Translations under genes and position numbers: made by a program
Source: Candidatus Microgenomates bacterium
GTDB lineage: Bacteria; Patescibacteriota; Microgenomatia; UBA1400; UBA12108
Length of the DNA stretch: 64,000 nt
Assembly (NCBI GenBank): GCA_003576945.1
Contig: QEVC01000002.1
Location: 5,792 to 69,791, forward strand
Direction: 5' to 3'
Notes under the pieces: generated by a model
Seen by the model: the letters and a program-made list of their open reading frames with translations, nothing else
Told to the model about the DNA's origin: nothing
Databases searched by the model: none
In this document: positions 1-64,000 of the stretch, piece by piece
Numbering within the stretch: the first letter of the stretch is position 1
Layout: every line of letters starts with the position of its first letter

Positions 1-304
1 TCTCTCAGATCTAGAAACTGCCAAAAGACTTAGCCTAGATCTTGTAATTATCATATTGCATGATAATCGCTTTGGAATGATCGACTGGAAACAAGCCTCT
101 CACAACTATCCTAGCTTTGGTCTCGAATTTGGTAACCCAGATTTTGTACATCTTGCCCAAGCATACGGGCTAAAGGGATATCATCTCAACTCACCCTCAG
201 ATTTTAATCAAACTCTAGAGCTTAGTTTGTCAGAACCCGGCATTCACTTAATCGATTACCCTATCGACTACTCAGACAACCAATATCTAGGAAAAAAAGC
301 ATGA
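1..304 (+). CDS. TPP-dependent acetolactate synthase-like enzyme, C-terminal fragment (5' end outside window)
   Basis: Frame continues from position 2. C-terminal TPP-binding region resembles ALS/AlsS ('VIIILHDNRFGMIDWKQ', 'FGNPDFVHLAQAYGLKGY'). Ends 3 nt into the next gene. Confidence 0.55.
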   Translation, partial: LSDLETAKRLSLDLVIIILHDNRFGMIDWKQASHNYPSFGLEFGNPDFVHLAQAYGLKGYHLNSPSDFNQTLELSLSEPGIHLIDYPIDYSDNQYLGKKA

Positions 305-1665
305 ACTTTACCTCTATTAACCCCACAACAGGTAAAGTCATTAAGGAGTATGAATATCTCACTCCTGATCAGATACAAACTAAGCTAGAATTAGCCGAAA
401 CTGGCTACAAAACCTGGTCACAAACTCCTCTAAAATCACGAATTAAGCTCTTAAAAAAACTCGCCACTAACCTCCTTGCAAAAAAATCTGATTTTGCAAA
501 TCTCATGACCCTCGAAATGGGTAAAAGAACTGTAGATGGAATTGCCGAAATAGAAAAATGTGCTTGGGTATGCCAATATTACGCCGAAAACGCAGAGAAA
601 ATACTAAAGCCAAAAACAGTAAAAACTGATGCCGATGAGAGTTATGTTAGATATGACCCTCTAGGAGTTACTCTTGCTATCATGCCCTGGAACTTCCCCT
701 TTTGGCAAGTCTTTCGTGCCGCTGCCCCAGCACTAGTTGCTGGCAACTCTATGCTCCTCAAACATGCGAGCAGTGTTCCTGCCTGTGCACTCGCTATCGA
801 AGATCTATTTATCCAATCTGGCGCACCCCTTGGAACTTTTCAAACCTTACTAGTCGATAGCTCTAGCATAAAGCACGTCATTTCTCACCCCTCGATTCAC
901 AAGATTAGCCTGACCGGTAGCGAAAACGCCGGAATTAGTGTCGCAAGCCTCGCTGGCCAACATCTTAAACCCACAGTGCTCGAACTAGGTGGTAGCGACC
1001 CATTTATCATCCTCCCCGACTGTAATCTAGATCTTGCCCTTCAAGCCGCTAGTACCTCGAGATTGCTAGTCGCCGGACAATCCTGTATTGCAGCCAAAAG
1101 ATTTATTGTTCACAAGAATCTCTATGAAGCATTTATCGAAGGTTTTACCAAAATTCTCTCATCAAAAAAACTAGGTGACCCCTCTAATCCAGAAACCGAT
1201 ATCGGCCCCCTCATTAACAGGGAGGCTCTAGTAGCCCTAGATCGGCAAGTAAAACAAAGCCTTGATGCAGGAGCCAAGCTAATACTTGGCGGAAAACTCT
1301 TAGATTCAACTGGATACTTTTATCCTCCGACCATCCTCTCCGATGTTACACCTGAAATGCCAGTTTTTGCCGAAGAAACTTTTGGTCCAGTCGCGGCAAT
1401 TAGTATTTTTTCTGAATTAGATGAGGCACTCAAACTCGCAAACCATCCCCACTTTGGTCTCGGCGCCTCAGTCTGGACTAACAATAAAAATGTTATAAAC
1501 TTCTTTGCTCAAAAGCTAGAATCTGGCTCCGTCTTTGTTAACTCACTTGTAAAATCTGATCCTCGGCTTCCCTTTGGTGGCACAAAGTATAGCGGCTACG
1601 GACGCGAGCTAGCCTCCGAGGGATTATATGAATATACGAATATTAAAACTGTCTGGATAAACTAA
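301..1665 (+). CDS. NAD(P)-dependent aldehyde dehydrogenase (succinate-semialdehyde DH-like)
   Basis: 454 aa; ALDH hallmarks 'ELGGSDPFII' and catalytic Cys in 'GQSCIAAKRF'. Confidence 0.85.
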   Translation: MNFTSINPTTGKVIKEYEYLTPDQIQTKLELAETGYKTWSQTPLKSRIKLLKKLATNLLAKKSDFANLMTLEMGKRTVDGIAEIEKCAWVCQYYAENAEKILKPKTVKTDADESYVRYDPLGVTLAIMPWNFPFWQVFRAAAPALVAGNSMLLKHASSVPACALAIEDLFIQSGAPLGTFQTLLVDSSSIKHVISHPSIHKISLTGSENAGISVASLAGQHLKPTVLELGGSDPFIILPDCNLDLALQAASTSRLLVAGQSCIAAKRFIVHKNLYEAFIEGFTKILSSKKLGDPSNPETDIGPLINREALVALDRQVKQSLDAGAKLILGGKLLDSTGYFYPPTILSDVTPEMPVFAEETFGPVAAISIFSELDEALKLANHPHFGLGASVWTNNKNVINFFAQKLESGSVFVNSLVKSDPRLPFGGTKYSGYGRELASEGLYEYTNIKTVWIN

Positions 1666-2669
1666 AGACTCTCAAACCACCCCAAGTCCCTCGAAACTAC
1701 CATATTCCACTGTGGCCTCATATTATGGTCCGCCCCTGGGTATTCATAATAAGTATAACTTTTATCTTGCTCCTTTAATCTCTCTCCTAGCTCTCGATTC
1801 CACGTAACTGGCACCGCGTCATCCACTGTTCCCTGATGAATTACGAGCGGCATCTCGATCCAATCAAGATATTTATCGATCGAGTATTTAAAAACATCAT
1901 ACTCAGCTTCAAATTTTGCAATCTCGCTCCGTAGCCACTTGCCCTGATCTTCTGCCTCATCTGTATAAAACAGGATGTTATAAGGAAACGGTTTGGACAC
2001 CGGCGCCCAGAGAGTGGCACCTAATACGGATTCACGGCTATACGGATTCACGGATTTACGTTTACCTAGCACCTCTGCCACCGAGAGCATGATCTGTCCC
2101 CCGTTGCTATGTCCCCAGAGATAGACTTTGTTTAAATCTACTTGCGACAAACTCGACAAACTCGCGATTAAGTCCAGGATTTCTACCGGCTTAACCAGTC
2201 TCGCCCCGAGCGCATTTTCATCCTCTTGATCGCTTTCCCCATAACCCGAAAAATCCGGAGCAATAGTAATGTAACCATTCTTAGCATATATAGCCGCGGC
2301 GTTACGGGTCCCTGTGCCAGTCGTATAGCCATCTTTCTCGACATACCCCCTCGCCATCACTATAACCCCTACAGGGTGTAACCCCGTAGGCAGATTTAGC
2401 TGTCCACTAATCCGTCTCCTTTCGCTCTGGTAGTAAAAAACATAGCTACTATACTCGTCTGTCTTTGTAATTTCTCTACCTATCTCAATCTGACTAGCTT
2501 TATCCTCCCGCGCAACTAGTCGCTCAAAACTATACTTCTCGTAAGGTTTCTCCGCCACGGTAGCCTCACCCTGTGGCGAAACCACTCGCTCATTTTGGTT
2601 ACCTAAATAAAACCACGTTCCCACCCCAATCAGAGCTAGCAGGAGGATTAGTCTCACTCCACGTTTCAT
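1662..2669 (-). CDS. secreted alpha/beta-hydrolase (S9/dienelactone-hydrolase-like)
   Basis: N-terminal hydrophobic segment; nucleophile elbow 'GHSNGG'. Contains an ACGGATTC tandem repeat in frame (2024-2066). Confidence 0.55.
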   Translation of the reverse strand: MKRGVRLILLLALIGVGTWFYLGNQNERVVSPQGEATVAEKPYEKYSFERLVAREDKASQIEIGREITKTDEYSSYVFYYQSERRRISGQLNLPTGLHPVGVIVMARGYVEKDGYTTGTGTRNAAAIYAKNGYITIAPDFSGYGESDQEDENALGARLVKPVEILDLIASLSSLSQVDLNKVYLWGHSNGGQIMLSVAEVLGKRKSVNPYSRESVLGATLWAPVSKPFPYNILFYTDEAEDQGKWLRSEIAKFEAEYDVFKYSIDKYLDWIEMPLVIHQGTVDDAVPVTWNRELGERLKEQDKSYTYYEYPGADHNMRPQWNMVVSRDLGWFESL

Positions 2670-3922
2670 TTATCCACCCCCAACCCGAGTACTCGATCCC
2701 ACTCTAGGAGCAGTTCGACTTTGTCGAAGTTTGGGATATTCGACTTTACCATCCCCCAAACAGTCGCGAGCGCTTTTGGCATCGCTAGGTCATTCTCGAT
2801 CGCTGCCCTAAACTCGGCTTGGTATTTTTCTATTTGCTCCATTTTCTCGCTGGACAACGTGGTGCGCTCAGTCTGGTCGCTCTTTAGGTTTTGGTAAGTT
2901 TTGCGGAGTTTGGCAAGCGCTGTGGCCGCTGCGCCGAGGGCCTCCCAGGTAAAGTTAAGCTGCTTGCGGTAGTGGCCAGTTAAGTAAAAGTAGCGCAAAG
3001 CCAAAGGCTCATACCCTCGACTCTCAATCTCGTTCACGGTATATGCGTTCCCGAGTGATTTGCCCATCCTCCCCCCATCAACCAGTAAAAATGCGCCATG
3101 GACCCAGGTCTTAACAAATGGGTGTACCCCCGTTGCCCCCTCAGCTTGCGCGATCTCGTTGGGGTGGTGGGTACTACGGAGGTCCTCCCCTCCCACGTGG
3201 ATATCAAACTGATCCCCTAGGTATTTTGTACTCATGGCCGAACACTCGATATGCCAGCCAGGGAATCCCACTCCCCAGGGTGATCCCCACTCCATATCCC
3301 GCTTCGCTCCACTCTTAGGACTAAATTTCCACAGAGCAAAGTCGCGCGGATCCTTCTTCTCGGGGTTAGGCTCTAGCCGTGCCCCAAACTTGATCTGGTC
3401 GAGCGTCGAGAGCTCACCATACTTTTTCCCCGTTTTTTCGTAGGCTAATACATCAAAATATATCCCATCCCCTATTTTGTATGTCAAATCATTCTTTTCA
3501 AGATCAGAAACCATCGCGATCTGTTCAGGGATATGATCTGTTGCTTTGCATACCACCTCGGGACGCATAATTCCAAGTTTGGTCATATGTACAAAAAATT
3601 CTTGGGCGTACCCCTCACTCACGTCCCACGCACTGCGGCCTTCCTTTTTAGCTGCTTTCTCCAGCCTATCCTCTCCCTGACTACTGTCTCCTTCGTTGTC
3701 GCCCGTCAAATGTCCAACATCAGTCAGATTCATCACGTGAGTCACGTCATATCCGAGATATCGCAAACTCCGGCTCAAAATATCTGATAGTGTGTAAGTC
3801 CGAAAGTTGCCAATGGTAGCTGTCGAGTAGACCGTGGGTCCACAGGTGTACATCCCAACCTTGCCCTGCTCTCTTGGGACTACTTCTTCAACAGTCCTAG
3901 TTAGTGAATTAAATAATTTCAT
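2666..3922 (-). CDS. cysS: cysteinyl-tRNA synthetase
   Basis: 'WHIECSAM' and KMSKS variant 'RMGKSLGN'. The HIGH position reads 'TIGN' (see findings). Confidence 0.9.
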   Translation of the reverse strand: MKLFNSLTRTVEEVVPREQGKVGMYTCGPTVYSTATIGNFRTYTLSDILSRSLRYLGYDVTHVMNLTDVGHLTGDNEGDSSQGEDRLEKAAKKEGRSAWDVSEGYAQEFFVHMTKLGIMRPEVVCKATDHIPEQIAMVSDLEKNDLTYKIGDGIYFDVLAYEKTGKKYGELSTLDQIKFGARLEPNPEKKDPRDFALWKFSPKSGAKRDMEWGSPWGVGFPGWHIECSAMSTKYLGDQFDIHVGGEDLRSTHHPNEIAQAEGATGVHPFVKTWVHGAFLLVDGGRMGKSLGNAYTVNEIESRGYEPLALRYFYLTGHYRKQLNFTWEALGAAATALAKLRKTYQNLKSDQTERTTLSSEKMEQIEKYQAEFRAAIENDLAMPKALATVWGMVKSNIPNFDKVELLLEWDRVLGLGVDK

Positions 3923-3972
3923 AAATTCTCCTCGTTAATTTTACCATCGAATTTATAGGCAAAGTTCACACA

Positions 3973-4470
3973 CTATCCCGCCCCCCAGGCTTTATTTTCC
4001 GCACTCGAACTCTGAGTCGCCGCCTTAAGTCCGATGTCTTCTTGTTGTTTTTTCTGAAACTCAAACTCCTTCTTTTGTTCTTCCTTCTTCTCTTCTATTT
4101 GCTTACGTTGTTCCTCTTTTTGTTCATACTCCATTCTGGCTTTTTGCATCCCACTCTCTATGTTTGTGTCCAAGCCCCACTCGCGCACGAGCTGCTTCCT
4201 GAGCATCTCAATCTCCATTAGATCTTTTTGACCCGACAGGCCCGCATACTTGGCGTAGTCATCTTGGGTTTTAAACCCTGCCTTGGCAAGATCGGTCATC
4301 TGTTGGTTTGCCGGATCATCTCCGGGTGAGTTCGGCTGGGAGGTTTGGCCTTTTTCGTTCTGTACCCCCACCATATCCTTAACCACCTCTACCGGCTCGC
4401 TCGCCACACTCTTCACCACATGCTTAGCGAGTCCCGCCAGATTTTGTCCGACCTGTTTCCACACACTCAT
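3973..4470 (-). CDS. hypothetical coiled-coil protein (KEEQ-rich)
   Basis: 165 aa; low-complexity 'EQKEEQRKQIEEKKEEQKKEFEFQKKQQ'. No recognisable domain. Confidence 0.4.
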   Translation of the reverse strand: MSVWKQVGQNLAGLAKHVVKSVASEPVEVVKDMVGVQNEKGQTSQPNSPGDDPANQQMTDLAKAGFKTQDDYAKYAGLSGQKDLMEIEMLRKQLVREWGLDTNIESGMQKARMEYEQKEEQRKQIEEKKEEQKKEFEFQKKQQEDIGLKAATQSSSAENKAWGAG

Positions 4471-4505
4471 AGATCAACTATAAACTACACGCGAGTCAAA
4501 TTCAC

Positions 4506-4718
4506 TTATCCTAGGTACTGCCGCGCTACCATCAACAACACCAAAATAACCAAAGAATATAGGAGTGTCTTAGTCAAATCCTTCACCACATAGTGACTAG
4601 ATAAGTATCCAAACTCATTCCTGTCTTTTTCTACCTGTTTTTCTGCCACTTTCAAACTAAAATTTTGCAACCTGTATGCTGTCTTAATCTTTTCCTCACG
4701 TGTCTTGGTTCTACTCAT
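4506..4718 (-). CDS. small hypothetical membrane protein
   Basis: 70 aa; C-terminal hydrophobic helix. Overlaps the upstream gene by 8 nt, suggesting an operon. Confidence 0.3.
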   Translation of the reverse strand: MSRTKTREEKIKTAYRLQNFSLKVAEKQVEKDRNEFGYLSSHYVVKDLTKTLLYSLVILVLLMVARQYLG

Positions 4719-5292
4719 CAGTGCCTTCGTTATACTCTTTGTTACTTCTCATATCTTCTTCTATTAGGCGACGCAGGTATACCGCACGCGGCACTCTTTT
4801 ATTCTTTGATATCCAATCTAAATACCTACCTATCCGTGGTGATATAAAAAAGTTAAATCTTACGTCCTGAGCAGTTGAGATGTACTCTAGAGCACTTTTA
4901 ACAACACTCTGAATATCATTTTCATGATATTCGAGTAGAACAAGCTTATCATCTACTCTTCCTCTCAAAAAGAATGGCTCCCGCCCCACTTTATAAAGAG
5001 CCACCACTGGTTTACCAGAATCTAGAGCTTCAGTTAAAATATGACCAACATTTACAGTTGATGGGTACGACAACTCCACAAAAACTGCGTCTGCATTTCT
5101 AACCTTCAACGTAATTTCTTTGTACCATGACTCTATTTGTTGGTTTTCTACAAGATCACTATCCTTCACTCCCGAAAAGAGATGACCAGTAAAAACATCA
5201 ATCTTCTGTGACTTCAACTCATTAACAATCTGCTCGTAATAGGTACCTAACTCATCCTTCTGTGCTGCTGATGCTATAAATACTATTTTCAT
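4711..5292 (-). CDS. nucleoside 2-deoxyribosyltransferase-like (SLOG/DRTase-fold) domain fused to a C-terminal ribbon-helix-helix-like tail
   Basis: N-terminus 'MKIVFIASAA...AVFVELSYPSTVNVGHILTEALDSGKPVVALY' matches the Rossmann-like DRTase pattern. C-terminus 'VPRAVYLRRLIEEDM' resembles an RHH DNA-binding motif. Confidence 0.45.
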   Translation of the reverse strand: MKIVFIASAAQKDELGTYYEQIVNELKSQKIDVFTGHLFSGVKDSDLVENQQIESWYKEITLKVRNADAVFVELSYPSTVNVGHILTEALDSGKPVVALYKVGREPFFLRGRVDDKLVLLEYHENDIQSVVKSALEYISTAQDVRFNFFISPRIGRYLDWISKNKRVPRAVYLRRLIEEDMRSNKEYNEGTDE

Positions 5293-5307
5293 ATATGTCG
5301 TAGTATA

Positions 5308-6339
5308 TCATTTTTTTGTAAAGTCAAAGTAATTTGGATATACCTCGATCTTATCAAATCCTCTTAAGGGCATAAAATCCAAATCAATTACACTATGTGG
5401 AGTCATTTGAGCTAGATCATATTGCGAAGGAGATAGTATCCTAGTATGAAACCCATTATCACCTTTGCGCTCTAATACTCCAACACCCACCCAATGTTTA
5501 GCAACCGAAGTATAAGTACTCCCAATACCGATTGAGTCTTCTTTTGGTAAAGTTGAAAGTATTACCCCGCGACCAAACTTGTCGTTAACAAGTATGTCCT
5601 GAGTAACAGCATACTCATAAAGAACTGCTCTTTTAACTAACCTAATTTTTTGATCATCGGTCGTTTCATGCCAAGGCTCAACTCCATTCCATTTAATATT
5701 TAACCAAGCTCTTCTAATATAGTCTGTTTGCTTTGCTTGATTCCACGAATAAAACCTCTCCTCAGCGTAGGTCATAGCTTTTTGTATCTCTTCTTCATAT
5801 TTAGATCTAGTTCTACCGTCTAGTTCAGTCAGTATATTGATTTTAAAATTATCTGGTAAGTAACGACTAAAGATACTTAGAATTTCCGAAAATCCTACTC
5901 TGTAGGTATCTACTTCTTCTTGCGATAAGTTATTGTGAAGTTGTGGGAGTATAGTTAAAAAATAGTAAGACAAATCAACACCTTGTTTGTATGTAGCGAC
6001 AATCGGTGATAAATACGCAGCTAGATAGACTATATTAAAAAATTCTGCCCAGTTTGGCATAGGTGAAGACTCAACGCGCCATAACTTATAGCATCCTTGA
6101 GCAAAAAATACTCTAATCGGTCGGCACTCCTTGATCGCGTTCGATACCTCTTTATCTACCAATGCCCTACACTCTTCCTCTATACGCCACTTACGATATT
6201 TTTTTGAAAATAATTTTGATTTAATATACTCTTCTAGTCCTACTTTTTTTAGTAAATTTATATCATCCTTACTAGGAATGTAGTTACCACTCTTATGCAA
6301 GAGATCTCTTAGGTAATTATTAGTCAATCCATCTCTCAT
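5308..6339 (-). CDS. hypothetical protein, no recognisable domain
   Basis: 343 aa. Co-directional and tightly spaced with 4711-5292. Immediately 3' of a tRNA-like gene. Confidence 0.4.
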   Translation of the reverse strand: MRDGLTNNYLRDLLHKSGNYIPSKDDINLLKKVGLEEYIKSKLFSKKYRKWRIEEECRALVDKEVSNAIKECRPIRVFFAQGCYKLWRVESSPMPNWAEFFNIVYLAAYLSPIVATYKQGVDLSYYFLTILPQLHNNLSQEEVDTYRVGFSEILSIFSRYLPDNFKINILTELDGRTRSKYEEEIQKAMTYAEERFYSWNQAKQTDYIRRAWLNIKWNGVEPWHETTDDQKIRLVKRAVLYEYAVTQDILVNDKFGRGVILSTLPKEDSIGIGSTYTSVAKHWVGVGVLERKGDNGFHTRILSPSQYDLAQMTPHSVIDLDFMPLRGFDKIEVYPNYFDFTKK

Positions 6340-6344
6340 ATTTG

Positions 6345-6418
6345 AGATGCGAGAAGGATTCGAACCTCCGTCTTTTCGTTTTACAACGAAATGCCTGAAC
6401 CAACTCGGCTATCGCATC
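6345..6418 (-). tRNA. atypical tRNA-like gene (GUA anticodon = Tyr-like, short variable arm, 8-nt anticodon loop or 6-bp stem)
   Basis: Reverse complement gives a perfect 7-bp acceptor stem (GATGCGA/TCGCATC) and T-arm GGAGG-TTCGAAT-CCTTC. The anticodon arm is an 18-nt perfect hairpin TTTCGTTGTAAAACGAAA, one nt longer than canonical. No encoded CCA. Confidence 0.6.
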
Positions 6419-6451
6419 GATTTACACATATTATACTCATTAAAGTGAAAA

Positions 6452-7051
6452 TTATGACACTGCCCTTCTAGTAAGCAGCGCCTGGTGTAATGTAACTTCG
6501 TCGGCATATTCTATCTCAACTCCTGTTGGGAGTCCACGCCCAATCCGTGTAATTATCACATCACATCCATCCAATGCTTGTTTTATGTATAGCGCAGTCG
6601 CCTCCCCCTCCAAGCTCGTATTAGTCGAAAGTATTACCTCTTTTACCCCTCCGCTCTTCACCCGTTTAATTAAGGTGTCAATAAAGAGTTCCTCTGGTCC
6701 CACGTTATTTAGCGGGGAGATTGAGCCATGGAGTACATGATATAGCCCTTTGTAACTCCCTGATTTCTCGAGTGCAATCACATCCTGAAAAGACTCAACC
6801 ACACAAACCAGTGAATTATCTCTAGACTGATCGCTACAAACAGTACACTGATCACTATCAGTTAAGTTGTGGCATATCGTACATAACTTTGTTTGCTTTT
6901 TGAGATTAGTGAGACTCATCCCAAACATCTCGAGGTCTCTCTGAGGCATCCGCAGTAGATAAAAAGCGAGCCGTAGCGCACTGCGCCTACCGATCCCAGG
7001 CAGTTTCTCAAAACTGGATGCTACATCCTCTACAATCTTCGGTAATTTCAT
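6452..7051 (-). CDS. recR: recombination protein RecR
   Basis: HhH 'LPGIGRRSALRLAFYLL', C4 zinc finger 'CTICHNLTDSDQCTVCSD', Toprim region. Start trimmed to an internal Met. Confidence 0.9.
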   Translation of the reverse strand: MKLPKIVEDVASSFEKLPGIGRRSALRLAFYLLRMPQRDLEMFGMSLTNLKKQTKLCTICHNLTDSDQCTVCSDQSRDNSLVCVVESFQDVIALEKSGSYKGLYHVLHGSISPLNNVGPEELFIDTLIKRVKSGGVKEVILSTNTSLEGEATALYIKQALDGCDVIITRIGRGLPTGVEIEYADEVTLHQALLTRRAVS

Positions 7052-7061
7052 CGCAAAAGCT

Positions 7062-7373
7062 CTACTGAGGTTGTCCCCCACCCATTCCACCAAGTAGACC
7101 CTTGAGGCCACCACTCATTTCCTGCAGTTTTTTGGCCGCAATCTGCTGAGATTTCTTGATGGCATCGTTTAGGACTTTAACTAGTCTCTCTTCATATTTA
7201 CCATCGATTGTCACAGTCTGGACTTTTTGATCTGCTGTCATGACTACTCTTATCCCATCTTCCTCAACCTCAATCACTTCTGCTTGCAACTGCTTCTGCA
7301 TCTGTACTGCTTGGTCTCTAATTTGTTTCAATTGTGAAACTTGGCTACCCATCTGTTTAAACTTATCAAACAT
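7062..7373 (-). CDS. ybaB: nucleoid-associated protein YbaB/EbfC
   Basis: 103 aa with a Gly-rich tail; conserved dnaX-ybaB-recR order. Confidence 0.9.
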   Translation of the reverse strand: MFDKFKQMGSQVSQLKQIRDQAVQMQKQLQAEVIEVEEDGIRVVMTADQKVQTVTIDGKYEERLVKVLNDAIKKSQQIAAKKLQEMSGGLKGLLGGMGGGQPQ

Positions 7374-7382
7374 AATTTCCTC

Positions 7383-8618
7383 CTAACTAAATATTGCTAT
7401 TGCTTCATCTATTGTATCATCCGCGTCACTTTTCTTATCCACAACTATCTTCTTTCCCTCCAAAAACTGTGCTTTCATCTGCATCCAGGGTGATTTTAAT
7501 TCTTCTGTGCCCTGCATTTTGACACTGCCACTTTCCATCTTAATATCTACATCTTTAATCGTCTGTTTAGTTGACTTACTCCCATTTTGATTACCAGACC
7601 TGCCGAATTGCTGATTATCACTTATCTGTCCCCAATCAATAATCACCATCTCAAGCAGTAATTCTGGCACTGGACTAATTGCCACCTTTCTCGCAACATC
7701 ATCTAGATTAAACACCAGTTTAATTAACTCTTTACTCTCACCCGCTAGAACGTGGTTTCTCAGTTCCTTCATCAAGGTCACAATTAAATAAACTAGGTCC
7801 ACCCCACGTGAACTAGCAAGATGCAGTTCGTCTAAGGCCACTTGACTATTTCGCTCAATTAACGCTTTTGTAAGAGCAGCAACGCTGTATCCCGAAACCC
7901 CCATTATTGCTTCTTCCATCTGAGCAAGCTCCACCTGATCTGTCTGCGACAACACTTTGTCCAAAATCTTCACTCCATCTCTAAACGAACCATCGACACT
8001 CCGTGCCAGGTAATCTAGTGCCTCCTCACTTACCCTCTTTCCTTCCCCACTTATAACTCTGGCAAAACTGCGCTTCATCTCATCTGGGGTTGCCTTCATA
8101 AATCCAACACTCACGCATCGACTCTGGATTGTCTCTGGCACCTTGTGGGCCTCTGTCGTACATAGGATAAAGATCGCGTGAGCTGGTGGCTCCTCCAAGG
8201 TCTTAAGAAGCGCATTAAATGCCTCAGTCGTCAGCATGTGCACTTCGTCAATGATATAGACCTTATATTTAAGCTCAGCTGGTGCCAATCTTATTTTCTC
8301 TTTTAGTTCTCGGATATCATCAATTCCGCGGTTACTGGCCGCATCAATCTCAATAAAATCTAAGCTCCCACCCGAGAGTATAGATTTACACGCTGAGCAT
8401 TCGTTGCACGGTTCCCCCAACTTTGTCTCGTTCTTCTCACAATTTACGATTCTCGACAATATTCTGGCCGAACTGGTCTTGCCTGCACCTCGTGGACCCG
8501 TAAATAAATATGCATGAGCCACTTCATTCGATTTAATTAGTTTGTAAAATGCCTCACGCACGCTGGTTAGATCAAGTTCTTCAACTTTCTTGGGACGATA
8601 TTTAAGATACAAACTCAT
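7383..8618 (-). CDS. dnaX: DNA polymerase III subunit gamma/tau (short form)
   Basis: Walker A 'GPRGAGKTSSARIL' and zinc module 'CNECSACKSI'. Confidence 0.9.
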   Translation of the reverse strand: MSLYLKYRPKKVEELDLTSVREAFYKLIKSNEVAHAYLFTGPRGAGKTSSARILSRIVNCEKNETKLGEPCNECSACKSILSGGSLDFIEIDAASNRGIDDIRELKEKIRLAPAELKYKVYIIDEVHMLTTEAFNALLKTLEEPPAHAIFILCTTEAHKVPETIQSRCVSVGFMKATPDEMKRSFARVISGEGKRVSEEALDYLARSVDGSFRDGVKILDKVLSQTDQVELAQMEEAIMGVSGYSVAALTKALIERNSQVALDELHLASSRGVDLVYLIVTLMKELRNHVLAGESKELIKLVFNLDDVARKVAISPVPELLLEMVIIDWGQISDNQQFGRSGNQNGSKSTKQTIKDVDIKMESGSVKMQGTEELKSPWMQMKAQFLEGKKIVVDKKSDADDTIDEAIAIFS

Positions 8619-8779
8619 GTAACTACTTTACCACGTCGCGAACTTAACTTGCAGTCGTATCTCACAACAAAAAAATATTCGCAGAGCGGGTAGCTCGAGA
8701 CATAGATCAAAATTTCAGCAGAAATTTATGATCGGTTTTTTGTGTGATGGTACGACGAAAAGTTAAGAGTGAGCGACTC

Positions 8780-9172
8780 TTACTCGTGATGAAAACCTAA
8801 TAAATGCATGAGTCCATGCTCTGCCAAAAACTGGATCTGTGAATCTACTTTGATCTGTTTTTCGAGTGCCTCTTCTACCGCGACCGGATAGCAAATCACA
8901 ATATCTCCAAGTCTGAGCATCCCATCAGGCGATGCCACAAATGGCCTATCATCTGCTTGATCATTTAAAGGAAACGATAAAACGTCAGTCGGGCCCGGTA
9001 GCTGCATAAAGTCTAGGTGGAGCTGGGTCATTTTGCGTGACCCCACTACCTGCACCTCCACCACCACGTTATCCGTGAGTCTGTGACGCGCCAAAACTTT
9101 TGTTAAATGCGCACGTAGCGTTGCTCGATCAAAAGGGAACTTAGCATCTGCAATAATATCGATTGTAATCAT
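8780..9172 (-). CDS. ybeY: rRNA maturation endoribonuclease YbeY
   Basis: Metal-binding motif 'EHGLMHLLGFHHE'. Confidence 0.85.
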   Translation of the reverse strand: MITIDIIADAKFPFDRATLRAHLTKVLARHRLTDNVVVEVQVVGSRKMTQLHLDFMQLPGPTDVLSFPLNDQADDRPFVASPDGMLRLGDIVICYPVAVEEALEKQIKVDSQIQFLAEHGLMHLLGFHHE

Positions 9173-9603
9173 TTTGACAATAACTCTTTTACCACCTTTG
9201 CGACAACTGCCGAATCTGCCTGGCCCTTAAGCTCCGCAAGCGCCATCTTCATTACCTCACCCATATTCTTCCCTGCCCACTGTCCACTAACAGCTGACAG
9301 CTTACCTTTTACCTCCTCCTCACTCATCATCTTGGGGAGATACTGTTCGATGACGGATAGCTCAAATTCTTCGGTTTTAGCTAGCTCTTCTCGACCCCCA
9401 CTCCTGTATGCGAGCACGCTCTCCCGCCTCTTCTTCGCTTCTTTGGTCAGGATCGCCACTTCGTCTGCTTCGGTCATCTCTGGTTTATCTACCAGCGCAT
9501 ACTTCAAAGACGAGATTAACATCCGCACAGCCGACAGCCGCGCCGAATCTCGGGCCTTCATCGCCGTCTTCATCTCTTCTGTCAGCTTAGCTAGTATCGA
9601 CAT
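9169..9603 (-). CDS. GatB/YqeY domain protein
   Basis: 144 aa YqeY-like. Sits between rpsU and ybeY, as in many bacteria. Confidence 0.75.
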   Translation of the reverse strand: MSILAKLTEEMKTAMKARDSARLSAVRMLISSLKYALVDKPEMTEADEVAILTKEAKKRRESVLAYRSGGREELAKTEEFELSVIEQYLPKMMSEEEVKGKLSAVSGQWAGKNMGEVMKMALAELKGQADSAVVAKVVKELLSK

Positions 9604-9815
9604 TATTTTTTCTTGGCCGCTGCACGTTGCATACGATCCACATACTTTTTACGTCGAATTTCGTTATTACGTTCTTTACGTTTCATCGCATCAGTCTTGT
9701 GAAACTCACGGTCTCTCACTTCGTCAATGATATTTTCGTTCAGAACTTTTTTCTTAAATCGTTTGATCAAAGAATCTGCTGACTCATCTTTTTTTGCTTT
9801 GACTATGATTGGCAT
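9603..9815 (-). CDS. rpsU: 30S ribosomal protein S21
   Basis: 'MPIIVKAKKDESADSLIKRFKKKV...EFHKTDAMKRKERNNEIRRKK'. Confidence 0.9.
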   Translation of the reverse strand: MPIIVKAKKDESADSLIKRFKKKVLNENIIDEVRDREFHKTDAMKRKERNNEIRRKKYVDRMQRAAAKKK

Positions 9816-9820
9816 AAAAA

Positions 9821-10666
9821 TTAAAACACCTCCTTAACCAGCTCCACTACCTCATCTATTCCAAGGTGAGTAGGCTCTTTGGGACTCGATTTGTCCGACC
9901 CATTAAGTAGCATCTGACAAGATGGATGCAAAAACCATTGGTCAGGTCTATCGTGCTCTAGTATTTTATCATAAAGTACTGTTAGATCGATATTTTTCTC
10001 TGGCACCGCTTTAATCCGCATGTGGCCATAATCCGGATGTTTCAGTATAACAAGCGAATATCCTTGCTTCTGCGCGATCTTAATCGCCTCACTATTAGCC
10101 GACAACATCGCGATTCCTCGCCCCTTCTCCCAACTAAACTCAACACCCATTTTTATCTCTTCCTCTGCTTTTACTACCTGTTTAAGCCTCTGATAGACCC
10201 CATCTAAGTAAATAAAAACGTAGCGAGCCACCGCCTCATTATCCATAACTTGTAGGGTATGTAAGGATGGAATTACCTCGTGGAGTGTATAAGAGTAGCG
10301 GGTAGCCATGGGTTCATCCCAACCAGAATCCTCAAATCGATCAATCGCAAGCGAAAATTCTACCATCTGGCGAATCGCGGTATCACTTGGTGCTACTAAT
10401 CCTTGTGCTACTAAATGTTCATACACGAGCTTGGCCGCACACGTCTCATAGCCACCAGGTAGGTGGTGGTCAAATCGCCCATATCCCACATCCACATGTA
10501 TTACGTCAGGGTCAGTGTCTACCGGGAGGTTTTTATAAGTTGTGCTAGCAGGGACAAACTCTAGGTGAGCATCGCCATAGTGAGACTGATCAAACCTAAC
10601 TAAGAGCCAGAGTGAGGTAATAGCATCTAGATCTGGGTTTTTGTGGGTGACTAGTGTCTTGGCCAT
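9821..10666 (-). CDS. DHH-family phosphoesterase (nanoRNase-like, short)
   Basis: 'HKNPDLDAITS' and 'FDHH' motifs; 281 aa, apparently lacking a full DHHA1 domain. Confidence 0.55.
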   Translation of the reverse strand: MAKTLVTHKNPDLDAITSLWLLVRFDQSHYGDAHLEFVPASTTYKNLPVDTDPDVIHVDVGYGRFDHHLPGGYETCAAKLVYEHLVAQGLVAPSDTAIRQMVEFSLAIDRFEDSGWDEPMATRYSYTLHEVIPSLHTLQVMDNEAVARYVFIYLDGVYQRLKQVVKAEEEIKMGVEFSWEKGRGIAMLSANSEAIKIAQKQGYSLVILKHPDYGHMRIKAVPEKNIDLTVLYDKILEHDRPDQWFLHPSCQMLLNGSDKSSPKEPTHLGIDEVVELVKEVF

Positions 10667-10694
10667 ACACTCATTCTACAACTCAGCACGTGTC

Positions 10695-10723
10695 TTGACT
10701 ACCGCCAAGCAATGTCCTATAAT
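10695..10723 (+). promoter_or_regulatory. consensus sigma70-type promoter (TTGACT-N17-TATAAT)
   Basis: TTGACT at 10695-10700, 17-nt spacer, TATAAT at 10718-10723. A leader of about 160 nt precedes the ATG at 10886. Confidence 0.45.
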
Positions 10724-10885
10724 ACTATGAATGTTCACGCCTAGTGAGGTATCTGCCAATTATCATGTTCAAGGATATAACGACTTTGAACGTGCTCCAG
10801 ATAAAAAACAATTCTCTGGGGAGGATGTCAGGCATCTGTTCTACTCTTTTTAATAAGATCATTTACTAATAATACAAACCTATCC

Positions 10886-11556
10886 ATGTTAGATATTGCT
10901 AATATGGCTGAAAAAAGTGGTGTAGGATTTTTTGACTTAGAGTATGCAACCAAAATCTCTTATGCAGCTATATACACAATAGCCAACCTCGCACTACCCA
11001 ACCATAGAGTTGACTTTTATCATACTGCAGCCTACGAAGAAATAAGGGCCCAAAAACCCACAAACTACTTTGGGATAGAGGCGAGGAAAGTGTACTTAGA
11101 TATGAACGGAAAACAGACGACCCACTACGGAGCTAATGAATATTCTCAAGCTGCCTCAATATCAAAAACTCTTAGAAATGGAGGAGCCGCCATCCCACTG
11201 CTAGATGCTAATACTTTATATGGCAATAAAAAAAGAAAGGAATATTAAAATTAGCTGATAAAAATTCTAGTCACAAAGGAAAAGCTTCTCCACTTCATGT
11301 AGTAGCACTCACAGGATTAACCGAATCAGGAGATATATCTGTAGTTGATCCTGAGCCAGGATACTCAAATACACCAATACTTGCGTTGCTGGATTCATTA
11401 AATATGCTCCGTATCAAATCTGGTAAATTAACTTATGATCAAGCTCAAGAGTACGCCAAAAAATATCACCCATATCATTCAGTTTACTATAGCCTTCCTA
11501 CTACAACAATAATCGATGCACTTCGCTGGTGCACGATCACAATCAATCCGAGATAG
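10886..11556 (+). pseudogene. papain/C39-like peptidase-like gene interrupted by a -1 frameshift in an A7 run
   Basis: Frame 2 ORF ends at 11248. Frame 1 continues from about 11230 to the TAG at 11554-11556, encoding 'HVVALTGLTESGDISVVDPEPG' (C39_2-like His/Asp region). The break maps to aaaaaaa at 11230-11236. Confidence 0.4.
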
Positions 11557-11559
11557 TAC

Positions 11560-12558
11560 TCATGACATAACTCTAACCATCACCTTCGCGAGCTTGTCTG
11601 AGTCATGACGTACCATACTCCTGACAAGATTGTCCCCTTTTTCTTTTTTCACCTTCCCCTTTGCCAGTAGTTTTTCTCTAATTACTTGATACTTAGCACT
11701 CGGTACTTTCGTCTCGTCTAGATCATCCTCCACCCACTCTGCCCCCTCTTTTTTATACGCTTTTTCGACCGCCGGCTCAGTTGTCCTGTCTATGTTAACG
11801 ATGACATGAGTGAGGCGCGATAGTGGCAGATACCTACCTAAATCATTCAAATAATCGCTCGCCTTATAACCGTAGCTCTCTCCCCTCTTGGTCATCACAT
11901 TCATCACAAAGACGAGCTTGGCATAGCTCTTATTTATGGCCTCAGTTACTCCCCTAATCACCAAGTTGGCGACCGTATTGGTATAGAGATCACCTGGGCC
12001 GAGCACGATCAGATCGGCTTCTCTAATCGCCCGCTCAGCCTCAGGATCAATCTTAACCTGTGGAATGGTACGAAAACTCACGATCCGCTCTCGCCCTGTG
12101 GTCCCCTTCCCTGTATCTATCCCGTGCTCACCCAACACTTCTGTCCCGTCGGCATAGGTAGCAAGCAAGGACACCGTCTCATACGAAACTGGCAAAATCT
12201 TGCCGCGCACATCTAAGAGCTGTGCCGTCTGCTTTATCGCCTCACGCTGTGACCCTGTAATGTCTGAGACCGCCGCCATAAAGAGATTGCCAAACGTCAT
12301 TCCCGAGATCCCAACTCCTTGGTAGTAGCGGTAAGAAAATAGCTTGCGCAGTAGTCCTTCATTCTCCGATAATGCCACCATGCACTGCCTCACCCCAGAT
12401 GTTGGGAGTAGCCCAAACTCATCTCGCAGTACCTTATTGCTCCCCCCATCATCCGACATAGTAACAACAGCTGATATGTCGATGTCGTGGTATTTCTTTA
12501 ACCCACGCAAAACTGTGTAAGTCCCCGTCCCGCCGCCGATTACTACGATCCGCTTCAT
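11560..12558 (-). CDS. YvcK/CofD-like gluconeogenesis-factor family protein (UPF0052)
   Basis: 'RIVVIGGGTGTYTVLRGLK' N-terminus typical of the YvcK family. Confidence 0.75.
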   Translation of the reverse strand: MKRIVVIGGGTGTYTVLRGLKKYHDIDISAVVTMSDDGGSNKVLRDEFGLLPTSGVRQCMVALSENEGLLRKLFSYRYYQGVGISGMTFGNLFMAAVSDITGSQREAIKQTAQLLDVRGKILPVSYETVSLLATYADGTEVLGEHGIDTGKGTTGRERIVSFRTIPQVKIDPEAERAIREADLIVLGPGDLYTNTVANLVIRGVTEAINKSYAKLVFVMNVMTKRGESYGYKASDYLNDLGRYLPLSRLTHVIVNIDRTTEPAVEKAYKKEGAEWVEDDLDETKVPSAKYQVIREKLLAKGKVKKEKGDNLVRSMVRHDSDKLAKVMVRVMS

Positions 12559-12564
12559 ATGTTT

Positions 12565-12584
12565 CAGACAATCAGAAAACTCAG
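12565..12584. repeat. left arm of a perfect 20-bp inverted repeat (cagacaatcagaaaactcag) bracketing the four-helix-bundle gene; TCAGA-periodic flank
   Basis: Exact reverse complement of 13024-13043. TCAGA recurs every 8-16 nt through 12572-12628. Confidence 0.8.
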
Positions 12585-12604
12585 AACATCGGATTATCAG
12601 ATAT

Positions 12605-13000
12605 TCAGAATTTATCAGATCTCCAGATAGAATGTAATTTGTTGATCCTTTTTGAGAGTGTTTTATACTTAATAGCGAGATTCTCGATATCTTTTTGTAG
12701 TCTAGGTACTGCGTGATATATCGTTCTAAAGTGAGTTACCACTTCATCACTTGATCCAATGGAAATTTTCAAAAATCGCTTAAACTCTTTTTCGGATGAT
12801 CTTTTTGCAAACCCTTCAGAAATATTGGCAGAAATAGACTTAGCAGCACGTTTTAATTGGTTAATTGAGTCAGTCTCAGATTTAGGTAATTTTCGCAACA
12901 GGTCATATAAATGCTTAATTAAATCTAATGACTCTGTATACACACTAAGATCAGTGACGTCTCTTATCATTAACTTATAATACCAAATATTCTGGTTCAC
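12605..13000 (-). CDS. four-helix-bundle protein (23S rRNA intervening-sequence protein / Avd-like family)
   Basis: 'QLKRAAKSISANISEGFAKRSSEKEFKRFLKISIGSSDEVVTHF' is typical of TIGR02436. The track start is GTG; an ATG at 12968-12970 would give 121 aa. Confidence 0.8.
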   Translation of the reverse strand: MNQNIWYYKLMIRDVTDLSVYTESLDLIKHLYDLLRKLPKSETDSINQLKRAAKSISANISEGFAKRSSEKEFKRFLKISIGSSDEVVTHFRTIYHAVPRLQKDIENLAIKYKTLSKRINKLHSIWRSDKF

Positions 13001-13023
13001 CGACTCTCAGGCTCACTGATTCT

Positions 13024-13043
13024 CTGAGTTTTCTGATTGTCTG
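13024..13043. repeat. right arm of the 20-bp inverted repeat (ctgagttttctgattgtctg)
   Basis: Reverse complement of 12565-12584. The flank 13000-13043 is TCTG-periodic. Confidence 0.8.
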
Positions 13044-13048
13044 GAATG

Positions 13049-14125
13049 CTAGCTAAAAAAGATATCCTTAATCGTGATCACAATCAATAAGAGAATTAAT
13101 AGTCCCATTCCGACCGCGTTAACATACTGTTCCGCTTTGGCCACTCTCTTACGCCCGATCACCTTCTCTAGCCCCACCATGAGCAGCCTCCCACCATCTA
13201 GCGCTGGGATCGGTAGCAAATTGAAGATCGCCAGGTTTAGTGAGATTATCCCAACAAAACGGAGGGTTACATCCCAACCCATCGAGACAGCCTGCTGCCC
13301 CACCTTCACAACTTGTACTGGTCCACCTACATTCTTAATCAGCTCGGTCGGCTGCATAAAGGTTCGCAAAAATTCTCGACTCCAACCCATCGCTTCTTTA
13401 AATCCCTCTACAGTCCCAACAATTGGTGCTTGATACCACGGCAGTTTTTCATATTTAAAAATCGGTACAGTAGAAACCGCCACCCCCAGCGCTCCCTCAC
13501 CTACGGGTGGGTTTTCTCTTGGCACGACCGTAACCACTCGACTCTCGCCACTTCTCTCGCCATTAGCATCAACACTAGTTACCCAAAGTGTTACACTCAT
13601 CCCTTTGCGTTCTTTGATTAGGTCTACAAATTCACTCGAGTTCTTAATCTCAGTTTCGTCAATTTTATATACCACTTCCCCCGTCACAAGGTCAGCGATC
13701 GCAGCCGGCGAGTTGGGCAATACCTCCGAGATCATTACTTGCTCACCCACCTCTTTTGGCACTCCTTTTATTGAATAGATTGTTGAAAAAGCTAAGATGC
13801 CCACCACAAAATTAACAAACACGCCTGCCAGGATTACGAGTGCTCGCTGCCACGCAGGTTTTGCAAAGAACATTTTTTTACGCAAAAATGGGTTAACTTT
13901 TTCCCAGAGTGATGGGTCGTGATCCTCACCAGCTAGCCGCACAAATCCTCCAAGCGGAAGCCAGTTGAGGGTAAATTCAGTTTCTCGCCAGGTAAACAGT
14001 TTAAGCGCTTTTGGAGGTATCCCAATCCCAAATTCCTCAACCTTTACCCCAAAAATCTTAGCCACAATATAGTGCCCAAACTCATGAAGTAAAATGAGTA
14101 GCGACAAAAGTATAATTGTAGTCAT
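13049..14125 (-). CDS. rseP: site-2 protease RseP (M50 zinc metalloprotease with PDZ)
   Basis: 'HEFGHYIVAK' HExxH motif in a TM helix, PDZ region, LDGG motif. Confidence 0.9.
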   Translation of the reverse strand: MTTIILLSLLILLHEFGHYIVAKIFGVKVEEFGIGIPPKALKLFTWRETEFTLNWLPLGGFVRLAGEDHDPSLWEKVNPFLRKKMFFAKPAWQRALVILAGVFVNFVVGILAFSTIYSIKGVPKEVGEQVMISEVLPNSPAAIADLVTGEVVYKIDETEIKNSSEFVDLIKERKGMSVTLWVTSVDANGERSGESRVVTVVPRENPPVGEGALGVAVSTVPIFKYEKLPWYQAPIVGTVEGFKEAMGWSREFLRTFMQPTELIKNVGGPVQVVKVGQQAVSMGWDVTLRFVGIISLNLAIFNLLPIPALDGGRLLMVGLEKVIGRKRVAKAEQYVNAVGMGLLILLLIVITIKDIFFS

Positions 14126-14158
14126 CCTGCCATGATACCATGGCGGGCGCCCTAGAGC

Positions 14159-14608
14159 CTAGAGGACTGCAATCGAGAGAACACGAATGTTTTCGCCAGT
14201 TTTACCTGAAACAGATTTAATCAATTTTTCAATTGTCGAACTACTGTCTCTAAGATAATCTTGGGCCAAAAGCTCCTCTACATTTTCAGGTTTCATCGAA
14301 GCACATTGCATCGCGATCTCACGTCCGAGATGTTGAAAGTCTTCGGTCTTTGCGACAAAGTCTGTTTCGCAGGCAAGCTTAACCAGCGCCCCAACTTTAC
14401 CGTTAAAGTGAACATAGGAAAAGACATATCCCGCTTCAGTTGTTCGATCAGCTTTTTCTGCTGCTCGTGTTAGGCCTTTTTCCGTGATCCAGGCTTTAGC
14501 CTTTTTCATGTCGCCATCAGATGCAGTTAGTGCCTTGCGTACGTCCATAATCCCAGCCCCTGTTTCTTCGCGAAGCTGTTTAATCTGGTCCATTGTTATA
14601 TTTGTCAT
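14159..14608 (-). CDS. tsf: elongation factor Ts (short form)
   Basis: 'MTNITMDQIKQLREETGAGIMDVRKAL'. Start trimmed from 14665. Confidence 0.85.
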   Translation of the reverse strand: MTNITMDQIKQLREETGAGIMDVRKALTASDGDMKKAKAWITEKGLTRAAEKADRTTEAGYVFSYVHFNGKVGALVKLACETDFVAKTEDFQHLGREIAMQCASMKPENVEELLAQDYLRDSSSTIEKLIKSVSGKTGENIRVLSIAVL

Positions 14609-14636
14609 ATTATTTCCCCATACTAAATACAAAATT

Positions 14637-15407
14637 CTAAATATTAGACACTGCTCTCTTAGCAAGCGCTAACCCCTCCTCGATCGCGTGGGTTACTGCT
14701 GTAACTAGCATCACAACACTCTTTAGAGCGTCGTCATTCGCAGGAATTACCTTGGTAATTCCGTCTGGATTACAGTTACTATCACAGATCGCAACCACTG
14801 GGACCTCACGGAGTAAACTCTCACGTAATGCGGTAGTTTCACGCGTTGGATCAACTATAAAGATCGCTTTGGGAAGTTCTTTAAGTGTCACCACCCCACC
14901 GTACATGCGCGTGAGACGATCCATTTCTTTCTTGAGTACTACCTGTTCTTTTTTGGTATATTTAGCGTATGCTCCAGTCTCAAATGCCTTACGCATTTCA
15001 ACTAGTTTGTTAATACGACCCTTAAGCATTTCCCAGTTGGTAAATAGTCCGCCCACCCAGCGAGTTGCGATATAAGGCACCCCGATTCGTTCTGCTTCGG
15101 CTTTGATTGTTGGTGCAGCCTGTCCCTTAGTTCCAACCAAGAGTACCTGGCCACCTTTAGCAACTATTTCTTTGAGATATTCGCAAGCATCTTTTAGCTG
15201 TTCATGGGTCTTAATCAGGTCAAAGATCTGAACGCCATTCTTAACCGCATAAACATACTCATCCATTCTGGGGTTACGTCGCTTTACTGAATGTCCAAAA
15301 TGGACCCCAGCTTCGAGCATTTCTTTAAGTTCGGGAAAATGATATGCAGTATTTTCTACTGTCTTCTCTACTACTTCTTTTTTAGCTATTTTTGGCACTT
15401 TAGCCAT
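14637..15407 (-). CDS. rpsB: 30S ribosomal protein S2
   Basis: 'MLEAGVHFGHSVKRRNPRM'; rpsB-tsf operon. Confidence 0.9.
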   Translation of the reverse strand: MAKVPKIAKKEVVEKTVENTAYHFPELKEMLEAGVHFGHSVKRRNPRMDEYVYAVKNGVQIFDLIKTHEQLKDACEYLKEIVAKGGQVLLVGTKGQAAPTIKAEAERIGVPYIATRWVGGLFTNWEMLKGRINKLVEMRKAFETGAYAKYTKKEQVVLKKEMDRLTRMYGGVVTLKELPKAIFIVDPTRETTALRESLLREVPVVAICDSNCNPDGITKVIPANDDALKSVVMLVTAVTHAIEEGLALAKRAVSNI

Positions 15408-15505
15408 AGTTGCCTCCTTATACTTCTCTAGAGGCCTGATAATCAGGAGGTCGTCTCTAGATGTAGATTTTTATAACTTGAGGAATTATATCACAACACT
15501 CACCA

Positions 15506-15688
15506 CTACTCTATCAAATCTTTAAAACTATCTAACCACCTCTCAAAACTCATATTCTCTCTTAGATTTTCAGGTATCAGAACATACTCTAGCCAAATTC
15601 GTAAGTACTGCCAGCTAAGCGGGTGTAGCTCTGTGTCCGGAGCTACATCAGGGTCAACACGAACTATCTCATGCGCATTACTGTTCAT
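15506..15688 (-). CDS. small hypothetical protein
   Basis: 60-aa ORF between folD and rpsB; no homology recognised. Confidence 0.2.
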   Translation of the reverse strand: MNSNAHEIVRVDPDVAPDTELHPLSWQYLRIWLEYVLIPENLRENMSFERWLDSFKDLIE

Positions 15689-16448
15689 GTTTGCACCCCT
15701 TCTCCATCAGGCAGGCGATAGTCACTGGCCCTACTCCCCCAGGCACTTCCACCGACACTGATGCTTTTTGATATACTTCTTTTGCCATATCCCCACGCGG
15801 TGCGCCCACATCTATCACTACTGCCCCATCCTTTATCATCTCAGGTATAATTATCCCCTCCTCACCCACAGCGCTAATCACCACATCGCCGCTCAGGGTC
15901 ACTCCCATATCGTCCCCTCGCTCTACTCCTATCACCTGAGTCCCTCTTTTACCTAGCTCTGCTACGACTCCACTCCCCACAAATCCTTTTGCTCCCACTA
16001 CAACAATTTTTGAATCTTTAATTTTTAATTTTGAATTTACAGCAATTTCGTCAAGTATTATTAAAACTGCTGTTACTACTGGTGGTACCACCCCACTCTC
16101 CGGATATCGTAGTCCGTCCACATCTTTCTCACTCGGTATCGAAGACAGTACCTCCTTCAGGGTGTAACCCCGTAGGTCAGGGACTGGGAGCTGGAGCATC
16201 AAGCCAGTCACCTCATCTCGACTCGCGATCTCAGCTACTATATCTTTGCTTACTCTATCTAATCTCTCCACCTCAAAATCTATCCCTACCCGTATAGCCG
16301 CTTCCTGTTTGAGACGAGTATATAACACACTAGCTGGATCATTCCCTACTAAGATACTGACAATTTTTGGCTTCTGTTTTAACTGGGCGACTCTCGCCTT
16401 AACCTCATTTTCAATTTTATTTGCATAACCCTTGCCATCAAATTTCAT
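15678..16448 (-). CDS. folD: bifunctional methylene-THF dehydrogenase/methenyl-THF cyclohydrolase
   Basis: 'MKFDGKGYANKI...ILVGNDPASVLY...EKDVDGL...VPGGVGPVTIACLM'. Start trimmed to an internal Met. Confidence 0.85.
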   Translation of the reverse strand: MKFDGKGYANKIENEVKARVAQLKQKPKIVSILVGNDPASVLYTRLKQEAAIRVGIDFEVERLDRVSKDIVAEIASRDEVTGLMLQLPVPDLRGYTLKEVLSSIPSEKDVDGLRYPESGVVPPVVTAVLIILDEIAVNSKLKIKDSKIVVVGAKGFVGSGVVAELGKRGTQVIGVERGDDMGVTLSGDVVISAVGEEGIIIPEMIKDGAVVIDVGAPRGDMAKEVYQKASVSVEVPGGVGPVTIACLMEKGCKHEQ

Positions 16449-16455
16449 GTGGTTA

Positions 16456-16950
16456 TTATACCCGCTCGAGAATGAGATATCGGAATTTGATACCATTTTC
16501 TTCTTTAGACTCCTCCGAGAGGACTTTAGAAAAATCGCTATATTTTGGGAAAAATGCATCTCCCTCAACTTCTAGCTCGACTTTTGTCATATAAATTCGA
16601 GATACAAATGGCAAGGCTTGAGCAAAAATTGCAGCTCCACCAGCAACAAATACTTCATCACTTTCTATTTCTTTTGCTTTTACTAGTGCCTCTTCGAGGC
16701 TGTGACATACATAACACTTCGGCAAGCCTACTTGATATTCAGTATTTTTTGTCAAAATAATCTGCTTACGATCAGGTAATGGTTTACCTCTAGATTCATA
16801 GGCATTTTTCAGTTGCTCAAAGGTCAATCTTCCGACTATGATCGTTTTACCCTCTGTCATCATCCTAAAACGACGCAGGTCGTCACGTATATGCCAAGCC
16901 AACTCGTTACCGCTCCCGATTACTAAATTGTTAGCAACAGCTACTATCAT
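16456..16950 (-). CDS. folA: dihydrofolate reductase
   Basis: 'MIVAVANNLVIGSGNELAWHIRDDLRRF'. Confidence 0.85.
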   Translation of the reverse strand: MIVAVANNLVIGSGNELAWHIRDDLRRFRMMTEGKTIIVGRLTFEQLKNAYESRGKPLPDRKQIILTKNTEYQVGLPKCYVCHSLEEALVKAKEIESDEVFVAGGAAIFAQALPFVSRIYMTKVELEVEGDAFFPKYSDFSKVLSEESKEENGIKFRYLILERV

Positions 16951-16971
16951 CGATATACGTGGTTGCATGAT

Positions 16972-17943
16972 TTAGAACCCACCCACAACAGTAATATCAC
17001 CTTTGATCGGCGGGTGTGGGTCATACCCCTCTAGTTTGATATCCTCAAACTTAAACTCATCAATATTTTTAATCTCTGGGTTAATCCAGACTTTGGGAAA
17101 AGTTCTAGGCTCTCGCTTTAGTTGCTCTTTGCACTGCTCTAGGTGGTTCTCGTAGATATGTACGTCACCAAACACGTGCACAAACTCCCCTGGTTCATAC
17201 CCGGTCACCTGTGCAATCAGCATGGTAAGCAGTGCATATGAGGCTATGTTAAAGGGCACACCGAGGAACAGGTCCGCACTGCGTTGGTAGAGTAGGAGCG
17301 AGAGCTTTTTGCCAGTGATATTGATATGAAACATCGTGTGACATGGGGCAATCACCATTGAGGCACTATGTGACCCTGACATCTCATAAATACAACCCGC
17401 ATTCCAGGCAGATACTATGTAATGCTTCTTTTGTGGATACTTTTTTATCTTCTCTATCGCCCACCCAAGCTGATCCACCTCTGTAACCTTCCCTGTCATC
17501 TCATCGTGAGCCGGCCACTTGCGCCACTGTACTCCGTAGACAGGCCCGAGCTCCCCCCATTTTTCAAGGAATTTGGGGTCACTCTTGGCCCGTGCCATAA
17601 ACTGATCAAAAGTAAGCGGCTCTTTCGCGCTTCCAGCTTTAATTGCCCATTCATATTTTTTGTAGGCCCATTCGTCCCAGATGTGAACGTCATTATCTAC
17701 CAAGTATTTGATATTAGAAGAGCCAGATAAAAACCAGATCAGTTCGTGGATAATCCCGCGGGTAAATACTTTTTTGGTGGTTAAGACTGGTAATCCCTGA
17801 GAGAGATCATAGCGAGCGATCCGGCCAAATACGCTTTTTAGCTTGACACCTGTCGAGTGCGATACCTTCCACGCCCCATTATCCATAATGTCCTGCATCA
17901 GGTCGAGATATTGATACTCCGGGTGACGTACATTTTTTGTCAT
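16972..17943 (-). CDS. thyA: thymidylate synthase
   Basis: 'YLDLMQDIMDNG...HELIWFLSGSSN'; thyA-folA-folD operon. Confidence 0.9.
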   Translation of the reverse strand: MTKNVRHPEYQYLDLMQDIMDNGAWKVSHSTGVKLKSVFGRIARYDLSQGLPVLTTKKVFTRGIIHELIWFLSGSSNIKYLVDNDVHIWDEWAYKKYEWAIKAGSAKEPLTFDQFMARAKSDPKFLEKWGELGPVYGVQWRKWPAHDEMTGKVTEVDQLGWAIEKIKKYPQKKHYIVSAWNAGCIYEMSGSHSASMVIAPCHTMFHINITGKKLSLLLYQRSADLFLGVPFNIASYALLTMLIAQVTGYEPGEFVHVFGDVHIYENHLEQCKEQLKREPRTFPKVWINPEIKNIDEFKFEDIKLEGYDPHPPIKGDITVVGGF

Positions 17944-18233
17944 ACTATGAGACCTCCTGATCACCTAATTATGCAATTATTGGCGGTTTCTATGCATTAA
18001 TAAAAATAATGTCTATAATGAGTTTACCATGATCTAAAACAGCTCCAACAACTAAAGATGTCTTTGTAAAATATTTTTCGTACTTTATGCTTTGCGCAAT
18101 AAAGTAATTTAACAAATTAAGTAAAGTTGGCTCAAATGATTTTCAGCCCGGAGCGTCTCCTCTGATACGTCAGATAGCTGTGAGGACTGCAAAATCGTTG
18201 AGACAACTTTCATCCAACTATTTAGGAGAACCC

Positions 18234-19559
18234 ATGACACTAAAAAATCAAGATAAAACAATATTCAACGCAATCGAAAAAGAAAAAAAGCGCCAGTTCG
18301 AAGGACTAGAACTGATCCCCAGTGAAAACTATGTTAGTGAGGCAGTACTCGAAGCCATGGGGAGTATCTTAACCAACAAATACTCCGAAGGGTTTGTAGC
18401 TCATCGCTACTACGGCGGCAACATTCATATCGACGAAATCGAGAATGAGGCCGTCCAGCGCGCCAAGGCTCTCTTTGGCGTCGCGCACGTCAATGTCCAA
18501 CCCTATTCTGGCAGTCCCGCCAACTTTGCAGTCTATCACGCTCTCCTAAACCCTGGCGACGCAGTGTCGGGGATGAACCTCTTCGACGGCGGCCACCTCA
18601 CCCATGGCTGGAAAGTCTCGGCTACTGCCAGGTATTTTGAGTCTCACCCCTACCACGTCCTCCCCGAGGGGATCGTCGACTATGATGAGCTAGAGCAGAT
18701 TGCTAAAGAGCACAAACCCAAACTTATCTGGTGTGGCGCCACCGCCTACCCAAGAGTTATCGAATGGGCCAAGTTTGCGAAAATTGCAGATTCTATCGGT
18801 GCCTACCTCGTGGCCGATATCTCCCATATCTCAGGTCTTGTGGCAGCCGGAGTGCACGAGAGTCCGGTCCCCTACGTCCACGTCATAACCACCACTACTC
18901 ACAAAACCCTGCGTGGTCCCCGCGGAGCGATGATCATGGTCACCAAAAAAGGACTAGAAAAAGATCCGGAGATTAGTAGCAAGATCGACAAAGCAATCTT
19001 CCCTGGCTTGCAGGGTGGCCCCCACAATCACACGACCGCCGCCATCGCCGTGGCGCTCCAAGAAGCCTCAACCCCAGAGTTTAAGGAGTACGCCAAACAG
19101 ATCGTCAAAAACACCAAAACACTAGAAGCAGAGTTTAAAAAATCTGGGATCAACATGGTCTCAGCTGGGAGCGATAACCACCTTTTACTACTAGACTTAA
19201 GCAGCAATGGCAGCCTCGGCTCCCAGCTCGAATATGCTATGGATGTCGCTCACATGACCGCTAACAAAAATACTATTCCTGGTGAGCCCAGTTCCCCCTA
19301 CTACCCCTCCGGTCTACGCCTCGGTACCCCAGCCCTTACTACCCGTGGTTTTCAAGAAAAAGACATGGTCAAAGTCGCAGACTGGATCACCCGCGTTATC
19401 AGACATATCGAAAAAGATGTACTACCCAAAGAACAGTCGGAACGCGCAGCCTTTATCAAAGCCTTCAAAGCCAAAGCCGCTCAGGACCCATTCTTAAAAG
19501 CTATTGGTCAGGAGATCAAAGCTTACACCAAGGATTTTCCCATTCCAGGAACAAAATAG
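18234..19559 (+). CDS. glyA: serine hydroxymethyltransferase
   Basis: 'LELIPSENYVSEAVLEAMGSILTNKYSEG'. Divergent from the thyA operon. Confidence 0.9.
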   Translation: MTLKNQDKTIFNAIEKEKKRQFEGLELIPSENYVSEAVLEAMGSILTNKYSEGFVAHRYYGGNIHIDEIENEAVQRAKALFGVAHVNVQPYSGSPANFAVYHALLNPGDAVSGMNLFDGGHLTHGWKVSATARYFESHPYHVLPEGIVDYDELEQIAKEHKPKLIWCGATAYPRVIEWAKFAKIADSIGAYLVADISHISGLVAAGVHESPVPYVHVITTTTHKTLRGPRGAMIMVTKKGLEKDPEISSKIDKAIFPGLQGGPHNHTTAAIAVALQEASTPEFKEYAKQIVKNTKTLEAEFKKSGINMVSAGSDNHLLLLDLSSNGSLGSQLEYAMDVAHMTANKNTIPGEPSSPYYPSGLRLGTPALTTRGFQEKDMVKVADWITRVIRHIEKDVLPKEQSERAAFIKAFKAKAAQDPFLKAIGQEIKAYTKDFPIPGTK

Positions 19560-19572
19560 GATTTCCTTACAT

Positions 19573-19611
19573 TTGACATATGCCTTACGTTTTGATAATG
19601 TAAGGCATATG
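19573..19611 (+). promoter_or_regulatory. promoter (TTGACA...GATAAT) overlapped by a perfect 12-bp inverted repeat operator (catatgccttac / gtaaggcatatg)
   Basis: TTGACA 19573-19578, GATAAT 19594-19599. IR arms at 19577-19588 and 19600-19611. The ATG at 19609 lies in the right arm, so the mRNA is probably leaderless. Confidence 0.55.
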
Positions 19612-19896
19612 CAGACATCTTACACAGCTACGGTTACCAGCAAAGGTCAACTTACAATACCTAGCGCCTTTAGACGTGCCTCAAAAATCAAGGCTGGACA
19701 TAAAGTTACGATCTCAGTCCACCCAACCAAAAAACATCACTACACCCTCGCCATTTCTGACAAAGTACCCAGGATTTCTCTTGATCAGGCTTTTGGGGCA
19801 CTACATAAACTAGGGATAAAATATGTACCCATAGAAATAGTTCGTGAGATCGCAGGCAAAAAACTAGGCAAAAAGTATGCTCCTATTAGACGCTAA
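19609..19896 (+). CDS. AbrB/MazE/SpoVT-family antitoxin (VapB-like)
   Basis: 'TVTSKGQLTIPSAFRRASKIKAGHKVTI' swapped-hairpin motif. Overlaps the PIN gene by 20 nt. Confidence 0.7.
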   Translation: MQTSYTATVTSKGQLTIPSAFRRASKIKAGHKVTISVHPTKKHHYTLAISDKVPRISLDQAFGALHKLGIKYVPIEIVREIAGKKLGKKYAPIRR

Positions 19897-20239
19897 CATT
19901 TACCTCCGCTATATCCTCAACGACAACACGTCTCAAGCCAAAAAGTCTCAGGATTTTATCAAAAATAATGAGTTTTACACCGACCCTACTATCATCGCCG
20001 AGGTGATATGGGTATTTACCTCGTATTACAGAGCAAAAAAGGAGTCATTTGTCCCTGCACTCCTCGCGATAGTTGAACAAAAAAACAACAAGTCATCTTC
20101 AAAAAAAATAATTATTCAAGCGCTCGAATACTACTATACTCACGACTTTTCATATATCGACAGTTACTTGTACTGTTTGGCAAATACAAAAAATTTATCT
20201 CGCGCCACTTTTGACAAAAAACTCTCAAAAACAATTTAG
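19877..20239 (+). CDS. PIN-domain toxin (VapC-like)
   Basis: 'LLDANIYLRYIL' with the N-terminal acidic residue. 120 aa, directly downstream of the antitoxin. Confidence 0.65.
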   Translation: MLLLDANIYLRYILNDNTSQAKKSQDFIKNNEFYTDPTIIAEVIWVFTSYYRAKKESFVPALLAIVEQKNNKSSSKKIIIQALEYYYTHDFSYIDSYLYCLANTKNLSRATFDKKLSKTI

Positions 20240-20250
20240 CACAGCTTCTT

Positions 20251-21351
20251 TTACCTCACCACCTCGCAAACCAGCATCTCCCCCGGCGCCACCTGTCCCG
20301 GTATTCGCTTAGCATCAGACAAAAATACCTGGAAACGATTGATATAAGGATAAAGTAAAAAGATACTCATCGCCGCCATTCTAATTCTCGCTTCGTATAA
20401 CTCCAAAAACATCTCCGTAAAAATCTCTCGGTAAGACTGTCCTGCGATATATTTCGCATGAAATGCCTTTGGTACCCATATCCTACCATTCCCTTTGGTA
20501 AAACTCGCAAACTTGTCTTGCAATTGCTCAATCTCAAAATCTAGGTGCCAGACGTAAGAGTTAGCTGCCATCACCCAGGCACTCCTTACAATCAGGGCGT
20601 TTAAGAGAATGTGCACGTCTTCCTCTAGGGCGTTATTCGCAATTCCCGATTCATAAGAGCGATCTCCAATCCGATCTCTCCCCACGTGCATCTTATCTGC
20701 CGCAACCAGTGCCCACTGTAAGGGTATTCCAGAACTCAGGTTGACTGAGAGATCAACGAGCATTGGCTCCTCATGAAAGAGTATTGTATAAAGCACACTC
20801 CGCCACTCCTTTTGGTGTATCTCTGTATTGCCAAAGAGACGGGATAGTAGCCACGCCGAATACATCGAGTGACTCTTACGGTCTACCAAGTTGCCAAGGT
20901 CATGCGTCATCCCAACTAGGGTTAGCAGGACTTCGCTCTGACTATCATATAAATCTTCGCCGTTTTTATAGCTCCTCCCTGCGCGCGATAGCAGCTCGAC
21001 CGCCGTTTGGGTCACCCAGAGAGTATGTCGATCCGTATGATCATTAAATCCATGTGGCAGTTCGCGGTCCAGTACTGGCCCTACATAATTCCAAACTTTC
21101 CCCAATCCAGAATATAAATAAGATAAAGCTTCGCCCTTCCCCGATAAATGTAAAAACTCGCCAAAATCAAATAATCGCTTTACCCTCGGCACTTTATGGT
21201 TAGTTAAAAAGGGAAAGTCTTCTTTTTTATAATCAATCCCTGCCGAGTTAAAGTACTCCCATAGTCCCTGCCCGTCCGCCCGACGCATTTCATCACTCCC
21301 CAAGAATGGCGAGTTAATGTCTATTGACCATTTTGGAGTTGCCTGCATCAT
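20251..21351 (-). CDS. HD-domain phosphohydrolase-like protein
   Basis: 'HTDRHTLWV...LVGMTHDLGN' H...HD pattern. Last gene of a four-gene minus-strand cluster. Confidence 0.5.
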   Translation of the reverse strand: MMQATPKWSIDINSPFLGSDEMRRADGQGLWEYFNSAGIDYKKEDFPFLTNHKVPRVKRLFDFGEFLHLSGKGEALSYLYSGLGKVWNYVGPVLDRELPHGFNDHTDRHTLWVTQTAVELLSRAGRSYKNGEDLYDSQSEVLLTLVGMTHDLGNLVDRKSHSMYSAWLLSRLFGNTEIHQKEWRSVLYTILFHEEPMLVDLSVNLSSGIPLQWALVAADKMHVGRDRIGDRSYESGIANNALEEDVHILLNALIVRSAWVMAANSYVWHLDFEIEQLQDKFASFTKGNGRIWVPKAFHAKYIAGQSYREIFTEMFLELYEARIRMAAMSIFLLYPYINRFQVFLSDAKRIPGQVAPGEMLVCEVVR

Positions 21352-21401
21352 ACCCTATACATTTTACACATTAGTCCTATACACATTAACTATCCCCAAG
21401 C

Positions 21402-22439
21402 TTAGATTTGTAACATGGTGGCATTTTTTGGCTGCCGTGTAATATCAAAACCATTTGTCGTCCCAGGAGATGGATGTGTATTAGCAAAAAGCAGTAGAGC
21501 TCCAAAAAGCTTATAACTCCCACCTTCTGCTATCAATTTTATTGCCTTTAACTCATCTACTTCTCCGACTTCTGGTAGCTGTAACGAGATATCTATATTG
21601 TGATGTCGACAGAAAAATACAAGGTCTTCCATCCTACCTAGACCAGCTCTGCCATCGAAGACTTCGTAAGCTTCTTTCTCACTCATTCCAATCTCTTTAC
21701 TCCTTGCAACATGTTCGTCAAAAAACATTTTTCGCAGAACTTTGTCACTAAGCGGGTGAACATCCATAGTTAAACCCGCTGTCTCTCGGCCTGTAAATAC
21801 TTTGATAGTTGGTGGAACATATAAATCATTTTGTTTATGTACTGATGTTCGAACCGAAAAACGAGCACGAGTCAAACCGATTGTTGCGTCGACTGCTCTC
21901 GTAGCCTTTCTTCCCGCTGATCCATATTCCTTATCGCAATACGAATCTATTTCGTTTCTCATCTCGCTTGCAGTCATTTCTTTTGTTGGTTTTGAAAAAT
22001 GAAAATTGAGCACTCTTCTCCAGCTACCAACGCTCTCACCTATTTCATTCAGCCATATTTCTCTTGCCGCAACGTCTGTTGCTATAGTCCCAAATTCACC
22101 GCCATTTTCAACAATACTCAAAAACAGATCAGGAACTATACTATGTCTCTCTTCATCTATAGCCATCTCCCACATTTTCATAACTTGGTCGGAAGCCTTT
22201 TTTGTAATCAAGTCTGGAGTGCCGATCATCGCATCTTCTTCGACTACACTGATCGGTAAGTGTAGAACTCTATCCATGTATCCACCACTAAACGCAATTG
22301 TAAAATCAGCAAAATGTTTATTAATCAGAATAGACAAGTTATTAAGAAGAACTTCAAACTTCCATCTCGTACTCGTAATAATACAAGGATTCTTAAAAAA
22401 CACTTCGGTGGCTGTCAGTCCTGATTCAGCTAGAGTCAT
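21402..22439 (-). CDS. hypothetical protein
   Basis: Start trimmed to 'MTLAESG'; the longer track ORF would run through a hairpin/U-tract. No domain recognised. Confidence 0.4.
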   Translation of the reverse strand: MTLAESGLTATEVFFKNPCIITSTRWKFEVLLNNLSILINKHFADFTIAFSGGYMDRVLHLPISVVEEDAMIGTPDLITKKASDQVMKMWEMAIDEERHSIVPDLFLSIVENGGEFGTIATDVAAREIWLNEIGESVGSWRRVLNFHFSKPTKEMTASEMRNEIDSYCDKEYGSAGRKATRAVDATIGLTRARFSVRTSVHKQNDLYVPPTIKVFTGRETAGLTMDVHPLSDKVLRKMFFDEHVARSKEIGMSEKEAYEVFDGRAGLGRMEDLVFFCRHHNIDISLQLPEVGEVDELKAIKLIAEGGSYKLFGALLLFANTHPSPGTTNGFDITRQPKNATMLQI

Positions 22440-22448
22440 AGACAAAAA

Positions 22449-22466
22449 ATCCCGCTTACGCGGGAT
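22449..22466 (-). terminator. GNRA-loop hairpin (AUCCCGC-GUAA-GCGGGAU) + U6, ending 9 nt before the start codon of 21402-22439
   Basis: Read on the minus strand. Paralogous to the hairpin at 23471-23486. Confidence 0.5.
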
Positions 22467-22668
22467 AACCTCTCCATTGTGTAATGGCAAGAATACTACA
22501 AAGATAGTATTGACTAGGCTTTAATACCAAAAAAGCCCCCTTCTGATGTTTGGTTTCCATCCCATCCTATCGGGATTGCTGTTACTTGAATCAAAAGCGA
22601 GACTTGTCTCACTTCGAATTTAATCTAATTTACACAACTGTTACGCACGATCAATATATCAAAATATA

Positions 22669-23463
22669 TCATTTAACAAGTTCTCGATGTTTCTTAACCA
22701 CCCCTATTGCTCCAGCTACTAATCCAGGTGCAACTCCTCTTAGATAAGGATAGGCCATGATACTCGCTTCCCTCCCACTCTCTCTATCATCTACTTTTAT
22801 GGTTCTTCTTCCGTCACTCACTATCAACTCTTCTCTTCTTGTCCCACTAATTTCCTTACCTATTTCTCCCCAGATTCTAAACAATTGATCAAATCTCAAT
22901 CCTAAGTTTGAATCTGGAATCACGAGGCCAGTTTCAATCCACCCCTTATCTTGAGCCGCAGTTATTGCATCACCACTAGAAAGCCAACGAACAAAACTAT
23001 GAGGGACATTAATCGATAGGTTACGCCATCCGACCCATGTTGGATAGTCATATTCAATTAGTTCTGTAGTCAGTATATTGCTTACTACCAGGTCAAGTGC
23101 TCCTCCAACATTTTGAAAAAAAGACGTTAAATGGTTCCATGGATCACCCTTTGGCTTATTAAGCTGAACGCCTAAGGCCCTTATAGTTACGTCGAGACTC
23201 GTCCATGCCCAGGTATGAGTATCTGCCAATTTATCAAACGCTCCTGATTCGAGCAAGGGTATTTTCTGTGCTTCCTTTTTCCCTAGTCCCAATGATCTAT
23301 TATCTGTTCCAATCGGCTCAACTACATCAGGAACTTTGAGCCAGCCCCGTTTATGTTCAAAGAGCTCAGGTGCTTGAAAATATTTTGCTGCCTTATGCGC
23401 CATCTTTGTAGCTAGGGCTATCGCGAGAGGACGCTTTGACGATAATATTTGCTCTTTACCCAT
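22669..23463 (-). CDS. hypothetical protein
   Basis: Start taken at 'MGKEQILSS', immediately after the hairpin/U7. No domain recognised. Confidence 0.4.
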   Translation of the reverse strand: MGKEQILSSKRPLAIALATKMAHKAAKYFQAPELFEHKRGWLKVPDVVEPIGTDNRSLGLGKKEAQKIPLLESGAFDKLADTHTWAWTSLDVTIRALGVQLNKPKGDPWNHLTSFFQNVGGALDLVVSNILTTELIEYDYPTWVGWRNLSINVPHSFVRWLSSGDAITAAQDKGWIETGLVIPDSNLGLRFDQLFRIWGEIGKEISGTRREELIVSDGRRTIKVDDRESGREASIMAYPYLRGVAPGLVAGAIGVVKKHRELVK

Positions 23464-23470
23464 AAAAAAA

Positions 23471-23486
23471 TCCCGCTCTCGCGGGA
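23471..23486 (-). terminator. GNRA-loop hairpin (UCCCGC-GAGA-GCGGGA) + U7 directly abutting the AUG of 22669-23463
   Basis: Minus-strand read GGGUCCCGCGAGAGCGGGAUUUUUUUAUG. Intrinsic-terminator architecture with no leader. Confidence 0.5.
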
Positions 23487-23595
23487 CCCTCAATAATAAA
23501 GGAATACCTCATTTTAAGAGGATTTTGTACAAAAAAACCGATGTGCTCCTTTTTGCTCATCGGGAGTTAAGTATACACAATTGGTACACACTAAG

Positions 23596-24357
23596 TCAAC
23601 GGGGATAAGCATAATATTGCGATGCTTCCCTGGCATAAACCACCACATCTCTATATCTCTTCTGGGCTCCGCATTGTGCTTCAGGAACTTTTGGCATCTT
23701 ACTCTCGGCCTTTTGGATAGACTCATAAATCGGTGGTGTTATTTTTCTATCATTTAGTTTGCCACGCAAAGATTTTAATTTCATTTTGCGCTCTTTTTCA
23801 AAAACCCGTGCCATAACATCAATACTTGTATTTGGTGCAGCTCTCAATACTCTGTCTGGCCAATTCAAAACATTCTTATCTTTCACAGCCGATGCATTAG
23901 CTTTGGGATCAAATTCAGGATAAATTTTGGCTATACCATCAATAATACCCATAAAGCCAGAAATTAAGTTGCCCTCAGAAACGCCCAACTTATTACTCTT
24001 ATCTAAGTACCCAAGACCAACCCTCATCCCCAAAAACCATATCACATCACCACCTTCGCTTGAAGCACTAATAGGATTTAACTTAAGCACTTCACCATTT
24101 AAGATCGGAACCTCTTCACTCAACTCTTGCATTTCATCAATTGCGGAGTTAATTAGTGTAGCCGAGTTTCCTGCAAAATCACGCGCAAACATAACGTCGC
24201 GAGTTTTGAGCATTTCGATCTGGATACCCAGATAATGTGTCAAAATAGGATGTTCACCAAGCATTCCAGGCCTATCTTCAACTATTCTCTTAAGACTTTC
24301 ATACTTTCGTTTTAATTTTGGATGAATAGCGTCAAATGGCAACATACATCTATCCAC
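23596..24357 (-). CDS. hypothetical protein
   Basis: 253 aa; first gene of the cluster. No domain recognised. Confidence 0.4.
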   Translation of the reverse strand: MDRCMLPFDAIHPKLKRKYESLKRIVEDRPGMLGEHPILTHYLGIQIEMLKTRDVMFARDFAGNSATLINSAIDEMQELSEEVPILNGEVLKLNPISASSEGGDVIWFLGMRVGLGYLDKSNKLGVSEGNLISGFMGIIDGIAKIYPEFDPKANASAVKDKNVLNWPDRVLRAAPNTSIDVMARVFEKERKMKLKSLRGKLNDRKITPPIYESIQKAESKMPKVPEAQCGAQKRYRDVVVYAREASQYYAYPR

Positions 24358-24465
24358 TATATATAGGGTGAGGCATTATGGACAACCACTAAAAATACAT
24401 CACACTAGAACAATTATTATTTCAATGGGTTTCCAATAACGTTGGATAACAGTAAAAAGTGATTA

Positions 24466-27400
24466 TCAATCTCTCTTCATCATTGCTAATACTAGCGTGG
24501 TTCCAAGCAAAACAAAACCTAAATACTGCAATAATTGCGGCCAGTAAAAAATAATCACAATTCCGTTCCCCTCATTATTCATAATTCCTGATTCATTATT
24601 CACAACAAACCCATTTGCCCACCCATCCACTTTCAGATGTCTTAAACTTGCTACATGATACTTGATACTTGATACATTCAACCCCACCCATCCTTCATCA
24701 TACCCTTGACTCAGCCTGATAAGCCCATCACCTCGCACTCCCAACCCATACAACCAAGTCCCCGTCTTTTTTACATGTGTGATCCTAAGGTCTGATCTTG
24801 TAGGTTGCAAATCATTATCATAACCTACGAGGTCAGACCTTATAGGTACCAGCTTTGCCCTCACGATCTTCTCAATGGGTGCGTATCTAACCTCTACTTT
24901 ATCTACCCTATTCTCCGCATACTGCCCAAAACTGCGCGTCTCGATATTGAGGCTGTAGTGTCCATCCCAATCCCAAGGTAGTAGCGAGAATGTCTGATCA
25001 AACTTGCCCCTGTCCATCAGATATTCGATATCATTCCGTTCACTACCTGTATTGTAAAGAAAGAATTTGAGACTCCTACCAGCTTTATTTTCTCCCATTA
25101 CTCTCATTAGATGTGGTACACGGGTAAACGGCCCGCCCATGACTACGTAGTCACATACTGCACCTCTCCCGTCTGCCATATAGGTCGATCTTTCTTTCTC
25201 AGCGCTACCCCGCTTCAATACGTCACAATTTCCGATACTCCCCTGCCCTTGCCGGCCAAAGTCATAGATAAAGGCTTCTCCCATTATTTCTATACTTAAT
25301 TCATCATTCAAAATACTAAATACCTGTTCTCTCCTATATTCCTCCCATTCCTCTCCCTCACTCACTCTAGCGTAGAAATAGCTCTCCCCCTCTTTAGGCT
25401 TTTCCTCTCCCAAAAATCTCGGACCCTTTTCTCCGTTTATATAATATGCTGGCAACGCTTCATTATTAACAAAATCTACTCGAACGATCTCTCCCACCCC
25501 CCACCCCGGTATCACCAGCTCCCGTGATCCAAGGTCTGATCTTGTAGCGTTTACTCCTACGAGGTCAGACCTTAAAGTTATTCCTTTGTCTCCATACTCT
25601 ATATTTTTTATTTCCTCCCGCATCAGCTGCGCAAACGGATAAACTACTGTCCCCTGCGATTCAAGATCTGATCTTGTAGGTTGCAAGTCTTTCTCAAAAC
25701 CTACGAGGTCAGACCTTCCAGGTTGTTCCACATATGTTCCCATCTCCGCATAAATCACATCCTTTCTCGTTTTCAAAGTATCTCCCTCCACCCACATATA
25801 GCTCTCCGGCACCGTGATCCCAAGGTCTGATCTTGTAGGGTTTACTCCTACGAGGTCAGACCTTACAGGAATTTTCCAAACACTCAAAAAGTTCTCATTA
25901 AACACTCTCTCCCACCCTAGCTCTTGTGCCAGCTCTTTTGTCTCCTCTATTCGCAAAATATCTTTGTCCTGCCCCGGCGCAATCACGCTCTCATCTAGTA
26001 GCACATATCGCACGTCATACTTCTGCAAAACTTTTTGTACTTGCCCACTGCACCCTGCACCCTGCGCTCCAAGGTCTGATCTTGTAGGGTTTACTCCTAC
26101 GAGGTCAGGCCTTACAGGACAAGCATAAATTGCAGTCGCAAACTCGTTATAAAACCCCTCGTTATACGGACTCCACGCATAAAATGCCTTGTCTAGAATT
26201 GGCATATTTATCCCTTGCCATACAAACCCACTCCCCCTGTATCCCCACTCATTCAGCTCCCATCCCCAAAAATCCTGTTGCGGTAGTTGTAGCACTCTCC
26301 CCGATTCCACACTATCCATAAATCGAAACAACTCTTGATATTCACTCGGTAACTCTACCCGCAATTTATCGTAAAGCAACTCGCCACGAAAAACTGGAAA
26401 GCTCCACATAATCACCACTCCCACCAATCCAGCAGTGATTCCAAATCTAACCACCCCCCACTTCATCCATCCTAAAACCATCGTCAGTCCATATCCCATC
26501 ATCACAGCGAGACTCATCGCATAAACTAGTGAAAATTTCGTAAAAGCAAATCGGAATATCGCGTCATAATACGGCACATACTCCCTTAGTGTCCACCCCA
26601 CACTCGATACTATGGGGATTCTCAGTCCCAGGTTACACAAAGCGAACAACCACACTACTCCTATCGCCGCCACCCTCCACTCTCTCTTCCACATCGCCAT
26701 GACCCATCCCAACAAACCAGTTCCCACCACTCCCCATCCTATATAAAAAATCCACGCCTGCCCCCACCACTCTATCCACTGTGGCATCTGCAACCCAAAC
26801 TTTCCATCTCCTACATAATCTTCAAACGCTAGTGAGAATCCCTCCATCGCCACCACACTCCGAATGTCACCATATTCGGCGTTGCGCAGCACCACCTCAC
26901 TATTAGATAGTTGGCTCGATTTCGAGGCATTTATCCCTGCCGCACTCGTCATCGCCGAATAAATGTATGGCAGTCCCCAAAAAGCATTCACGGCAAATAG
27001 CACTACTACCACATTTCGCACTCGCTTCCACCCCACCCTCCAGTGTTTCATCCAATAGCTAACAATCAAAGTAAAAATGGTGAGACCGTACACAATAAAA
27101 ATGGTGGGCACGTGTGCTTGTGGGATCGCCAAAAAGTTAATGATCAGGAGTCGCCACAACTTCTTTCGCTCTGGTGCGTCAAAATAAGTCAGTAGTGCCC
27201 ATACTCCCCACGGCAGTGCCGCAAAGTGCATGACAAATAGCTCTAGCGGCTGATAAAACATCTGCACTGTATAGGGGTTCAGCATATAAAACAGTGCCGT
27301 AACTATTGCCACTCCCTGCCTCACTCTCTCCTGCTTACGCAGGATATACATGCTGAGAACATACATCCCCACGCCACCCATTAGGTGCATGAGTAGCACA

Positions 27401-27678
27401 TAAGCGTAACGAACATAGTTAGTAGGTAGTACGAGCGACAACAGCCACGCATACCCCACATGCACCAGGTTCGCCGCGTGCGCCATGGCATCCGTCATCC
27501 CTAGCCCCCGGTATTCTTGCCACACCGATGATAAATCACGCCACAAATGTGTCGAAAATGCCAGTTCTGGCTGTGTACTATCCCAGCCGATTAGCCACGT
27601 CCCAGTGCGGACATTCGCCCACACTATTCCCACTTCAACGAGAACTAATAAAAATACTCCCCACCACCGCTTGAGCAT
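24466..27678 (-). CDS. large polytopic membrane glycosyltransferase-like protein (GT-C/YfhO/ArnT-like N-terminus, soluble C-terminus) carrying five in-frame palindromic repeat units
   Basis: 1070 aa. About 14 predicted TM helices in the N-terminal ~430 aa. C-terminal part contains five copies of 'RSDLVG(xx)..PTRSDL'. Adjacent GT2 gene. Confidence 0.6.
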   Translation of the reverse strand: MLKRWWGVFLLVLVEVGIVWANVRTGTWLIGWDSTQPELAFSTHLWRDLSSVWQEYRGLGMTDAMAHAANLVHVGYAWLLSLVLPTNYVRYAYVLLMHLMGGVGMYVLSMYILRKQERVRQGVAIVTALFYMLNPYTVQMFYQPLELFVMHFAALPWGVWALLTYFDAPERKKLWRLLIINFLAIPQAHVPTIFIVYGLTIFTLIVSYWMKHWRVGWKRVRNVVVVLFAVNAFWGLPYIYSAMTSAAGINASKSSQLSNSEVVLRNAEYGDIRSVVAMEGFSLAFEDYVGDGKFGLQMPQWIEWWGQAWIFYIGWGVVGTGLLGWVMAMWKREWRVAAIGVVWLFALCNLGLRIPIVSSVGWTLREYVPYYDAIFRFAFTKFSLVYAMSLAVMMGYGLTMVLGWMKWGVVRFGITAGLVGVVIMWSFPVFRGELLYDKLRVELPSEYQELFRFMDSVESGRVLQLPQQDFWGWELNEWGYRGSGFVWQGINMPILDKAFYAWSPYNEGFYNEFATAIYACPVRPDLVGVNPTRSDLGAQGAGCSGQVQKVLQKYDVRYVLLDESVIAPGQDKDILRIEETKELAQELGWERVFNENFLSVWKIPVRSDLVGVNPTRSDLGITVPESYMWVEGDTLKTRKDVIYAEMGTYVEQPGRSDLVGFEKDLQPTRSDLESQGTVVYPFAQLMREEIKNIEYGDKGITLRSDLVGVNATRSDLGSRELVIPGWGVGEIVRVDFVNNEALPAYYINGEKGPRFLGEEKPKEGESYFYARVSEGEEWEEYRREQVFSILNDELSIEIMGEAFIYDFGRQGQGSIGNCDVLKRGSAEKERSTYMADGRGAVCDYVVMGGPFTRVPHLMRVMGENKAGRSLKFFLYNTGSERNDIEYLMDRGKFDQTFSLLPWDWDGHYSLNIETRSFGQYAENRVDKVEVRYAPIEKIVRAKLVPIRSDLVGYDNDLQPTRSDLRITHVKKTGTWLYGLGVRGDGLIRLSQGYDEGWVGLNVSSIKYHVASLRHLKVDGWANGFVVNNESGIMNNEGNGIVIIFYWPQLLQYLGFVLLGTTLVLAMMKRD
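24787..26113. repeat. five palindromic hairpin units (arms aggtctgatcttgtagg / cctacgaggtcagacct; spacers 7 or 19 nt) inside the 24466-27678 ORF
   Basis: Units at 24787-24842, 25531-25573, 25653-25708, 25822-25865, 26071-26113. Arms form a 17-bp stem with G-U pairs as RNA. All unit lengths keep the frame. Confidence 0.85.
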
Positions 27679-28570
27679 ATGCTTTCATTCTAGCAAGCTC
27701 TAAGCTCTCTGGATACAGCGCGTAGTCCTGCCAGCGCTTGATCCCCCGCACAAGGTAATACAGCTCTACCGTCAATCTCTCCGGCAGGAGCATTACTAGC
27801 ATTGCCTGCACCATCAGCTTGAGTATCGAGATCACACTCGGTCGATAACCCATATCTTTTATCGCCTTCATTCTGATTTTGAGCAAGTTGATAAAGTTGC
27901 GCCGCACATGAGCTAGTGAGTCATTGTGACCATGGATACGGTAAAAAAGTAACGGGGTGGCAATATTGGCAAAAACCTTCCCGCTTGTCAGGTAGGTAAA
28001 AAAGGTCAAATAGTCGTTGTTGGCTAGATACTCTATCCGGTAAAAAGATTTCGGGTTTACAGAACTGGCTCGTACCATCACGCTCGGGTGGATCATAGGG
28101 TGAAAAGTAAAAAACTCTCGCTCGATCTCACTATGTTTGATCGGTACTCGCTTTTGCCCTACTTCGCGCCCCTCTCTATCAATTACGATTGCGTTTGATC
28201 CTACGATATCAACTCGTTTATTTTTCTCCAAAAAAGCTACCTGTGTAGCTAATCGAGTCGGTAGTGCAACATCATCTCCGTCCATCCGGGCAATATAAGC
28301 TCCTCGGGCTTTAGCGAACCCGATATTCCCTGCTATATCACCTCCCGCATTACGGTTATTCCGCAATCGGTAAGCTCTAATTTTCTTGGTGTATTTTTTG
28401 GCAAAATTACTCACTATCTTCCAGGTATTATCCGTCGACGCATCGTCAATAATAATTAGTTCCCAGTTGGTATATGTTTGGTTAATGATCGACTCTATTG
28501 CTTGCCCGACAAACTCCCCCGCGTTATACACAGGCATCACCACACTAACTAATGGTTCTTTTCGTTTCAT
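27635..28570 (-). CDS. family 2 glycosyltransferase (polyprenyl-phosphate sugar synthase-like)
   Basis: 'VSVVMPVYNAGEFVGQAIESIINQTYTNWELIIIDDASTDNT' with the GT2 DxD motif. Confidence 0.85.
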   Translation of the reverse strand: MKRKEPLVSVVMPVYNAGEFVGQAIESIINQTYTNWELIIIDDASTDNTWKIVSNFAKKYTKKIRAYRLRNNRNAGGDIAGNIGFAKARGAYIARMDGDDVALPTRLATQVAFLEKNKRVDIVGSNAIVIDREGREVGQKRVPIKHSEIEREFFTFHPMIHPSVMVRASSVNPKSFYRIEYLANNDYLTFFTYLTSGKVFANIATPLLFYRIHGHNDSLAHVRRNFINLLKIRMKAIKDMGYRPSVISILKLMVQAMLVMLLPERLTVELYYLVRGIKRWQDYALYPESLELARMKAYAQAVVGSIFISSR

Positions 28571-28684
28571 AAGTTTTTGGACACAAAAATTTTATGTGCA
28601 AAAACTTACACGGCACAGAGAATTGATCCAAAGGGGACCAACCTCTGTGCCGGTAAGGCAATACGGGTGCAGGACTCAAACCTG

Positions 28685-29296
28685 CTAAGGCGCCACGCGG
28701 CGATCAAAGCGGACACGGAGCAAACCGTTGGCGATGAGATCGTCAACAGAAACAAAGCTGAAATAGCTTGTGTCTTGCATCCGTTGAGACATATGTGCCT
28801 GCATTTGTCGCTGAACTTCAGCAAACAAACACGAAGACTCATAGTCCCATCCGCGCCCTGCGCCGTTGACCACGTCGACCGAAAGTCCAGTCGGGATGAA
28901 GGTAGTAATCTCCTTCTTTCCCCAACCAGAAACCTTCTGGCCTCCGATGGTAACAGTTTCAGGCACGCCGCCAGGAAACCAGACATCGAGAACGATGCCA
29001 GCAGAGTCATTCGAAGCCGTGACTTCGTATGTCTCGCCAGCGCCATTGCTCGGTGCCCAAGGACCGAGGTCCCGGGCTTGACCGCAATAAGCGGAGTTGG
29101 CGGGCTGGGCGGGATTGTCATTCGCGACTGGGGCCTCTGCGGTGGCCTCGGGAGCGGGTACAGTCGCGGGCGTGTCGGACGTATCCAGGCTAACCCCATT
29201 GGGGCCAGCCGAAAACGTGCACGCCAGGGTTGCGGTTGCGAGGACCAGAACGGTCAACGCAATGAACAGGGGGGGTTTGGAGGTGTAGGGGGACAT
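28685..29296 (-). CDS. GC-rich lipoprotein (signal peptide + lipobox LAC), probably horizontally acquired
   Basis: 'MSPYTSKPPLFIALTVLVLATATLACTFS'. Local GC is about 60% against ~42% elsewhere. Overlapping plus-strand ORFs judged spurious. Confidence 0.55.
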   Translation of the reverse strand: MSPYTSKPPLFIALTVLVLATATLACTFSAGPNGVSLDTSDTPATVPAPEATAEAPVANDNPAQPANSAYCGQARDLGPWAPSNGAGETYEVTASNDSAGIVLDVWFPGGVPETVTIGGQKVSGWGKKEITTFIPTGLSVDVVNGAGRGWDYESSCLFAEVQRQMQAHMSQRMQDTSYFSFVSVDDLIANGLLRVRFDRRVAP

Positions 29297-29576
29297 TTTT
29301 TAGGCTTCCTTTCAAGAGCCTAACCTGCATAGAAATTTTCTACACAAATAAGGCTCCTGAGGTGTAACCTACCCTCTACTCGAATCCATCTTTACCCTTC
29401 CGTTGCCCATCCCATCCTTGCAGATGGTTGCGGCGCCGGAGTTTTTTGTTCTCCCGATTTTCATCGGGGAACCCGTATGCCTTGTTAAAGAACTAGCCCG
29501 CCACATTTTGCCGTGAGGCAATATGGGCTGGGCTGCTCTCATCCCAAACTATTACTCGCAACGAGTAGGTTTGAGT

Positions 29577-29677
29577 CTCGAGCTCCTGCCTCTATTTCTA
29601 GTAGCAGGTAGCTGCCTACTGTTACCAATAGACAAATACCTAATACTTATCTCTTATTCACTATAGGATATCACACT
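29577..29677 (+). repeat. copy A of a ~100-bp direct-repeat module (tcgagctcctgcc...ctagtagcaggtagctgcctactgttaccaatagacaaatacctaatac..cactataggatatcacact)
   Basis: About 95% identical to 30407-30506. Ends at the ATG of the MNT gene and is promoter-like. Confidence 0.8.
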
Positions 29678-30022
29678 ATGTCAAATTATTTATGTTATAC
29701 TTGGGGCATGAAGACCAATCCCTTGAGTAAATACCAAGACAAGATCAGCGAGCTGGCACAAAAGCACCACATCTCTTATCTTGCCCTCTTTGGCTCTCAC
29801 GCCAGAGGCGAAGCTAAGCAAGATAGTGACATAGATCTTCTAGTCGATTTTAAGCGCACTCCCGATCTAATCGAACTTTATGATGCCGAACAAGATTATG
29901 CCCGATTACTCAAAAAAGACCTTGATTTTGTAACAGTCGGCGGGCTTAATAAATATATTAAACCTTATATCCTACCAGACTTAATTACACTCTATGGCAC
30001 AAGACCCACAAGTATTTCTTAA
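29678..30022 (+). CDS. nucleotidyltransferase (MNT/MntA-like antitoxin)
   Basis: 'LALFGSHARGEAKQDSDIDLLVDF' GSx10DxD NTase motif. Confidence 0.8.
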   Translation: MSNYLCYTWGMKTNPLSKYQDKISELAQKHHISYLALFGSHARGEAKQDSDIDLLVDFKRTPDLIELYDAEQDYARLLKKDLDFVTVGGLNKYIKPYILPDLITLYGTRPTSIS

Positions 30023-30332
30023 ACAAATTCGTGATTACTGTGACAAAGTAATTGCTCACACAAAAGACATGTCGCTTGCCGATTTCAAGAGAAAAGAAAT
30101 TGTACAACTTGGTGTCATCAAACTCCTCGAAATGATCGGCGAAGCATGTAACAAACTAGAAAATAATTTTCGTGCCACTCATCCAGAAATCCCTTGGCGA
30201 CCCATTATTGGGATGCGCAATCGTACCGTCCACGAATATTGGGACATCAATCTCCCCATCGTGTGGAAAACTGCCATCATCAGAGTGCCAGAGCTACGAG
30301 ATTTGATTGCGCAACTCATTGACCCAGAGTGA
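29994..30332 (+). CDS. HEPN-domain toxin (HepT/DUF86)
   Basis: 'GMRNRTVHEY' Rx4-6H HEPN motif. Overlaps the MNT gene by 29 nt. Confidence 0.8.
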   Translation: MAQDPQVFLKQIRDYCDKVIAHTKDMSLADFKRKEIVQLGVIKLLEMIGEACNKLENNFRATHPEIPWRPIIGMRNRTVHEYWDINLPIVWKTAIIRVPELRDLIAQLIDPE

Positions 30333-30406
30333 TATCCTACATTTATTTATTTGTTAAAGAACTGCTCAATTTTTCGGGTTTTACACGCAGTGTGCATACC
30401 CAAAAT

Positions 30407-30506
30407 CTCGAGCTCCTGCTTCTACCTCTAGTAGCAGGTAGCTGCCTACTGTTACCAATAGACAAATACCTAATACCCATCTCTTATTCACTATAGGATA
30501 TCACAC
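30407..30506 (+). repeat. copy B of the ~100-bp module
   Basis: Followed by a short terminator-bounded transcript unit (30507-30636) instead of the MNT-HEPN pair. Confidence 0.8.
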
Positions 30507-30597
30507 TGTGTCAAGCCGTAGGTCCTGAGCGGAGTCGAAGGGATTATAGAGTTATCTGACTCTCCCCTCTTTTGTATTAAACCAACCTCACTAAAGC

Positions 30598-30636
30598 CCC
30601 CTGCAACAATCGAAAGATTCTTTGCAGGGTTTTTTA
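30598..30636 (+). terminator. intrinsic terminator (ccctgcaa...ttgcaggg + T6)
   Basis: 8-bp inverted repeat with a 13-nt loop followed by tttttt. Would end a ~125-nt transcript starting at the copy B promoter. Confidence 0.5.
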
Positions 30637-30955
30637 AGCTATGCTCGATTTATGAGCAAATCATTGCATACGACTATCTTGATAGACGACAGCAACTTCT
30701 TTTTCAAGCTCAAGGGTCTCAAAATCAAAAATCTCCTCAACTTCGACTTTGGCAAATTTCCCGAGTTTCTCGCAGGTGACAAACCAGTCTTCCAAGTTAT
30801 GCTTTAACCCAAAACACCCAGCACTCCACTCTCTTAACCAAAAGTGACATCCTACAATTTATTTAGTTTTTAAAGAACACCTGCTAGTAGCAGGTACACG
30901 TCTTCAAGGTCGGACCTTGAAGGCACATATCCACCACTGTGATATACTCAAATTT

Positions 30956-31207
30956 ATGAAAACTAAACCTAGCGCAACCACCAGCGGATTTCACGCTTTA
31001 GTCTGGCAAGAGGACGATCTTTTTGTTGCCAAAACTATTGAAATCGAGCTAGCTAGCCAAGGAAAAACCAAGAAAGAAGCTCTCAAAAACCTCGAAGAGG
31101 CCATCGAGCTCTACTTCCAGGACGAACCCAAGACAATCTTCAACTCAACCGCTCTACATAACCTCACATTCGAACAGATTAATCCTCGCTATCCCAACTA
31201 TGCCTAA
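30956..31207 (+). CDS. hicB: HicB-family antitoxin
   Basis: 'FHALVWQEDDLFVAKTIEIELASQGKTKKEALKNLEEAIELYFQD' UPF0150/HicB fold. Start trimmed from 30917. Confidence 0.7.
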   Translation: MKTKPSATTSGFHALVWQEDDLFVAKTIEIELASQGKTKKEALKNLEEAIELYFQDEPKTIFNSTALHNLTFEQINPRYPNYA

Positions 31208-31421
31208 GCGCTATACGGCCAAACAAGTTCTCAAAGCATTGCATCGACTCGGATTTTCAGAAGTTACCAAGAAAGGTAGTCATCTTAAAGTCAGGGGTAT
31301 TCGCGACGGCAAGCTGCAAACAGCCATCATCCCCATGCACCGGGAGGTCGCTATTGGCACGCTTTCCTCGATTCTTCGCCAAGCCAATGTGACCAAGCAA
31401 GAACTAGAAGACAATATTTAG
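31200..31421 (+). CDS. hicA: HicA-family mRNA interferase toxin
   Basis: 'KQVLKALHRLGFSEVTKKGSHLKV...IPMHREVAIGTLSSILRQANV'. Overlaps hicB by 8 nt. Confidence 0.75.
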   Translation: MPKRYTAKQVLKALHRLGFSEVTKKGSHLKVRGIRDGKLQTAIIPMHREVAIGTLSSILRQANVTKQELEDNI

Positions 31422-31618
31422 TTTTCATTTTTTAATGTGCCCCTAAGGTTAACCCTAGGAATCTGGACTACGAACCTGCCCCGGTCGTAATTCAGATTTC
31501 CAAGGTCAAAAAGACCTATAGCTATTTTGTTTTAAGGTACGACCCACTTCTTAGTGGTTTTGCCCTAAGTCGAATGTGTGGGTGGCTCAGGGCAAAGCCA
31601 AAAAGGTAATGGGAAAGT

Positions 31619-31885
31619 TTATCCTAGAATGTAGGATTTGTAGGTGAGCTTATATAGCCCAGTCGCAACGACAGCGGCTAGAGCAAAGCTACCTAAGAGC
31701 TTGTAAAGGTCGTTACTAGCGCCAGTCTCCACCACTTCGTGAGTAACAGTAGTGGTAGTAGTCGTGGTCTCACCACAAACTTCGCCACCACCATAAACAG
31801 ACGAACAGGTTCGTACTGTCTCAGCCGAGACAGATGTTGCGGTAAGAGCGAGTAATGTGGTTGCGAGCACGATTGCTTTTTTCAT
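31619..31885 (-). CDS. small secreted Thr-rich protein with C-terminal membrane anchor (possible sortase substrate)
   Basis: Signal peptide, T7 run, 'VVETGAS' then a hydrophobic tail. The sortase gene is 1.2 kb away. Confidence 0.35.
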   Translation of the reverse strand: MKKAIVLATTLLALTATSVSAETVRTCSSVYGGGEVCGETTTTTTTVTHEVVETGASNDLYKLLGSFALAAVVATGLYKLTYKSYILG

Positions 31886-31911
31886 ATGGGGCGGATCTTA
31901 CCACCCTATAA

Positions 31912-33066
31912 TCATTTTGTCAACCCTATAAGCCTATCTAGATAATTATTTTCATTAATCACCATACCAGTATTTTTCAATGGGAAGATGTCATTTATTT
32001 CCCCAGAATTTACTTTAATTTCTACTGTCGTATAATTTTTCTTATAATCCTCAATCACTAGATCAATTTCTCGGCCACCGTACTCCCGATAAAAATAGTA
32101 ATTAAGATTTAACCCATACAGCCTTCTCAATTTCTCAAGCTCTACCAAGATAAAGTTTTCAAATACACCTCCCCTATCTGGTCTAAGCTCTAGATCACGA
32201 AAATCCTTAACGAGCATATTACGAACTCCCAGGTCATAAAAATAGAGTTTTCGATTTTCTGAAACTGCGCGCCTAGCATTTGTTTTGAAAGATGGTAGTG
32301 GTATCAAAATATAGTTCTTAATAAAAATTTCAATATAATTAGCGACAGTCGTGTGATAGGCACCTAGCGAATTGGCTATTTCACGCACCGACACCTCACT
32401 CCCGATCTGAAGCGCTATTTTGGTTAAAATATCTTTAGCAAGTTTTTGATTCTTCAATTCATATATGTCAATTACATCCTTTAACACATAAGCATCGAGT
32501 ATTCGCTGCAATTTTTCGGTTCTTTCATTCTCTGACTTTCCTCGACTGGTATAAATCTCAGGATAATTGCCCCATATCTGCGCAAACTTGCTCAACTTCA
32601 AGTCAAAAGTACTTCTTTCAGATTGTTTTGGTTTCTCATTATCCAAAATCTCGACTACCGACAGCGGTAAACAATATATTTCACGGTATCTCCCTGCCAA
32701 AGAATCAAACTCTCTGCCGCTTTTTTGCCTTAGCTCAGAGCTCCCCGTCGCAATAACCTTAACCTTATATTCATCATGGAGTATTTTTAACATTACCGTT
32801 GCTTCTGGATAATTTTGAATTTCATCGATCAATACTACTTTATTATCTGCAACTATTCTCTCTAAAACCTCAGCTCTTGGTGCAAATTTGTCTCTATCAG
32901 ACACCAAATCAAAGTTGTATTTTGTGACACGTAACTTCTTTGCCAAATTTTCAATTAAAGTCGTTTTACCCGAACGTCTTGGACCCCAGATAAACAAAAT
33001 AGAGTCGTCGTCGCTCTTCAAGTACGCTTCTATATCATTCTCAATCACTCTCTTAATTAGCTTCAT
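31912..33066 (-). CDS. AAA-family ATPase with DUF4143-like C-terminal domain
   Basis: Walker A 'GPRRSGKTTLI', Walker B 'VVLIDEIQ'. Confidence 0.7.
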   Translation of the reverse strand: MKLIKRVIENDIEAYLKSDDDSILFIWGPRRSGKTTLIENLAKKLRVTKYNFDLVSDRDKFAPRAEVLERIVADNKVVLIDEIQNYPEATVMLKILHDEYKVKVIATGSSELRQKSGREFDSLAGRYREIYCLPLSVVEILDNEKPKQSERSTFDLKLSKFAQIWGNYPEIYTSRGKSENERTEKLQRILDAYVLKDVIDIYELKNQKLAKDILTKIALQIGSEVSVREIANSLGAYHTTVANYIEIFIKNYILIPLPSFKTNARRAVSENRKLYFYDLGVRNMLVKDFRDLELRPDRGGVFENFILVELEKLRRLYGLNLNYYFYREYGGREIDLVIEDYKKNYTTVEIKVNSGEINDIFPLKNTGMVINENNYLDRLIGLTK

Positions 33067-33126
33067 ATCTATATATTACTACCATTTTGGAGTTTGTCAA
33101 ACTCCAAATTAATATCATTTTGGAGT

Positions 33127-33840
33127 TTAAGAAATTAACTCTGCATACACAATAATCCTGATCGGCGACACTAAAAATTTACAGGTATACAATATCAAAT
33201 CACTCGAGTAATCACTGATCTCTGTCCCCTCCTCCACCTTTGTCACTTTGTAGGTATAGCGGTGTTGATTCCAGGTCAAAACCACACTCTCTCCCACTTT
33301 CACATCTGGCAAGTTGTAAAAAGAATGTTTTTCCCGATAATCCTGAGTCCAGGCGGTATAGCCAAACCGGTGCGCCGCCAAAATTATGGGTCGTCCTCCA
33401 CTAGACTCGGGAGTCGCAAACTCAGGCACCCGCCAAACCCCTTTGCGTAATGCTTCTTCATACGCTGAGCTAGATGCCTCCCACACTGTGGTATCTATAC
33501 CGAGAGTCGGTACAGCCAAGTATTGACCCTCAGGCAGGCTAGGATCTCGGGCAATGCTCGGCTTAGGTTCATCTGGTACCGCAACAGGCTCTTGCCTGAT
33601 AAACGCTGCCTCACTCTCATCACCAGTCTTGACTAGCGCTGTCGAAAGTAGCTTGGTCGTACTCGGCACGACTGTGTAATAAAGATAAAGAAAAACTGGG
33701 TATGAGGAAAGTAATGCAAAAATCCCCCAGAGTCCAATCGCCATCCCAGCAAAAACTAACGCGAGGGTCGACGGTCCACGTTTGTAAATAATCTGATATT
33801 TTCTCTCTCTGCGCCTCTTCCACAATGTCCAGTAGTCCAT
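33127..33840 (-). CDS. sortase (transpeptidase)
   Basis: N-terminal TM, catalytic His 'ILAAHRFGY', catalytic Cys 'LILYTCK'. Confidence 0.75.
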   Translation of the reverse strand: MDYWTLWKRRRERKYQIIYKRGPSTLALVFAGMAIGLWGIFALLSSYPVFLYLYYTVVPSTTKLLSTALVKTGDESEAAFIRQEPVAVPDEPKPSIARDPSLPEGQYLAVPTLGIDTTVWEASSSAYEEALRKGVWRVPEFATPESSGGRPIILAAHRFGYTAWTQDYREKHSFYNLPDVKVGESVVLTWNQHRYTYKVTKVEEGTEISDYSSDLILYTCKFLVSPIRIIVYAELIS

Positions 33841-33845
33841 GAGTA

Positions 33846-34484
33846 CTATTGTAGCTCAAATCGCTCTGCAACTACTCTCCATATCTCCTCCGAAACCTTT
33901 TCGATACTTTGGTTCGCATCTATTACTACAAAACGCTTCGGCTCACTTTCTGCTAGACTAAGATAAGCCTCGCGCACTTTTGTATGAAAGTCTTTACTTT
34001 TCAAATCTAGCCGGTCATTTTTATCGCTTGCCGCCCTCCTAGCTAGCCCTACTTCGACCGACACATCAAGCAAAAAAGTAATATCCGGATAAGTATCTTT
34101 GGTTGATAGTCCATTCAATTCCTTAATTATTTCGACTCCAAAATCACGCACAATTCCCTGATACACAATTGACGAGTCACTAGTCCGATCCGCGAGCACC
34201 CACTTACCAGTTTCAAGAGATGGTAATATCAACTCTCGATATACCTGAGCTCTTGCTGCCTGAAATAAAAGTACTTCAGTGGTATATGCCATGCCCATGT
34301 TTTTGATTGATAGCACTACCTCACGGATTTGTTCCGAAATCGCTGTTCCCCCTGGTTCACGAATTAGAACAATCTTTTTCCCCAGCTCTTCGAGCTTTTC
34401 GCGCAAACGGACTATTTGGACACTCTTACCAGCTCCTTCTCCACCCTCAAAACTAATAAAAACACCAGGCGAATTGTTTATCAT
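33846..34484 (-). CDS. tmk: thymidylate kinase
   Basis: 'ISFEGGEGAGKS' P-loop and 'REPGGT'. Start trimmed from 34520. Confidence 0.85.
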   Translation of the reverse strand: MINNSPGVFISFEGGEGAGKSVQIVRLREKLEELGKKIVLIREPGGTAISEQIREVVLSIKNMGMAYTTEVLLFQAARAQVYRELILPSLETGKWVLADRTSDSSIVYQGIVRDFGVEIIKELNGLSTKDTYPDITFLLDVSVEVGLARRAASDKNDRLDLKSKDFHTKVREAYLSLAESEPKRFVVIDANQSIEKVSEEIWRVVAERFELQ

Positions 34485-34545
34485 CACAACATCGTACCTT
34501 AAACTTATGTCACGAGGCAAGATTATCAGAATAGCTTAAACTGCC

Positions 34546-36759
34546 TCAACCGCACACCGCAAAGCCGCACCCATAGCATTTGCGACACCCCTCCTCTATC
34601 GCCAGCTTGCCTCCACAATTGGGGCACTCCGACCCGATCTGGCTGTCTGATTTCTCTGATTTCCTGGTAATCTGAGTTTTCTGGTTGTCTGAATTCTCTG
34701 ACTTTCCCACATTTAGGACTTGCCCCTCTCTACTCCCATCTCGGTATACCGTTATTCCTTTACAGTGTAGTTCAGAGGCTTGATAGAAAACCTTAATCAC
34801 ATCATCCACCGTTGCGGTACTAGGTAAGTTAATGGTTTTTGACACCGCATTATCCGTGTATTTCTGAAAAGCTGCGAGCATGGCCACATGGTCCTCAGCA
34901 CTTAAATCCATCGCAGTGACAAAAACATCTCTAATCTCTTTGGGAATACTACTTATATGTTTAATACTGCCGTGTCGCGCGATCTCATCCATGAGTTCAG
35001 TCGAATATAGACCATTTACATGTTTGATCGCTTTAACCAGATCAGTGTTTACTTCGGGTAGGGTGTATTGACCCATGCTTTTTCTAAAGTAAGCGAGCGC
35101 AAAATGTGGCTCTATTCCCCCACTCGCATTCGTCATCATGCTAATAGTCCCAGTCGGTGCGATCGTCGTCACTGTCGCATTGCGAAAATGTTTATAGCCT
35201 CGCTTCTGCCAAAGAGAACCTTTGAAATTGGGGAAACTCCCCTTTTCCTTACCCAAGGCCGAAGATGTTTCCCAGCCAATTTTTTGCACAAATTTCATGA
35301 GTTTCTCAGCTAAGCTTAGTGCTTCTTTTGAGTTGTATGGAATATGCAATTTAACCAACATGTCAGCCCAGCCCATGACCCCTAAGCCTATCTTTCTATT
35401 TCCCCGTACAACTTCTGCCACTTTTTTAAGCGGGTACTCACAGACAGAGACCACATCATCTAACATTCGAACTGCAACGCGCACCGTCTCCTCTAACTTA
35501 CCCCAATCAATTCCCATTCCGGATTCACTGCTATACGGATTCACGGATTTACTATCATCTTTTACATGCACCGCCAAATTAATGCTTCCCAAATTACACG
35601 CTTCGTAAGACAAAAGTGGTTGCTCTCCACATAGGTTAACCGTCTCTAGTATTCCCACGTGTGGTGTGGGGTTATATTTATTAATCTCATCAACAAAAAT
35701 CAAACCTGGATCTCCATTTTTCCAAGCCATTCTGGCTGCTTCTTCCAGTATTCCTCGAGCCGAAACTCGTGCCGTTATCGCCCCATTACGTGGATTAATC
35801 AACTCCCACTCCTCATTATTTTTTGCTGCCTCCATAAATTTGTGGGTCACCGCGAGCGAGTAGTTAATATGGGGCAAGTTTGAGCCCGACTCTTTACAGT
35901 GAATAAAATCAATCACATCGGGGTGTGACACCGGCAGCGTTACCATATTTCCACTTCGTCTCTTGCCTGCCTGCAAATAGATATCTGAGGCATCGTTCAC
36001 GAGCTGCATGAGAGCTACTGGCCCACAAGCCGCACCCGAGGTCGTACTCACCCGATCATCCTTAGGTCGAATATGTCCAAAGGTAAACCCAACTCCTCCT
36101 CCATATTTTTTGAGTATCGAAGATTCTTTGAGAGATTCAAAGATCCCCTCGATATCGTCTGGCATCGGCATCACAAAACAGTTAGCCAGCTGATTATTGG
36201 GAGTCCCCGAGTTCGCGAGCGTCCTCCCACCAGGCATAAACCTCAGTTCTCGCATAATATGTTCAAACTTTTCTTGCCAAAGCTTTTTATCCTTCTTTTC
36301 GGCACTCGCCAAAAACTTGGCAGTTCGAGCAAACATTTCACCTACCGACTCCACTACTTCCCCGCTCTCATCTTTCCTAATATATTTTTCTCTAGCGACC
36401 GTTAATGCGTTTAGCGATAGTCCAACCTCATCATGAACTCCGAGTGCATGTTTTGCTGCTTCAACCTGTCTCTTCTTCTCTCTGTTTAAGATGTAGGCTT
36501 TCGCTGTTTTGTAATGCGATTTCTCAAGGAGTACTCGCTCCACCATATCCCCAATCTCCGCGCTCGTTACCCGCCTGATCCTCCCATACTGTTTTTTTAG
36601 CCGCTCCACCGCCTCATGCGCTAGTTCAACTGCTAGCTTATGATCTGTCCCACCAACATCTTGTGCCGCGAGGAAGATCGAGTCTGCTATCTTACCCACA
36701 TCTAATATTTGCTCACTCTCGTTCCGCTTTAAAACCGTAACCTTATTTGTTTTTTGCAT
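34546..36759 (-). CDS. nrdJ: adenosylcobalamin-dependent (class II) ribonucleotide reductase with ATP-cone and C-terminal zinc ribbon
   Basis: ATP-cone N-terminus, 'ANCFVM', 'NLCGEQPL', C-terminal 'CPNCGG..CRKCYGCG'. The linker 'SENSDNQKTQITRKSEKSDSQ' is encoded by a TCAGA-periodic repeat (34637-34706). An ACGGATTC repeat lies at 35521-35556. Confidence 0.85.
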   Translation of the reverse strand: MQKTNKVTVLKRNESEQILDVGKIADSIFLAAQDVGGTDHKLAVELAHEAVERLKKQYGRIRRVTSAEIGDMVERVLLEKSHYKTAKAYILNREKKRQVEAAKHALGVHDEVGLSLNALTVAREKYIRKDESGEVVESVGEMFARTAKFLASAEKKDKKLWQEKFEHIMRELRFMPGGRTLANSGTPNNQLANCFVMPMPDDIEGIFESLKESSILKKYGGGVGFTFGHIRPKDDRVSTTSGAACGPVALMQLVNDASDIYLQAGKRRSGNMVTLPVSHPDVIDFIHCKESGSNLPHINYSLAVTHKFMEAAKNNEEWELINPRNGAITARVSARGILEEAARMAWKNGDPGLIFVDEINKYNPTPHVGILETVNLCGEQPLLSYEACNLGSINLAVHVKDDSKSVNPYSSESGMGIDWGKLEETVRVAVRMLDDVVSVCEYPLKKVAEVVRGNRKIGLGVMGWADMLVKLHIPYNSKEALSLAEKLMKFVQKIGWETSSALGKEKGSFPNFKGSLWQKRGYKHFRNATVTTIAPTGTISMMTNASGGIEPHFALAYFRKSMGQYTLPEVNTDLVKAIKHVNGLYSTELMDEIARHGSIKHISSIPKEIRDVFVTAMDLSAEDHVAMLAAFQKYTDNAVSKTINLPSTATVDDVIKVFYQASELHCKGITVYRDGSREGQVLNVGKSENSDNQKTQITRKSEKSDSQIGSECPNCGGKLAIEEGCRKCYGCGFAVCG
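34637..34706. repeat. TCAGA/TCTGA-periodic element half-copy inside nrdJ
   Basis: Contains ctgagttttctggttgtctg (34672-34691), a 19/20 match to the four-helix-bundle flanking IR. Confidence 0.7.
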
Positions 36760-36857
36760 AATTCAAAATACTCGATACTAAATACTGTGACTCAGTCTAT
36801 CCATCCTACCGGACAAAACCCAACTCCTGCAATATTACAAAGTGGTACAGTAGAAGC

Positions 36858-36985
36858 TTTCAGACAACCGGAATACTCGGAAAGTCAGAAATCCAGATAT
36901 TCGGAGATCCAGATTTTCCGCTTATCTGATTATCCGACACTCTGGTTCACTGAGTTTTCTGATTGTCTATTACTCTCTGATTTTT
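36858..36985. repeat. TCAGA/TCTGA-periodic imperfect hairpin element (ORF-less copy) at the topA 3' end / nrdJ upstream region
   Basis: Left half is CAGA-periodic, right half TCTG-periodic. ctgagttttctgattgtct at 36951-36969 is identical to 13024-13042. The topA stop codon (36930) lies inside it. Confidence 0.7.
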
Positions 36986-38897
36986 CAAGTCGCCACGCTG
37001 CCCACTTACACTCAGGATATTTCTCGCATCCGTAAAACTTCCCCTTCCGACTCTTTTTTATCACCACTCTCCCCCCACAGGTCGGACATAGATGGGTTCC
37101 TGCATACTCTACATACTGCGCTTTATAATCACACTCTGGGTAGCGATCACATGAGAGGAATTTCCCAAACTTCCCTGTCCTAATTATCACTTCACCTTGG
37201 CTGCATTTAGGACATTTCTCGCCTGTTGTCTCAACCGCCACTTTAACTCTAGATCCTGTCTCTTCCACTTTTTTAACAGTCTCGTTCATCGGAGTCCAAA
37301 AAGAGCTCACTACCTCGACCCATTTCTTTTTTCCATCCGCCACTGCGTCTAGATCCGATTCCATCCGGGCCGTAAATTCATACGCCATCACATTATCAAA
37401 GTTGGTGGTAAGAAACTCAACGACTGCTATGCCCACTGCCGTGGGGTGAAATCTCTTTTCTTCTTTGGTTACATAACCTCTGTCTTGAATCGTGCTAATA
37501 ATCGCCGCATAAGTGCTCGGCCGCCCTATCCCTCGCTTCTCAAGTTCCTTAATTAAGCCTGCTTCGCTATACCGCGCGGGCGGTTGGGTGAATTTTTGGA
37601 TGGGTTCTACCTTAATTAAAGACAAGACTTCACCACTTGTCACTTGCGGCAAAAATACATCATCCGTGCTCTTCCCCAGTCTCATATACCCATCAAAGAT
37701 CATTCGCTTGCCGTCGGCTTTAAGCTCGTAGTTACCAGCCCCAACCAAGATAGTTGTCTTATCATATCGGGCGTCCTGCATTTGACACTGCAAAAAACGA
37801 TTTCGGATTAACTCGTAGAGCTTTTTATCTCTTCCCTCTAGCTCGGGTGATGCTTTGAGGTTAGTCGGACGGATCGCCTCGTGGGCTTCCTGTGCACTCG
37901 CGGCTTTGGTTTTATAGACTCTAGGTGCTGCAGGTAAATACTCAGCACCATAATTCTTTTCGATATAGCTTCTCGCTGCCACGACCGCTTCGGTTGCGAG
38001 ATTATAAGAATCAGTACGATGGTAGGTTATTAGACCGCGCTCATACAAGGATTGGGCTATTTGCATGGTCTGCTTAGCTGAATACCCAAACATGTTAGAG
38101 CCCGCGCGCTGCAAAAGTGATGTTGTAAATGGGGGTTGTGGTGAGCTCTTTTGCTCTTCGTTACTTACATTTAACACCTTATAAGTTGCACCCTCGAGAT
38201 CTGCAACTACTTTCCCCGCCATCTCCCCGTTCTTAATATTTGCAGTCTTACCGTCAATTTTTACGAGCTCTACCTTCAGTTCACCTTTCGCCGTAACTTT
38301 AAGATTCGCAAATATTTCCCAATATTCTTCAGGTTTAAATGAGGTAATCTCTTTTTCCTTTTCTACAATTAATCGCACCGCCACCGATTGCACTCTTCCC
38401 GCCGAGAGACCTCTCCTTACCTTCTTCCACAAAACAGGAGACAAAGTATAGCCCACCAGACGGTCTAGCACCCGCCTTGCCTGCTGCGCATTCACCAGGT
38501 CCATGTTGACGACCCCAGGATGAGACAATGCCTCAAGAATTGCAGTTTTCGTAATTTCATGGAAAGTTACGCGCTTAAATTCCTTCTTTGCTCCGCGCTC
38601 AGAAAGCAAGTGTTGCACATGATAAGAAATCGCTTCACCCTCACGGTCCGGATCGGTTGCAAGGTAGATTACTTTTGCATTTTTAGCTAAAGCCTTAAGT
38701 TCTGCAACTCGCTTTTTCTTAGAGGATAGTACTTGGTAGTTCGGTTCAAAGCCATGCTCTACATCAATTGCGAGCCCGCCGCCCTTTTCCGGCAGATCCC
38801 GCACATGCCCCATCGATGCTTCAATTTTATAGTCATTGCCAAGAAACCGTGTTAGTGTCTTGGCTTTGGTAGGTGACTCAACAATAACTAAATCCAT
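36930..38897 (-). CDS. topA: DNA topoisomerase I
   Basis: Toprim 'MDLVIVESPTKAKT', catalytic region, C-terminal C4 zinc ribbons. The last ~18 aa 'KSESNRQSENSVNQSVG' are encoded by the repeat element. Confidence 0.9.
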   Translation of the reverse strand: MDLVIVESPTKAKTLTRFLGNDYKIEASMGHVRDLPEKGGGLAIDVEHGFEPNYQVLSSKKKRVAELKALAKNAKVIYLATDPDREGEAISYHVQHLLSERGAKKEFKRVTFHEITKTAILEALSHPGVVNMDLVNAQQARRVLDRLVGYTLSPVLWKKVRRGLSAGRVQSVAVRLIVEKEKEITSFKPEEYWEIFANLKVTAKGELKVELVKIDGKTANIKNGEMAGKVVADLEGATYKVLNVSNEEQKSSPQPPFTTSLLQRAGSNMFGYSAKQTMQIAQSLYERGLITYHRTDSYNLATEAVVAARSYIEKNYGAEYLPAAPRVYKTKAASAQEAHEAIRPTNLKASPELEGRDKKLYELIRNRFLQCQMQDARYDKTTILVGAGNYELKADGKRMIFDGYMRLGKSTDDVFLPQVTSGEVLSLIKVEPIQKFTQPPARYSEAGLIKELEKRGIGRPSTYAAIISTIQDRGYVTKEEKRFHPTAVGIAVVEFLTTNFDNVMAYEFTARMESDLDAVADGKKKWVEVVSSFWTPMNETVKKVEETGSRVKVAVETTGEKCPKCSQGEVIIRTGKFGKFLSCDRYPECDYKAQYVEYAGTHLCPTCGGRVVIKKSRKGKFYGCEKYPECKWAAWRLEKSESNRQSENSVNQSVG

Positions 38898-38931
38898 ATG
38901 TGATTAAAATACGCGCTTACTGCACCTGGTG

Positions 38932-39462
38932 TCAACCAATGATCCTCACAAGCTCAGTCACAACACTATCTATGACACTCTCCATAATCTGTCTCTCTTC
39001 TTGAGTAAAATCCTGCAAGCTGTAGACCATTCCGGGTACTCCCTTGTTACCCTTAACCTGTCTATTCTCGACCCCTACTCTCACGTTCCAATACTTATTC
39101 GTCCCCAGCGACTGCTCCACGGACAACAGTCCATTATGTACTTTTGGCGCTTTACCATGCTGAATTTTGTAACTGCCTAGTGGGATATCGAGATCATCGT
39201 GAATAATATATATATCTTCACTCTTTATCTTGTAAAAGCGCGATATCGCTAACACTGCCTTACCACTTTCGTTCATGAAAGTAGTAGGTTTTATTAAAAT
39301 AGACTTATCACTCTCACCCACTTCGCCAAAGAATTTTTTATTTACACTCCATCCGTCGATTTTCAATCGCTCACCGATCCTCTCAGCCACCACAAAACCT
39401 ATGTTATGTCGATTATTCTTATATTTATCACCTGGGTTACCAAGTCCAACTATGAGTTTCAT
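38932..39462 (-). CDS. pth: peptidyl-tRNA hydrolase
   Basis: 'MKLIVGLGNPGDKYKNNRHNIGF'. Confidence 0.9.
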   Translation of the reverse strand: MKLIVGLGNPGDKYKNNRHNIGFVVAERIGERLKIDGWSVNKKFFGEVGESDKSILIKPTTFMNESGKAVLAISRFYKIKSEDIYIIHDDLDIPLGSYKIQHGKAPKVHNGLLSVEQSLGTNKYWNVRVGVENRQVKGNKGVPGMVYSLQDFTQEERQIMESVIDSVVTELVRIIG

Positions 39463-40094
39463 AGGCTATCAGTATATCGTAACTGTTCGATTAAATCCTG
39501 CGGATTATACACGGGTATCCCGCCATTGCGGATAATTTCGACTGATCCATGGTAGCTTGCTTGAGTGATTGGACCAGGCACAACATACACATTTTTACCC
39601 TCTTCAGCCGCTGCACTCACGGTGATCTTGACACCACTTTTTCTAGGGCACTCTATCACGAGTACTGCGTGTGACAGTCTGACCATCAGCTGGTCTCGCT
39701 GTCGAAAGTGCTCAGGTTGTGGCCTTATCCCCGCACCATACTGAGCTACAAGCAGGCCGCCATGATCAACGATGTGCCGCTTAAGCGATGCATGTTCTTT
39801 TGGGTAGCACTGATCAAGTCCGTGTCCCAGTACGGCGATGGTTTTGCCACCACGCGCAAGAGTTGTCTCGTGCGCCACGCGATCAATCCCACGAGCCATG
39901 CCTGACACAATACACCATTCCTGCTCGACCAAATTCTTAACAAATACTCGACACATTATCTCTCCGTACGCAGACATCATCCGAGTACCAACTACTGCAA
40001 TGCGCTTCATTTTGAGACAATCTTGATTACCTAGTAGGTACAAATCCGAGTCCATAGCACTATAATACACACAAATACCCTCCTCTATGCTCAA
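39459..40094 (-). CDS. dprA: DNA-processing protein DprA (Rossmann-fold core only)
   Basis: 'VVGTRMMSAYGEIMCRVFVKNL...VSGMARGIDRVAHETTLARGGKTIAVLGHGLDQCYP'. Confidence 0.75.
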   Translation of the reverse strand: MSIEEGICVYYSAMDSDLYLLGNQDCLKMKRIAVVGTRMMSAYGEIMCRVFVKNLVEQEWCIVSGMARGIDRVAHETTLARGGKTIAVLGHGLDQCYPKEHASLKRHIVDHGGLLVAQYGAGIRPQPEHFRQRDQLMVRLSHAVLVIECPRKSGVKITVSAAAEEGKNVYVVPGPITQASYHGSVEIIRNGGIPVYNPQDLIEQLRYTDSL

Positions 40095-40313
40095 CGCTAT
40101 ACAGAGGAGGGTATTGTTTTAACTCCAGAGTATCCTGCTCGATGGAGATGTAAACTAATCCCATTCGTCACCAGGTTCACTGGAGGGTTTTGGTGGTTCT
40201 GGATTAGGTGCTGGACAGCCTCCTGGACCACCATCAGGTGGTGACCAATTTATAAACTGCTCCATGTTAGCAACTACTTCTCCTGCCATATTTACTCACC
40301 TCCTTTCACCTTA

Positions 40314-40345
40314 AAAAACCCGCCTCTCGGTGCGGGTTTGTGTAT
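40314..40345 (-). terminator. intrinsic terminator (hairpin acccgc..gcgggt flanked by A/T runs, possibly bidirectional)
   Basis: Lies downstream of the 40496-41383 gene on the minus strand. Confidence 0.5.
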
Positions 40346-40495
40346 TTTTGCTTTTTATTAGCTATTACTTACACACAACCCGCAACACCCCAGACGAGGA
40401 GGTGTTTAAAGTTAATGGTATAAATACGTGTCATGTTGTTCATAACTTTTTTCATTCTACAACTCTGATCTATTAGGTCAATATATCAAAATAGA

Positions 40496-41383
40496 TCAAT
40501 TATCTCGATTCGCTACCCACTCTACTATCTCATGTAATACTGACTCATCAACTACTGCTTTAGCTTGTGTTGAATATCTCTCTATCTCAGATAGTAGTTT
40601 CTCCCTACCATACATTAGCGCAAAACTATGTTTGTCTTCCCGTCGATCATTCCCCACAGGCTTACCAGTCTTAGCGCTCTCACCCCACTCAGCCAAATAA
40701 TCATCGCGGAGCTGAAAGACCCACCCTAGCTCCATCCCATATTTATATAGCTTATCCATGATTGCTTGGTTACCACCCGCTAGGGCTGCACCCAGTTGTA
40801 GCGGCAACACGCAGCTATACTCACCAGATTTTAGCGCTAAGATGCTTAGAAGACTTTTCTCATCCGCAGTCTTCAGAACATCTAGCGTCTGTCCATATCC
40901 CACTCTCGTAAAATATTTTCCCCATACCTGCATTGCCTTAAGCACGCTATCTTTTGGTAGATTGAGAGATGACAATATCTCTACCCCCCAGCCAAAGGTA
41001 TAGTCACCCGCGAGCACTGCCACACTCTCGCCAATATGTTGATCAGTATATCTGCTATGAATCGTCGCTACCCCTCGGCGTAGATCATCTTGGTCCATAA
41101 AATCATCGTGAATCAGTAGTCCTAGGTGAAATAACTCCATCACAACCGCTGCTTTTATTACTTCCTCCTCACCTTCTTTACTACCTTCTGCCAGTTGGTA
41201 TCCCAGTACCGTCAGTAGCCCCCTCATCCGCTTACCACCAACTGATAACTCTCGCATCATCTCCAATATCTTGACTAGTTCAGGTGAAATCTGCCCTACC
41301 TCGGCTGCCCGCCGCGCTACCTCTGTCGCAACCGCTGCATCTACTGGCGATTTATACCTCCCAACCAAATCCTGCAAATTCAT
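40496..41383 (-). CDS. polyprenyl diphosphate synthase (IspA/GGPPS family)
   Basis: First DDxxD 'LIHDDFMDQDD', second 'FQLRDDYLAEWG'. Confidence 0.85.
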   Translation of the reverse strand: MNLQDLVGRYKSPVDAAVATEVARRAAEVGQISPELVKILEMMRELSVGGKRMRGLLTVLGYQLAEGSKEGEEEVIKAAVVMELFHLGLLIHDDFMDQDDLRRGVATIHSRYTDQHIGESVAVLAGDYTFGWGVEILSSLNLPKDSVLKAMQVWGKYFTRVGYGQTLDVLKTADEKSLLSILALKSGEYSCVLPLQLGAALAGGNQAIMDKLYKYGMELGWVFQLRDDYLAEWGESAKTGKPVGNDRREDKHSFALMYGREKLLSEIERYSTQAKAVVDESVLHEIVEWVANRDN

Positions 41384-41392
41384 TATTCAATT

Positions 41393-42475
41393 CTACACCA
41401 GCAGCTTACCCTCTTTTAGCACCTCTTTCCCATCAATTGTCAAAACACTTCCCGATGTTCTCATATCCTTCACAATATCCCAGTGGATCGCGCTTTCGTT
41501 CTCTCCCCCACCTCGTTTCTCTTTGTAGGCTCGTCCTAGTGCCATGTGGATGGTCCCGCCAATTTTTTCGTCAAACAGCGTATTTAGCATCCCTCGAGTT
41601 ATCTTAAAGTTAGCGCCAATCGCAAACTCACCCAAGGTTCGTGCCCCAGGATCAGTCTCGAGCATCTTAAGCAGTGCTTCTTCCCCTTTTTCGGCTTTCG
41701 CATTAATCACTCGACCATCTTTAAACTCCAAATGAATTCCTGAGACTTCGTGTCCATAAGCGAGCGTTGGTAGCTCAAAATAAACCTCACCATTAACGCC
41801 GTCCGTAACTGGTGCGAGGAAACACTCGCCATCAGGAATGTTTCGCTCCCCAAAACAGGCCTGGGCGAGCCGGCCCTTTATGTTTACGCGTAGATCAGTC
41901 ATCCTCCCCACCACGTAAATCTCGCTGCCTTGATCCATGATTTTCTCCAGCGACTTAAGCTCACGCTCCATCTTTTTGTAATCAACAAGTACACTCTCAA
42001 AATAAAAATCTCTGAGAGATGATAGGCTCATCCCTGCTTCTTGCGCCATCGCGTCTGTTGGATAATATGTCAGGATCCAGCGATCCGAGTCGATCATGGG
42101 ATCCATTAGTGGTCTAATTAATTTAGATCTTTCGGTCATCCGAACAGGATCTATCTCAGAAAGAGATCTAAGGTTATCATCCGCTACTATTCGTACATAA
42201 GCGTCTGCCCAGGAGATCTTGGCTTTTACTACTTCCTCTGGGACATGTAGTAGTTGCCAATCATTAGCGAGCTTATAAAATTCAAAATCCATCCCGCTCG
42301 TTGCAACATCAAGCATGGGGTAGGCCCCACGCTTAAGCGTCTCGATATAAACCGCCTTGGCCAGTGGAATACCGAGATCACTTGTCGTGATTAAAACCTT
42401 TTCTTTCGCCTTAATAGAGACCGAGTGGTCTAGCATCACAGAGGCGAGTGCAAAGTCTTTATCTGTCGGAAACAT
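41393..42475 (-). CDS. aminopeptidase (M29/AmpS-like)
   Basis: N-terminal pattern similar to thermophilic aminopeptidase T/AmpS; 360 aa. Confidence 0.5.
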   Translation of the reverse strand: MFPTDKDFALASVMLDHSVSIKAKEKVLITTSDLGIPLAKAVYIETLKRGAYPMLDVATSGMDFEFYKLANDWQLLHVPEEVVKAKISWADAYVRIVADDNLRSLSEIDPVRMTERSKLIRPLMDPMIDSDRWILTYYPTDAMAQEAGMSLSSLRDFYFESVLVDYKKMERELKSLEKIMDQGSEIYVVGRMTDLRVNIKGRLAQACFGERNIPDGECFLAPVTDGVNGEVYFELPTLAYGHEVSGIHLEFKDGRVINAKAEKGEEALLKMLETDPGARTLGEFAIGANFKITRGMLNTLFDEKIGGTIHMALGRAYKEKRGGGENESAIHWDIVKDMRTSGSVLTIDGKEVLKEGKLLV

Positions 42476-42490
42476 TTTGCCAGTATAACA

Positions 42491-43903
42491 TTACTTTCTA
42501 GTCATTGTTAAGAGCACGGCATCACTAGCATTTAGCGAAATATCACGTGTATATGTCCCACCTACCACCGTCACGCTTGTATTAACCACACGACCTGATA
42601 GATATGTCTCACTCACACTATATACTCCATCCAACATCCCAATCATTGTGTATGGGACTACTTCGTCATGCTTACCAGTTTCGTCATAATTAACTAAAAG
42701 TACCCTGATAGTCTCATTAGCATCTCGCGTCGCCACCCCTGTCACATAACTCCCCTCGCCAGATAAGACCAACCGGTCTCCACTAATTGGCGCGAGCATC
42801 TCCCAAGCTTTAAACCTCGGCTTCTTCGCAACCGCCCCATATTTAGGATTAGTAAGCATTCCCCAGCCACCATGAAACTGTCCTTTGTCAGCAGGTGCCC
42901 CATCCATAATTTCAAACGCAAAAGCTAGATCAATATTTGAGTCCATCAGTGCTCTGTTGACTGCCAGATAGTGTGCGGCAGCCCATCTCCCATCGTATGC
43001 CGCTCCGCGCTCAGGGTTAATTCCCCATTCTGTTATATACAAGTCCTGTGGCTTGTGGATCCGCGTCTGCATCATTTCGGTCGCAGTCCGTGCGTCACGT
43101 ACAAAGAAATCAACTTCAGATGAATAGCGATGCCAAGAGAAGAAATCGATTCTTACATTTTCATCTAGTTTATCGTAGAAACCGGTTACCCATGCAGGGT
43201 AGAATCCCGTCGTGGCAGGTCCACCAATCTTAAATGGTTTAGTTCCACGCACGCCATTCGCCGCATTCGCTGCTGTTGCATAGAGCGTCACATAATTTTT
43301 ACTACCCCCCATCTTCCAGCCACCAAATAAATCTGGTTCATTCCACACCTCATAGATTACTCCATCAATCCCCCCCTTATAATCACGGCTGTAACGCGAT
43401 ACTGTAGCTGCTACCACCTGTCCCCACTCACCCCAGTTTTTCGGAAAGTCGAGAATATCTCCCTTACTAATGGCTGTGGGCATATATGACAAAGCAATAA
43501 AGGGTTTTGCCCCCATTGCCGTAATGTCTCCAATTATGTTGTCGAGCTTAGTCCAGTTATACGCAAGTCTTCCGTCACTGCCTCTAGAGATAACATCAAA
43601 TCCATCAAAAACATGGTCTATCCGAACATATCTAACCCCAGTGGGCTTAACGATTGACGCAACCTGATTTAATCTAAAATCAGCATCGGGCAACTTCTCA
43701 AAACCCTGCGCTACCCCATCCCAAACCCGCTTCACGCGCCCATTAGTCTGGCTCACATCAACTGTAATATTAGCCGGCGCATAGCTCGCACCCGTTAGAT
43801 ACTTCCACGCTCGCTGAGCCAGCGGAATAGTAATCGGTAAGAGCACAAAAAGTCCTAAGACTAAAGCTAATGTCTTCCAGTTTTTGGTCAAATATTTGCG
43901 CAT
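42491..43903 (-). CDS. membrane-anchored clan GH-A glycoside hydrolase (GH39/GH5-like)
   Basis: 'YEVWNEPDL' acid/base motif and 'YITEWG' nucleophile motif. N-terminal TM. Start trimmed from 43999. Confidence 0.55.
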   Translation of the reverse strand: MRKYLTKNWKTLALVLGLFVLLPITIPLAQRAWKYLTGASYAPANITVDVSQTNGRVKRVWDGVAQGFEKLPDADFRLNQVASIVKPTGVRYVRIDHVFDGFDVISRGSDGRLAYNWTKLDNIIGDITAMGAKPFIALSYMPTAISKGDILDFPKNWGEWGQVVAATVSRYSRDYKGGIDGVIYEVWNEPDLFGGWKMGGSKNYVTLYATAANAANGVRGTKPFKIGGPATTGFYPAWVTGFYDKLDENVRIDFFSWHRYSSEVDFFVRDARTATEMMQTRIHKPQDLYITEWGINPERGAAYDGRWAAAHYLAVNRALMDSNIDLAFAFEIMDGAPADKGQFHGGWGMLTNPKYGAVAKKPRFKAWEMLAPISGDRLVLSGEGSYVTGVATRDANETIRVLLVNYDETGKHDEVVPYTMIGMLDGVYSVSETYLSGRVVNTSVTVVGGTYTRDISLNASDAVLLTMTRK

Positions 43904-43933
43904 TACCCTAACTATGACATATAATCTCTTGCT

Positions 43934-44497
43934 ATGTCCAGCATCAAAGCAAATCAACTCAAAGGTGGAATGTTTGTCCTCTTTAAGGGTGCTCCTCACG
44001 AAGTCGTCAAATGTGAATTTTATTTTCCCGGCAAAGGCAGCGCTTTCGCCCGCACTAGACTAAAGAATGTCAAAACCGGCAGCGTTCAAGACTTTACCTA
44101 CAAAAGTAGCGAGACCGTGGAAATCGTTGAGGTCGACACCTTAGAGCTTCAATATCTCTACGGCGATGGCGATACCTACTATTTCATGAATCCTCGCACC
44201 TTTGATCAATTTGAGGTTAAGAAATGGGTCTTTGATGGCAAAGAAAAATACCTGCTCGCCGAAGCCAAGATGTTCTTTAATCAATACGAAGGTGAAGTAA
44301 TTGGCGTCCGCTTCCCCCCCAAAGTAAATCTCAAAATTACCGAAGCTCAGGATGCTGTTGCCGGAAATACCGTAAATGCTGCCAAAAAACCCGCGATGAC
44401 CGAGAACGGTTTTGAAGTCATGGTACCTCTCTTTGTCAAAACTGGTGAAACAGTAATAGTCGATACCGAGACTGGTGAGTACGTTAGTCGTGCGTAA
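43934..44497 (+). CDS. efp: elongation factor P
   Basis: 'PGKGSAFARTRLKN', the loop whose Lys is the EpmA substrate. Confidence 0.9.
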   Translation: MSSIKANQLKGGMFVLFKGAPHEVVKCEFYFPGKGSAFARTRLKNVKTGSVQDFTYKSSETVEIVEVDTLELQYLYGDGDTYYFMNPRTFDQFEVKKWVFDGKEKYLLAEAKMFFNQYEGEVIGVRFPPKVNLKITEAQDAVAGNTVNAAKKPAMTENGFEVMVPLFVKTGETVIVDTETGEYVSRA

Positions 44498-44500
44498 ACT

Positions 44501-45076
44501 TTATCTCTCAGCTGTAAGTTTTAGCCAGTTATCATTGTTCCCAGCGCAACTCTTAGACTCGACTCTGACCTTCATATAATCAACGCCCGAGATAGTTTTG
44601 ATTGTGCCGCTTCTGCCACCATAGGTAGTATTAGCTAGTAGTTCGTTGCCATCCTTCTTCCAAATCGTAATTCCAAAGCTGGTATTATCAATTAGCTCAT
44701 AGCGAAGAGTTAGTGGACCAGTAATATCTTTAACCTCCGTCATATAGCTAATCGGACAAATACTGGTCTTAACCAAGGTAAGTGTTAAATGTGAAGTAGT
44801 CGTAACTGTTTTTTTGGTTACCACAGTACTCTCTCCCTTAACCATTCCACCCTTAGTCGTTGTAACTCCTTTTGGTGTAGCAGATGGGTTTGCACTAGGC
44901 TTAACTGTCGCACTAGGTGTTGGAGTTATGGTGGGTATTGGTGTTGCGCTAGCAACTGGACTAGCACTATGGGTTGGAAATAGTTTGCCAAAGAGTCCTG
45001 TCACCCCACGAAAAGCGAGAACTCCCGCAACAACTAATAAAAGTACTGTAACTAAACCGATCAAAAATTGTTTCAT
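44501..45076 (-). CDS. secreted/membrane Thr/Pro-rich hypothetical protein
   Basis: Start trimmed to 'MKQFLIGLVTVLLLVVAG' (TM/signal); the track start lies inside the 130-bp repeat. Confidence 0.4.
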   Translation of the reverse strand: MKQFLIGLVTVLLLVVAGVLAFRGVTGLFGKLFPTHSASPVASATPIPTITPTPSATVKPSANPSATPKGVTTTKGGMVKGESTVVTKKTVTTTSHLTLTLVKTSICPISYMTEVKDITGPLTLRYELIDNTSFGITIWKKDGNELLANTTYGGRSGTIKTISGVDYMKVRVESKSCAGNNDNWLKLTAER

Positions 45077-45140
45077 ATGTCCTATATTATACGCCATGCT
45101 GTCAAATTTACATATTAATCCACCTGTCCTTTCACTCACA

Positions 45141-45270
45141 ATAGAGCATGCAGACGTCAATTTTTTGTGCATTGTAAGTATGAGAATTCAAGAGAAATTA
45201 GATGAGCAAGCACCAGCGGTCGAATCTAATTTATCCTGAAACGAATTTCTCAAAAACAAAAAATTGTAAA
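45141..45270 (+). repeat. copy 1 of a ~130-bp direct repeat (agacgt..attgtaagtatgaga..tcaagagaaa..gagcaag..cggtcgaa..cctgaaacgaatttctcaaaa.caaaaaa.tgtaa.tcgaaa)
   Basis: About 85% identical to 47497-47626, same orientation. Intergenic between the 44501 gene and the epmA 3' end. Confidence 0.75.
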
Positions 45271-45283
45271 TCGAAATGCTATC

Positions 45284-46327
45284 TTAGTTCTCAAACATCT
45301 CTTCTACCGGGAAAAACAGTGTCTCTGCAATACTGGGTGTATCTGCAAACAAAGCAACTAACCGATCCACTCCCACTGCGATTCCACCAGCTTCTGGCAT
45401 CCCGAGCTTTAATGCCTCAATAAAATCATGATCCATCGGATACTCTGTCTTACCCAGCTTCTTCCTTTTCACTAGATCAGCCTTACACCTAGCCTCTTGC
45501 TCCTGCCAATCGGTAAGCTCCGAAAAACAATTACCTAACTCATATCCCGCTAGATAAACCTCCCACCGCTCCGCAAACCGGGGATCCTTGGCTTTCTTGG
45601 CTAGCGCAGCTTGAGAAACGGGAAAGTCATACATTATAGTCGGACCAGCCACTCCGAGTTTTGGTTCTATTTCGTTTGCGATAATCTGATTCCACATCTC
45701 CTCCCAGGTACTCTCATCATCTACCTGGTAACCCTTCTTTTTACTTGCTTCTTTTAACTTGTCCCGATCAAGCATCGTCTCAACATCTATCCCCGCATAC
45801 CTTTCAAATGCCTCGGCGACACTTATCCGCTCCCACGGCGCTTGCAGCGAATACTCTTTACCCTGGTATTCCAAAACGGATTCACAGCCAGAAGGCTTTA
45901 CGGCTTTACGAATATGTTCCATTAGTTCTTCAAAATCTTGCGCAACTGTCATATAGTCACCTGGAGTGTGATACCACTCGAGTATCGTAAACTCTGGGTT
46001 ATGTCGACTAGACCTCCCTTCCCCATTACGGAAGGATTTGGTAATGGTAAAAATAGATCCAGAACCTGCCGATAAGAGTTTTTTTAATGCGAATTCGGGT
46101 GAAGATGGCAAAAAACTAACCCATTTACGACCATGGTCATCGACTAACTGAGTTTTAAATACCTCTAGAAATGGCTCGGTCGAGGGTGTGGGTAGTAAGA
46201 GTGGCACCTCCGCCTCATGAAATCCACGACCCTTAAAAAAGGCTCGGATGGCATCAATCACCCGCTCTCGCACCCAGTACTGCTGCCACAAATCTGGGTG
46301 CTGTTTCAGTTTTTGAAATGTTTTCAT
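45284..46327 (-). CDS. epmA: EF-P--(R)-beta-lysine ligase (LysRS class II paralogue, GenX/PoxA)
   Basis: Class II core 'FHEAEVPLL...FRNGEGRSSRHNPEFTILEWY...GGIAVGVDRLV', no anticodon-binding domain, 347 aa. efp is nearby. Confidence 0.8.
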   Translation of the reverse strand: MKTFQKLKQHPDLWQQYWVRERVIDAIRAFFKGRGFHEAEVPLLLPTPSTEPFLEVFKTQLVDDHGRKWVSFLPSSPEFALKKLLSAGSGSIFTITKSFRNGEGRSSRHNPEFTILEWYHTPGDYMTVAQDFEELMEHIRKAVKPSGCESVLEYQGKEYSLQAPWERISVAEAFERYAGIDVETMLDRDKLKEASKKKGYQVDDESTWEEMWNQIIANEIEPKLGVAGPTIMYDFPVSQAALAKKAKDPRFAERWEVYLAGYELGNCFSELTDWQEQEARCKADLVKRKKLGKTEYPMDHDFIEALKLGMPEAGGIAVGVDRLVALFADTPSIAETLFFPVEEMFEN

Positions 46328-46329
46328 AA

Positions 46330-47355
46330 TTAGTATCTCAACCTCGCTCCAACTTTAACTTTCTTTAATAGTCGCTCATCCGTTAGTAGCTTGCCGCACC
46401 CCCGAACAACCGCCGCCATCGGCTCCTCACACACATAGACTGGCATACTCGTTGCCTCAGATATCATTTTGTCTATTCCTTTAATTAAGGATCCTCCCCC
46501 CGCCATTGTGATCCCATGCTGAATAATGTCAGAGATTAACTCTGGTGGTGTCTCCTCAAGCACGTCCATCACTCCACGAACTATTTGTTGTAAGGTTGGG
46601 GCCAAAGCTTCTCTCACTTCACTGCTATTAAACTTCATCGACTTTGGTAGTCCTGATCCTAGATCTCTTCCTCTAACCACCGCTTGTAGTCCATCTAATT
46701 TCGAATCAGAAGAGGCACTCCCCACATTTATCTTTACCTCCTCCGCACTCGCATCACCCAAGAGTAATCCATATTTAACTCGTGCAAAGTGGATGATCGA
46801 TTCTGTTAGTTCGTCCCCTGCCACTCTTAGCGATTTATTAAGCACAATACCCCCAAGCGAGAGTACCGCTATCTCAGTAGTGCCACCACCTATATCTATA
46901 ATCATTTGCCCTCGTGGCTCATCAATCGGGAGTCCTGCCCCGATAGCCGCCGCCATCGGCTCCTCTACCAAAAAAGCTTCGCGCGCACCGGCTGCAACCG
47001 CTGCCTCAGACACTGCGCGTCGCTCTACTTCCGTAACTCCTGACGGTATTCCAATAATCACTCTCGGTCTTGGTACTTTGGCAATCCAGGGTGAGTGTTC
47101 GTGAACTTTTTTGATATAAAAATCAAGCATGGCCAGCGCCCCATCATAATCCGCAATCACCCCATCCCGCAGTGGTCGCACTGCTTCGATTGCTTGCGGA
47201 GTTTTCCCTGCCATGAGCTTTGCTTCACTGCCAATCGCCAGGACCGCTCCCGTTTTTTTGTGCCTCGCAACATAAGAAGGCTCTCTAATTAATATCCCTT
47301 TATTTTTTACAAAAACTAGCGTGTTGGCCGTCCCGAGATCAATCCCCATATCCAT
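46330..47355 (-). CDS. mreB: rod-shape determining actin homologue MreB
   Basis: 'MGIDLGTANTLVFVKNKGILIREPS'. Start trimmed. Confidence 0.9.
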   Translation of the reverse strand: MDMGIDLGTANTLVFVKNKGILIREPSYVARHKKTGAVLAIGSEAKLMAGKTPQAIEAVRPLRDGVIADYDGALAMLDFYIKKVHEHSPWIAKVPRPRVIIGIPSGVTEVERRAVSEAAVAAGAREAFLVEEPMAAAIGAGLPIDEPRGQMIIDIGGGTTEIAVLSLGGIVLNKSLRVAGDELTESIIHFARVKYGLLLGDASAEEVKINVGSASSDSKLDGLQAVVRGRDLGSGLPKSMKFNSSEVREALAPTLQQIVRGVMDVLEETPPELISDIIQHGITMAGGGSLIKGIDKMISEATSMPVYVCEEPMAAVVRGCGKLLTDERLLKKVKVGARLRY

Positions 47356-47496
47356 CGAAAATAGTCCCAAAAGTGAGTTCAACATATGCGTCCTATATGA
47401 TAGCACAGATCTGGAATAGAGACATCATAGAGCGATCATAAGACATCAAACAACATCAGAATGGTTGGTTTACAAAATAATTTTGAAATTACGCTC

Positions 47497-47626
47497 AATC
47501 AGTGCAGACGTTATTTTTTTGCGCATTGTAAGTATGAGAAATCAAGAAAAATATGAGTGAGCAAGTGACAACGGTCGAACCATATTTTTCCTGAAACGAA
47601 TTTCTCAAAAGCAAAAAAATGTAAGT
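47497..47626 (+). repeat. copy 2 of the ~130-bp direct repeat
   Basis: In the divergent region between mreB and the 47662 gene. Confidence 0.75.
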
Positions 47627-47661
47627 CGAAACTGATAAACAAATCCTGTTATAATTTTATT

Positions 47662-49632
47662 ATGCAAATCCTCATCCAGACCATCCTCCACCTCTCTGTC
47701 ATCTTTATTCCCCTCACCTTTACCACCCTCAACTCCGAGCTCTTTGAGTTCCCCAAGTTCATCCTCCTCCTCTCTGCTACCCTCACCATCCTCACCGCCG
47801 CCATAGTAGATTACTTACATAATCGTCATTCTCAGAGATATACGGATTTACGGGTTAACGGATTTACGAGTCCCATTAGTCTCGCCGTACTTGCAATCCT
47901 CGCCACCCAGCTCTTATCCACTATCTTTAGCATCAGTCCCTATACCAGTTTTTGGGGTTACTATAGTCGCTTCCACCAAGGTCTCTTAACTACCATTTGT
48001 TACACCATTCTCTACTTTGCCGCTTGCCTCTACCTGGATAAAGAAAGTGTGCAAAAACTTATAAAAGTATCTGTAGGAACAGCTTTTTTTATTAGCCTAT
48101 ATGCCATCTTACAGCGCCTGGGAATCGACAAATCGCTCTGGATCCAGGACGTGGTCAACCGCCCTTTTAGCTCGCTCGGCCAACCCAACTGGCTCGCTGC
48201 CTACCTCCTCCCCAATCTATTTTTATCTCTCTATCTTATTAGAGATTTTCCAAAATCACTTACACTGCGTACCGCCTACTGCGTCATACTCATTGGCCTC
48301 CTCCTCACCAAATCTCGCTCCGGTTTTATTGCCCTCGCACTTAGCTATCCACTTTATTGGCTCCTCCTCGCTCGCCAGTTCTCCTTCACCAAAATAAAAC
48401 AACAACTATTTCTTTCTACTTTCTACTTTCTACTTGTCACTCTTTTTGTCGGCACTCCCTACACTCCCAAGTTAATAGATCTCCTAAAATCTCCTAAGCA
48501 AGAAATTACTAGCTCCCAATCAACCGGCACCCAACTCGAAAATGGAGGGACTGAAAGTGGGGATATTCGTCGCATAGTCTGGTCCGGCGCTCTCAAGTTA
48601 ATTCAAAAACACCCCATGATCGGGACAGGTCCCGAAACCTTTGCTTATACCTATTATTGGCAGAGACCAGTCGCTCACAACAATACTTCAGAGTGGGACT
48701 ATCTTTACAACAAAGCCCACAACGAATATCTAAACATTGCGGCAACCACTGGCGTGCTCGGTCTCCTTGCCTACCTCTACTTTCACTATGCTGTCTTTCT
48801 TAAAAGTACAGAATTAGTTGTTAAATCCAAAAAAATCAATCAAGAAGAAGATAATAATTTGCGCAGTCTCTACCCTGTCTTAGGTGCCACCATTATTGGT
48901 TTCACCATCACCAACTTTTTTGGCTTCTCCGTGATCCCAGTCTATCTCTTGACGACCCTTATTGCCGCGCTGCCCCTATCTGTAAATCAACAACTAGATA
49001 AAGGCAAAAACGACAAGAATCTAGTCCTCCTAATCTTTCTCCCTCTCATCTACCCCGCCCACCTATTCTTCACCGATATTAGCTTTGCTAAAGGGAAAGC
49101 CTATTTAGATGCCAATCAACCTGGGAATGCTCTCCCACTCCTCCAGAAGGCCGTAAATAGTAGGCCAGGATTAGACTTGTATCATAGTACCGTCGGCGAA
49201 GCCTACGCCCAACTAGGCCAAACAGAACTCGCTGTCAAAGAAGCCGAGCTAACCAAGAAGCTCAATCCCTACCATCTCAACTTCTACAAGAGCCGAGCAA
49301 AAATCTATCTCACCCTATCCACCAACGACTCCCAATATTACCAGCCTGCCGCGAGAGAACTCGAAGAGGCCCGCACCCTCGCCCCCACCGACCCCAAACT
49401 CTACTACAACCTAGGCCTAATCTATACTCGCCTCGGCAATAATGATCAAGCCATAACCCAGTTTAAGCAAGCCATCTCCCTCAAGCCCAACTACGAGAGT
49501 CCCTACTATGCCCTCACTCTCCTCTACGAGCAAACTGATCAAAAGAAACTTATACCTGATCTACTCTCAAGCGCCAAAGAAAACCTGGCTACATATAGTG
49601 GCGCTTTAAACGAAAAAATTTTACTCTACTAA
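47662..49632 (+). CDS. O-antigen ligase/polymerase-family membrane protein with C-terminal TPR repeats
   Basis: Polytopic; 'KSRSGFIALALSYPLYW' Wzy_C-like. C-terminal TPR-like 'YYNLGLIYTRLGNNDQAITQFKQAISLKPN'. ACGGATTT tandem repeat in frame at 47839-47870. Confidence 0.65.
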   Translation: MQILIQTILHLSVIFIPLTFTTLNSELFEFPKFILLLSATLTILTAAIVDYLHNRHSQRYTDLRVNGFTSPISLAVLAILATQLLSTIFSISPYTSFWGYYSRFHQGLLTTICYTILYFAACLYLDKESVQKLIKVSVGTAFFISLYAILQRLGIDKSLWIQDVVNRPFSSLGQPNWLAAYLLPNLFLSLYLIRDFPKSLTLRTAYCVILIGLLLTKSRSGFIALALSYPLYWLLLARQFSFTKIKQQLFLSTFYFLLVTLFVGTPYTPKLIDLLKSPKQEITSSQSTGTQLENGGTESGDIRRIVWSGALKLIQKHPMIGTGPETFAYTYYWQRPVAHNNTSEWDYLYNKAHNEYLNIAATTGVLGLLAYLYFHYAVFLKSTELVVKSKKINQEEDNNLRSLYPVLGATIIGFTITNFFGFSVIPVYLLTTLIAALPLSVNQQLDKGKNDKNLVLLIFLPLIYPAHLFFTDISFAKGKAYLDANQPGNALPLLQKAVNSRPGLDLYHSTVGEAYAQLGQTELAVKEAELTKKLNPYHLNFYKSRAKIYLTLSTNDSQYYQPAARELEEARTLAPTDPKLYYNLGLIYTRLGNNDQAITQFKQAISLKPNYESPYYALTLLYEQTDQKKLIPDLLSSAKENLATYSGALNEKILLY

Positions 49633-49685
49633 AAAAAGTAGCATTAGATAAATATATCATACCATATCATTTATTTCTTGATATA

Positions 49686-50243
49686 ATGATCTACATGTCA
49701 ACTATAATCTCAGTCCCTCACCCCACCCTTCGCACCAAGTGTGAGCCAATTCAAAGCATTACTCTCGAAGTTCAAGAAGAAATCCAAGATCTAATCGACG
49801 CTCTAAAGGGTGCCCATAACCCCGAGGGCGTCGGCCTCAGTTTCCCCCAGATCGGGATCTCAAGGCGCGGCTTTGCCACCTATCTAGAAAAAAAAATTCG
49901 TATTTATCTCAACCCCGAAATCATAGACCAGAGTGAAGAGACCACCCTCGGTGGCACTCCCGAGCGCCCCACTCTCGAAGGCTGTCTCTCCATCCCTCAC
50001 CTCTATGGACCTGTCCCAAGGGCCAAAAAAATTAAAATTAAAGCAATTGACGAGCACGGTGTCGAAGTCTACAAAACTCTTACTAGTTTTGCGGCCCGCG
50101 TCTTTATGCACGAACAAGACCATCTAGACGGTATCCTCTTTACCGACTACACGCTCAAACACAATCTCCCTCTCTATTTCCTCGACAACGAGCAAGATAA
50201 GTTTATCCAGGTCGAAGATCCCATTAAAATTATCAAGTGGTAA
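49686..50243 (+). CDS. def: peptide deformylase
   Basis: 'EGCLSIP' and 'HEQDHLDG' (HExxH) motifs. Motif 1 is a variant, 'GVGLSFPQIG'. Confidence 0.8.
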   Translation: MIYMSTIISVPHPTLRTKCEPIQSITLEVQEEIQDLIDALKGAHNPEGVGLSFPQIGISRRGFATYLEKKIRIYLNPEIIDQSEETTLGGTPERPTLEGCLSIPHLYGPVPRAKKIKIKAIDEHGVEVYKTLTSFAARVFMHEQDHLDGILFTDYTLKHNLPLYFLDNEQDKFIQVEDPIKIIKW

Positions 50244-50279
50244 TAACCCACAACCCAACATCTGACAAAATCATACTTC

Positions 50280-50765
50280 TTACTCATTCACGGGAACACA
50301 GATTGCCGTTCCATTGGCGAGATGTGCTAATTCAGGGCTATTCTCTGGCAGAACTTTTATTGATTTGCCTTGGACAACTACGACTTGCCCACCAACCCCA
50401 TATCCCGCGCGCCTCAACCTTCCAATCGCGGCATTGGCAGTTGGTACTTCAGGTTTAAGAGGATCATAGTGTTCTGGAAAGCCCCATTTATCCGTATTAA
50501 TTGCCACACACGCTACAGGTATATTAAAAATATTTCTACCGCTAATATCGCCTGAATGGGGAGCTGGTGTGCCCGTCACAGGCATTGCTTCTGGAGGCAA
50601 AGTTTGCGTAGCATAAGGTTCATTGCCATAATCTCCATTAGCAATGGCCTTAAACCAAGCAGTATCTCCATAATTGGCTTCCACCACCATATAAGAAACA
50701 AGTAAAAAACTCAAAAATGCAGGAAGCACAAACTTAAAAATAGTCTCACGTTTTTCCATACACAC
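50280..50765 (-). CDS. hypothetical secreted protein
   Basis: N-terminal hydrophobic segment; no homology recognised. Confidence 0.3.
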   Translation of the reverse strand: MCMEKRETIFKFVLPAFLSFLLVSYMVVEANYGDTAWFKAIANGDYGNEPYATQTLPPEAMPVTGTPAPHSGDISGRNIFNIPVACVAINTDKWGFPEHYDPLKPEVPTANAAIGRLRRAGYGVGGQVVVVQGKSIKVLPENSPELAHLANGTAICVPVNE

Positions 50766-50816
50766 CCATTATACCTCCCTTGTCCAGTCCTAGCCCTCCC
50801 GCTATACTAGCCACAT

Positions 50817-51788
50817 ATGTCGCCTCTTATCTTTTTTGGCTCCGATCGTTTTAGTGCCGTCGTACTAAGTGAGCTAATCAGTCAAAATCACGCTCCAACA
50901 CTAGTAGTCACCGACCAACCAAAACCTGCCCGCAATACTTCGCATAGCGATGCAGGCGGGCCCAAAGGAAAGCAAGGTATTCTTAGTCCCAACGAAGTCG
51001 AAACTCTCGCCAAAACGCAAGACATAAAAATATTATATTATCAAGACAACAACGAAGAATTGATCAAATATATACAACATTCAAAATACAACATACAAAA
51101 TACCAATCTAACTGGCCTCTCTGCCTCTTTCCCCCACCTCTTCCCCGCCGACTTTATCAGTTTGTTTAGCGGTCATCTCTATAATCTCCACCCCTCCCTC
51201 CTCCCACAGTACCGCAATGTTGCACCAGGTCCTTACGCCATCATCATGGGCGATAAAGAGACCGGGATCACCCTCCAGCATATCGACGAGCGTATCGATA
51301 CTGGCAGTATCATCGCCCAGCAGTCAGCTCCCATTCATCCCTCCGATACCTCTACCACCCTCCTCAACCGACTTTTTACCAAGGGTGCTGAAATCTTTAT
51401 TCAGCATTTATCGGACGGATTTACGGATTTACGGATTAACAGATTTACGAATCAACTAATCTTTACCCGCAAGCTCACCCGCCAGTCTGGCTACATCGAG
51501 TGGGACATCGTCCAAAAGCTACTTCAAGGTCGGACCTTGAAGGTGGGTGACACAGTCAACCCCCTAATCCATCTCCGTCTCACCCATCATCCAGAGAGAA
51601 CAGAGAACATCCTCCCCGACCTAATCCGTGGCCTCAACCCATATGAGCGAGTCTGGACAGTAGCAAAAACCAAAAAAGGAGAACTCCAGCTCACACTATC
51701 CCTCTCACCCAACGGCGAAATTATGGTCCTAATCCCTGGCAAGCCAAAACCAATTCTCTATACTGATTTTGTAAAGTATTATCTCTAA
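50817..51788 (+). CDS. fmt: methionyl-tRNA formyltransferase
   Basis: 'NLHPSLLPQYRNVAPGPYAIIMGDKETGITLQHIDERIDTGSII'. The inter-domain linker carries the ACGGATTT tandem repeat (51412-51452) and the 21-bp palindrome (51522-51542). Confidence 0.8.
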   Translation: MSPLIFFGSDRFSAVVLSELISQNHAPTLVVTDQPKPARNTSHSDAGGPKGKQGILSPNEVETLAKTQDIKILYYQDNNEELIKYIQHSKYNIQNTNLTGLSASFPHLFPADFISLFSGHLYNLHPSLLPQYRNVAPGPYAIIMGDKETGITLQHIDERIDTGSIIAQQSAPIHPSDTSTTLLNRLFTKGAEIFIQHLSDGFTDLRINRFTNQLIFTRKLTRQSGYIEWDIVQKLLQGRTLKVGDTVNPLIHLRLTHHPERTENILPDLIRGLNPYERVWTVAKTKKGELQLTLSLSPNGEIMVLIPGKPKPILYTDFVKYYL

Positions 51789-53977
51789 CTTCTCCCCCAC
51801 CGCTCCCGACTCACCCTAATCACCTTTTCCCTATTCTGGTTCCGACTAGAGGGTAGCGGCAAGGTGCGGGCTACAAATGCGCGTCCCGACATCGAGTCCA
51901 CCATGAGTCGCAGTGCTATCTGGAAATTCTCGAGATTTACTAGATCTTTATCTGTAAACACATCCCCAAACTCTTTCATAATAATCCGCGCATCATCCGC
52001 TCCCATGGTAAAAGCCGCGATCGAGCCGGCATTGCCCAATATCGCCTTTTGCACCTCGATCGGGATCTGGGCCATATACTGGTTCGCCATCATCAGGTTT
52101 AGTTTGTACTTACGCGCTTCCGATAAGATTTTGATAAATGAGGTGGTCGCAAAGTTTTGAAACTCATCAACATAAAGGTAAAAGTCCCGCCGCTCTGCCT
52201 CGACCTGATCTACTCGATTCATCGCCGCGAGCTGAAACTTGGTAATCAGCATTGCACCGATTAGGGCCGCGTTATCCTCTCCCAGTTTTCCTTGTGAGAG
52301 ATTAGCAATCAGGATCTTGCCGTCATTCATCACTTCTTCAATATCCACGGAGCTCTGGGGCCGCTCAATGATCGCACGAATCAGTGGTGAGCTAATAAAC
52401 TGTCCGACCTTATTTAGGATTGGCGAGATCGACTCTTGCATCATTTTTTCAGGCATCTTTTCAAATTCATTCTCAAAATACCGCTTAATTACTGGATCTT
52501 TTAATCCTGATACCACCTGGGCTCTATATCCTCGCTCCGTCAATATTCTAGGGATATCTACGAGCGTAGCTCCTGGTGTTTCTGAGAGTGCGAGCAAAGT
52601 ATTTCGTAAAATATACTCGAGCCTGGGTCCCCAGGAATGCCCGTAGAGCTTATTAAAAATTGCCACAATTCCAGAGACTATTAACTCTCGCTGTGCCTGA
52701 TCTTTAACTTCGAGAATATTAAGTCTTACCGGCCGATCTCGATCTATTGGATTAAAGTAAATCACGTCATTAATGCGCGAGGCTGGGATGTAATCGAGGA
52801 TCGTCTCCGACAGGTCACCGTGGGGGTCGATTATGGCTATTCCCCTCCCTTTTTTAATATCATCAATCGCCATATTGGCAATCAATGTACTTTTACCTGT
52901 TCCCGTTTTCCCTATACTCCAGATATGGCGCCTTCTATCTGCTTCTTTAATTCCAAAAATTAAATCACGATTCTTAAATACTGTTCGGGCAAAAAAGTTA
53001 ATTTTTGCTTTCACTTCTTCACTCGCTCCCTCCGCCACCGGCAAGTTCTCGGGTGGTTCCGAAAATACCCTCGCACCCCAGACAATCATCGGGATCTTTA
53101 CTTTTTCGCTCGGCAGATGCCATAGGGTCGCCATTTCTGGCACCGAGACTACCCGTTTGCCCACTGGCTTGCGCATAACCAGTGCCCGGCGCGCCCCCTC
53201 CATCCCAAATAATGGAGTCGAGAGTGACCAACTATTCCCATCAGGACGGGAAAATACCCCAAACACGCTTGCTAGCTCCTTTAGCCTCCCAGATCGGTTA
53301 GTCCCTACCCGAAAACTGACCCCAAAGCCCTCATTTCCTATCTTCTCCTCAATCCCGCGAGCATTGGGTAGTGTCCCCCGACGCTCGGAGTATCCCTGCG
53401 CATTCTGGGTCACCCCCATGCTCCTCCCTCGGTCTAGCGCACTCCTCCCTTCTCCCTGCCACGACTCAGGTGCAGAAGAAAGTACCCAGGATAGCCAAAT
53501 TACCTCACCTGGCTCTGCCTTAGATAGTACTGAGAGATAGGAGTTAATCGGATCTGTATCACGAAAATCACTCCACGTTTTTAGTGGGTAAAATGAGGCT
53601 AGAGAGAGCTTAAGTTCTCCGACATTAAGCCCACCCACGAGGTTGGGTAGTGGATCAGTCATGGGCGTAATGGTGGCGAGTGGATAGGTAGACTGAATCT
53701 GGGAGGTTACAAACTGAGAAAGATAGGAGGAACACGTCACCAAAAATCTTATTTTCTGCTCCCACACCCCGATCTCAAGCGCCACCACTGGCTTTGGCTC
53801 ACCCTTAATCCAGATATCAAAAAGGGATTTGTGCAGAATCCTGGGGAAAGTGGACAAAAACGTGGCCGCCGACTCAGGCGTAACCTCAGTCTCTCTCGGG
53901 ATCGTAACTAAGTGAGTTGTTAGGGCAGCCATACATAGTCTAGTATATAACAAAAATCCCTCTCTCGAGGGACTCAT
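51785..53977 (-). CDS. P-loop NTPase, VirD4/TraG/HerA-like type IV coupling-protein family
   Basis: 'HIWSIGKTGTGKSTLIANMAIDDIKKGRGIAIIDPHGDL'; 730 aa. Confidence 0.5.
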   Translation of the reverse strand: MSPSREGFLLYTRLCMAALTTHLVTIPRETEVTPESAATFLSTFPRILHKSLFDIWIKGEPKPVVALEIGVWEQKIRFLVTCSSYLSQFVTSQIQSTYPLATITPMTDPLPNLVGGLNVGELKLSLASFYPLKTWSDFRDTDPINSYLSVLSKAEPGEVIWLSWVLSSAPESWQGEGRSALDRGRSMGVTQNAQGYSERRGTLPNARGIEEKIGNEGFGVSFRVGTNRSGRLKELASVFGVFSRPDGNSWSLSTPLFGMEGARRALVMRKPVGKRVVSVPEMATLWHLPSEKVKIPMIVWGARVFSEPPENLPVAEGASEEVKAKINFFARTVFKNRDLIFGIKEADRRRHIWSIGKTGTGKSTLIANMAIDDIKKGRGIAIIDPHGDLSETILDYIPASRINDVIYFNPIDRDRPVRLNILEVKDQAQRELIVSGIVAIFNKLYGHSWGPRLEYILRNTLLALSETPGATLVDIPRILTERGYRAQVVSGLKDPVIKRYFENEFEKMPEKMMQESISPILNKVGQFISSPLIRAIIERPQSSVDIEEVMNDGKILIANLSQGKLGEDNAALIGAMLITKFQLAAMNRVDQVEAERRDFYLYVDEFQNFATTSFIKILSEARKYKLNLMMANQYMAQIPIEVQKAILGNAGSIAAFTMGADDARIIMKEFGDVFTDKDLVNLENFQIALRLMVDSMSGRAFVARTLPLPSSRNQNREKVIRVSRERWGRS

Positions 53978-54007
53978 ACATTATTCAAAATACTAAATAC
54001 AAAATAC

Positions 54008-54190
54008 TTACTTCCCCTTCACACTGCGCAGACACTTGGTACAGAGGCGTAGTCTAAGTCTGGCTTCGCCTAGCTGCATACGGTGGGTATGGAGGTTTGG
54101 TTTACGAACTCTTTGGGTGCGGTTTTTAGCATGGGAGACGTTGTGTCCTACATCACGCTTTTTACCACAAAAATCACACATGTTTGCCAT
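54008..54190 (-). CDS. rpmB: 50S ribosomal protein L28
   Basis: 'MANMCDFCGKKRDVGHNVSHAKNRTQRVRKPNLHTHR'. Confidence 0.85.
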   Translation of the reverse strand: MANMCDFCGKKRDVGHNVSHAKNRTQRVRKPNLHTHRMQLGEARLRLRLCTKCLRSVKGK

Positions 54191-54211
54191 AGATATGTAG
54201 TTTAGCACAAC

Positions 54212-54841
54212 TTAGTGACTTACACTACCCCTGTTTCTAAATATCAGTGATGCACCAATCGCTATACCCACGATCACGAGGATAATAACCAACAGTGATG
54301 TCAATATCCGTCCGATCACACTACCAGCCGTACTGGTAGCCGCAGTAACTTTTGAAGTTGTGTCTTGAACAGTCATCCCAGTGGGAGCAGTCGAAGCAGC
54401 AGGAGTCGTAGTAGTAGTCGTAGAGATAGTAACCTTAGATTTATCAAAATCAAAAACGGTCAATTTGCCAGAGACCACCACTTTATCACTAGGCTTACGC
54501 ACGAGGTTGTCTGTCTCAGCGGTTATTACCATGTCGCCAAATGGACTGGCAATGTTACCAGAGAAATATCCAGCCTCAACTGCCCCGATTCTAATCAGCT
54601 CTCCACGAGCAATCGTTTTGCCCCATAAGACGTATTTGTTATAGGTAGTCTCGTGTGGGTAAACCAAGCCATCGCAGCGGCCAAATATTCGGTAAGAACC
54701 ACTCTGAAATAGTGAAATGCCTTTACAAGATACGCTAGAGCTCGTTAGGTCAATCGATCCTTCCCTCGCCGAAGCTGGCGAAGCGATGGTGAATAAAAAG
54801 CTAAACACGATCAGTGCAATGAGTTTTTTCATATATCCCAT
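54212..54841 (-). CDS. surface protein: signal peptide, Thr-rich stretch, C-terminal TM + basic tail
   Basis: 'TTTTTPAASTAPTG', then 'ILTSLLVIILVIVGIAIGASLIFRNRG'. Confidence 0.4.
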   Translation of the reverse strand: MGYMKKLIALIVFSFLFTIASPASAREGSIDLTSSSVSCKGISLFQSGSYRIFGRCDGLVYPHETTYNKYVLWGKTIARGELIRIGAVEAGYFSGNIASPFGDMVITAETDNLVRKPSDKVVVSGKLTVFDFDKSKVTISTTTTTTPAASTAPTGMTVQDTTSKVTAATSTAGSVIGRILTSLLVIILVIVGIAIGASLIFRNRGSVSH

Positions 54842-54862
54842 AATATATCACAGATTGTCCAG

Positions 54863-55507
54863 ATGTCAAGGTTTGGTTATACTACCCTCATGTTATCCAC
54901 CCTCTTTACCAACCCTATCGTCTTCATTATCTGGGCGATCAGCTTGGTAGTTGCCTTAACCATCCACGAATACGCCCACGCCAAAACGGCCGACTACCTC
55001 GGCGACCCCACTCCTCGCGCCAATGGGCGCATCACTCTCGATCCCCGCGCCCACTTAGATCCACTCGGTACGATCCTAATCTTAATAGTCGGCTTTGGCT
55101 GGGGTCGACCAGTCGAATTTGATCCTTATAATTTAAGAAACCCAAAAAGAGACACCGCCCTAATCGCTCTCGCCGGACCGGCCAGCAATATCGTTCTAGC
55201 GATTATTCTCTCTATTCTATCTAGCTTTCTCGGAGCAGGTAGCTTAATTGCGAGCATTATCCCCCTCATGATCATGATGAACATTTCGCTCGCGATTTTT
55301 AACCTTGTCCCCGTTTTCCCCCTTGATGGCGAAAAAATCCTCAAAGGCTTCCTCCCCACCGAGCTTGCTGTCGAATACGACAACCTCATGCATCAATATG
55401 GAACTCTAATCCTAATCATGCTCCTCCTCCCCATCGCCAGTGGCAGTTCTCCTATTTCTGTCCTCATCTCCCCCGCTATCAGCTTTGTTAGCAACTTACT
55501 ACTCTAA
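54863..55507 (+). CDS. M50-family site-2 protease-like zinc metalloprotease
   Basis: 'HEYAHAKTADYLGDPT' HExxH in a TM helix, later 'PLDGEKIL'. Confidence 0.75.
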   Translation: MSRFGYTTLMLSTLFTNPIVFIIWAISLVVALTIHEYAHAKTADYLGDPTPRANGRITLDPRAHLDPLGTILILIVGFGWGRPVEFDPYNLRNPKRDTALIALAGPASNIVLAIILSILSSFLGAGSLIASIIPLMIMMNISLAIFNLVPVFPLDGEKILKGFLPTELAVEYDNLMHQYGTLILIMLLLPIASGSSPISVLISPAISFVSNLLL

Positions 55508-55741
55508 ATTTACTTTCTACTCATCCATTTAGCATTACTAACAATTGCAAAAAATAATCCTACCCCAACCGGGCCAACGCAAATCATGATAGAGCACATC
55601 AGCCGCCTAGTCTCTTCAGGTATCTGCATCCACCCCTCTCTCATCATGAGGACAGCTAATCCCACACCAAAGATTTCCACTCCCAAATTACGTTTCATCG
55701 GGACAGATTATACAAGATAGGTTAAAATAAGCCCACTACCT

Positions 55742-55812
55742 AGGGATGTCGTTCAGCGGTAGGACGGAGGTCTCCAAAACCTCTAACGAAGGTTCGATTC
55801 CTTCCATCCCTG
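55742..55812 (+). tRNA. tRNA-Trp (CCA)
   Basis: Acceptor AGGGATG/CATCCCT, anticodon arm GAGGT-CTCCAAA-ACCTC, T-arm GAAGG-TTCGATT-CCTTC. No encoded CCA. Confidence 0.75.
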
Positions 55813-55852
55813 CTTATTTACAAAACGTGACTCACGCAGTTAAAGTTAAACC

Positions 55853-57181
55853 ATGCCCACAATTACTCACTCCCCCATTCCCGAAGATCTAGAGTTTAAG
55901 CGCACCGCCCACGAAGAGCGACATCTCCTAGAGACTGTCGATATCCCCATTGTGACAGTGAGCGCTACTTTTAAAAATGAATTAAAGGAAAAATTTGGCG
56001 AAGATCCAGAGGAAAATACTCCCGATGTCACCTTTAGTCGTGCTCACTACAGTATGGCTAACGCTCTAGTTGTCGCCGCCACCAAATCCAGGCAAACTTT
56101 TTGGATGATCGACCCCACCAACTACGTCTCCGCCCGCGACTGGCCCAAGATCATGTTTACACAGAGGATGGGTCGCCTAATTGCGCGCTCTCCCCTCCTC
56201 AAAGAACTCAAAGATTTGATGGACACTAGACTCAGAAATCAACTCCCCTTAACCGCTGCGATTCGTGAGCCTCTCACCTATGTCACTGGACGCGTTGAAC
56301 GTCCCATCATTAGTCTGCACTACGAAGCCGGCAACATCCTCCTTGAAAATGGCAAAGCGGTCCTGCAGGTCATAACCGATCCTCATGTCAGACCACAATA
56401 TCTGACTCATGCGGATAATCCCAAACTCACCTGGGCTGTCTTTGACAAAGCCACCAAAGCCAGAGTGATCGAGCTCGGCTACATTCTCGGCCACAAAATC
56501 GACCATTCGCGCGTCCATGTTACTGGCTGTCCCGTCGATCCTCGCATCCCCATTAAAGACAAAAATACTGCCATTCGTGGCTACCGCTACCGTCCCCTAA
56601 GACTCGCCATCACCACTGGTGGACTCGGCACCAACAAAGATGAGATCCAAGATCTCCTAGTTCACTTAGCTCCCGCGATTAAAAAAGGCGAAGTTCACAT
56701 CGCCGCTTACGCTGGAGTCCACGAAGATTTTGAAACCATGTTTACCACTTTTGCCAAAACGCACAATATTAAAACTGGCGAATCAAATGATGATCAGTCA
56801 CCTTTTCGAATCTTTAGAGATAATGACATAATCGGCGCGAATGAACTCCTCCTTGACCATATCTTTCCTTGGGCTGACGGCTTTATTAGCAAGCCCAGTG
56901 GCGATATGGCGTATGAGGCTGTCGCCGCCGGCTGCTTCCTCCTAACTCTTCGCCCCTGGGGTGAGTGGGAAGAAAACATACGTGCCGTCACTGAAAACTG
57001 GGGAGTCTCCCTCCGTGCAGATATTGAAAACATTCTCCCTCAACTTAGAGCCATTACCACCATGCCAATCGAGGGTAAATTACCGTGGGTTGAATTAGCT
57101 CTCACCCGCGCCCACCGCCTCGCCCCAACCATCGCAAGGAGTGCCGATAATATCCTCAAACTCCACCGTAAAATCAAATAA
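55853..57181 (+). CDS. GT-B glycosyltransferase (MGDG-synthase/UgtP/MurG-like)
   Basis: 'ITTGGLGT' and the C-terminal 'SKPSGDMAYEAVAAGCFLL' resemble the GT28 C-terminal donor-binding region. Confidence 0.45.
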   Translation: MPTITHSPIPEDLEFKRTAHEERHLLETVDIPIVTVSATFKNELKEKFGEDPEENTPDVTFSRAHYSMANALVVAATKSRQTFWMIDPTNYVSARDWPKIMFTQRMGRLIARSPLLKELKDLMDTRLRNQLPLTAAIREPLTYVTGRVERPIISLHYEAGNILLENGKAVLQVITDPHVRPQYLTHADNPKLTWAVFDKATKARVIELGYILGHKIDHSRVHVTGCPVDPRIPIKDKNTAIRGYRYRPLRLAITTGGLGTNKDEIQDLLVHLAPAIKKGEVHIAAYAGVHEDFETMFTTFAKTHNIKTGESNDDQSPFRIFRDNDIIGANELLLDHIFPWADGFISKPSGDMAYEAVAAGCFLLTLRPWGEWEENIRAVTENWGVSLRADIENILPQLRAITTMPIEGKLPWVELALTRAHRLAPTIARSADNILKLHRKIK

Positions 57182-57182
57182 A

Positions 57183-57362
57183 CTACTTTAGCTTCTTCGC
57201 TTCTTTATGTGTGGTATGTTTGCGACAAGTCGAACAATACTTACTTGGAGTCAACTTCTCGGGCGTATTTAGTTTATTGCGAGTGGTTGTGTAATTAAAG
57301 TTATTACACACACTACATTTCAACCCAAACAATTGTCGTGGACCTTTTTTTGCTTTTGCCAT
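57183..57362 (-). CDS. rpmG: 50S ribosomal protein L33
   Basis: Minus-strand translation 'MAKAKKGPRQLFGLKCSVCNNFNYTTTRNKLNTPEKLTPSKYCSTCRKHTTHKEAKKLK'. Not in the ORF track (<60 aa). Confidence 0.85.
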   Translation of the reverse strand: MAKAKKGPRQLFGLKCSVCNNFNYTTTRNKLNTPEKLTPSKYCSTCRKHTTHKEAKKLK

Positions 57363-57422
57363 GTGGGTATTCTACCAATTACCCGCTTGACACACAATAG
57401 GTATAAAGTTAAAGTTAATGTA

Positions 57423-58055
57423 ATGCCCGATACAATTAATAAGCAAACACTTATCAACTTGTTGATAGACTCACCACTGCGCGAGCCGATCAAGATCAAT
57501 CTTATTGACATCGTCAACAACACGAGTGAGCCCGATCTCCCCAAAGTCTACCCCACCATCGTTAAAGAATTAGAGATTTTTCAAAAAGCCACTGAGCGTA
57601 GGATGAAGCTCGCCGAAGAAACTATCGCTAAGTTAAGTGGTAATTCGCAACCTGATACTTCACTACCACCCGCAGTGGACAGCGTTCCCCCAGTCTCATC
57701 ACAAACTGATAAACCAAACCCAATCCTTCCTCCCCTAGATTTACCCCCACTCCCCACACCTCAGCCTCCCTCACCCGCAGCTGCTACACCACTTAGCGTC
57801 CCCCCACTTGACCTTCCTCCCATGCCAGCAGTTCCAACTCCGGCCGAGCCACCCACGCCACCAACCACAGAACCTCCAGCGCCAGCTGTCCCCAGTAGCC
57901 TACCCTCACCCGAACCACTCGGTGGACCAGTTGCAACTCAAAGTAGTGACGAGGCCGCTCTCGCCGAGATTCAAAAAGAACTAGAATCTCTAAAAGCCGG
58001 TGTAACTGCGGATGCTACCCAAACCACCAATCCCGCTCCTGCTCCAACCGCTTAG
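57423..58055 (+). CDS. proline-rich hypothetical protein
   Basis: 'LPPLDLPPLPTPQPPSPAAATPLSVPPLDLPPMPAVPTPAEPPTPPTTEPPAPA'. Start trimmed to 'MPDTINKQ'. Confidence 0.4.
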   Translation: MPDTINKQTLINLLIDSPLREPIKINLIDIVNNTSEPDLPKVYPTIVKELEIFQKATERRMKLAEETIAKLSGNSQPDTSLPPAVDSVPPVSSQTDKPNPILPPLDLPPLPTPQPPSPAAATPLSVPPLDLPPMPAVPTPAEPPTPPTTEPPAPAVPSSLPSPEPLGGPVATQSSDEAALAEIQKELESLKAGVTADATQTTNPAPAPTA

Positions 58056-58092
58056 TCCTTCTTAAAATTTTTCTTTACTCTTTTATTTGTTG

Positions 58093-58166
58093 AGCCACCT
58101 CGGGGAATCGAACCCTGGACCTGCTGTTTACAAAACAGCCGCTCTAACCAACTGAGCTAAGGTGGC
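58093..58166 (-). tRNA. tRNA-Thr (TGT)
   Basis: Reverse complement GCCACCT..GCTGT-TTTGTAA-ACAGC..GGGTTCGATTCCC..AGGTGGC. Confidence 0.85.
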
Positions 58167-58192
58167 AGTAACTTTATTTTATCTTATCTTAG

Positions 58193-59899
58193 CTAATTAC
58201 CCAACCCCTTCCACTCTTCGAGAATCTGTTTAGCAATCGGCCCCGCTACTGCCGATCCTTCACCCCCTGATTCAACTAGTACTGTCAAAATCATTTCTGG
58301 GTTCTCGCCTGGATAAGCCACTGTAATCCAGGCATGTGGCAGATCATCTTCCTTTTTTTGTCCCGCGTGCTGAGCTGTCCCTGTTTTACACAAAACATAT
58401 GGTTCAAAATTGAAGAATGGGTAAGCCGTACCGCCCGAGGAACATGCGGCCTTCATTCCTTCTTTTATAACCTCAATATACTCCGTGGGTATCTCAAGAT
58501 CACTACACCGCGCCTCTGAGTCAAGCGTTATATGTGCCATACACTCTCTTCCTGTCACCGTCGCCACACTCATTCTCGCAACTTGGATTGGTGTAACAAG
58601 GAGATCACCTTGTCCAATTGATAAGTGATAAGTGTTACCAAGGAACCATGATTCCCCCGTCCGCCTCTCCTTCCACAATGGATCAGGTACCAGGCCCTCC
58701 GCCTCACTCCCAATCTCAATCCCCGTCGCTCTCCCTAAGCCAAATTTCTTCGCCATTTTAACGAGAGCTTCTACACCCGCCATTTCTCCAACCCGGTAAA
58801 AATAGATGTCATTACTGCGCGACAAGGCTTTGACCAAACTTAAATTACCTTCTTTTTTTCCTGCCTGATCAAAGTTCCAGGTACCATATCGGTACTCACC
58901 CACTTTTATCTCCCCCGTGTCTTCAATTTCTGTTTCTTTGGTAATTTTGCCACCAACAAGTCCAGCATAGGCCGTTACCATCTTAAACACACTCCCTGGT
59001 GGATATAACCCATTTGTCGCCCGATTTAAAAAATAATTCTCTGAGCTATCCCTCAAATAGTGGGTAATATCACTCGGATCGTAACTGGGATACGTTACCA
59101 AAGCCATTACCTCTCCCTGCATATTCATCGCCACCACCGCTCCCCTAACTTTCTGGTCCTTAACCCTGGCGCTATCCATAACACGATAGCTGATCTCCTG
59201 CAGTCTAGCGTCTATTGTTAATTTTACTGGCTTACCCTCCTCACTTTCATTTCTTCCTCGCTCCCTAACTACTTGACCTGTCGCATCCACTTCCTGGATG
59301 AGTCCACCATCATTGCCTCTCAAAAGCTGCTCATAGGCTGATTCCACCCCAGCTCGTCCGATTAACATCCCCTGGTTATAACATAACCCCTCTCGACAGC
59401 CGATCTCCTGTGGGTTAACCTCAGACAAATATCCAAGCACGCTCGCTCCCATGACCCCTAGTGGATACTTCCGCTTCCAAGCACTCGGACTCGCTTCTTT
59501 AACATTTTCAGAAAGCACACTCTCAGCGATGACTACTCCACGTCTATCTAAGATGCTACCCCGACGCGCAGTTATACGTACTTGTTCAATGTGATTTGTT
59601 TCCGATAAAAGTAGTTGCTGATTGGCTTCAAAAATATGTAGATATGTGACGCGTGCGAAAACAATCCCCAACATGAGTATCGCCATAACCCAAATCATTC
59701 TCACTCTCAAACGCGTAGACCACTGGGCTTGCTCCTCCGCTCTTGCTTTAAACCCAACTCTACCTTGTTGTGAGACTGTAACGAGCTCTTCTTGCCACCC
59801 CCCCAATGCCCCAGATTCTTTTCTCATACTTATGATTATAACCTCCAGACACTTTACTCCACTCGGACTTTGTACTACGATGAGCTTGCCCTGCGACAA
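58193..59899 (-). CDS. penicillin-binding protein 2 / FtsI-type transpeptidase
   Basis: 'SVFKMVT' SxxK, 'SRSND' SxN and 'KTGTA' motifs, with an N-terminal TM anchor. Confidence 0.85.
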   Translation of the reverse strand: MSQGKLIVVQSPSGVKCLEVIIISMRKESGALGGWQEELVTVSQQGRVGFKARAEEQAQWSTRLRVRMIWVMAILMLGIVFARVTYLHIFEANQQLLLSETNHIEQVRITARRGSILDRRGVVIAESVLSENVKEASPSAWKRKYPLGVMGASVLGYLSEVNPQEIGCREGLCYNQGMLIGRAGVESAYEQLLRGNDGGLIQEVDATGQVVRERGRNESEEGKPVKLTIDARLQEISYRVMDSARVKDQKVRGAVVAMNMQGEVMALVTYPSYDPSDITHYLRDSSENYFLNRATNGLYPPGSVFKMVTAYAGLVGGKITKETEIEDTGEIKVGEYRYGTWNFDQAGKKEGNLSLVKALSRSNDIYFYRVGEMAGVEALVKMAKKFGLGRATGIEIGSEAEGLVPDPLWKERRTGESWFLGNTYHLSIGQGDLLVTPIQVARMSVATVTGRECMAHITLDSEARCSDLEIPTEYIEVIKEGMKAACSSGGTAYPFFNFEPYVLCKTGTAQHAGQKKEDDLPHAWITVAYPGENPEMILTVLVESGGEGSAVAGPIAKQILEEWKGLGN

Positions 59900-60094
59900 T
59901 TGATAGGGACTGCGAGGAATTTTTTCCTCGACAAAATGTCGCTTTACGGGAGAGTGCGTATCTTTACTCCATTGGACTAAAGATCAACTCACCCACCTTG
60001 GATTCAACTCCGGGGAAAGCTTCATCGCAACCCCCTTAGTCGCGGGGCATTTTTATATCTAGACATTCGGTGTTTATTTGGTAATACTTAAATC

Positions 60095-60739
60095 ATGCCC
60101 TACCCTAAGTTCTGGACAGAGTCAGAACTCGAAAAACTAAAGTCTCTTTATAACTCTGGTCTTAGTATGCGAGAGGTAGGTGAATACTATGGTAAATCAG
60201 TACGAGCCATCGTTAGTGTGATGAAACGTCACCATATAATCAGAAGACCAGCCTCAATCACACGCACTTACCAGTTTTCAAAATCACCATTATCCTTTCA
60301 AGTTAAACAAAATCTAAATCATCACGAAGAACTACTCAAGATCGCGGGCCTAATGCTCTATTGGGGTGAAGGAGGCAAGAAAAATTCTAAAGGAGTAGAT
60401 TTTGTCAACTCTGATCCCGATATGATTATAGTTTTTTTACGGTTCCTCCGTATTGTCTATCAAATAGATGAGGCTAGACTCCGAGTCTACCTCTACACAT
60501 ACCAGTCACTCCCAACACCACGTCTGGTTGATTATTGGTCTAAGTTAACTAAGATCCCTAACACACAATTTACCAAGCCATATATCAGAGAGAAAAGCAG
60601 TCAAAAACATGATAAAATGTCACATGGCCTCATTCATATCAGATACTCTGACAAACGTTTGTTTGAATTAATAATGAGTGAGATCAGCTCTTTTATATCA
60701 AGCTGGGATGGTGGAGCGGTCAAACACACGACTCTGTAA
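60095..60739 (+). CDS. hypothetical HTH-containing protein with a degenerate LAGLIDADG-like segment; 3' end overlaps tRNA-Tyr
   Basis: N-terminal HTH 'LSMREVGEYYGKSVRAIVSVMKRH'; 'IAGLMLYWGEGGK'. The last ~12 codons are the tRNA-Tyr 5' half, so the true stop may be earlier. Confidence 0.3.
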   Translation: MPYPKFWTESELEKLKSLYNSGLSMREVGEYYGKSVRAIVSVMKRHHIIRRPASITRTYQFSKSPLSFQVKQNLNHHEELLKIAGLMLYWGEGGKKNSKGVDFVNSDPDMIIVFLRFLRIVYQIDEARLRVYLYTYQSLPTPRLVDYWSKLTKIPNTQFTKPYIREKSSQKHDKMSHGLIHIRYSDKRLFELIMSEISSFISSWDGGAVKHTTL

Positions 60740-60789
60740 AAGTCGCGCCTCACGGCTACGCAAGTTCGAATCTTGCTCCCAGCACCAAA
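60702..60789 (+). tRNA. tRNA-Tyr (GTA), class II with long variable arm, CCA encoded
   Basis: GCTGGGA..CGACT-CTGTAAA-AGTCG..long arm CGCCTCACGGCTACG..GCAAG-TTCGAAT-CTTGC-TCCCAGC-A-CCA. Confidence 0.85.
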
Positions 60790-60791
60790 AT

Positions 60792-60864
60792 GCCAAGATA
60801 GCTCAGTTGGTAGAGCATCCCCATGGTAAGGGGAAGGTCTCGGGTCCGATTCCCGATCTTGGCT
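60792..60864 (+). tRNA. tRNA-Thr (GGT)
   Basis: GCCAAGA..TAGCTCAGTTGGTAGAGC..TCCCC-ATGGTAA-GGGGA..TCGGG-TCCGATT-CCCGA-TCTTGGC. Confidence 0.85.
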
Positions 60865-60867
60865 CAG

Positions 60868-61569
60868 ATGAATCTAGCAGATAAAACTATTCTAATCACA
60901 GGCGCAACCGGCGGAATCGGCAGCGTCCTCTCTCAGAAACTGAAAGATCAAGGCAGTAACGTCATTACCATTGGGCGTGATCCTAATAAGCCAGCGACTT
61001 ATCACGCCGACCTAACCGACCCAATTTCGCGCCAAGAACTAGTTAACCGAATAATTCAGGATTATAAAAAAATCGACATCCTAATTCACAGCGCTGGTGT
61101 TGGTATCTACAAACCACTCTCAGAGATCACTCAATCGGACTGGAATCTTTCCTTCACTTTAAACGTCGAAGCACCATTTTTCCTCACCCAAGCACTATCT
61201 CCAATCTTAGAAAAATCAAGTGACTCCCTAGTCTTAACCATTGGCTCAGGCGCAGGCACAATCCCCATGCGAGGACGCAGCCTCTACTGTGCAACCAAAT
61301 TTGCTCTCCGTGGACTCATGCTCTCGCTCGCTGAAGAATCTCGAAACACCCATCCCTCCTACTGCCTTATAACCCTTGGCTCTACCCTGACGCCATTTGG
61401 TCCTCTCTCACTGGATAAAAAAGTTGAAGAAAGTTTAAATGGTAAGGCCTACTTCACCCCAGAATGGGTCGCCAATAAGCTGGTTGAGATCATGCAAAAT
61501 GACGACCGGGAAGATGAGATCACCCTTTTTCCTGGCGACTATGGCTTTGGTGAGTGGAAAAAGCCATAA
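60868..61569 (+). CDS. short-chain dehydrogenase/reductase (SDR)
   Basis: 'ILITGATGGIGSVLSQKL' and catalytic 'YCATKFALRGL'. Start trimmed so as not to overlap tRNA-Thr. Confidence 0.8.
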   Translation: MNLADKTILITGATGGIGSVLSQKLKDQGSNVITIGRDPNKPATYHADLTDPISRQELVNRIIQDYKKIDILIHSAGVGIYKPLSEITQSDWNLSFTLNVEAPFFLTQALSPILEKSSDSLVLTIGSGAGTIPMRGRSLYCATKFALRGLMLSLAEESRNTHPSYCLITLGSTLTPFGPLSLDKKVEESLNGKAYFTPEWVANKLVEIMQNDDREDEITLFPGDYGFGEWKKP

Positions 61570-61582
61570 TAAATCAGAATTA

Positions 61583-62725
61583 TCACGCTTCAACTGATTT
61601 TTTAACTGATTCTAGATGCTCCCTAGCCTCAACTACTCTATCAATGTCAAACACGCTTGGTATCAACGGAGTCGCAATAATTGCCAAAACTCCCGAAAGC
61701 ACTATAGCCTCAATCGGAGAACAGTCACCAAAACTTCCAGGTTCTGGGAACATGGGCATCCCACGCTTCAACCCTTCCAAAGCAGCAAACCCAAATAGTA
61801 GTGCCAATCCACCAAACCAAACACTAGCTCCTACCGGCACGACATATTCATGTCTAGCTTCTCTATATTTTCCTTCTGCCACCCTTAATTTATCAACATT
61901 TGTGCCGATGCCAAATTTTCTCAATTTTTGAGAGATAACAGCTGACAAAGCATTATTTTTAATTTTGCCCAATATATCTAATCCAACTCCAAATTCAGCT
62001 CTTCTGCTAGTAATTGCCTCAAACTTTTCCACCAGTCTCTTTTCATTAGGGCCCTTACTAGCAATTAAACTTCGAACATCATAGGTAATTACCTGCTCAT
62101 TATTCTTACCCAGAGCTTCACGTGTTCCTCCATCTTTATATAGCTGGTCATCAAATATTAACTGTGTACTTCCATGTCCCACTTTTCTCCAAAATTTGAT
62201 CGTATTTTCTGGTTCTCCGACTATGCAATCTTGATATTCTGTCTTAGACATTTGTAATCCCTTATCTATCGCTGCCGTGTACAACCAATAAAATGCATTC
62301 TCGCCCCCAACTATTTTACTAAAAGAATTAAAGATTAAGTCACCAGCCTCTGTATCACCCCTACTCGTTCCAAACCAAAAATCTGTTATTATGCCAGCTA
62401 TAGCGCGCTGCGCATCCTCTTCATATCTCAATAGTTCATTTTCCATTACCCCATCGCCAACCTCATGTGCATACTTCCCTGCCGCTAATACGCCTTTAAT
62501 TCTCAAGCCAATTTCATCTATGGAATCACGATATGGAGCGTTAAGTACACTTTCATCCACCAAGTCATGTGGCCTGAGATCAAGTTTGCCCCATCCCCCA
62601 TTATCATTAGATCTTTTCCATTTATCATTTATCCAATCTAATGCCTCGTAGGCTAGAAAGACAAATTTATGAACATCACCTATTCCTACTGGCTCGTAAC
62701 CACCAATTTTTTCTAAGGTATTCAT
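61583..62725 (-). CDS. hypothetical protein with C-terminal TM helices
   Basis: 380 aa; no recognised domain. Confidence 0.35.
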   Translation of the reverse strand: MNTLEKIGGYEPVGIGDVHKFVFLAYEALDWINDKWKRSNDNGGWGKLDLRPHDLVDESVLNAPYRDSIDEIGLRIKGVLAAGKYAHEVGDGVMENELLRYEEDAQRAIAGIITDFWFGTSRGDTEAGDLIFNSFSKIVGGENAFYWLYTAAIDKGLQMSKTEYQDCIVGEPENTIKFWRKVGHGSTQLIFDDQLYKDGGTREALGKNNEQVITYDVRSLIASKGPNEKRLVEKFEAITSRRAEFGVGLDILGKIKNNALSAVISQKLRKFGIGTNVDKLRVAEGKYREARHEYVVPVGASVWFGGLALLFGFAALEGLKRGMPMFPEPGSFGDCSPIEAIVLSGVLAIIATPLIPSVFDIDRVVEAREHLESVKKSVEA

Positions 62726-62797
62726 AAATATATTATAACCCTATAATAATAATTGTCAAGAACTACCAAATAATTAATTAAGCTGTTAGTTGGTCGG

Positions 62798-63694
62798 CTA
62801 AATCTGCAACCCCTTAATAAACTCCTTTAGGTCTCCACTCATCGATGGATCTTTTAGGGCAAACTCGATCTGGGTCTTCATGTACTCTAACTTGTTGCCA
62901 GTGTCATAGTACTTACCATTCTTAATCTCAGTCGCGAGTACATGCTTACCATCCTTGAGCATGAGTTTAAGCGCATCGTTGTAATAAAACTCGTCACCAT
63001 CTTGCAAATTAGCTAGTACCGCATCAAGGTATTCAAAAATATCAGGCGTAAATAGAAATCCTGAGACATTAGCTAGGTCGCTTGGCGCATTAGCCTTGCC
63101 TGGCTTTTCAATAATAGTTGTACAATCTATCACTCCAGGCTCTATCTCGTTTCCTGCCGCAAAACCATAGCGATCATAATCCGCGTCGCTCTTGGCGCGT
63201 ACACTAGCCATACAAGAATATCCGTATTTCTCATACGCTGCTAACAGTTGCTTAAATCGAGAGGGCTCAGCGGCAATAAAATCATCACTCCAGGTATAAA
63301 TAAATGGCTCATCCCCTATTAGGTGTCGTACATTCATGAGTGGCGTGCCATTCCCATAAGGTCCCTTTTGGCGTACATAGGCAAAGTTGGCCATAGATGA
63401 GATCTTCATCACCGAATCAAGGAGTGGCTTCTTCTTCTCCCCACCCATCTTGAGGTTTTCAATCAAATCCGTTGATGGATTATCAAAATGATCTTCAATC
63501 GTTCGCTTGTGATATCCCGTCACAATAATAATGTCTTCAATGCCAGCATCAACTAGTTCTTCAACAATATATTGAATAACAGGTTTATCAACAATCGGGA
63601 GCATCTCCTTTGGCATCGCCTTGGTCTGTGGCAGAAATCTGGTACCAAATCCTGCGGCTGGGATAACTGCCTTACGAACTTTTTGAAATGACAT
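62798..63694 (-). CDS. galU: UTP--glucose-1-phosphate uridylyltransferase
   Basis: 'KAVIPAAGFGTRFLPQTKAMPKEMLPIVDKPVIQYIVEE'. Confidence 0.85.
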   Translation of the reverse strand: MSFQKVRKAVIPAAGFGTRFLPQTKAMPKEMLPIVDKPVIQYIVEELVDAGIEDIIIVTGYHKRTIEDHFDNPSTDLIENLKMGGEKKKPLLDSVMKISSMANFAYVRQKGPYGNGTPLMNVRHLIGDEPFIYTWSDDFIAAEPSRFKQLLAAYEKYGYSCMASVRAKSDADYDRYGFAAGNEIEPGVIDCTTIIEKPGKANAPSDLANVSGFLFTPDIFEYLDAVLANLQDGDEFYYNDALKLMLKDGKHVLATEIKNGKYYDTGNKLEYMKTQIEFALKDPSMSGDLKEFIKGLQI

Positions 63695-63738
63695 ATTAAT
63701 CTCCTGTATTATAGTTTTATAAACTAGGTACTTTTAAC

Positions 63739-64000
63739 TTACAAAGTCATCAGTTCTTTTTCTTTATCTTTCCTCACCTCTTCCACTCTAACAATTGCCC
63801 CATCCACACTTTTCTGCATCGATTCTAGCCAGCCCTTAATACTATCTTCAGAGATCCCTGACTCCCCCTTTTGAGCTTCGATCTCTTCTTTGATCTCAGT
63901 TCGAATCTGTCTAATCATTACCTTGCCACTCTCAATCTTTTGGTGCACTAGTTTGACTAGTTCCTCTCTTCTCTCTTGGGTGAGTGGTGGAATTGCAATC
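63739..64000 (-). CDS. frr: ribosome recycling factor, C-terminal part (N-terminus beyond window)
   Basis: Minus-strand frame continues upstream of the track Met: '...IPPLTQERREELVKLVHQKIESGKVMIRQIRTEIKEE...'. Confidence 0.75.
   Translation of the reverse strand, partial: IAIPPLTQERREELVKLVHQKIESGKVMIRQIRTEIKEEIEAQKGESGISEDSIKGWLESMQKSVDGAIVRVEEVRKDKEKELMTL

Follow-up and report, generated by a model that had tools for sequence, protein, structure and literature searches.

When a ribosome follows closely, it suppresses the pyrBI terminator, which lies within a leader-peptide gene of 135 bp (PMC4824070, citing Roland et al. 1988). In phage T4 genes 38 and 25, a stable hairpin stands between the SD and an AUG 22-27 nt away, which gives an effective spacing of 5-11 nt (PMC3014915). 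The locus described here carries hairpins at the start codons of two genes and can be compared with both systems. It lies in a small-genome CPR/Microgenomates bacterium, within a 64-kb stretch of DNA that was analysed as a whole (the window), and comprises genes D, C, B and A, all on the minus strand (Table 1). On one side of the cluster stand a MazE/AbrB-like gene and a PIN gene, on the other a GT2 gene and the gene for a 1070-aa membrane protein, and nucleotide-metabolism genes (dNK/TK, thyA, glyA, folA, folD, tmk, ndk) are neighbours around these loci. An earlier sequence-only reading had described four minus-strand genes with two near-identical GNRA hairpins and U-tracts at the start codons of C and B, lying between a vapBC-like module and a glycosyltransferase pair; this anatomy and both flanks were found again on re-reading, while the interpretation built on them as a whole is partly supported. 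The ATG starts of B and C are backed by homologue alignments.

Table 1 Features of the locus, with positions in the window
Feature	Positions	Strand	Description
Gene D	20251-21351	minus	366 aa
-10-like box of D	21361-21366	minus	TAAAAT, 9 nt before D ATG; leaderless-type layout, read from sequence
Gene C	21402-22439	minus	345 aa from ATG; longest ORF extends to 22490
C mini-uORF	22436-22477	minus	13 codons, MERLSRVSGIFCL*; through C hairpin; stop UGA overlaps C AUG (AUGA)
C hairpin	22440-22466	minus	AUCCCGC-GUAA-GCGGGAU (22449-22466) and U-rich tail UUUUUGUCU (22440-22448), then AUG
L2-associated uORF	22456-22530	minus	24 codons; from UUG after the L2 SD to UAA within the GUAA loop of the C hairpin; read from sequence
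L2 RNA	22528-22614	minus	87 nt, between B and C; covariance model R1
L2-unit promoter-like region	22615-22668	minus	TTGATC, about 16 nt, TAAATT; putative, from sequence
Gene B	22669-23463	minus	264 aa from ATG; longest ORF extends to 23493
uORF1 (leader ORF)	23456-23560	minus	34 codons, MSKKEHIGFFVQNPLKMRYSFIIEGPARAGFFYG*; start 9 nt past the -10 box
B hairpin	23464-23486	minus	UCCCGC-GAGA-GCGGGA (23471-23486) and U7 (23464-23470), then AUG 23463
P2 hairpin	23507-23521	minus	CCUC-UUAAAAU-GAGG
P1 hairpin	23531-23563	minus	CCGAUG..CAUCGG, includes uORF1 AUG, and first U7 tract; -7.8 kcal/mol
B-unit promoter	23570-23599	minus	TTGACT, 18 nt, (TGTG)TATACT; overlaps A stop codon
Gene A	23596-24357	minus	253 aa from GTG; public gene calls: ATG 24345, 249 aa (23596-24345)
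A promoter-like site	24356-24385	minus	TTGTCC, 18 nt, TATAGT; 10 nt before ATG 24345

The motif TCCCGC-N4-GCGGGA occurs exactly twice in the window, at 22450-22465 and 23471-23486 (0.08 expected; two occurrences reached in 0 of 100 shuffles). The loops are GNRA in both cases (GUAA at C, GAGA at B), the C stem ends 9 nt before the ATG at 22439, and the B hairpin with its U7 abuts the ATG at 23463; the minus-strand reading thus agrees with the earlier coordinates, loops, U-tracts, 9-nt gap and AUG contact. The C hairpin folds at -16.2 kcal/mol (z-score -3.7) and the B hairpin at -15.8 kcal/mol (z-score -4.4). The window holds only three hairpins of this design, the third (UCCCUC-GAGA-GAGGGA-U5 at 53957-53972) having been missed before because of a compensatory change in its stem. 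This third hairpin ends rpmB, which shows that the genome uses the design as a terminator. Those at C and B could then be ordinary intrinsic terminators or insulators ending upstream transcripts (A, B or small leader RNAs), with AUG contact arising from genome compactness and B and C expressed from rare unregulated read-through; CCCGC-GNRA-GCGGG-U6 followed by ATG is indeed a generic pattern, common in compact viral genomes, with more than 120 matches in viral contigs. We consider this unlikely. Between the rpmB terminator and the next ATG lies a promoter, whereas B and C have none in that place; A already has its own hairpin and U7 (P1) 35 nt past its stop; and hairpin-AUG contact, leader length, open leader frame and upstream promoter are all kept while flanking genes change. 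With the main AUG directly behind the U-tract and no space for a promoter, the geometry would force read-through.

The hairpin is kept, with stem covariation, in at least 15 related leaders, a count whose members are not independent because related leaders share ancestry. All of these combine a GC stem, a GNRA-type loop and U5-U8, and five different stems occur. In a 10-leader alignment 93% of cells were paired, compared with 25-64% when the partners were slid, and the observed pairing or covariation score was reached in 0 of 500 shuffles. Among C orthologues the stems are CCCUC/GAGGG (L061), CCCCUC/GAGGGG (L063), CCCCGC/GCGGGG (L022) and GCGGUC/GACCGC (L196). The B hairpin is kept in L008-L019, L058 and L061, and the stem sequence of B-type leaders is nearly invariant. 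This near-invariance, together with the wide use of leaderless-type starts in the genome, would suit hairpins that are bound by an RNA-binding protein, or cut by an RNase to release an mRNA that starts at the AUG for leaderless translation. C-type and distant leaders, however, keep the structure and change the stem sequence, which argues for recognition of structure rather than sequence, and no candidate protein co-occurring with the hairpins was found; such a role seems highly unlikely. Because the hairpins are conserved, covarying and always joined to a start codon, an attenuator is the best reading, in line with the earlier suggestion of attenuators rather than simple terminators.

An ATG-started ORF runs through the hairpin in 13 of 15 hairpin-led genes compared with 144 of 498 control genes; the out-of-frame upstream ORFs that reach the start in 29% of ordinary genes are mostly real upstream genes. 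In L043 and L197_263 the uORFs lack an ATG start or are placed differently. The ORFs of the 13 genes end at or shortly past the main AUG. Stop positions among the leaders are an AUGA, a point 5-20 nt into the main gene, or the loop of the hairpin. At B, uORF1 passes through P1-U7, P2 and the B hairpin-U7 to a stop 5-7 nt inside the gene, a UAA that ends at nt 8 of B. Its frame is open in 9/9 B-type leaders, despite indels, while each other frame holds 1-4 stops (8 leaders tabulated), and the AUG-to-AUG distance is constant at 97-98 nt. The leader ATG is invariant. A conserved -10 box precedes it by 9 nt, and variants of this box are still good hexamers (TATACT or TACAAT). This spacing is the leaderless layout of this genome, which is normal here: of 57 genes, 14 have a -10 box 6-9 nt before the start, where about 1 would be expected. 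L063_C, L196_C and L197_263 share the B-type layout of the leader ORF. P1 has an invariant lower stem and a covarying upper stem (GC/GC, GUA/UAC, GGU/ACU), and P2 also covaries (CUUC/GAAG in L013, UUCUCU/AGAGAA in L058, GACC/GGUC in L018 and L019). In the leader peptides, codon positions 1, 2 and 3 hold 5, 5 and 7 variable sites, a distribution without bias, so the evidence for translation consists of the open frame and start context only.

We hypothesize that the hairpins act as intrinsic-terminator-type attenuators in translated leader ORFs, by pyrBI/pyrE-style coupled attenuation combined with translational coupling, and give this about an even chance. They would control B and C as two independently transcribed genes in a variable slot among nucleotide-metabolism genes. 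In the B unit, the conserved promoter would fire a nearly leaderless 34-codon ORF, and the RNA would present P1 and its U7 (with the leader AUG), then P2, then the GC hairpin and its U7, all crossed by the leader ORF. RNA polymerase would reach B only with a leader-translating ribosome close behind, blocking formation of the terminator hairpin, and pausing may occur at the U7 tracts. On finishing the leader at or beside the B AUG, that ribosome would re-initiate at B, and for this reason no SD or promoter would be needed between hairpin and AUG. The C unit would follow the same logic, with upstream control provided by L2, whose closing helix would sequester the SD of a short ORF running into the C hairpin. 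One point against attenuation is that P1 ties up the leader AUG, so that leaderless initiation would be harder. Control of the pyrBI type raises expression at low UTP, and for a Maf-like hydrolase this has no obvious logic.

The mini-uORF at C has an 11-codon counterpart in L061_C, also with an AUGA overlap, and in L061 and L198 the L2-associated UUG ORF extends to an AUGA overlap with the C homologue. Covariance model R1 of L2 gave 11 matches (E 1.7e-29 to 3.6e-5) and one partial match (E 0.3, L063). In L2 the SD (GAAGGGGG) forms the 3' strand of a long closing helix; the motif also comprises an inner hairpin that covaries and the loops UUCAAGUAACAGCA and GGAAACCAAA, both conserved, and is followed by U6. 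In its alignment 92.5% of cells were paired compared with about 55% with partners slid, both-sided changes were seen in 14 of 24 pairs, and the observed values were reached in 0 of 500 shuffles. An alternative pairing frees or sequesters the SD. L2 precedes HD-like, C-family and other orphan genes, always 5' of same-strand genes, and had no match in Rfam; it is a candidate riboswitch. The promoter-like region of its unit aligns with TTGACG-N-TATAAT of L013 and with the promoters of L018, L019, L024 and L058.

The sequence-only reading had held that the hairpins leave no room for an SD or promoter. None fits between U-tract and AUG, as claimed, but the through-reading short ORF ends on the main AUG, and 10 of the 13 leaders examined carry GGAG, GAGG or AAGGAGG at 0-2 nt from the 5' side of the hairpin. 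The purine tract (GAGGG, GGAGAGG) could itself be the SD of a split ribosome-binding site, the hairpin being a translation enhancer rather than a terminator. Once looped out, the folded hairpin is predicted to bring the SD-AUG spacing from 23-27 nt to about 7-9 nt, close to the GGAGG type at 5-9 nt carried by SD-using genes of this genome and resembling T4, where spacings of 22 and 27 nt shrink to 5 and 11 nt (PMC3014915). The tract also precedes unrelated stems (GGAG-CGCGC in L043, AAGGAGGA-CCCCGC in L022, GGAGA-CCCCUC in L063). Four leaders differ from T4 in missing the tract (L018, L019, L061_B, L196_C), and a spacer hairpin needs no U5-U8 tract, yet every case here has one, and a leader ORF is always present. 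RNAalifold moreover pairs the purine tract with the U-tract through G-U and A-U pairs, which would hide it. As a replacement for attenuation the split site is doubtful; the two can coexist, and it may contribute alongside.

A, B and C are narrowly distributed and exchangeable genes in a variable slot, whereas D is fixed. Whole alleles are swapped at the slot between otherwise identical strains. In genomes with D 97% identical, C is missing and tblastn does not detect the gene in the B slot, which is no more than a remote member of the B family; in those with D 86% identical tblastn detects none of A, B and C. L061 and L063 carry C homologues without D. Each of the four genes has a promoter-like element of its own. 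The cluster is therefore not the conserved, co-occurring module or operon that had been proposed, and gene order across genomes gave no conserved co-occurrence of the four. A single module for nucleotide signalling or anti-phage defence now looks quite improbable, being largely refuted by synteny, even with nucleotide-hydrolase hints in all four proteins, a vapBC-like pair adjoining and allele replacement at the B slot of the kind typical of loci under frequency-dependent selection. Neither PADLOC nor PHROG gave a match, and D is housekeeping-like (dN/dS 0.02) and was not found in viral contigs. The leader could alternatively be a recombination junction that forms the 5' edge of an exchangeable cassette and has no regulatory role of its own, as homology or identity ends at most 8 nt past the AUG in two independent pairs (L010/L008 and L018/L019). 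We regard this as scarcely probable, since the 3' boundary falls inside the ORF, neither an integrase nor a repeated site is present, the pattern is expected from homologous recombination between conserved flanks, and the covarying hairpins and open leader frame would be left unexplained.

D is a core, strongly conserved Patescibacteria gene, housekeeping-like and outside the variable unit. It forms more than 160 clusters at ≥53% identity, has a dN/dS of 0.02-0.03 and lies in two conserved syntenies across Patescibacteria, glyA/folD/thyA/rpsB or ndk/mreB, the conservation beside housekeeping genes that the sequence-only reading had named as contrary to its proposal. Its invariant motifs HGFNDHTDRH, MTHDLGN, LFHEE and AADKMHVGR (an H..HD..H..D pattern) and the best PDB fold matches of its AF2 model (pLDDT 85), weak ones to the HD-like C-terminal region of Ppx/GppA (E about 4e-3), suggest an HD-superfamily-like protein; no HD match exceeded threshold in Pfam/NCBIfam-type family searches. 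The description of three orphans without domains beside an HD protein therefore holds for A, B and C, with zero Pfam, NCBIfam, PHROG or PADLOC matches, and for D at the level of motifs. Profile and structure searches added nucleotide-hydrolase hints for the proteins, and none reached a curated-family threshold. A (3 clusters; dN/dS 0.10-0.13) is an orphan with a MazG-like all-alpha NTP pyrophosphohydrolase motif, EXXE..EXXD, its invariant residues being E71, E74, E97 and D100; sub-threshold MazG matches were obtained for 3/7 family members (E 0.007) and PRA-PH matches for 2/7 (E 0.0016). B falls in only 2 clusters among 5.8 billion proteins, and a local HMM ties it to 268-284-aa genes behind the same leader in L005, L008, L010, L011, L013, L018, L058 and L061. 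Its core is possibly Maf-like: hhalign against what we take to be the B. subtilis Maf sequence placed D91 opposite GADT and L.KP opposite LGKP at E 0.008, which is weak evidence. C has only 10 representatives among 1.8 billion proteins, with homologues directly upstream of glyA in L022, L061, L063 and L197. In Foldseek its AF2 model (pLDDT 86.5) matched Maf/Ham1/RdgB, with probabilities reaching 0.97, E-values between 3e-3 and 1e-2 and a target-normalised TM of 0.41-0.54. A viral dITP/XTP pyrophosphatase matched as well. This is a weak indication of a Maf/ITPase-like fold in this 345-aa orphan; the fold and family assignments of B and C are below significance. From motifs and models, a role as nucleotide (pyro)phosphohydrolases is probable for all four proteins, A being MazG-like, B and C Maf/ITPase-like and D of HD type.

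All four proteins resemble house-cleaning NTP pyrophosphatases (MazG all-alpha, Maf/ITPase) and HD phosphohydrolases in these motifs and in their setting beside dNK/TK, thyA, glyA and ndk, and differ in lying below curated family thresholds and, for C and B, in large extra regions. L2 is like SD-sequestering riboswitches in its conserved aptamer-like core with covarying helices, an SD in the 3' strand of the closing helix and an upstream hairpin competing for the 5' strand; it differs in belonging to no Rfam family, in a competing hairpin upstream rather than downstream of the core and in the heterogeneous genes behind it. As in the overlapping stop/start coupling of bacterial operons (AUGA, UAAUG), the upstream ORF ends on or a few nt from a downstream AUG that has no accessible SD of its own, but here that ORF is an 11-41-codon leader without a conserved peptide rather than a gene. 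With the UTP-sensitive attenuators of E. coli pyrBI and pyrE (rph-pyrE; PMC4824070), the locus would share a rho-independent terminator that lies just ahead of the structural gene, within a translated leader ORF or at its end, and read-through that needs a ribosome following the polymerase; U-rich tracts precede the terminator in both. Both also have a nucleotide-metabolism setting. The present leaders differ in that the ORF begins at the RNA 5' end in a leaderless layout, the terminator U-tract touches the main AUG with the leader stop overlapping the main start, two hairpin-U7 units stand in tandem, and the genes behind them are orphans, probably hydrolases, rather than genes of pyrimidine biosynthesis.

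The four co-directional genes A to D form not a four-gene module but a core gene for an HD-like protein, D, beside a variable slot of putative nucleotide hydrolases. Homologues of D comprised more than 160 clusters, all at least 53% identical, and in 38 species genomes the gene lay in either of two fixed syntenies. For A, B and C, the entire set of proteins searched contained 3 clusters, 2 clusters and 10 representatives. The dN/dS values (0.02-0.03 for D, 0.10-0.13 for A) indicate that D and A are both real genes, with core status for D alone; the D and A proteins of the source organism (Candidatus Microgenomates bacterium CPR3) have identical copies in GCA_024434235.1 and GCA_021404865.1. 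A viral origin was rejected, the D family not being found in IMG/VR viral contigs. Across the D neighbourhoods of the 38 genomes and the contexts of A, B and C, neither co-occurrence nor gene order of the four was conserved, which argues against the functional cluster suggested by the sequence-only reading. That reading had staked its undescribed module on the cluster not being conserved next to housekeeping genes, and for D just this conservation was observed in the 38 genomes. The defence role it also considered found no PADLOC defence-model match, the search giving chance-level Cas3-HD matches alone (E about 0.03).

The B slot, the gene position downstream of A, differs even between close relatives, whose loci are given here as L-numbers with suffixes for the gene led. 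In L008 and L011, whose D is 97% identical, identity of A is 86% and 72%, a 282-aa gene undetected by tblastn stands at the B position, and C is absent; in L018 and L019 (D 86% identical), dNK and a 242-aa A-like gene occupy the slot together with other orphans. Homology between the B-slot genes of L018 and L019 is lost 8 nt past the ATG, where unrelated genes of 281 aa and 323 aa follow. Between L008 and L010 the flanks match at 100% identity, for about 1.1 kb on the upstream side and for more than 1 kb on the downstream side, but the B-slot gene in between is just 53-72% identical (dS 1.5, dN/dS 0.13); its divergent tract of about 700 nt opens 8 nt past the ATG and closes 138 nt short of the stop. 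This tract and these values imply old alleles moved by recombination rather than local hypermutation, and they contradict a diversity-generating retroelement or point-mutation hypervariation of B; an integron attC-like site was rejected on its wrong size and the absence of an integrase. Most B-slot genes were joined by local HMM into one very divergent family. C homologues lie upstream of glyA in L061 and L063, genomes without D there.

Features of the four-gene locus and of related loci, with other elements of the window (positions are in the window unless a relative's locus is named)
Feature	Position (nt)	Strand	Remark
A	23596-24345/24357	-	upstream-most gene
B	22669-23463	-	
C	21402-22439	-	
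D	20251-21351	-	last gene
D synteny 1			glyA(<) D(>) folD rpsB tsf
D synteny 2			argS M16 ndk D(>) PEGA(<) mreB
B-slot gene, L008	6834-7682		
B-slot gene, L010	1150-1998		
B-slot gene, L018	5498-6343		
B-slot gene, L019	5380-6351		
B hairpin	23471-23486	-	
C hairpin	22449-22466	-	
Third-hairpin region	53957-53972, with 53934 and about 54010-54190	-	same design as the B and C hairpins
B-leader promoter			TTGACT-18 nt-(TGTG)TATACT; -10 box variation limited to TACAAT
B-leader ATG			9 nt past -10 box; invariant
P1			encloses leader ATG; U7 next
P2			stems covary
B-leader 3' end			B hairpin with U7, then main AUG
Alternative stem, L061			CCCUC/GAGGG
Alternative stem, L063, L197			CCCCUC/GAGGGG
Alternative stem, L022			CCCCGC/GCGGGG
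Alternative stem, L196			GCGGUC/GACCGC
Alternative stem, L043			CGCGC/GCGCG
L2 structured RNA	22528-22614	-	conserved 87-nt element between B and C, missed by the sequence-only reading
L2 copy, L013	5155-5240		
L2 copy, L018	7336-7422		
L2 copy, L019	7330-7416		
L2 copy, L024	7423-7508		
L2 copy, L025	7379-7462		
L2 copy, L027	6133-6224		
L2 copy, L043	464-557		
L2 copy, L045	7100-7184		
L2 copy, L058	4446-4531		
L2 copy, L061	1971-2058		
L2-led genes, C family			window, L061, L197, L198
L2-led gene, D paralogue			L027; HMM E 1e-20
L2-led gene, HD-like			L025
L2-led genes, other orphans			
Palindromic element copies	24787-24847, 25521-25577, 25663-25723, 25812-25868, 26061-26117		

Repeats also occur outside the locus. 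The gene of a 1070-aa GT-C-like membrane protein (24466-27678, minus strand) contains a palindromic element of 57-61 nt (AAGGTCTGATCTTGTAGG...CCTACGAGGTCAGACCTT) in at least 5 in-frame copies, whose translation gives a repeated PTRSDLVG..NPTRSDLG; judged by its sequence, the element looks like a MITE/REP-like repeat tolerated inside a coding region. A 109-nt direct repeat, 94% identical (29576-29684 and 30406-30514, 830 nt apart), marks a region that contains HepT/MNT-like and HicA-like toxin-antitoxin genes.

Searches of Pfam, NCBIfam, PHROGs and PADLOC with the four proteins gave nothing significant, and PDB sequence-profile searches with the four families gave nothing. D did not reach the Pfam HD threshold; its family shows long invariant motifs (HGFNDHTDRH, MTHDLGN, LFHEE, AADKMHVGR) and invariant residues of metal-binding type (H105/H109, H150-D151, H193, D219), and its AF2 model is helical (pLDDT 85), with the HD-like C-terminal part of Ppx/GppA as best solved-structure match (probability 0.99, E about 4e-3). 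With its H..HD..H..D motifs D is an HD-superfamily protein of an uncharacterised family, the HD motif being the sole secure assignment. The A family has an invariant EXXE..EXXD and sub-threshold Pfam matches to MazG (3 of 7 relatives) and PRA-PH (2 of 7). B and C had no match in Pfam. The AF2 model of C (pLDDT 86.5) gave weak Foldseek matches to Maf, Ham1/RdgB ITPases and a viral dITP/XTP pyrophosphatase, with a probability of 0.9-0.97 for the Maf/ITPase fold, E of at least 2.6e-3 and TM scores of 0.27-0.35 query-normalised and 0.41-0.54 target-normalised; in hhalign, C matched Maf at E 0.21. The B family matched B. subtilis Maf weakly in hhalign (E 0.008), the invariant D and L.KP of B aligning with GADT and LGKP of Maf. 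B and C aligned with each other at E 0.2 with three invariant residues matched, a homology that is unproven. All four proteins point to nucleotide (pyro)phosphohydrolases, the assignments of A, B and C not being secure, and this reading fits the neighbours dNK/TK, thyA, folA, glyA, folD, tmk and ndk.

The two hairpins described from the sequence, each with a GNRA loop and a U-tract abutting a start codon, were recovered with the sites and sequences claimed. The pattern TCCCGC-N4-GCGGGA occurs at exactly these 2 sites in the window (0.08 expected), and the coding strands read UCCCGC-GAGA-GCGGGA-U7-AUG at B and AUCCCGC-GUAA-GCGGGAU-UUUUUGUCU-AUG at C, with folding energies of -15.8 kcal/mol (z -4.4) and -16.2 kcal/mol (z -3.7). 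With stems of 6-7 bp, 5 G-C pairs, a GNRA loop and U6/U7, both have the make-up of intrinsic (rho-independent) terminators. Strong sense-strand terminator-like hairpins of this design, by strict criteria, number just 3 in the 64-kb window, and the third, UCCCUC-GAGA-GAGGGA-U5, terminates the rpmB (L28) gene, which identifies the design as the terminator design of this genome, with two of its three copies fused to start codons. The hairpin sequence followed by ATG is itself a generic pattern, frequent in viral contigs. Behind the rpmB hairpin come a -10 box (TATACT) and, 9 nt on, the start codon (ATG) of the gene for a TrwB/VirD4-like coupling protein (51785-53977).

The B-type hairpin with its U7 and AUG was present in every relative having the slot (L008-L019, L058, L061), and C-type and remoter leaders kept the structure with altered stem sequences. 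In an alignment of 10 leaders, which like all leaders counted here share descent and are non-independent samples, 93% of cells were paired compared with 25-64% for slid partners, 2 pairs had changed on both sides, and the observed pairing or covariation score was reached by 0 of 500 shuffles. We propose, from these sequence comparisons, that the hairpins are attenuator stems of conserved leaders, one leader per variable gene.

The entire A-B spacer is conserved across relatives as one module, in which a leader ORF spans two further hairpins, P1 and P2, and the B hairpin. The frame from the leader ATG is open in all nine B-type leaders (33-36 codons), each alternative frame having 1-4 stops per leader in the 8 leaders tabulated; the conserved U7 after P1 lies 21-30 nt into the leader. 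In these leaders the distance from leader ATG to main AUG (the start codon of the gene led) is a constant 97-98 nt despite internal indels. Fusion of the leader ORF with B by programmed frameshifting at U7 was rejected, as the shift needed differs by lineage between 97-nt and 98-nt leaders. The leader ORF stops between +1 and +12 of the main AUG in B-type leaders, as AUGA in L018 and L058, and between +1 and +20 or inside the hairpin loop when B- and C-type leaders are taken together; L063_C, L196_C and L197_263 share the B-type layout. In the C leader of the window, a 13-codon ORF crosses the hairpin and terminates as AUGA on C, and a second ORF runs from a UUG associated with the RNA element L2 to a stop within the GUAA loop; the L2-associated UUG ORF of L061 and L198 ends in an AUGA overlap with the C homologue. 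An ATG-started ORF across the hairpin was found for 13 of 15 hairpin-led genes compared with 29% of 498 control genes, for which it was mostly a genuine upstream gene. No codon-position bias was found in the leader peptides, and it seems that translation of the leader matters and not the peptide encoded. A strong -10 hexamer lies 6-9 nt before the start in 14 of the 57 genes of the window (about a quarter, with ~1 expected), which suggests that leaderless mRNAs are widespread in this Microgenomates genome; its SD-using genes have strong GGAGG-type sites. Since the 9-nt distance from -10 box to ATG matches the layout of many genes in the window, the leader ORF would be translated from leaderless or nearly leaderless RNA.

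A covariance model (R1) of L2 built from six copies gave 11 matches with E <= 3.6e-5, spread over several Patescibacteria and reaching the distant genomes L025, L027, L043 and L045, and one weak partial match (L063, E 0.3). Paired cells made up 92.5% compared with about 55% for slid partners, in an alignment fitted to the model, which favours pairing; 14 of 24 pairs had changed on both sides, and the observed values were reached by 0 of 500 shuffles. In the long closing helix an SD (AAGGAGG or GAAGGGGG) forms the 3' strand, with a U-run and then UUG or AUG behind it, and the 5' strand can alternatively pair with an upstream segment into a small hairpin. These predicted SD-pairing alternatives amount to a switch-like arrangement. 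L027 has two D-family genes (about 6257-7720 and 10001-11074), and it is the additional 487-aa paralogue that L2 precedes. L2 has the structure, covariation, same-strand 5' position and expression platform of a riboswitch or other cis-regulatory RNA, and a free-standing sRNA is less likely because a same-strand ORF follows every confident match. The search of Rfam 15 (gathering threshold and E<=10) gave no family match, only tRNAs and chance matches; a Trp_leader match (E 1.7) was driven by the terminator alone. Eleven L2-pattern matches in viral contigs were chance, none being matched by R1. Among the tRNAs of the window, ARAGORN reported one at 6344-6418 (minus strand) with a four-base anticodon (gtaa) and undetermined identity, which Rfam scored as a normal tRNA (58 bits). 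As a speculation that we consider rather improbable, L2 might be a new Patescibacteria riboswitch class sensing a nucleotide-derived metabolite, which together with the leaderless leader-ORF attenuators would control exchangeable MazG-, Maf/ITPase- and HD-like nucleotide-sanitising hydrolases, swapped between strains at a fixed glyA/thyA hotspot and tuned to unusual nucleotides from host or phages.

Gene regulation in CPR/Patescibacteria is little known, and this locus offers concrete, testable elements: a putative attenuator design whose leaderless leader ORF crosses a terminator in contact with the regulated start codon, a covarying RNA of 87 nt outside Rfam ahead of putative nucleotide hydrolases, and a recombination hotspot at which deeply diverged alleles are exchanged among otherwise identical strains. 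D is a highly conserved, uncharacterised HD-like family tied to thymidylate and one-carbon genes. Should the hydrolase assignments prove right, the locus would be relevant to nucleotide-pool cleaning in nucleotide-scavenging episymbionts.

Because the main AUG touches the U-tract, every B or C mRNA must come from read-through of the hairpin. A ribosome following the leader would keep the terminator hairpin from forming, so that polymerase reads into B or C (ribosome-coupled attenuation), and on terminating at the overlapping stop and start it could re-initiate at the main AUG. Together, attenuation and termination-reinitiation would make an SD or promoter between hairpin and AUG unneeded. Of 13 leaders examined, 10 have a GGAG/GAGG tract immediately 5' of the hairpin, which permits a further route compatible with attenuation, a split SD-hairpin-AUG ribosome-binding site in which folding of the hairpin would cut the SD-AUG spacing from 23-27 nt to about 7-9 nt. 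This resembles T4 genes 38 and 25, where an SD upstream of a hairpin lies 22 and 27 nt from the AUG and is brought to within 5 and 11 nt of it (PMC3014915). L018, L019, L061_B and L196_C are without the purine tract. For ribosome-coupled attenuation the closest likeness is to pyrBI and pyrE, where a ribosome close behind polymerase blocks the terminator hairpin, with the coupling governed by U-rich pause sites (PMC4824070 and works cited there). The B and C leaders share with these attenuators a leader ORF that extends across a terminator immediately ahead of the structural gene, and by the same analogy the U7 after P1 is a candidate site of UTP-sensitive pausing. Unlike the pyrimidine biosynthesis genes, B and C are orphans that show Maf/ITPase-like hints at best. 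By analogy, then, the leaders would work like the pyrBI/pyrE attenuators without being members of that class; they are a variant of known regulatory kinds, and among the by-products of the analysis the L2 RNA is the most novel.

Follow-up and report, generated by a model that had tools for sequence, protein, structure and literature searches.

Rickettsia palindromic elements (RPEs), which are about 100-150 bp long and number hundreds of copies per genome, lie between genes and are also inserted in frame in unrelated genes of small-genome bacteria (PMC10969869, PMC1458961), where host proteins accommodate the added peptide at their surface; which enzyme mobilises RPEs is not known (PMC10969869, PMC1458961, PMC3733652). 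REPs and REPINs are imperfect palindromes of 20-40 nt with stems of 7-20 nt, often paired as inverted doublets into a larger hairpin, with frequent stem G·T pairs, long-lived sites, coexisting families and a proposed single-strand, replication-linked mechanism (PMC3733652, PMC3116915, PMC6006769). They are mostly extragenic and high-copy, with occasional intragenic copies (PMC3733652), have RAYT (TnpA_REP) transposases and, in their canonical form, carry GTAG or GTGG 0-2 nt 5' of the stem-loop (PMC6006769, PMC3733652). Bacterial MITEs such as Correia/NEMIS, ERIC, BOX and RUP are non-autonomous, have inverted ends and can form in-frame fusions with host ORFs (PMC10969869); these short repeats typically measure 70-300 bp, with target-site duplications and a related full-length IS. 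IS200/IS605 elements and their miniature derivatives involve hairpin recognition, have no terminal duplications and show a strand-specific, replication-linked orientation (PMC6006769); their left-end hairpin differs from that at the right end, and a TnpA gene is present somewhere in the genome. PARCELs are coding repeats with dyad symmetry in the DNA, found in membrane or surface proteins of small genomes and thought to be mobile at the DNA level (PMC2996958), which form tandem arrays of a 25-residue amphipathic motif.

The locus described here lies in a 64-kb window (the whole stretch of DNA analysed, 64,000 nt of contig QEVC01000002.1) from a Candidatus Microgenomates bacterium. A first-pass annotation had reported five in-frame palindromes in a 1070-aa glycosyltransferase-like gene, and five near-identical palindromes with arms of 17-18 nt and a spacer of 7 or 19 nt were indeed found between positions 24787 and 26113, within the minus-strand ORF 24466-27678. 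Two are long forms of 55 nt including the A/T ends, namely unit 1 (24787-24841; minus-strand peptide RSDLVGYDNDLQPTRSDL, aa 947-964) and unit 3 (25663-25717; RSDLVGFEKDLQPTRSDL, aa 655-672), and three are short forms of 43 nt, namely unit 2 (25531-25573; RSDLVGVNATRSDL, aa 703-716), unit 4 (25822-25864; RSDLVGVNPTRSDL, aa 606-619) and unit 5 (26071-26113; RPDLVGVNPTRSDL, aa 523-536), all coordinates in the gene being counted with the flanking A/T. On the plus strand the arms read AGGTCTGATCTTGTAGG and CCTACGAGGTCAGACCT, separated by gtttact (7 nt) or by 19 nt, and all five units keep the reading frame, as had been proposed. One-base arm variants were present in unit 2 (..GTAGC), unit 3 (AGA..) and unit 5 (..GGCCT); the inner arm base of unit 2 is C/G (GTAGC..GCTAC) in the window and has the consensus state in two near-identical strains (A711P). 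The units are single, separated by gaps of 89-689 nt, and encode hydrophilic peptides of about 13-18 residues.

Allowing up to three mismatches, the arm matched 13 times in the 64 kb against 0.13 expected (0/100 shuffles), and its 13-nt core AAGGTCnGACCTT, with up to one mismatch, matched 10 times in the window against 0.11 expected; chance does not explain the arm repeats of the window. These arm matches all fell within the host ORF except those in a shorter related palindrome, CTTCAAGGTCgGACCTTGAAGG, which is perfect, shares the AAGGTCnGACCTT core and is found at 30902-30923, in intergenic DNA, and at 51522-51543, in frame in a fmt-like gene (50817-51788, plus strand) with the peptide LQGRTLK. 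No further copy of the arm was detected in the window beyond the host gene, nor in a further 16 kb or so of flanking sequence from close relatives with identical flanking proteins, and the family may be very low-copy in the source genome and confined to this gene. Palindromes of the CTTCAAGGTCgGACCTTGAAGG type encoding LQGxSLK also occur in the orthologues L001 and L002 of the host gene, and the LQGxSLK motif was seen at the peptide level in a Wzy-type protein of L062. Repeated 12-mers of the window were mostly chance matches, and longer repeats alone were retained.

The host protein corresponds to the NCBI hypothetical protein DCC61_00690 of Candidatus Microgenomates bacterium (100% match to P0001) and is encoded directly downstream of a GT2 glycosyltransferase gene (27635-28570, minus strand). 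It had no match in Pfam or NCBIfam, and PF11847 or PF10131 was present in some of its homologues. Its AlphaFold2 model (pLDDT 88.6, pTM 0.89) comprises a multi-pass N-terminal GT-C membrane domain and an extracytoplasmic C-terminal domain, for which Foldseek returned mycobacterial arabinofuranosyltransferase AftD as the best solved structure (E 4e-15), followed by STT3/PglB (E 2e-5 to 2e-3). The modelled fold points to an AftD-like GT-C glycosyltransferase of the cell envelope. All five units mapped to low-confidence coil loops of this otherwise confident model: mean pLDDT was 77 at residues 941-950 and 61 at 951-960 for unit 1, with residues 950-954 below 50, and 74 at residues 601-610 and 57 at 611-620 for unit 4, and values below 50 were obtained at residues 655-665 for unit 3 and 532-540 for unit 5. 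Their predicted location in surface loops fits the view that the units are tolerated by the protein.

Among the 120 best homologues, only three contained the RSDL..RSDL motif and all three were palindromic at the DNA level; a repeat conserved in protein sequence where the palindrome is absent, the observation that would have spoken for a genuine repeat domain, was not seen. In alignments with orthologues the units appeared as extra segments, and a 44%-identical orthologue (P0008/L001) carried the element at another position with arms identical at every nucleotide, so that the comparison of presence and absence recommended in the first-pass annotation revealed different sites among orthologues. 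At the unit 1 site, an insertion relative to orthologues, the copy was of the short form in L032 and diverged in L002; at the unit 2 site a solo arm or solo core remained in orthologues; L027 had the same form as unit 3, with arms identical at 33 of 34 positions against 88/146 and 92/147 in the flanks; the unit 4 site held a 38-nt-core form in L013 and L066; and the unit 5 site was occupied by other palindromic families in L002 and L087. Apparently empty sites contained solo-arm and solo-core remnants, decayed or half-deleted copies being common. A variation of unit copy number between strains, for which the first-pass annotation had suggested a test, was not seen: the number was constant in three near-identical strains (P0001, P0121 and P0123) and in the 12 full-length P0002-cluster members compared, and the sole length change among the compared strains was a 7-aa indel beside a different ('LQG') palindrome.

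Unbiased DNA scans of Microgenomates and Woesebacteria assemblies revealed about 45 further copies; the suggested search of relatives for the arm recovered this palindrome, in related CPR genomes, both between genes and within unrelated genes. Element-bearing Microgenomates include the lineage of RIK52073.1 and the bin Loc080925-6m_bin-0061, and the strain of the window occurs in many metagenomes, its flanking proteins being indexed in 46-50 blocks of the assembly collection. About half of the different sites lie within ORFs, the genic hosts being uppS, comEA, a Wzy-type (Wzy_C protein) gene and an NTase-like gene; one copy lies directly upstream of murB and the remaining non-genic copies are intergenic. 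One MAG had seven copies, on seven of its 34 contigs. The family has arms of the form AGGTCTGAyCTyGTAGG and its complement, cores of 38-55 nt (60-75 nt with conserved flanks) and spacers in a few discrete classes. In uppS genes 84-86% identical at the DNA level, the same codon position was occupied by a 40-nt form, by a second family ('KSSDHS..AQGSEL') or by a short loop, and a 71%-identical uppS gene had a 52-nt form at that position; these states were interleaved in the UppS tree, and the sites in the GT-C gene showed the same pattern of turnover. At the four coding sites for which variants were compared, lengths differed by 3, 12, 12 and 12 nt, against 1, 14 and 15 nt at non-coding orthologous sites. 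Because differences in coding variants are multiples of 3 and those in non-coding variants are not, the units are likely translated and not removed.

As the same repeat recurs base for base in other genes and between genes, its behaviour is that of a small DNA element that moves or copies itself, and not that of a protein motif. The nucleotides of the copies are essentially invariant while the host genes diverge, and close relatives differ in what a single site holds: one or another variant, a different palindrome family, a remnant, or no element. We consider that the five units probably belong to a non-autonomous family of miniature palindromic DNA repeats in Microgenomates-group CPR bacteria, the copies being written into tolerant sites by DNA-level copying and then filtered by selection. 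The earlier proposal that an RPE-like element is tolerated within coding DNA is supported by the occurrence of the motif in only three of 120 homologues, the different sites in orthologues, the near-identical arms at orthologous sites with diverged flanks, the copies in unrelated genes and intergenic DNA, the exchange of states in close uppS genes, the frame-keeping length differences of coding variants, and the location in coil loops. The paired changes that keep hairpin symmetry in a sister family, the strand polarity, and the precedents of in-frame RPEs and intragenic REPs also favour this reading; that such a family would be selfish is an extrapolation from this behaviour. Copies would be written into, and swapped at, a limited set of tolerant sites, either by a trans-acting enzyme that recognises the single-stranded DNA hairpin and transposes it, or by ectopic gene conversion between copies. 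Natural selection would then screen the coding copies for the one open frame of the left arm, a frame-keeping length and a surface-loop site, so that the survivors would appear in the protein as hydrophilic RSDLVG...PTRSDL loops. That one gene holds five copies could reflect a large, loop-rich extracytoplasmic domain in which old landing sites are continually refreshed.

The hairpins have a marked strand polarity. Two G·T positions are fixed across the copies of the family, and the G·T strand was the C-rich strand in 43 of 43 copies (38 non-identical), independently of gene strand. In the units of the window it is the plus strand, antisense to the host gene, that forms the two G-U/G-T wobble pairs; the G·U form is antisense to most host genes and sense in others (L062 and L091), so hairpin orientation follows the chromosome strand and not transcription, and the orientation of the copies is fixed relative to that strand. 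Microgenomatia of order UBA1400 have a G/C strand disparity along the whole chromosome (PMC7143001), and the composition suggests a link between the strand bias and replication. Mutation bias was rejected as the source of the G·T asymmetry, since the changes would oppose the local GC skew whichever perfect palindrome were ancestral. In a sister family, hairpin symmetry is kept by paired changes (AGTTCCGAAC/GTTCGGAACT, AGTTCCGATC/GATCGGAACT and AGTTCTGATC/GATCAGAACT). Strand-polar TACGGATT repeats also occur in the same window.

This polarity, regardless of gene direction and in fixed positions that mutation bias would not produce, is also what would be expected if the palindromes were functional strand-polar DNA signals, either binding sites of dimeric proteins or single-strand hairpins tied to replication or strand asymmetry, kept by selection on nucleotides, their place in coding loops being due to genome compactness. 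With its 6-1-6 inverted repeat, the core AAGGTCnGACCTT is of the type bound by dimeric proteins, the sites persist among orthologues, the strand disparity of UBA1400 concerns the whole chromosome, and over 11 orthologous-site pairs the arms were identical at 372 of 374 positions against 60-79% identity in the 150-nt flanks; arm conservation across species is equally expected from purifying selection on a functional DNA site, which weighs against mobility. The density of the copies is, however, low and patchy, a single gene having five and the remaining approximately 77 kb examined having none, close uppS relatives lack the element or have another family, decayed and half-deleted copies are common, and no candidate binding protein was identified. 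We therefore regard a signal function as possible but unlikely. Its broader form, in which the palindromes, the sister families and the strand-polar TACGGATT repeats would together be cis-acting single-strand DNA signals tied to chromosome-wide strand asymmetry, possibly with unidirectional replication, seems rather improbable; such signals might serve lagging-strand priming, fork handling or segregation, with a conserved host protein reading the hairpins on one strand and a constraint strong enough to keep palindromes in coding loops, where they would be re-written at fixed sites.

The hairpins could instead act in RNA, by affecting mRNA stability or processing or by pausing translation. Stem stability is very high (z-scores of -3.8 to -6.8 against shuffles) and G·U-type pairs are usually taken as a sign of RNA function (PMC3733652). 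The 17-bp RNA stem with G-U pairs described in the first-pass annotation is, however, perfect only on the plus strand, and would form in that DNA strand or in an antisense transcript; on the mRNA strand two A·C mismatches take the place of the wobble pairs, and the fold is weaker by about 5-10 kcal/mol. An orientation that tracks the chromosome strand, searches of Rfam that returned only sub-threshold miRNA-hairpin noise, and the selection on frame and length, which indicates that the units are translated and not removed, make an RNA role very improbable. A promoter or terminator role was rejected, as the units have no T-tract and a consensus scan was negative at the intergenic copies. A TGTGATA..AT box recurring 11-14 nt downstream of some intergenic copies is noted as a lead only.

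All five in-frame units encode RSDLVG(VN)PTRSDL or RSDLVG(xxxDLQ)PTRSDL, and every coding copy gives this peptide within the extracytoplasmic domain, as would a true protein motif under selection at the amino-acid level. The peptide is absent, though, from 117 of the 120 homologues, synonymous positions are invariant between genomes, identical DNA is found in non-coding regions, and in the UppS copy the second arm is in a different frame and reads LQDQTL. Direct reading of the left arm revealed stops (TGA or TAG) in two of its three frames, and the constant peptide follows from this single open frame. The protein-motif explanation is contradicted by these data and we give it hardly any credence. 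Across the units the plus strand in the matching frame also reads RSDLVG..PTRSDL, in agreement with the prediction that the opposite strand gives the same peptide, and the palindromes thereby explain part of the spurious plus-strand ORF 25814-26128; the remaining part, the 206 nt between units 4 and 5, is open by chance, because the other inter-unit intervals have stops. This open interval and the presence of both arm orientations in each unit would be compatible with recombination sites for programmed inversion or deletion, as in phase or antigenic variation, an explanation that is most unlikely given the stops (one to many) in the other three intervals and the absence of rearrangement in the three near-identical strains; an invertible coding cassette was likewise rejected, as the 4-5 interval, the only one open on the plus strand, encodes conserved core secondary structure. 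Chimeric reads can create palindromes, but the same units with conserved flanks in independent assemblies from NCBI, JGI, ENA and Logan leave an assembly or sequencing artefact with a negligible likelihood.

Returning to a copied DNA repeat, no mobilising machinery accompanied it in the DNA covered. Pfam searches detected no transposase or integrase domain in 10 unassigned ORFs of the window, its other ORFs being housekeeping by eye, and no transposase or HUH nuclease/Y1-like ORF was seen there. No IS or RAYT gene was seen in the DNA fetched (the window and 0.70 Mb of loci), and phmmer with an IS608 TnpA query, a weak test, retrieved nothing from the 3267 ORFs of the 0.70 Mb. Target-site duplications were not in excess, with direct-repeat scores (9-nt window) of 6.24 for a copy's own flanks against 6.17 for those of different copies; imperfect direct repeats of 7-9 nt flank a few coding copies (L001, L087, L052 and L013). 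A phage origin was rejected, as no match was found in IMG/VR.

In this setting, the Microgenomates family seems best viewed as analogous to RPEs and REP/REPINs, and not as a member of the RPEs. Like RPEs, it is both in frame in ORFs and intergenic; unlike them, it has cores of only 38-55 nt and is low-copy in this genome, belongs to a CPR host, has no sequence relationship to RPEs as these are described, places five copies in one gene, and reads the same peptide in either orientation with that orientation fixed relative to the chromosome strand. It has the short imperfect palindrome and stem of REPs, together with their stem G·T pairs, long-lived sites and coexisting families; its GTAG, however, is at the inner (3') end of the arm (..CTyGTAGG-spacer-CCTACrAG..), 3' of the AGGTCnGACCT core, about half of its sites are in ORFs, and RAYT genes were lacking from the window and the 0.70 Mb of loci. 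It is short and non-autonomous like MITEs, whereas their typical size, target-site duplications and full-length IS were not found for this family in the DNA covered. As in IS200/IS605, orientation is biased with respect to the strand, judged by the C-rich strand, and the polarity resembles that of replication-coupled single-strand (Y1/HUH) transposons (PMC6006769), yet this family consists of single palindromes, and TnpA was not seen in the DNA covered. Dyad symmetry in coding DNA is common to it and PARCELs, but its single, dispersed, hydrophilic loops differ from the tandem amphipathic repeats of the latter.

In-frame palindromic repeats have been a curiosity of Rickettsia for 25 years, and CPR genomes are regarded as nearly free of mobile DNA. 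A far smaller family with the same behaviour in Microgenomates would mean that the phenomenon recurs in reduced genomes. It would also offer a more tractable case, the whole element spanning 40-55 nt with a built-in strand marker (the two fixed G·T positions), an orientation that tracks the chromosome strand in every copy, and single codon positions in UppS and ComEA at which element variants are swapped among close relatives. Three questions could thereby become testable: the route of copying, the need for single-stranded DNA at the fork, and the addition of loops to proteins. For annotation, such units may account for lineage-specific insertions and spurious antisense ORFs in CPR proteins.

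The five palindromic units were recovered where the first-pass annotation had placed them (24787-24841, 25531-25573, 25663-25717, 25822-25864 and 26071-26113), each with the plus-strand layout A-AGGTCTGATCTTGTAGG-spacer-CCTACGAGGTCAGACCT-T. The spacer is gtttact in units 2, 4 and 5 and 19 nt long in units 1 (ttgcaaatcattatcataa) and 3 (ttgcaagtctttctcaaaa), and units 2, 3 and 5 carry one variant base each. With up to three mismatches the arm matched 13 times in the window against 0.13 expected, and the 13-nt core AAGGTCnGACCTT, with at most one mismatch, 10 times against 0.11 expected; the only arm match beyond the host gene was a shorter related palindrome, CTTCAAGGTCgGACCTTGAAGG, at 30902 and 51522. 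As had been proposed, all five units are in frame within the ORF 24466-27678(-), encoding RSDLVG(VN)PTRSDL or RSDLVG(xxxDLQ)PTRSDL, and the plus strand in the matching frame gives the identical peptide. The proposed G-U-paired stem held in part: its two wobble pairs are real but belong to the plus strand, which is antisense to the gene. On the mRNA strand both positions are A·C mismatches, and folding is weaker, both as RNA (-21 to -29 versus -27 to -34 kcal/mol for the plus strand) and as DNA (-8.8 and -11.6 versus -11.0 and -14.3 kcal/mol).

The host protein is identical to hypothetical protein DCC61_00690 (RIK52073.1) from a 70.5-kb contig of Candidatus Microgenomates bacterium and had no match in Pfam or NCBIfam searches. 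Its model, with a 53-sequence alignment as input, was confident (pLDDT 88.6, pTM 0.89), and its best solved structural relatives were the GT-C enzymes AftD (E 4e-15) and STT3/PglB. A GT2 glycosyltransferase gene lies directly upstream, and the four consecutive genes on the 3' side, 20251-24357(-) (366, 362, 274 and 253 aa), had no Pfam match at all. The GC skew of the window is negative, strong and uniform (-0.07 to -0.36 across all 2-kb bins), which matches the whole-chromosome G/C strand disparity described for Microgenomatia of the order UBA1400 (PMC7143001).

The units are insertions and not a conserved protein domain. A segment kept at the protein level where the palindrome is absent, the outcome that would have spoken for a domain, was not encountered, the RSDL..RSDL motif being present in just three of the 120 best homologues: the query, P0002 (61% identity) and P0008 (41% identity by BLASTP, 44% by alignment). 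In alignments with homologues the units appear as additional segments, and in the model they lie in coil between secondary-structure elements, at the places where the C-terminal domain has its main pLDDT dips (10-residue block means mostly 48-77). P0008 has one unit at a sixth site, unoccupied in the window, with arm nucleotides identical to those of the window.

The suggested search for the arm in relatives was productive. The arm was run as an exact pattern against 185,579 species genomes and the full element as a pattern against JGI metagenomes; the two scans together yielded about 45 further full elements. Their sources include Woesebacteria, an 'uncultured bacterium' MAG in which 7 of 34 contigs have copies, and several MAGs that bear a Pseudomonadales or Gammaproteobacteria label and have genes clearly orthologous to those of the window. 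Four contigs labelled 'uncultured Pseudomonadales' or 'Gammaproteobacteria' (L025, L027, L032 and L044) combine Microgenomates-type genes, the element and strong GC skew, and are probably mis-binned or mislabelled; L027 and L032 carry GT-C orthologues. Pfam-confirmed hosts were UppS, ComEA (two orthologues, same site), a Wzy_C O-antigen-ligase-like protein and a nucleotidyltransferase-like protein, and the GT-C family was a recurrent host (L013/L066, L027, L032, L069 and L087); one copy lies directly upstream of murB and the other non-hosted copies are intergenic. The core falls into length classes of 38 (spacer tcat/taat), 40 (cgtagt-like), 41 (gtttact, gcttgtc), and 52 and 53 nt (ttgcaag...caaaa). 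Conservation on the C·A strand, the mRNA side in the window, reaches past the palindrome, with wwCCTnyA 5' of the left arm and T plus a looser AATCRCAg after the right arm, and comparison of filled and unfilled orthologues at one site gave an inserted length of 60-72 nt. No copy was found on viral contigs or in about 16 kb of additional flanking DNA from close relatives with identical flanking proteins, and Rfam contained no matching family.

The distribution is strongly non-random: one 3.2-kb gene has five copies, the remaining ~77 kb none. Because copies are clustered in this way and GT-C orthologues in other genomes are likewise filled with palindromes, some from other families (six in L087), we read the host-gene loops as old landing sites that tolerate insertions and have had their content exchanged.

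DNA, not peptide, is the conserved unit, and its copies turn over. In 11 copy pairs at orthologous sites, 372 of 374 arm positions were identical, against 60-79% identity in the 150-nt flanks. The spacer class often differs at a single site (53, 53 and 41 nt at GT-C site E; 53 and 41 nt at site F; 38 versus 52 or 53 nt at one intergenic site). UppS is the clearest case. At a single codon position of uppS, some homologues have the element itself, in its 40-nt or 52-nt form, and others have a second palindrome family ('KSSDHS..AQGSEL', arms AGTTCCGATC/GATCGGAACT), a third insert (GGSDPVSL..., protein level), a shortened loop or the native one. A neighbour-joining tree intermixes these states, and loci with the 40-nt form (L036), the second family (L093) and the short loop (L092) share 84-86% DNA identity outside the loop. 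Gradual divergence in place cannot account for this, so replacement, gain and loss of copies must occur at one and the same position. Relics are frequent at 'empty' orthologous sites; the solo arm of L013 (AAGATCTGACCTTGTAGGA) and the solo core with right flank of L001 are the expected product of deletion between two nearly identical AGGTCnGACCT cores. At site E of the window itself, after CDVLKRGxAxK, the plus strand reads AGGTCGATCTTTC at 25182-25194 (KERST in the protein) where three orthologues have a unit; the match is weak and may be what a deleted unit left behind. Between strains the units are stable, all five being kept in two further strains (2 and 6 amino-acid differences), both of which restore the unit 2 consensus (A711P).

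The left arm has stops in two frames (AAG GTC TGA; GGT CTG AyC TyG TAG), so a surviving coding copy must read RSDLVG in either orientation. UppS copies belong to a different frame class, with LQDQTL read from the right arm. Length differences between variants were always multiples of three at coding sites (41/38, 53/41, 53/41 and 40/52), whereas those at non-coding orthologous sites were 1, 14 or 15 nt. Selection on translated insertions yields just such a pattern, which argues against RNA-level removal.

The search patterns left both wobble positions open to all combinations, yet all main-family copies pair T,T of one arm with G,G of the other. These G·T pairs lay on the locally C-rich strand in every one of 43 copies (38 of them non-identical, from roughly 25 distinct sites), including intergenic copies and those in genes on the C-rich strand, namely the Wzy_C gene (L062) and the NTase-like gene (L091). 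Being independent of gene strand, orientation tracks the chromosome strand, as opposed to transcription or the peptide; mutation bias does not appear to explain the wobble asymmetry, which opposes the compositional skew. Contigs with almost no skew contain a sister family in which C·G pairing is perfect and the outer arms differ. The second family is also polar, its loop ACTCGC..GCAAG lying on the G-rich strand in 9 of 10 copies (four assemblies), with a diverged loop but similar orientation in the tenth (L017), and its arm changes are compensated, keeping the palindrome.

This second family (arms AGTTCCGAAC/GTTCGGAACT and compensated variants, loop ACTCGCTAGCGCAAG, read as SQSSEHSLAQGSEL) occurs in the GT-C orthologue of L087 (1565-5026) and in L093 (1264-1304), L043 (2026) and L017 (3090). 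It fills the same loops as RSDL units in another genome, as well as the same uppS codon position, and both families co-occur in L087 and in the Microgenomates bin Loc080925-6m_bin-0061. Perfect 21-23-nt palindromes of type CCTTCAAGGnCnGnCCTTGAAGG, with the coding reading LQGxxLK, lie at 30902-30923 (intergenic) and 51522-51543 (fmt-like gene) and in GT-C orthologues (L001, 4201-4225; L002, 4220-4242); LQGxSLK also occurs in a Wzy-type protein of L062 (protein level), and a strain-variable 7-aa indel (DLPNGEA) in the P0002 cluster adjoins an LQG-type palindrome. Tandem 8-nt repeats of TACGGATT (3-4 copies) lie within four unrelated genes, a hydrolase gene and nrdJ on the minus strand and an O-antigen-ligase/TPR gene and the fmt-like gene on the plus strand (arrays at 2024-2059, 35530-35560, 47841-47870 and 51415-51445), and translate as KSVNPYSxES or TDLRxNxFT; with ACGGATT on the plus strand in 4 of 4 regardless of gene direction, this motif is also chromosome-strand polar.

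Other features were noted in passing. The 21-nt inverted repeat CAGACAATCAGAAAACTCAGA (12565-12585 and 13023-13043) flanks ORF 12605-13000(-), encoding a four-helix-bundle protein resembling '23S rRNA intervening-sequence protein', in what looks like a small cassette; a third copy lies at 34671, at the 3' end of nrdJ. The box ATTCAAAATACTAAATAC(AAAAT), at 25306, 36761 and 53983 (also 14620), lies directly upstream of the minus-strand nrdJ and traG/virD4-like genes and once between units 1 and 2 of the host gene; it may be a promoter element, in the last case possibly an internal promoter. Some intergenic palindromes have TGTGATA(nn)AT, resembling an extended -10 box, 11-14 nt downstream (30938-30948; L050, 3456-3468; right flanks of L067, L070, L056 and L082) and would then occupy the position of a -35 element or operator; a consensus promoter scan did not call these sites. 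Intergenic blocks 45169-45255 and 47523-47610, 2.35 kb apart and upstream of different genes, are duplicated (19 + 22 nt exact, equal spacing). ARAGORN called a tRNA at 6344-6418(-) without assigning its identity and printed the anticodon as 'gtaa'; either a miscall or an atypical anticodon loop may lie behind this. The 214-aa ORF 60095-60739(+), in which inspection by eye suggests a LAGLIDADG-like motif and Pfam gave no more than a weak GcrA-type HTH match, overlaps the start of tRNA-Tyr (60702-60787); its counterpart has 190 aa in related strain L097 and 214 aa in L098.

In-frame palindromes have been described in Rickettsia (PMC10969869, PMC1458961), as have intragenic REPs (PMC3733652) and PARCELs (PMC2996958), and the searchable literature described nothing comparable for CPR/Patescibacteria. 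The first-pass likening to Rickettsia palindromic elements holds by analogy, as does one to REP/REPIN, but the element fell outside both families on their defining membership tests. No transposase was found in the window or, in a weak test, in 0.70 Mb of loci, and no significant target-site duplication accompanied the copies. Single-strand (Y1/HUH) transposition has as its signature an orientation fixed with respect to a replication-related strand (PMC6006769), which the polarity of the element resembles; the link to replication would rest on strand composition. The main alternative, that the palindromes are instead functional, strand-specific DNA signals, would account for both polarity and perfect arm conservation but leaves patchiness, swaps between families and relics unexplained, and we consider it improbable. 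We favor, with reasonable though not full confidence, an account in which a miniature family of palindromic repeats spreads by DNA-level copying to a restricted set of sites and, in coding sequence, survives only when it keeps the frame, introduces no stop codon and falls in a loop.

What the first reader, a model, noticed from the sequence alone, without database searches (positions are those of the whole stretch)
29486..31421. Repeat-delimited toxin-antitoxin cassette array with an sRNA-like unit in one slot
A ~100-bp promoter-like module occurs twice at 95% identity (29577-29677, 30407-30506). A third truncated copy (30881-30896) is followed by the 21-bp palindrome. Copy A drives MNT(MntA)-HEPN(HepT). 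Copy B is followed by a ~125-nt non-coding segment closed by a clean intrinsic terminator (30598-30636). The truncated copy precedes hicB-hicA. A second ~30-bp repeat (atcctaca(a)tttattta(t/g)tt(t)ttaaagaac at 30334-30362 and 30849-30878) marks the 3' side of slots 1 and 2. The architecture is a modular array in which a common 5' module and 3' tag bracket interchangeable cargo. The unit after copy B would be a small RNA occupying a TA slot, possibly an RNA antitoxin or regulatory RNA.
Basis: partly seen in the sequence, partly recalled or inferred. Interest (0 to 1): 0.6.

Follow-up and report, generated by a model that had tools for sequence, protein, structure and literature searches.

The report
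Decayed nuclease-gene array reused by toxin-antitoxin pairs
The repeats are real, but they are the shared flanks of tandem copies of an NYN-nuclease gene unit at a variable spot in a candidate-phyla (Microgenomates-like) genome: one unit now carries MNT-HepT, one holds a dead NYN gene (the supposed small RNA is its leader), and one carries HicBA.

Summary
There is a 109-nt repeat (29576-29684 and 30406-30514, 94%), a truncated third copy, a ~30-nt 3' tag, and a boundary word TTNTTAAAGAAC found only here in 64 kb.

Related metagenomic contigs hold 0 to 4 different units at the same chromosomal site: NYN nucleases, MNT-HepT, HicBA, a Zn-ribbon ORF and a 100-aa ORF. All share these flanks, so cargo does vary.

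The flanks are the 5' and 3' ends of paralogous NYN-gene units. One relative (L042) has three intact NYN units. Its NYN2 unit aligns with window 30556-30866 (80-86% identity) apart from a 322-nt internal deletion.

Slot 2 is therefore an NYN pseudogene, not an sRNA slot. The "terminator" (30597-30635) is a leader hairpin found upstream of NYN genes in 11 units from eight distinct contig sets, several named as different candidate-phyla groups. Its promoter is degraded in the window. Tag 2 is the last NYN codons, and the tag after hepT is a fossil of the same sequence.

Module B lacks the -10 box that follows module A. No recombinase gene was detected in the window.

The cassette-exchange mechanism is unproven. 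I infer homologous recombination through the shared flanks.

The parts
29470..29493 (+). Left chromosomal junction plus boundary word 0 (AACCCGTATGCC-TTGTTAAAGAAC)
   Evidence: The same ~23-26 nt (AACCCGTATGCCTTGTTAAAG..) recur, identical or nearly so, at the same chromosomal position in L012/L013, L019, L022, L029, L038, L039, L040 and L042. This includes the two sites with no cargo.
29494..29575 (+). Two strong hairpins, unique to unit 1 (framework filler)
   Evidence: dG -36.9, z -5.35. There is no counterpart upstream of module B or in relatives.
29576..29684 (+). Module A: hairpin GCTCCTGC..GCAGGTAGC (29581-29613) plus the conserved U motif CACTATAGGATATCACACTATGTCAA (29659-29684)
   Evidence: The U motif is conserved upstream of every MNT ortholog and upstream of NYN1 and NYN2 in L042.
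29693..29701 (+). Extended -10 (TGTTATACT) of mntA-hepT, 6 nt before the ATG at 29708. A leaderless mRNA is predicted.
   Evidence: Conserved in all orthologs. The same layout ends exactly at the start codon of five other long ORFs in the window, besides mntA and hicB. It lies outside the 109-nt repeat.
29708..30022 (+). mntA (104 aa nucleotidyltransferase antitoxin)
   Evidence: Pfam Polbeta 4.4e-14. NCBIfam MntA 2e-13, below the curated cut-off. Contains GSHARGE..DSDIDLL.
29994..30332 (+). hepT (112 aa HEPN RNase toxin). Its last ~11 codons are encoded by NYN-derived DNA read in another frame.
   Evidence: Pfam HepT-like 2.3e-25. Contains RNRTVH (Rx4H). The 3' end aligns with NYN 3' ends.
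30319..30362 (+). D motif (inverted partner of U, 30319-30339), then the fossil NYN 3' end (tag 1) and boundary word 1 (30351-30362)
   Evidence: I1, I2, D4-D6.
30363..30514 (+). Framework 1 plus module B (30406-30514, with the U motif at 30489-30514). This is the native 5' flank of an NYN2-type unit.
   Evidence: In L042 the same U motif precedes the intact NYN2 leader.
30515..30541 (+). Window-specific segment of about 23-27 nt between the U motif and P1, resembling a REP-like palindrome fragment (CCGTAGG..CGAAGGG)
   Evidence: It appears as a 23-nt gap in L042 in the pairwise alignment. Related hairpins are scattered in the relatives' arrays.
30556..30583 (+). Degraded promoter P1 of the NYN leader (CTGACT-16 nt-TAAACC; intact in L042 as TTGACT-16 nt-TGcTACACT)
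   Evidence: Comparison with 10 other NYN leaders, most of which have good -35/-10 boxes.
30597..30635 (+). NYN leader hairpin (GAAA loop) plus T6.
   Evidence: Fold: dG -16.6, z -2.95. Eleven NYN genes carry such a hairpin; 8 of 9 consensus pairs show compensatory changes and TAA upstream is invariant.
30640..30651 (+). P2: -10-like TATGCT plus 6 nt before the NYN ATG
   Evidence: Aligned with TGCTATGCT + 6 nt + ATG in L042 NYN2.
30652..30866 (+). NYN pseudogene. Codons 1-~48 lie at 30652-30795. A frameshift and 322-nt deletion follow. The last 24 codons plus TAG lie at 30792-30866.
   Evidence: 71% identity over 49 aa to L042 NYN2 (2.9e-17). The C-terminal piece PSYALTQNTQHSTLLTKSDILQFI* matches the last 24 residues of NYN proteins. 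DNA alignment: 80% over 245 nt plus 86% over 64 nt.
30849..30878 (+). Tag 2: the last NYN codons (D I L Q F I stop) plus boundary word 2 (30867-30878)
30879..30934 (+). Truncated framework: 17-nt palindrome carrying GTAGCAGGTA, the 22-nt palindrome (30902-30923) and ATATCCAC
   Evidence: dG -25.2, z -4.99. The 22-mer has an identical copy at 51522-51543, so it is a dispersed element and not a hicBA-specific operator.
30940..30948 (+). Extended -10 (TGATATACT) of hicBA, 7 nt before the ATG at 30956
   Evidence: L019 has the same layout upstream of its hicB.
30956..31207 (+). hicB-like antitoxin (83 aa, DUF7387)
   Evidence: Pfam 7.5e-9. The start is as called on the public contigs.
31200..31421 (+). 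hicA toxin (73 aa)
   Evidence: Pfam HicA_toxin 3.4e-13.
31428..31530 (+). Right-hand boundary word (TTTTTTAATGTGC), then the conserved right-end element (hairpin TCTGGACTACGA..TCGTAATTCAGA, ..GACCTATAGCTATTT)
   Evidence: It is homologous to the right end of the empty sites L038 and L040 and to the spacer before NYN3 in L015, L039 and L042, with compensatory stem changes.

Best explanation
The locus is a variable islet at a fixed chromosomal site, between a secreted-protein/glycosyltransferase block and an 88-aa gene plus sortase plus thymidylate kinase. The organism is a Microgenomates-like candidate-phyla bacterium.

Shown:
- The repeating scaffold is a tandem series of paralogous NYN (LabA-like PIN-type nuclease) gene units.
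- A full unit runs in this order: boundary word (TTnTTAAAGAAC or TTTTnAATGTGC); a hairpin-rich framework containing GCAGGTA and TATCyAC; the U motif CACTATAGGATATCACnCTGTGTCAA; promoter P1; a short leader hairpin with a T-run; a leaderless-type -10 (P2); the NYN gene.
- The last NYN codons (..LLTKSDILQFI stop) form the 3' tag.
- In unit 1 of the window, the body from just after U to ~35 nt before the NYN stop has been replaced by a -10 box plus mntA-hepT. hepT now ends in NYN-derived sequence.
- Unit 2 keeps its NYN leader. Its P1 has lost the -10 and TG elements, and its NYN gene has a 322-nt frameshifting deletion.
- Unit 3 keeps only a stub of the framework and carries hicBA behind its own extended -10.
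- A fourth NYN unit (NYN3 type) has been deleted, leaving its upstream element at 31441-31530.

Inferred:
- Each surviving cargo is an independent, probably leaderless, transcription unit.
- The U motif, which sits where a -35 box would be, is probably an operator for the MNT or MNT-HepT complex.
- Cargo differences between genomes arise from rare illegitimate replacements. These then spread, or are lost, by homologous recombination through the conserved flanks and direct repeats, without a dedicated recombinase.
- Small palindromic (REP-like) elements pepper the frameworks and explain the variable hairpins.
For: Repeats and genes:
-.

Orthologous MNT-HepT units (68-91% identity):
- All carry the U motif, an extended -10, 5-6 nt and then the ATG, and the same tag after hepT.

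Same chromosomal site, different content:
- L012/L013 (MNT-HepT), L016-18 (100-aa family ORF, then MNT-HepT), L015, L019, L029, L038/L040 (empty) and L039.
- L042-46 carry NYN1 | 109-aa ORF | NYN2 | NYN3.

Slot 2 is an NYN pseudogene:
- blastp and blastx to NYN N- and C-termini.
- 71% identity over 49 aa to L042 NYN2.
- Nucleotide alignment including the U motif, P1, hairpin and P2, with a single large gap.

Tags are NYN 3' ends:
-.

The leader hairpin is general:
- Eleven units from eight distinct contig sets, several named as different groups (Parcubacteria, Shapirobacteria, WWE3, Gottesmanbacteria), and 8 of 9 pairs covary.

Leaderless-type promoters are the norm here:
- The TGnTAnnnT + 5-8 nt + ATG pattern ends exactly at 7 long-ORF starts.

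No recombinase:
- Pfam scans of ~58 ORFs and tblastn with the relatives' Y1 transposase.

Precedent for MNT binding palindromes at its own promoter:
- PMC4621449.

Dispersed palindromes:
-.
Against: - (1) The boundary word and framework are present at the left junction even in the two empty sites. The 'NYN flank' origin does not by itself explain this.
- (2) The U/D inverted repeat (18-19 of 21) brackets every MNT-HepT unit examined. It is better conserved there than in the NYN units. This hints at selection or a site-specific process that I cannot identify.
- (3) Modules A and B are 94% alike, while orthologous modules are 82-85% alike. This needs recent duplication or gene conversion.
- (4) L014 carries the MNT-HepT unit with its framework in a different gene neighbourhood, so some form of mobility exists.
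- (5) All promoters, leaderless starts and operator roles are predicted from sequence. There are no transcript data.
- (6) About 15 window ORFs have no Pfam hit, so an unrecognised recombinase cannot be excluded.
Confidence: 0.72

Rival explanations
1. One reading: copy B drives a ~125-nt small RNA (30507-30636), ended by an intrinsic terminator, that occupies a TA slot as an RNA antitoxin or regulator.
For: A convincing hairpin plus T6 exists. In intact NYN units a good promoter (P1) sits about 15-20 nt upstream of the equivalent hairpin. A short (~45-55 nt) hairpin transcript could therefore really be made in relatives.
Against: - Module B lacks the -10 that follows module A.
- The only promoter-like site before the hairpin is P1, at 30556-30583. 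It has lost the TG and the -10 T. Any RNA would be ~50 nt, not 125 nt.
- The 130-nt segment is not unusually structured (z -0.86).
- The segment is the leader of a dead NYN gene.
- In L053 the hairpin lies 4 nt before the NYN ATG with no second promoter, which fits a cis-acting leader.
- No Rfam family matches, and there are no tandem repeats as in ToxI.
Confidence: 0.06
2. An integron-like or other site-specific cassette system. The boundary word and hairpin framework act as recombination sites, and an unseen recombinase inserts and excises units.
For: - Units all face the same way.
- A short conserved word sits at every unit edge and at the chromosomal junction, even in empty sites.
- Spacers are hairpin-rich, with structure more conserved than sequence.
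- Content varies from 0 to 4 units at one site.
- L014 shows a unit in another gene context.
Against: - No tyrosine or serine recombinase or transposase domain was found in 64 kb, or in the called genes and precomputed Pfam listings of the relatives' loci. The only exception is a RAYT-like Y1 gene 3-5 kb away in some of them.
- Spacers do not have attC geometry. The U/D inverted repeat belongs to the NYN or MNT units, not to every spacer. The 109-aa-to-NYN2 spacer has U but no D, and the NYN2-to-NYN3 spacer has D but no U.
- There are no RYYYAAC/GTTRRRY ends.
- Every unit has its own promoter.
- Breakpoints of replaced cargo differ: after U for MNT, after TATCCACCAC for hicB, and before the third framework hairpin (the one just upstream of the TATCyAC word) for the Zn-ribbon unit.
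- The flanks are plainly NYN gene ends.
Confidence: 0.1
3. REP/RAYT-type palindromic elements are the main driver. The modules are clusters of mobile palindromes, and rearrangements follow from their insertion and recombination.
For: - An identical 22-nt palindrome occurs at 30902 and at 51522.
- Five related 57-61-nt palindromes lie in frame inside ORF 24466-27678.
- REP-like hairpins are inserted at different framework positions in relatives, for example inside ACCCA^AAA in L042.
- A ~100-nt insertion splits the NYN1 3' end in L042.
- A RAYT-like Y1 gene is present in L015, L016, L042 and L047.
Against: - It explains the variable hairpins. It does not explain the conserved U motif, the leader, the tags or the gene replacements.
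- There is no Y1 gene in the window.
- The relatives' Y1 protein scores below the NCBIfam RAYT cut-off (37 vs 80 bits).
Confidence: 0.12

Closest known systems
Chromosomal hotspots between conserved flanking genes that hold different gene sets in different strains and exchange them by homologous recombination (Neisseria 'minimal mobile elements'; defence or TA islets). Cited from my own knowledge, not checked in a paper.
   Same: The position is fixed between conserved genes. Content ranges from nothing to four units across relatives. No recombinase is associated. The cargo is TA and candidate defence genes: PADLOC PDC-S09 for MNT, HEC-09/NYN for NYN, and PDC-S01 for the neighbouring DUF4143 ATPase. 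A DprA gene is present in the window.
   Different: Here the internal scaffold is itself repeated, as paralogous NYN unit flanks. Homology arms therefore exist inside the islet as well as at its edges, and cargo has been swapped inside the shell of an older gene.
Type VII MntA-HepT (MNT-HEPN) toxin-antitoxin modules, e.g. Shewanella oneidensis SO_3165/3166 (PMC4621449)
   Same: Overlapping mntA-hepT genes, the GSx2RG..DxD and Rx4H motifs, and conserved palindrome-containing DNA abutting the promoter. The Shewanella MNT binds its own promoter.
   Different: The mRNA is predicted to be leaderless, whereas the Shewanella transcript starts 30 nt upstream. The operator-like motif is shared with NYN units and repeated in inverted form at the hepT 3' end. 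The hepT tail is encoded by NYN-derived DNA.
Integron cassette arrays and clusters of attC sites lacking an integrase (CALINs)
   Same: A co-oriented series of small units, often TA genes, separated by structured repeats.
   Different: There is no intI, no attC consensus or geometry, and each unit has its own promoter. The repeats are gene flanks.
Type III toxin-antitoxin loci (ToxIN): promoter, RNA antitoxin, terminator, nuclease gene
   Same: In intact NYN units the layout is a promoter, a short structured RNA ended by a T-run, then a nuclease gene.
   Different: There is a single hairpin and no tandem repeats. The nuclease is NYN/PIN-like, not ToxN. NYN genes with the same leader also sit singly among housekeeping genes. 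In the window both the promoter and the nuclease gene are dead.
Rickettsia palindromic elements (RPE) and REP/RAYT systems. Cited from my own knowledge.
   Same: Short dispersed palindromes, some inserted in frame in protein-coding genes.
   Different: The phylum is different and the sequence family unrelated. No RAYT gene was found in this window.

Membership tests
Integron / attC cassette array | Adjacent intI tyrosine recombinase | tested here: not met
   No Phage_integrase or other recombinase domain in ~58 ORFs across the 64-kb window. About 15 ORFs have no Pfam hit.
Integron / attC cassette array | attC sites: an imperfect palindrome per cassette with RYYYAAC...GTTRRRY ends | tested here: not met
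   By inspection of the spacers. The ends are TTGAC..GTCAA, and only where an NYN or hepT end meets a U motif. Other spacers lack one arm. No attC covariance model was available.
Integron / attC cassette array | Mostly promoterless cassettes read from a common promoter (Pc) | tested here: not met
   Each unit has its own extended -10 placed 5-8 nt before its ATG. This is a sequence prediction only.
Type VII TA MntA-HepT | MNT nucleotidyltransferase with the GSx2RG...DxD motif, upstream of and overlapping a HEPN gene with Rx4-6H | tested here: met
   Pfam Polbeta 4.4e-14 and HepT-like 2.3e-25, both above their cut-offs. GSHARGE..DSDID and RNRTVH are in the translations. The genes overlap by 29 nt. 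The NCBIfam equivalog scores are below cut-off (50 and 41 vs 60 bits).
Type VII TA MntA-HepT | Toxicity of HepT and neutralisation by MntA-mediated AMPylation | not testable with these tools
   Needs experiment.
HicAB type II TA | HicA toxin domain next to a HicB-fold antitoxin | tested here: met
   HicA_toxin 3.4e-13 and DUF7387 (HicB-like) 7.5e-9, both above their cut-offs. The genes overlap by 8 nt.
Type III TA (ToxIN-like) | Tandem RNA antitoxin repeats upstream of the toxin gene, separated from it by a terminator | tested here: not met
   No tandem repeats in 29300-31650. There is a single hairpin.
Type III TA (ToxIN-like) | Intact endoribonuclease toxin gene downstream | tested here: not met
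   The downstream gene is an NYN pseudogene with a 322-nt frameshifting deletion.
NYN / LabA-like (PF01936) gene | Full NYN domain | tested here: not met
   Only residues ~1-48 and the last 24 remain. Pfam finds nothing in the fragment. The intact ortholog L042 NYN2 matches PADLOC NYN/HEC-09, and L015 NYN matches Pfam NYN at 1.3e-17.
REP / RAYT system | Dispersed extragenic palindromes plus a RAYT (Y1) gene | tested here: inconclusive
   Palindromes are dispersed. No Y1 gene is in the window. The relatives' Y1 protein scores 37 bits against a cut-off of 80 for REP_Tyr_transpos.
Known RNA families (Rfam 15) | A match at gathering score | tested here: not met
   Only five tRNAs in the window. 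Nothing credible in 29250-31650 at E up to 10. Nothing in eight related loci.

The most novel reading that the evidence does not exclude
The NYN units are more than decaying paralogs.

(a) The P1-hairpin transcript conserved upstream of NYN nuclease genes across candidate-phyla lineages may be a small RNA partner of the nuclease. That would make a new, type III-like RNA-nuclease module, or an autoregulatory leader cleaved by NYN.

(b) The boundary word, the U/D inverted repeats and the hairpin framework may be the sites of an undescribed cassette-exchange mechanism in these reduced genomes. One candidate enzyme is the RAYT-like Y1 protein seen near the arrays in several relatives.
Probability: 0.12. 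Interest if true: 0.75.

Novelty: new variant of a known kind. Interest (0 to 1): 0.4.

Why it matters
For the finding as written, the result is deflationary. The 'sRNA in a TA slot' is the leader and wreck of a nuclease gene.

The comparison nevertheless shows something useful. In a lineage with tiny genomes and no obvious mobile-element machinery at the site, one intergenic position holds anywhere from zero to four small defence or TA units. New cargo (MNT-HepT, HicBA) has been installed inside the shell of older NYN units, reusing their flanks and even their last codons. This is a concrete, datable example of how TA genes turn over.

It also exposes a hairpin leader, conserved and covarying, upstream of NYN/LabA-like genes across several candidate-phyla groups. 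That protein family has no known bacterial function (PMC5499597) and the leader has no Rfam entry. This gives a testable handle on how these nucleases are regulated.

Tried and rejected
- Rfam at gathering score, and at E up to 10 on the locus and on eight related loci: nothing relevant. A weak lysM-TM7 hit (17.8 vs 61.5 bits) was dismissed as chance.
- Exact-protein look-ups of HepT and HicA returned only contigs 100% identical over the region they share with 29301-31650, bar one mismatch in two of them. These were useless for variation. They did show assemblies breaking inside module B.
- The left-neighbour protein proved too divergent to use as a synteny probe (22-56% identity). I used the membrane-protein N-terminus instead.
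- Nine of the 13 hits of the framework pattern in metagenomes were chance matches.
- The minus-strand ORF 30661-30795 (open up to 30858) was considered as a gene. It was rejected because it has no Pfam hit and the plus strand matches NYN in two frames.
- Searching the protein database with the 47-aa NYN fragment found only itself.
- I considered that hepT's end plus tag 2 was a HepT C-terminal remnant in slot 2. blastx then showed that it is the NYN C-terminus.
- I considered the 22-nt palindrome as a HicB operator. It has an identical copy inside another gene at 51522.
- I considered CACTATAGG in the U motif as a phage T7-type promoter core. There is no supporting evidence, so it was dropped as coincidence.
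- I considered that U and D are terminal inverted repeats of a mobile MNT-HepT element. D is NYN coding sequence, and L014's relocated copy includes more than the U-to-D span.
Full report
**1. Observation**

- The repeat finder gives a 109-nt direct repeat, 29576-29684 vs 30406-30514, at 94% identity. Its sub-words occur nowhere else in 64 kb, with 0 expected.
- A 13-nt piece (CTAGTAGCAGGTA) recurs at 30884-30896 inside a 17-nt palindrome. A perfect 22-nt palindrome follows at 30902-30923.
- The ~30-nt tag is present at 30334-30362 and 30849-30878.
- Its core word TTNTTAAAGAAC occurs three times in the window and only here (29482, 30351, 30867; 0.05 expected).
- Pfam confirms MNT, HepT, a HicB-like DUF7387 protein and HicA.
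The first is a 21-nt inverted repeat between the 3' end of each module and the 3' end of hepT (I1/I2). The second is coding remnants in slot 2.

**2. The module is not the promoter**

MNT homologs at 68-91% identity were fetched with their flanks. All share a motif directly upstream: CACTATAGGATATCACnCTGTGTCAA (called U below). After U come 7-8 nt, an extended -10 (TGyTATACT), 5-6 nt and the ATG.
- The same pattern (TGnTAnnnT, 5-8 nt, ATG) ends exactly at seven long-ORF start codons in the window, including mntA and hicB. Leaderless-type promoters therefore look like the norm in this genome. This is a sequence inference.
- In the window the -10 of mntA is at 29693-29701, outside the 109-nt repeat.
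- Copy B is followed by unrelated sequence, so copy B has no equivalent promoter.

**3. Slot 2 is a dead NYN nuclease gene with its native flanks**

- The plus-strand ORF 30652-30807 matches the N-terminus of NYN (LabA-like) proteins (45-59% identity to several).
- Immediately after it, in another frame, 30792-30866 encodes PSYALTQNTQHSTLLTKSDILQFI-stop. This matches the last 24 residues of NYN proteins up to their final residue.
- A relative (L042-L046) carries three intact NYN genes and a 109-aa ORF at the same chromosomal site.
- Its NYN2 is the ortholog of the window remnant: 71% identity over 49 aa, 2.9e-17.
- At DNA level, the stretch from P1 through the hairpin, a second -10 and codons 1-~49 aligns at 80% over 245 nt. 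A single gap follows; by length difference (537 vs 215 nt) 322 nt are missing from the window. Then 64 nt align at 86% through the stop and boundary word. The U motif aligns separately just upstream (96% over 27 nt).
- Module B, the 'non-coding segment', the 'terminator' and tag 2 are therefore the ordinary 5' and 3' flanks of an NYN2-type unit.
- In the window P1 reads CTGACT-16 nt-TAAACC, against TTGACT-16 nt-TGcTACACT in L042. It has lost the TG and the -10 T.
- The 130-nt segment proposed as an sRNA folds no better than shuffled sequence (z -0.86). Only the terminal hairpin stands out (z -2.95).

**4. The hairpin is a conserved NYN leader**

- Eleven NYN genes have a C-rich/G-rich hairpin with a T-run shortly upstream of the gene. 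Most are preceded at about 15-20 nt by a good promoter.
- The eleven come from L042 (three), L015, the window, a Gottesmanbacteria contig (L041), L047, a Parcubacteria-type contig (L048), Shapirobacteria (L050), WWE3 (L051) and L053.
- In the alignment, 8 of 9 stem pairs show compensatory changes, and a TAA upstream is invariant.
- In L053 the hairpin ends 4 nt before the ATG with no second promoter. This favours a cis-acting leader (attenuator or autoregulatory site) over a free-standing sRNA.
- Several of these NYN genes are single-copy among housekeeping genes.
- Rfam has no matching family.
- The function of bacterial LabA-like NYN proteins is unknown (PMC5499597). PADLOC lists relatives as candidate defence genes (HEC-09, NYN).

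**5. The tags are NYN 3' ends, and MNT-HepT sits inside an old NYN unit**

- Tag 2 is the codons D-I-L-Q-F-I-stop of the pseudogene plus the boundary word.
- The sequence after hepT, in the window and in every ortholog, is the same NYN 3' end.
- The similarity runs ~35 nt back into hepT. The last ~11 codons of hepT are therefore NYN-derived DNA read in another frame and stopped by an out-of-frame TGA.
- On the 5' side, MNT-HepT units keep the NYN-type framework and U motif, and lose P1, the hairpin and P2.
- The simplest history is replacement of the NYN body. The left breakpoint lies just after U. The right breakpoint lies inside the NYN 3' coding end.
- hicBA has a different left breakpoint, right after ..ATATCCACCAC. 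It is followed by the other boundary variant (TTTTTTAATGTGC, 31428-31440) and by an element that precedes NYN3 in relatives (31441-31530). A fourth unit has therefore been lost.

**6. Cargo does vary at one chromosomal site**

The conserved flanks are, on the left, a large membrane protein, a glycosyltransferase and a secreted protein, and on the right an 88-aa gene, sortase and thymidylate kinase. Between them the contigs hold the following:

| Contig(s) | Content at the site | Calls |
|---|---|---|
| L038, L040 | Nothing but framework | 50 |
| L039 | Zn-ribbon ORF | 50 |
| L012/L013 | MNT-HepT | 26, 33 |
| L016-L018 | 100-aa family ORF, then MNT-HepT | 29, 41 |
| L015 | MNT-HepT with an 83-nt deletion in hepT, Zn-ribbon ORF, NYN3 | 28, 30, 32 |
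| L019 | 100-aa ORF, then HicBA | 44 |
| L042 | NYN1, 109-aa ORF, NYN2, NYN3 | 68 |
| Window | MNT-HepT, NYN pseudogene, HicBA | see above |

- The same framework precedes MNT-HepT in L017 and hicB in L019.
- By similarity of the membrane protein, the nearest named genomes are Woesebacteria/Microgenomates-type Patescibacteria (47% identity at best).

**7. Mechanism of exchange**

- No integrase, recombinase or transposase domain appears in ~58 ORFs of the window, and there is no homolog of the relatives' Y1 protein.
- The spacers do not have attC geometry or consensus. Each unit has its own promoter. Cargo breakpoints differ between cargo types.
- I therefore infer rare illegitimate replacements. 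These spread, duplicate or are deleted by homologous recombination through the repeated flanks. Modules A and B, at 94%, are ready substrates. The window also encodes DprA.
- This step is inferred, not shown.
- Several observations do not fit neatly:
  - The boundary word and framework are present at empty sites.
  - The U/D inverted repeat is conserved at 18-19 of 21 around every MNT-HepT unit.
  - L014 has the unit in another gene context.
  - Modules A and B are more alike than orthologous modules are.

**8. Palindromes**

- The 22-nt palindrome upstream of hicB has an identical copy inside an fmt-like ORF at 51522-51543.
- Five related 57-61-nt palindromes lie in frame in the 1070-aa membrane-protein gene, translated as RSDLVG..PTRSDLG repeats.
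- Related hairpins occupy the same framework position in relatives. REP-like hairpins are inserted at various framework positions.
- These small elements account for the 'structure conserved, sequence variable' look of the spacers. They argue against the palindrome being a HicB operator.

**9. Function of what remains (inferred)**

- mntA-hepT and hicBA are intact, each with its own extended -10 and probably a leaderless mRNA.
- U lies where a -35 box would be. It may be an operator. MNT antitoxin binding to palindromes at its own promoter has precedent in Shewanella (PMC4621449).
- Transcription from hepT probably runs through module B to the hairpin at 30635.

**10. Verdict**

- The modular-array idea is supported by the comparative data.
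- The sRNA/RNA-antitoxin idea is not supported for this window.
- The array is best described as a decaying tandem set of NYN gene units re-used by TA cargo at a recombination-prone site.
- Novelty is moderate: a new variant of the known 'variable islet' theme, plus an undescribed leader motif for NYN genes.

**11. Limits**

- All relatives are metagenomic contigs.
- There are no expression data.
- Promoters, leaderless starts and operator roles are predictions from sequence.
- Only 64 kb of this genome was available.

Noticed in passing
window 24786-24847, 25521-25577, 25663-25723, 25812-25868, 26061-26117 (inside ORF 24466-27678, minus strand): Five copies of a 57-61-nt palindromic element (arms AAGGTCTGATCTTGTAGG / CCTACGAGGTCAGACCTT) lie in frame in the 1070-aa membrane-protein gene. 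They are translated as RSDLVG..PTRSDLG peptide repeats, reminiscent of Rickettsia palindromic elements.
   Followed up: partly
window 51522-51543 (inside fmt-like ORF 50817-51788, plus strand): An exact second copy of the 22-nt palindrome CTTCAAGGTCGGACCTTGAAGG found upstream of hicB. It is in frame within a coding region.
   Followed up: partly
window 31912-33066 (minus strand): An AAA_14 + DUF4143 ATPase (PADLOC candidate defence PDC-S01, 1.3e-83) sits between the 88-aa gene and sortase. It is absent from that position in L015, L016, L038 and L039, so it is a separate insertion next to the array.
   Followed up: partly
window 19504-20239 (plus strand): A second TA-like pair: a MazE/AbrB-type antitoxin ORF overlapping a PIN-domain ORF. 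None of the array's framework motifs lies near it.
   Followed up: no
window 6344-6418 (minus strand): ARAGORN calls a tRNA with an undetermined identity and a four-base anticodon (gtaa). Rfam scores it as a normal tRNA (58 bits).
   Followed up: no
L042 5043-7794; also L041, L047, L048, L050, L051, L053 just upstream of their NYN genes: A conserved layout of promoter, ~45-55-nt hairpin with a T-run, then an NYN/LabA-like gene across several candidate-phyla groups. The stem covaries and TAA is invariant. There is no Rfam family, so this is a possible new cis-regulatory RNA motif.
   Followed up: partly
L042 5580-5680: A ~100-nt insertion with its own inverted repeats splits the NYN1 3' end between ATCCTAC and AATTTATTTAG and changes the protein's C-terminus. 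It looks like a MITE or REP insertion.
   Followed up: no
L015 5935-6600, L016 3354-4022, L042 11894-12559, L047 918-1589: A 221-223-aa Y1_Tnp protein lies a few kb from the arrays or NYN genes in several relatives but not in the window. The L015 copy's best NCBIfam match is REP-associated tyrosine transposase, below the cut-off.
   Followed up: partly
L015 372-628: hepT in this relative lacks 83 nt relative to the window, and no hepT gene is called there. The TA module is probably decaying in that genome too.
   Followed up: no
Logan contigs L004-L010 (start at window 30447): Many independent short-read assemblies of this organism break inside module B. This is an assembly artefact of the 109-nt repeat and is worth knowing when reading MAGs of this lineage.
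   Followed up: yes
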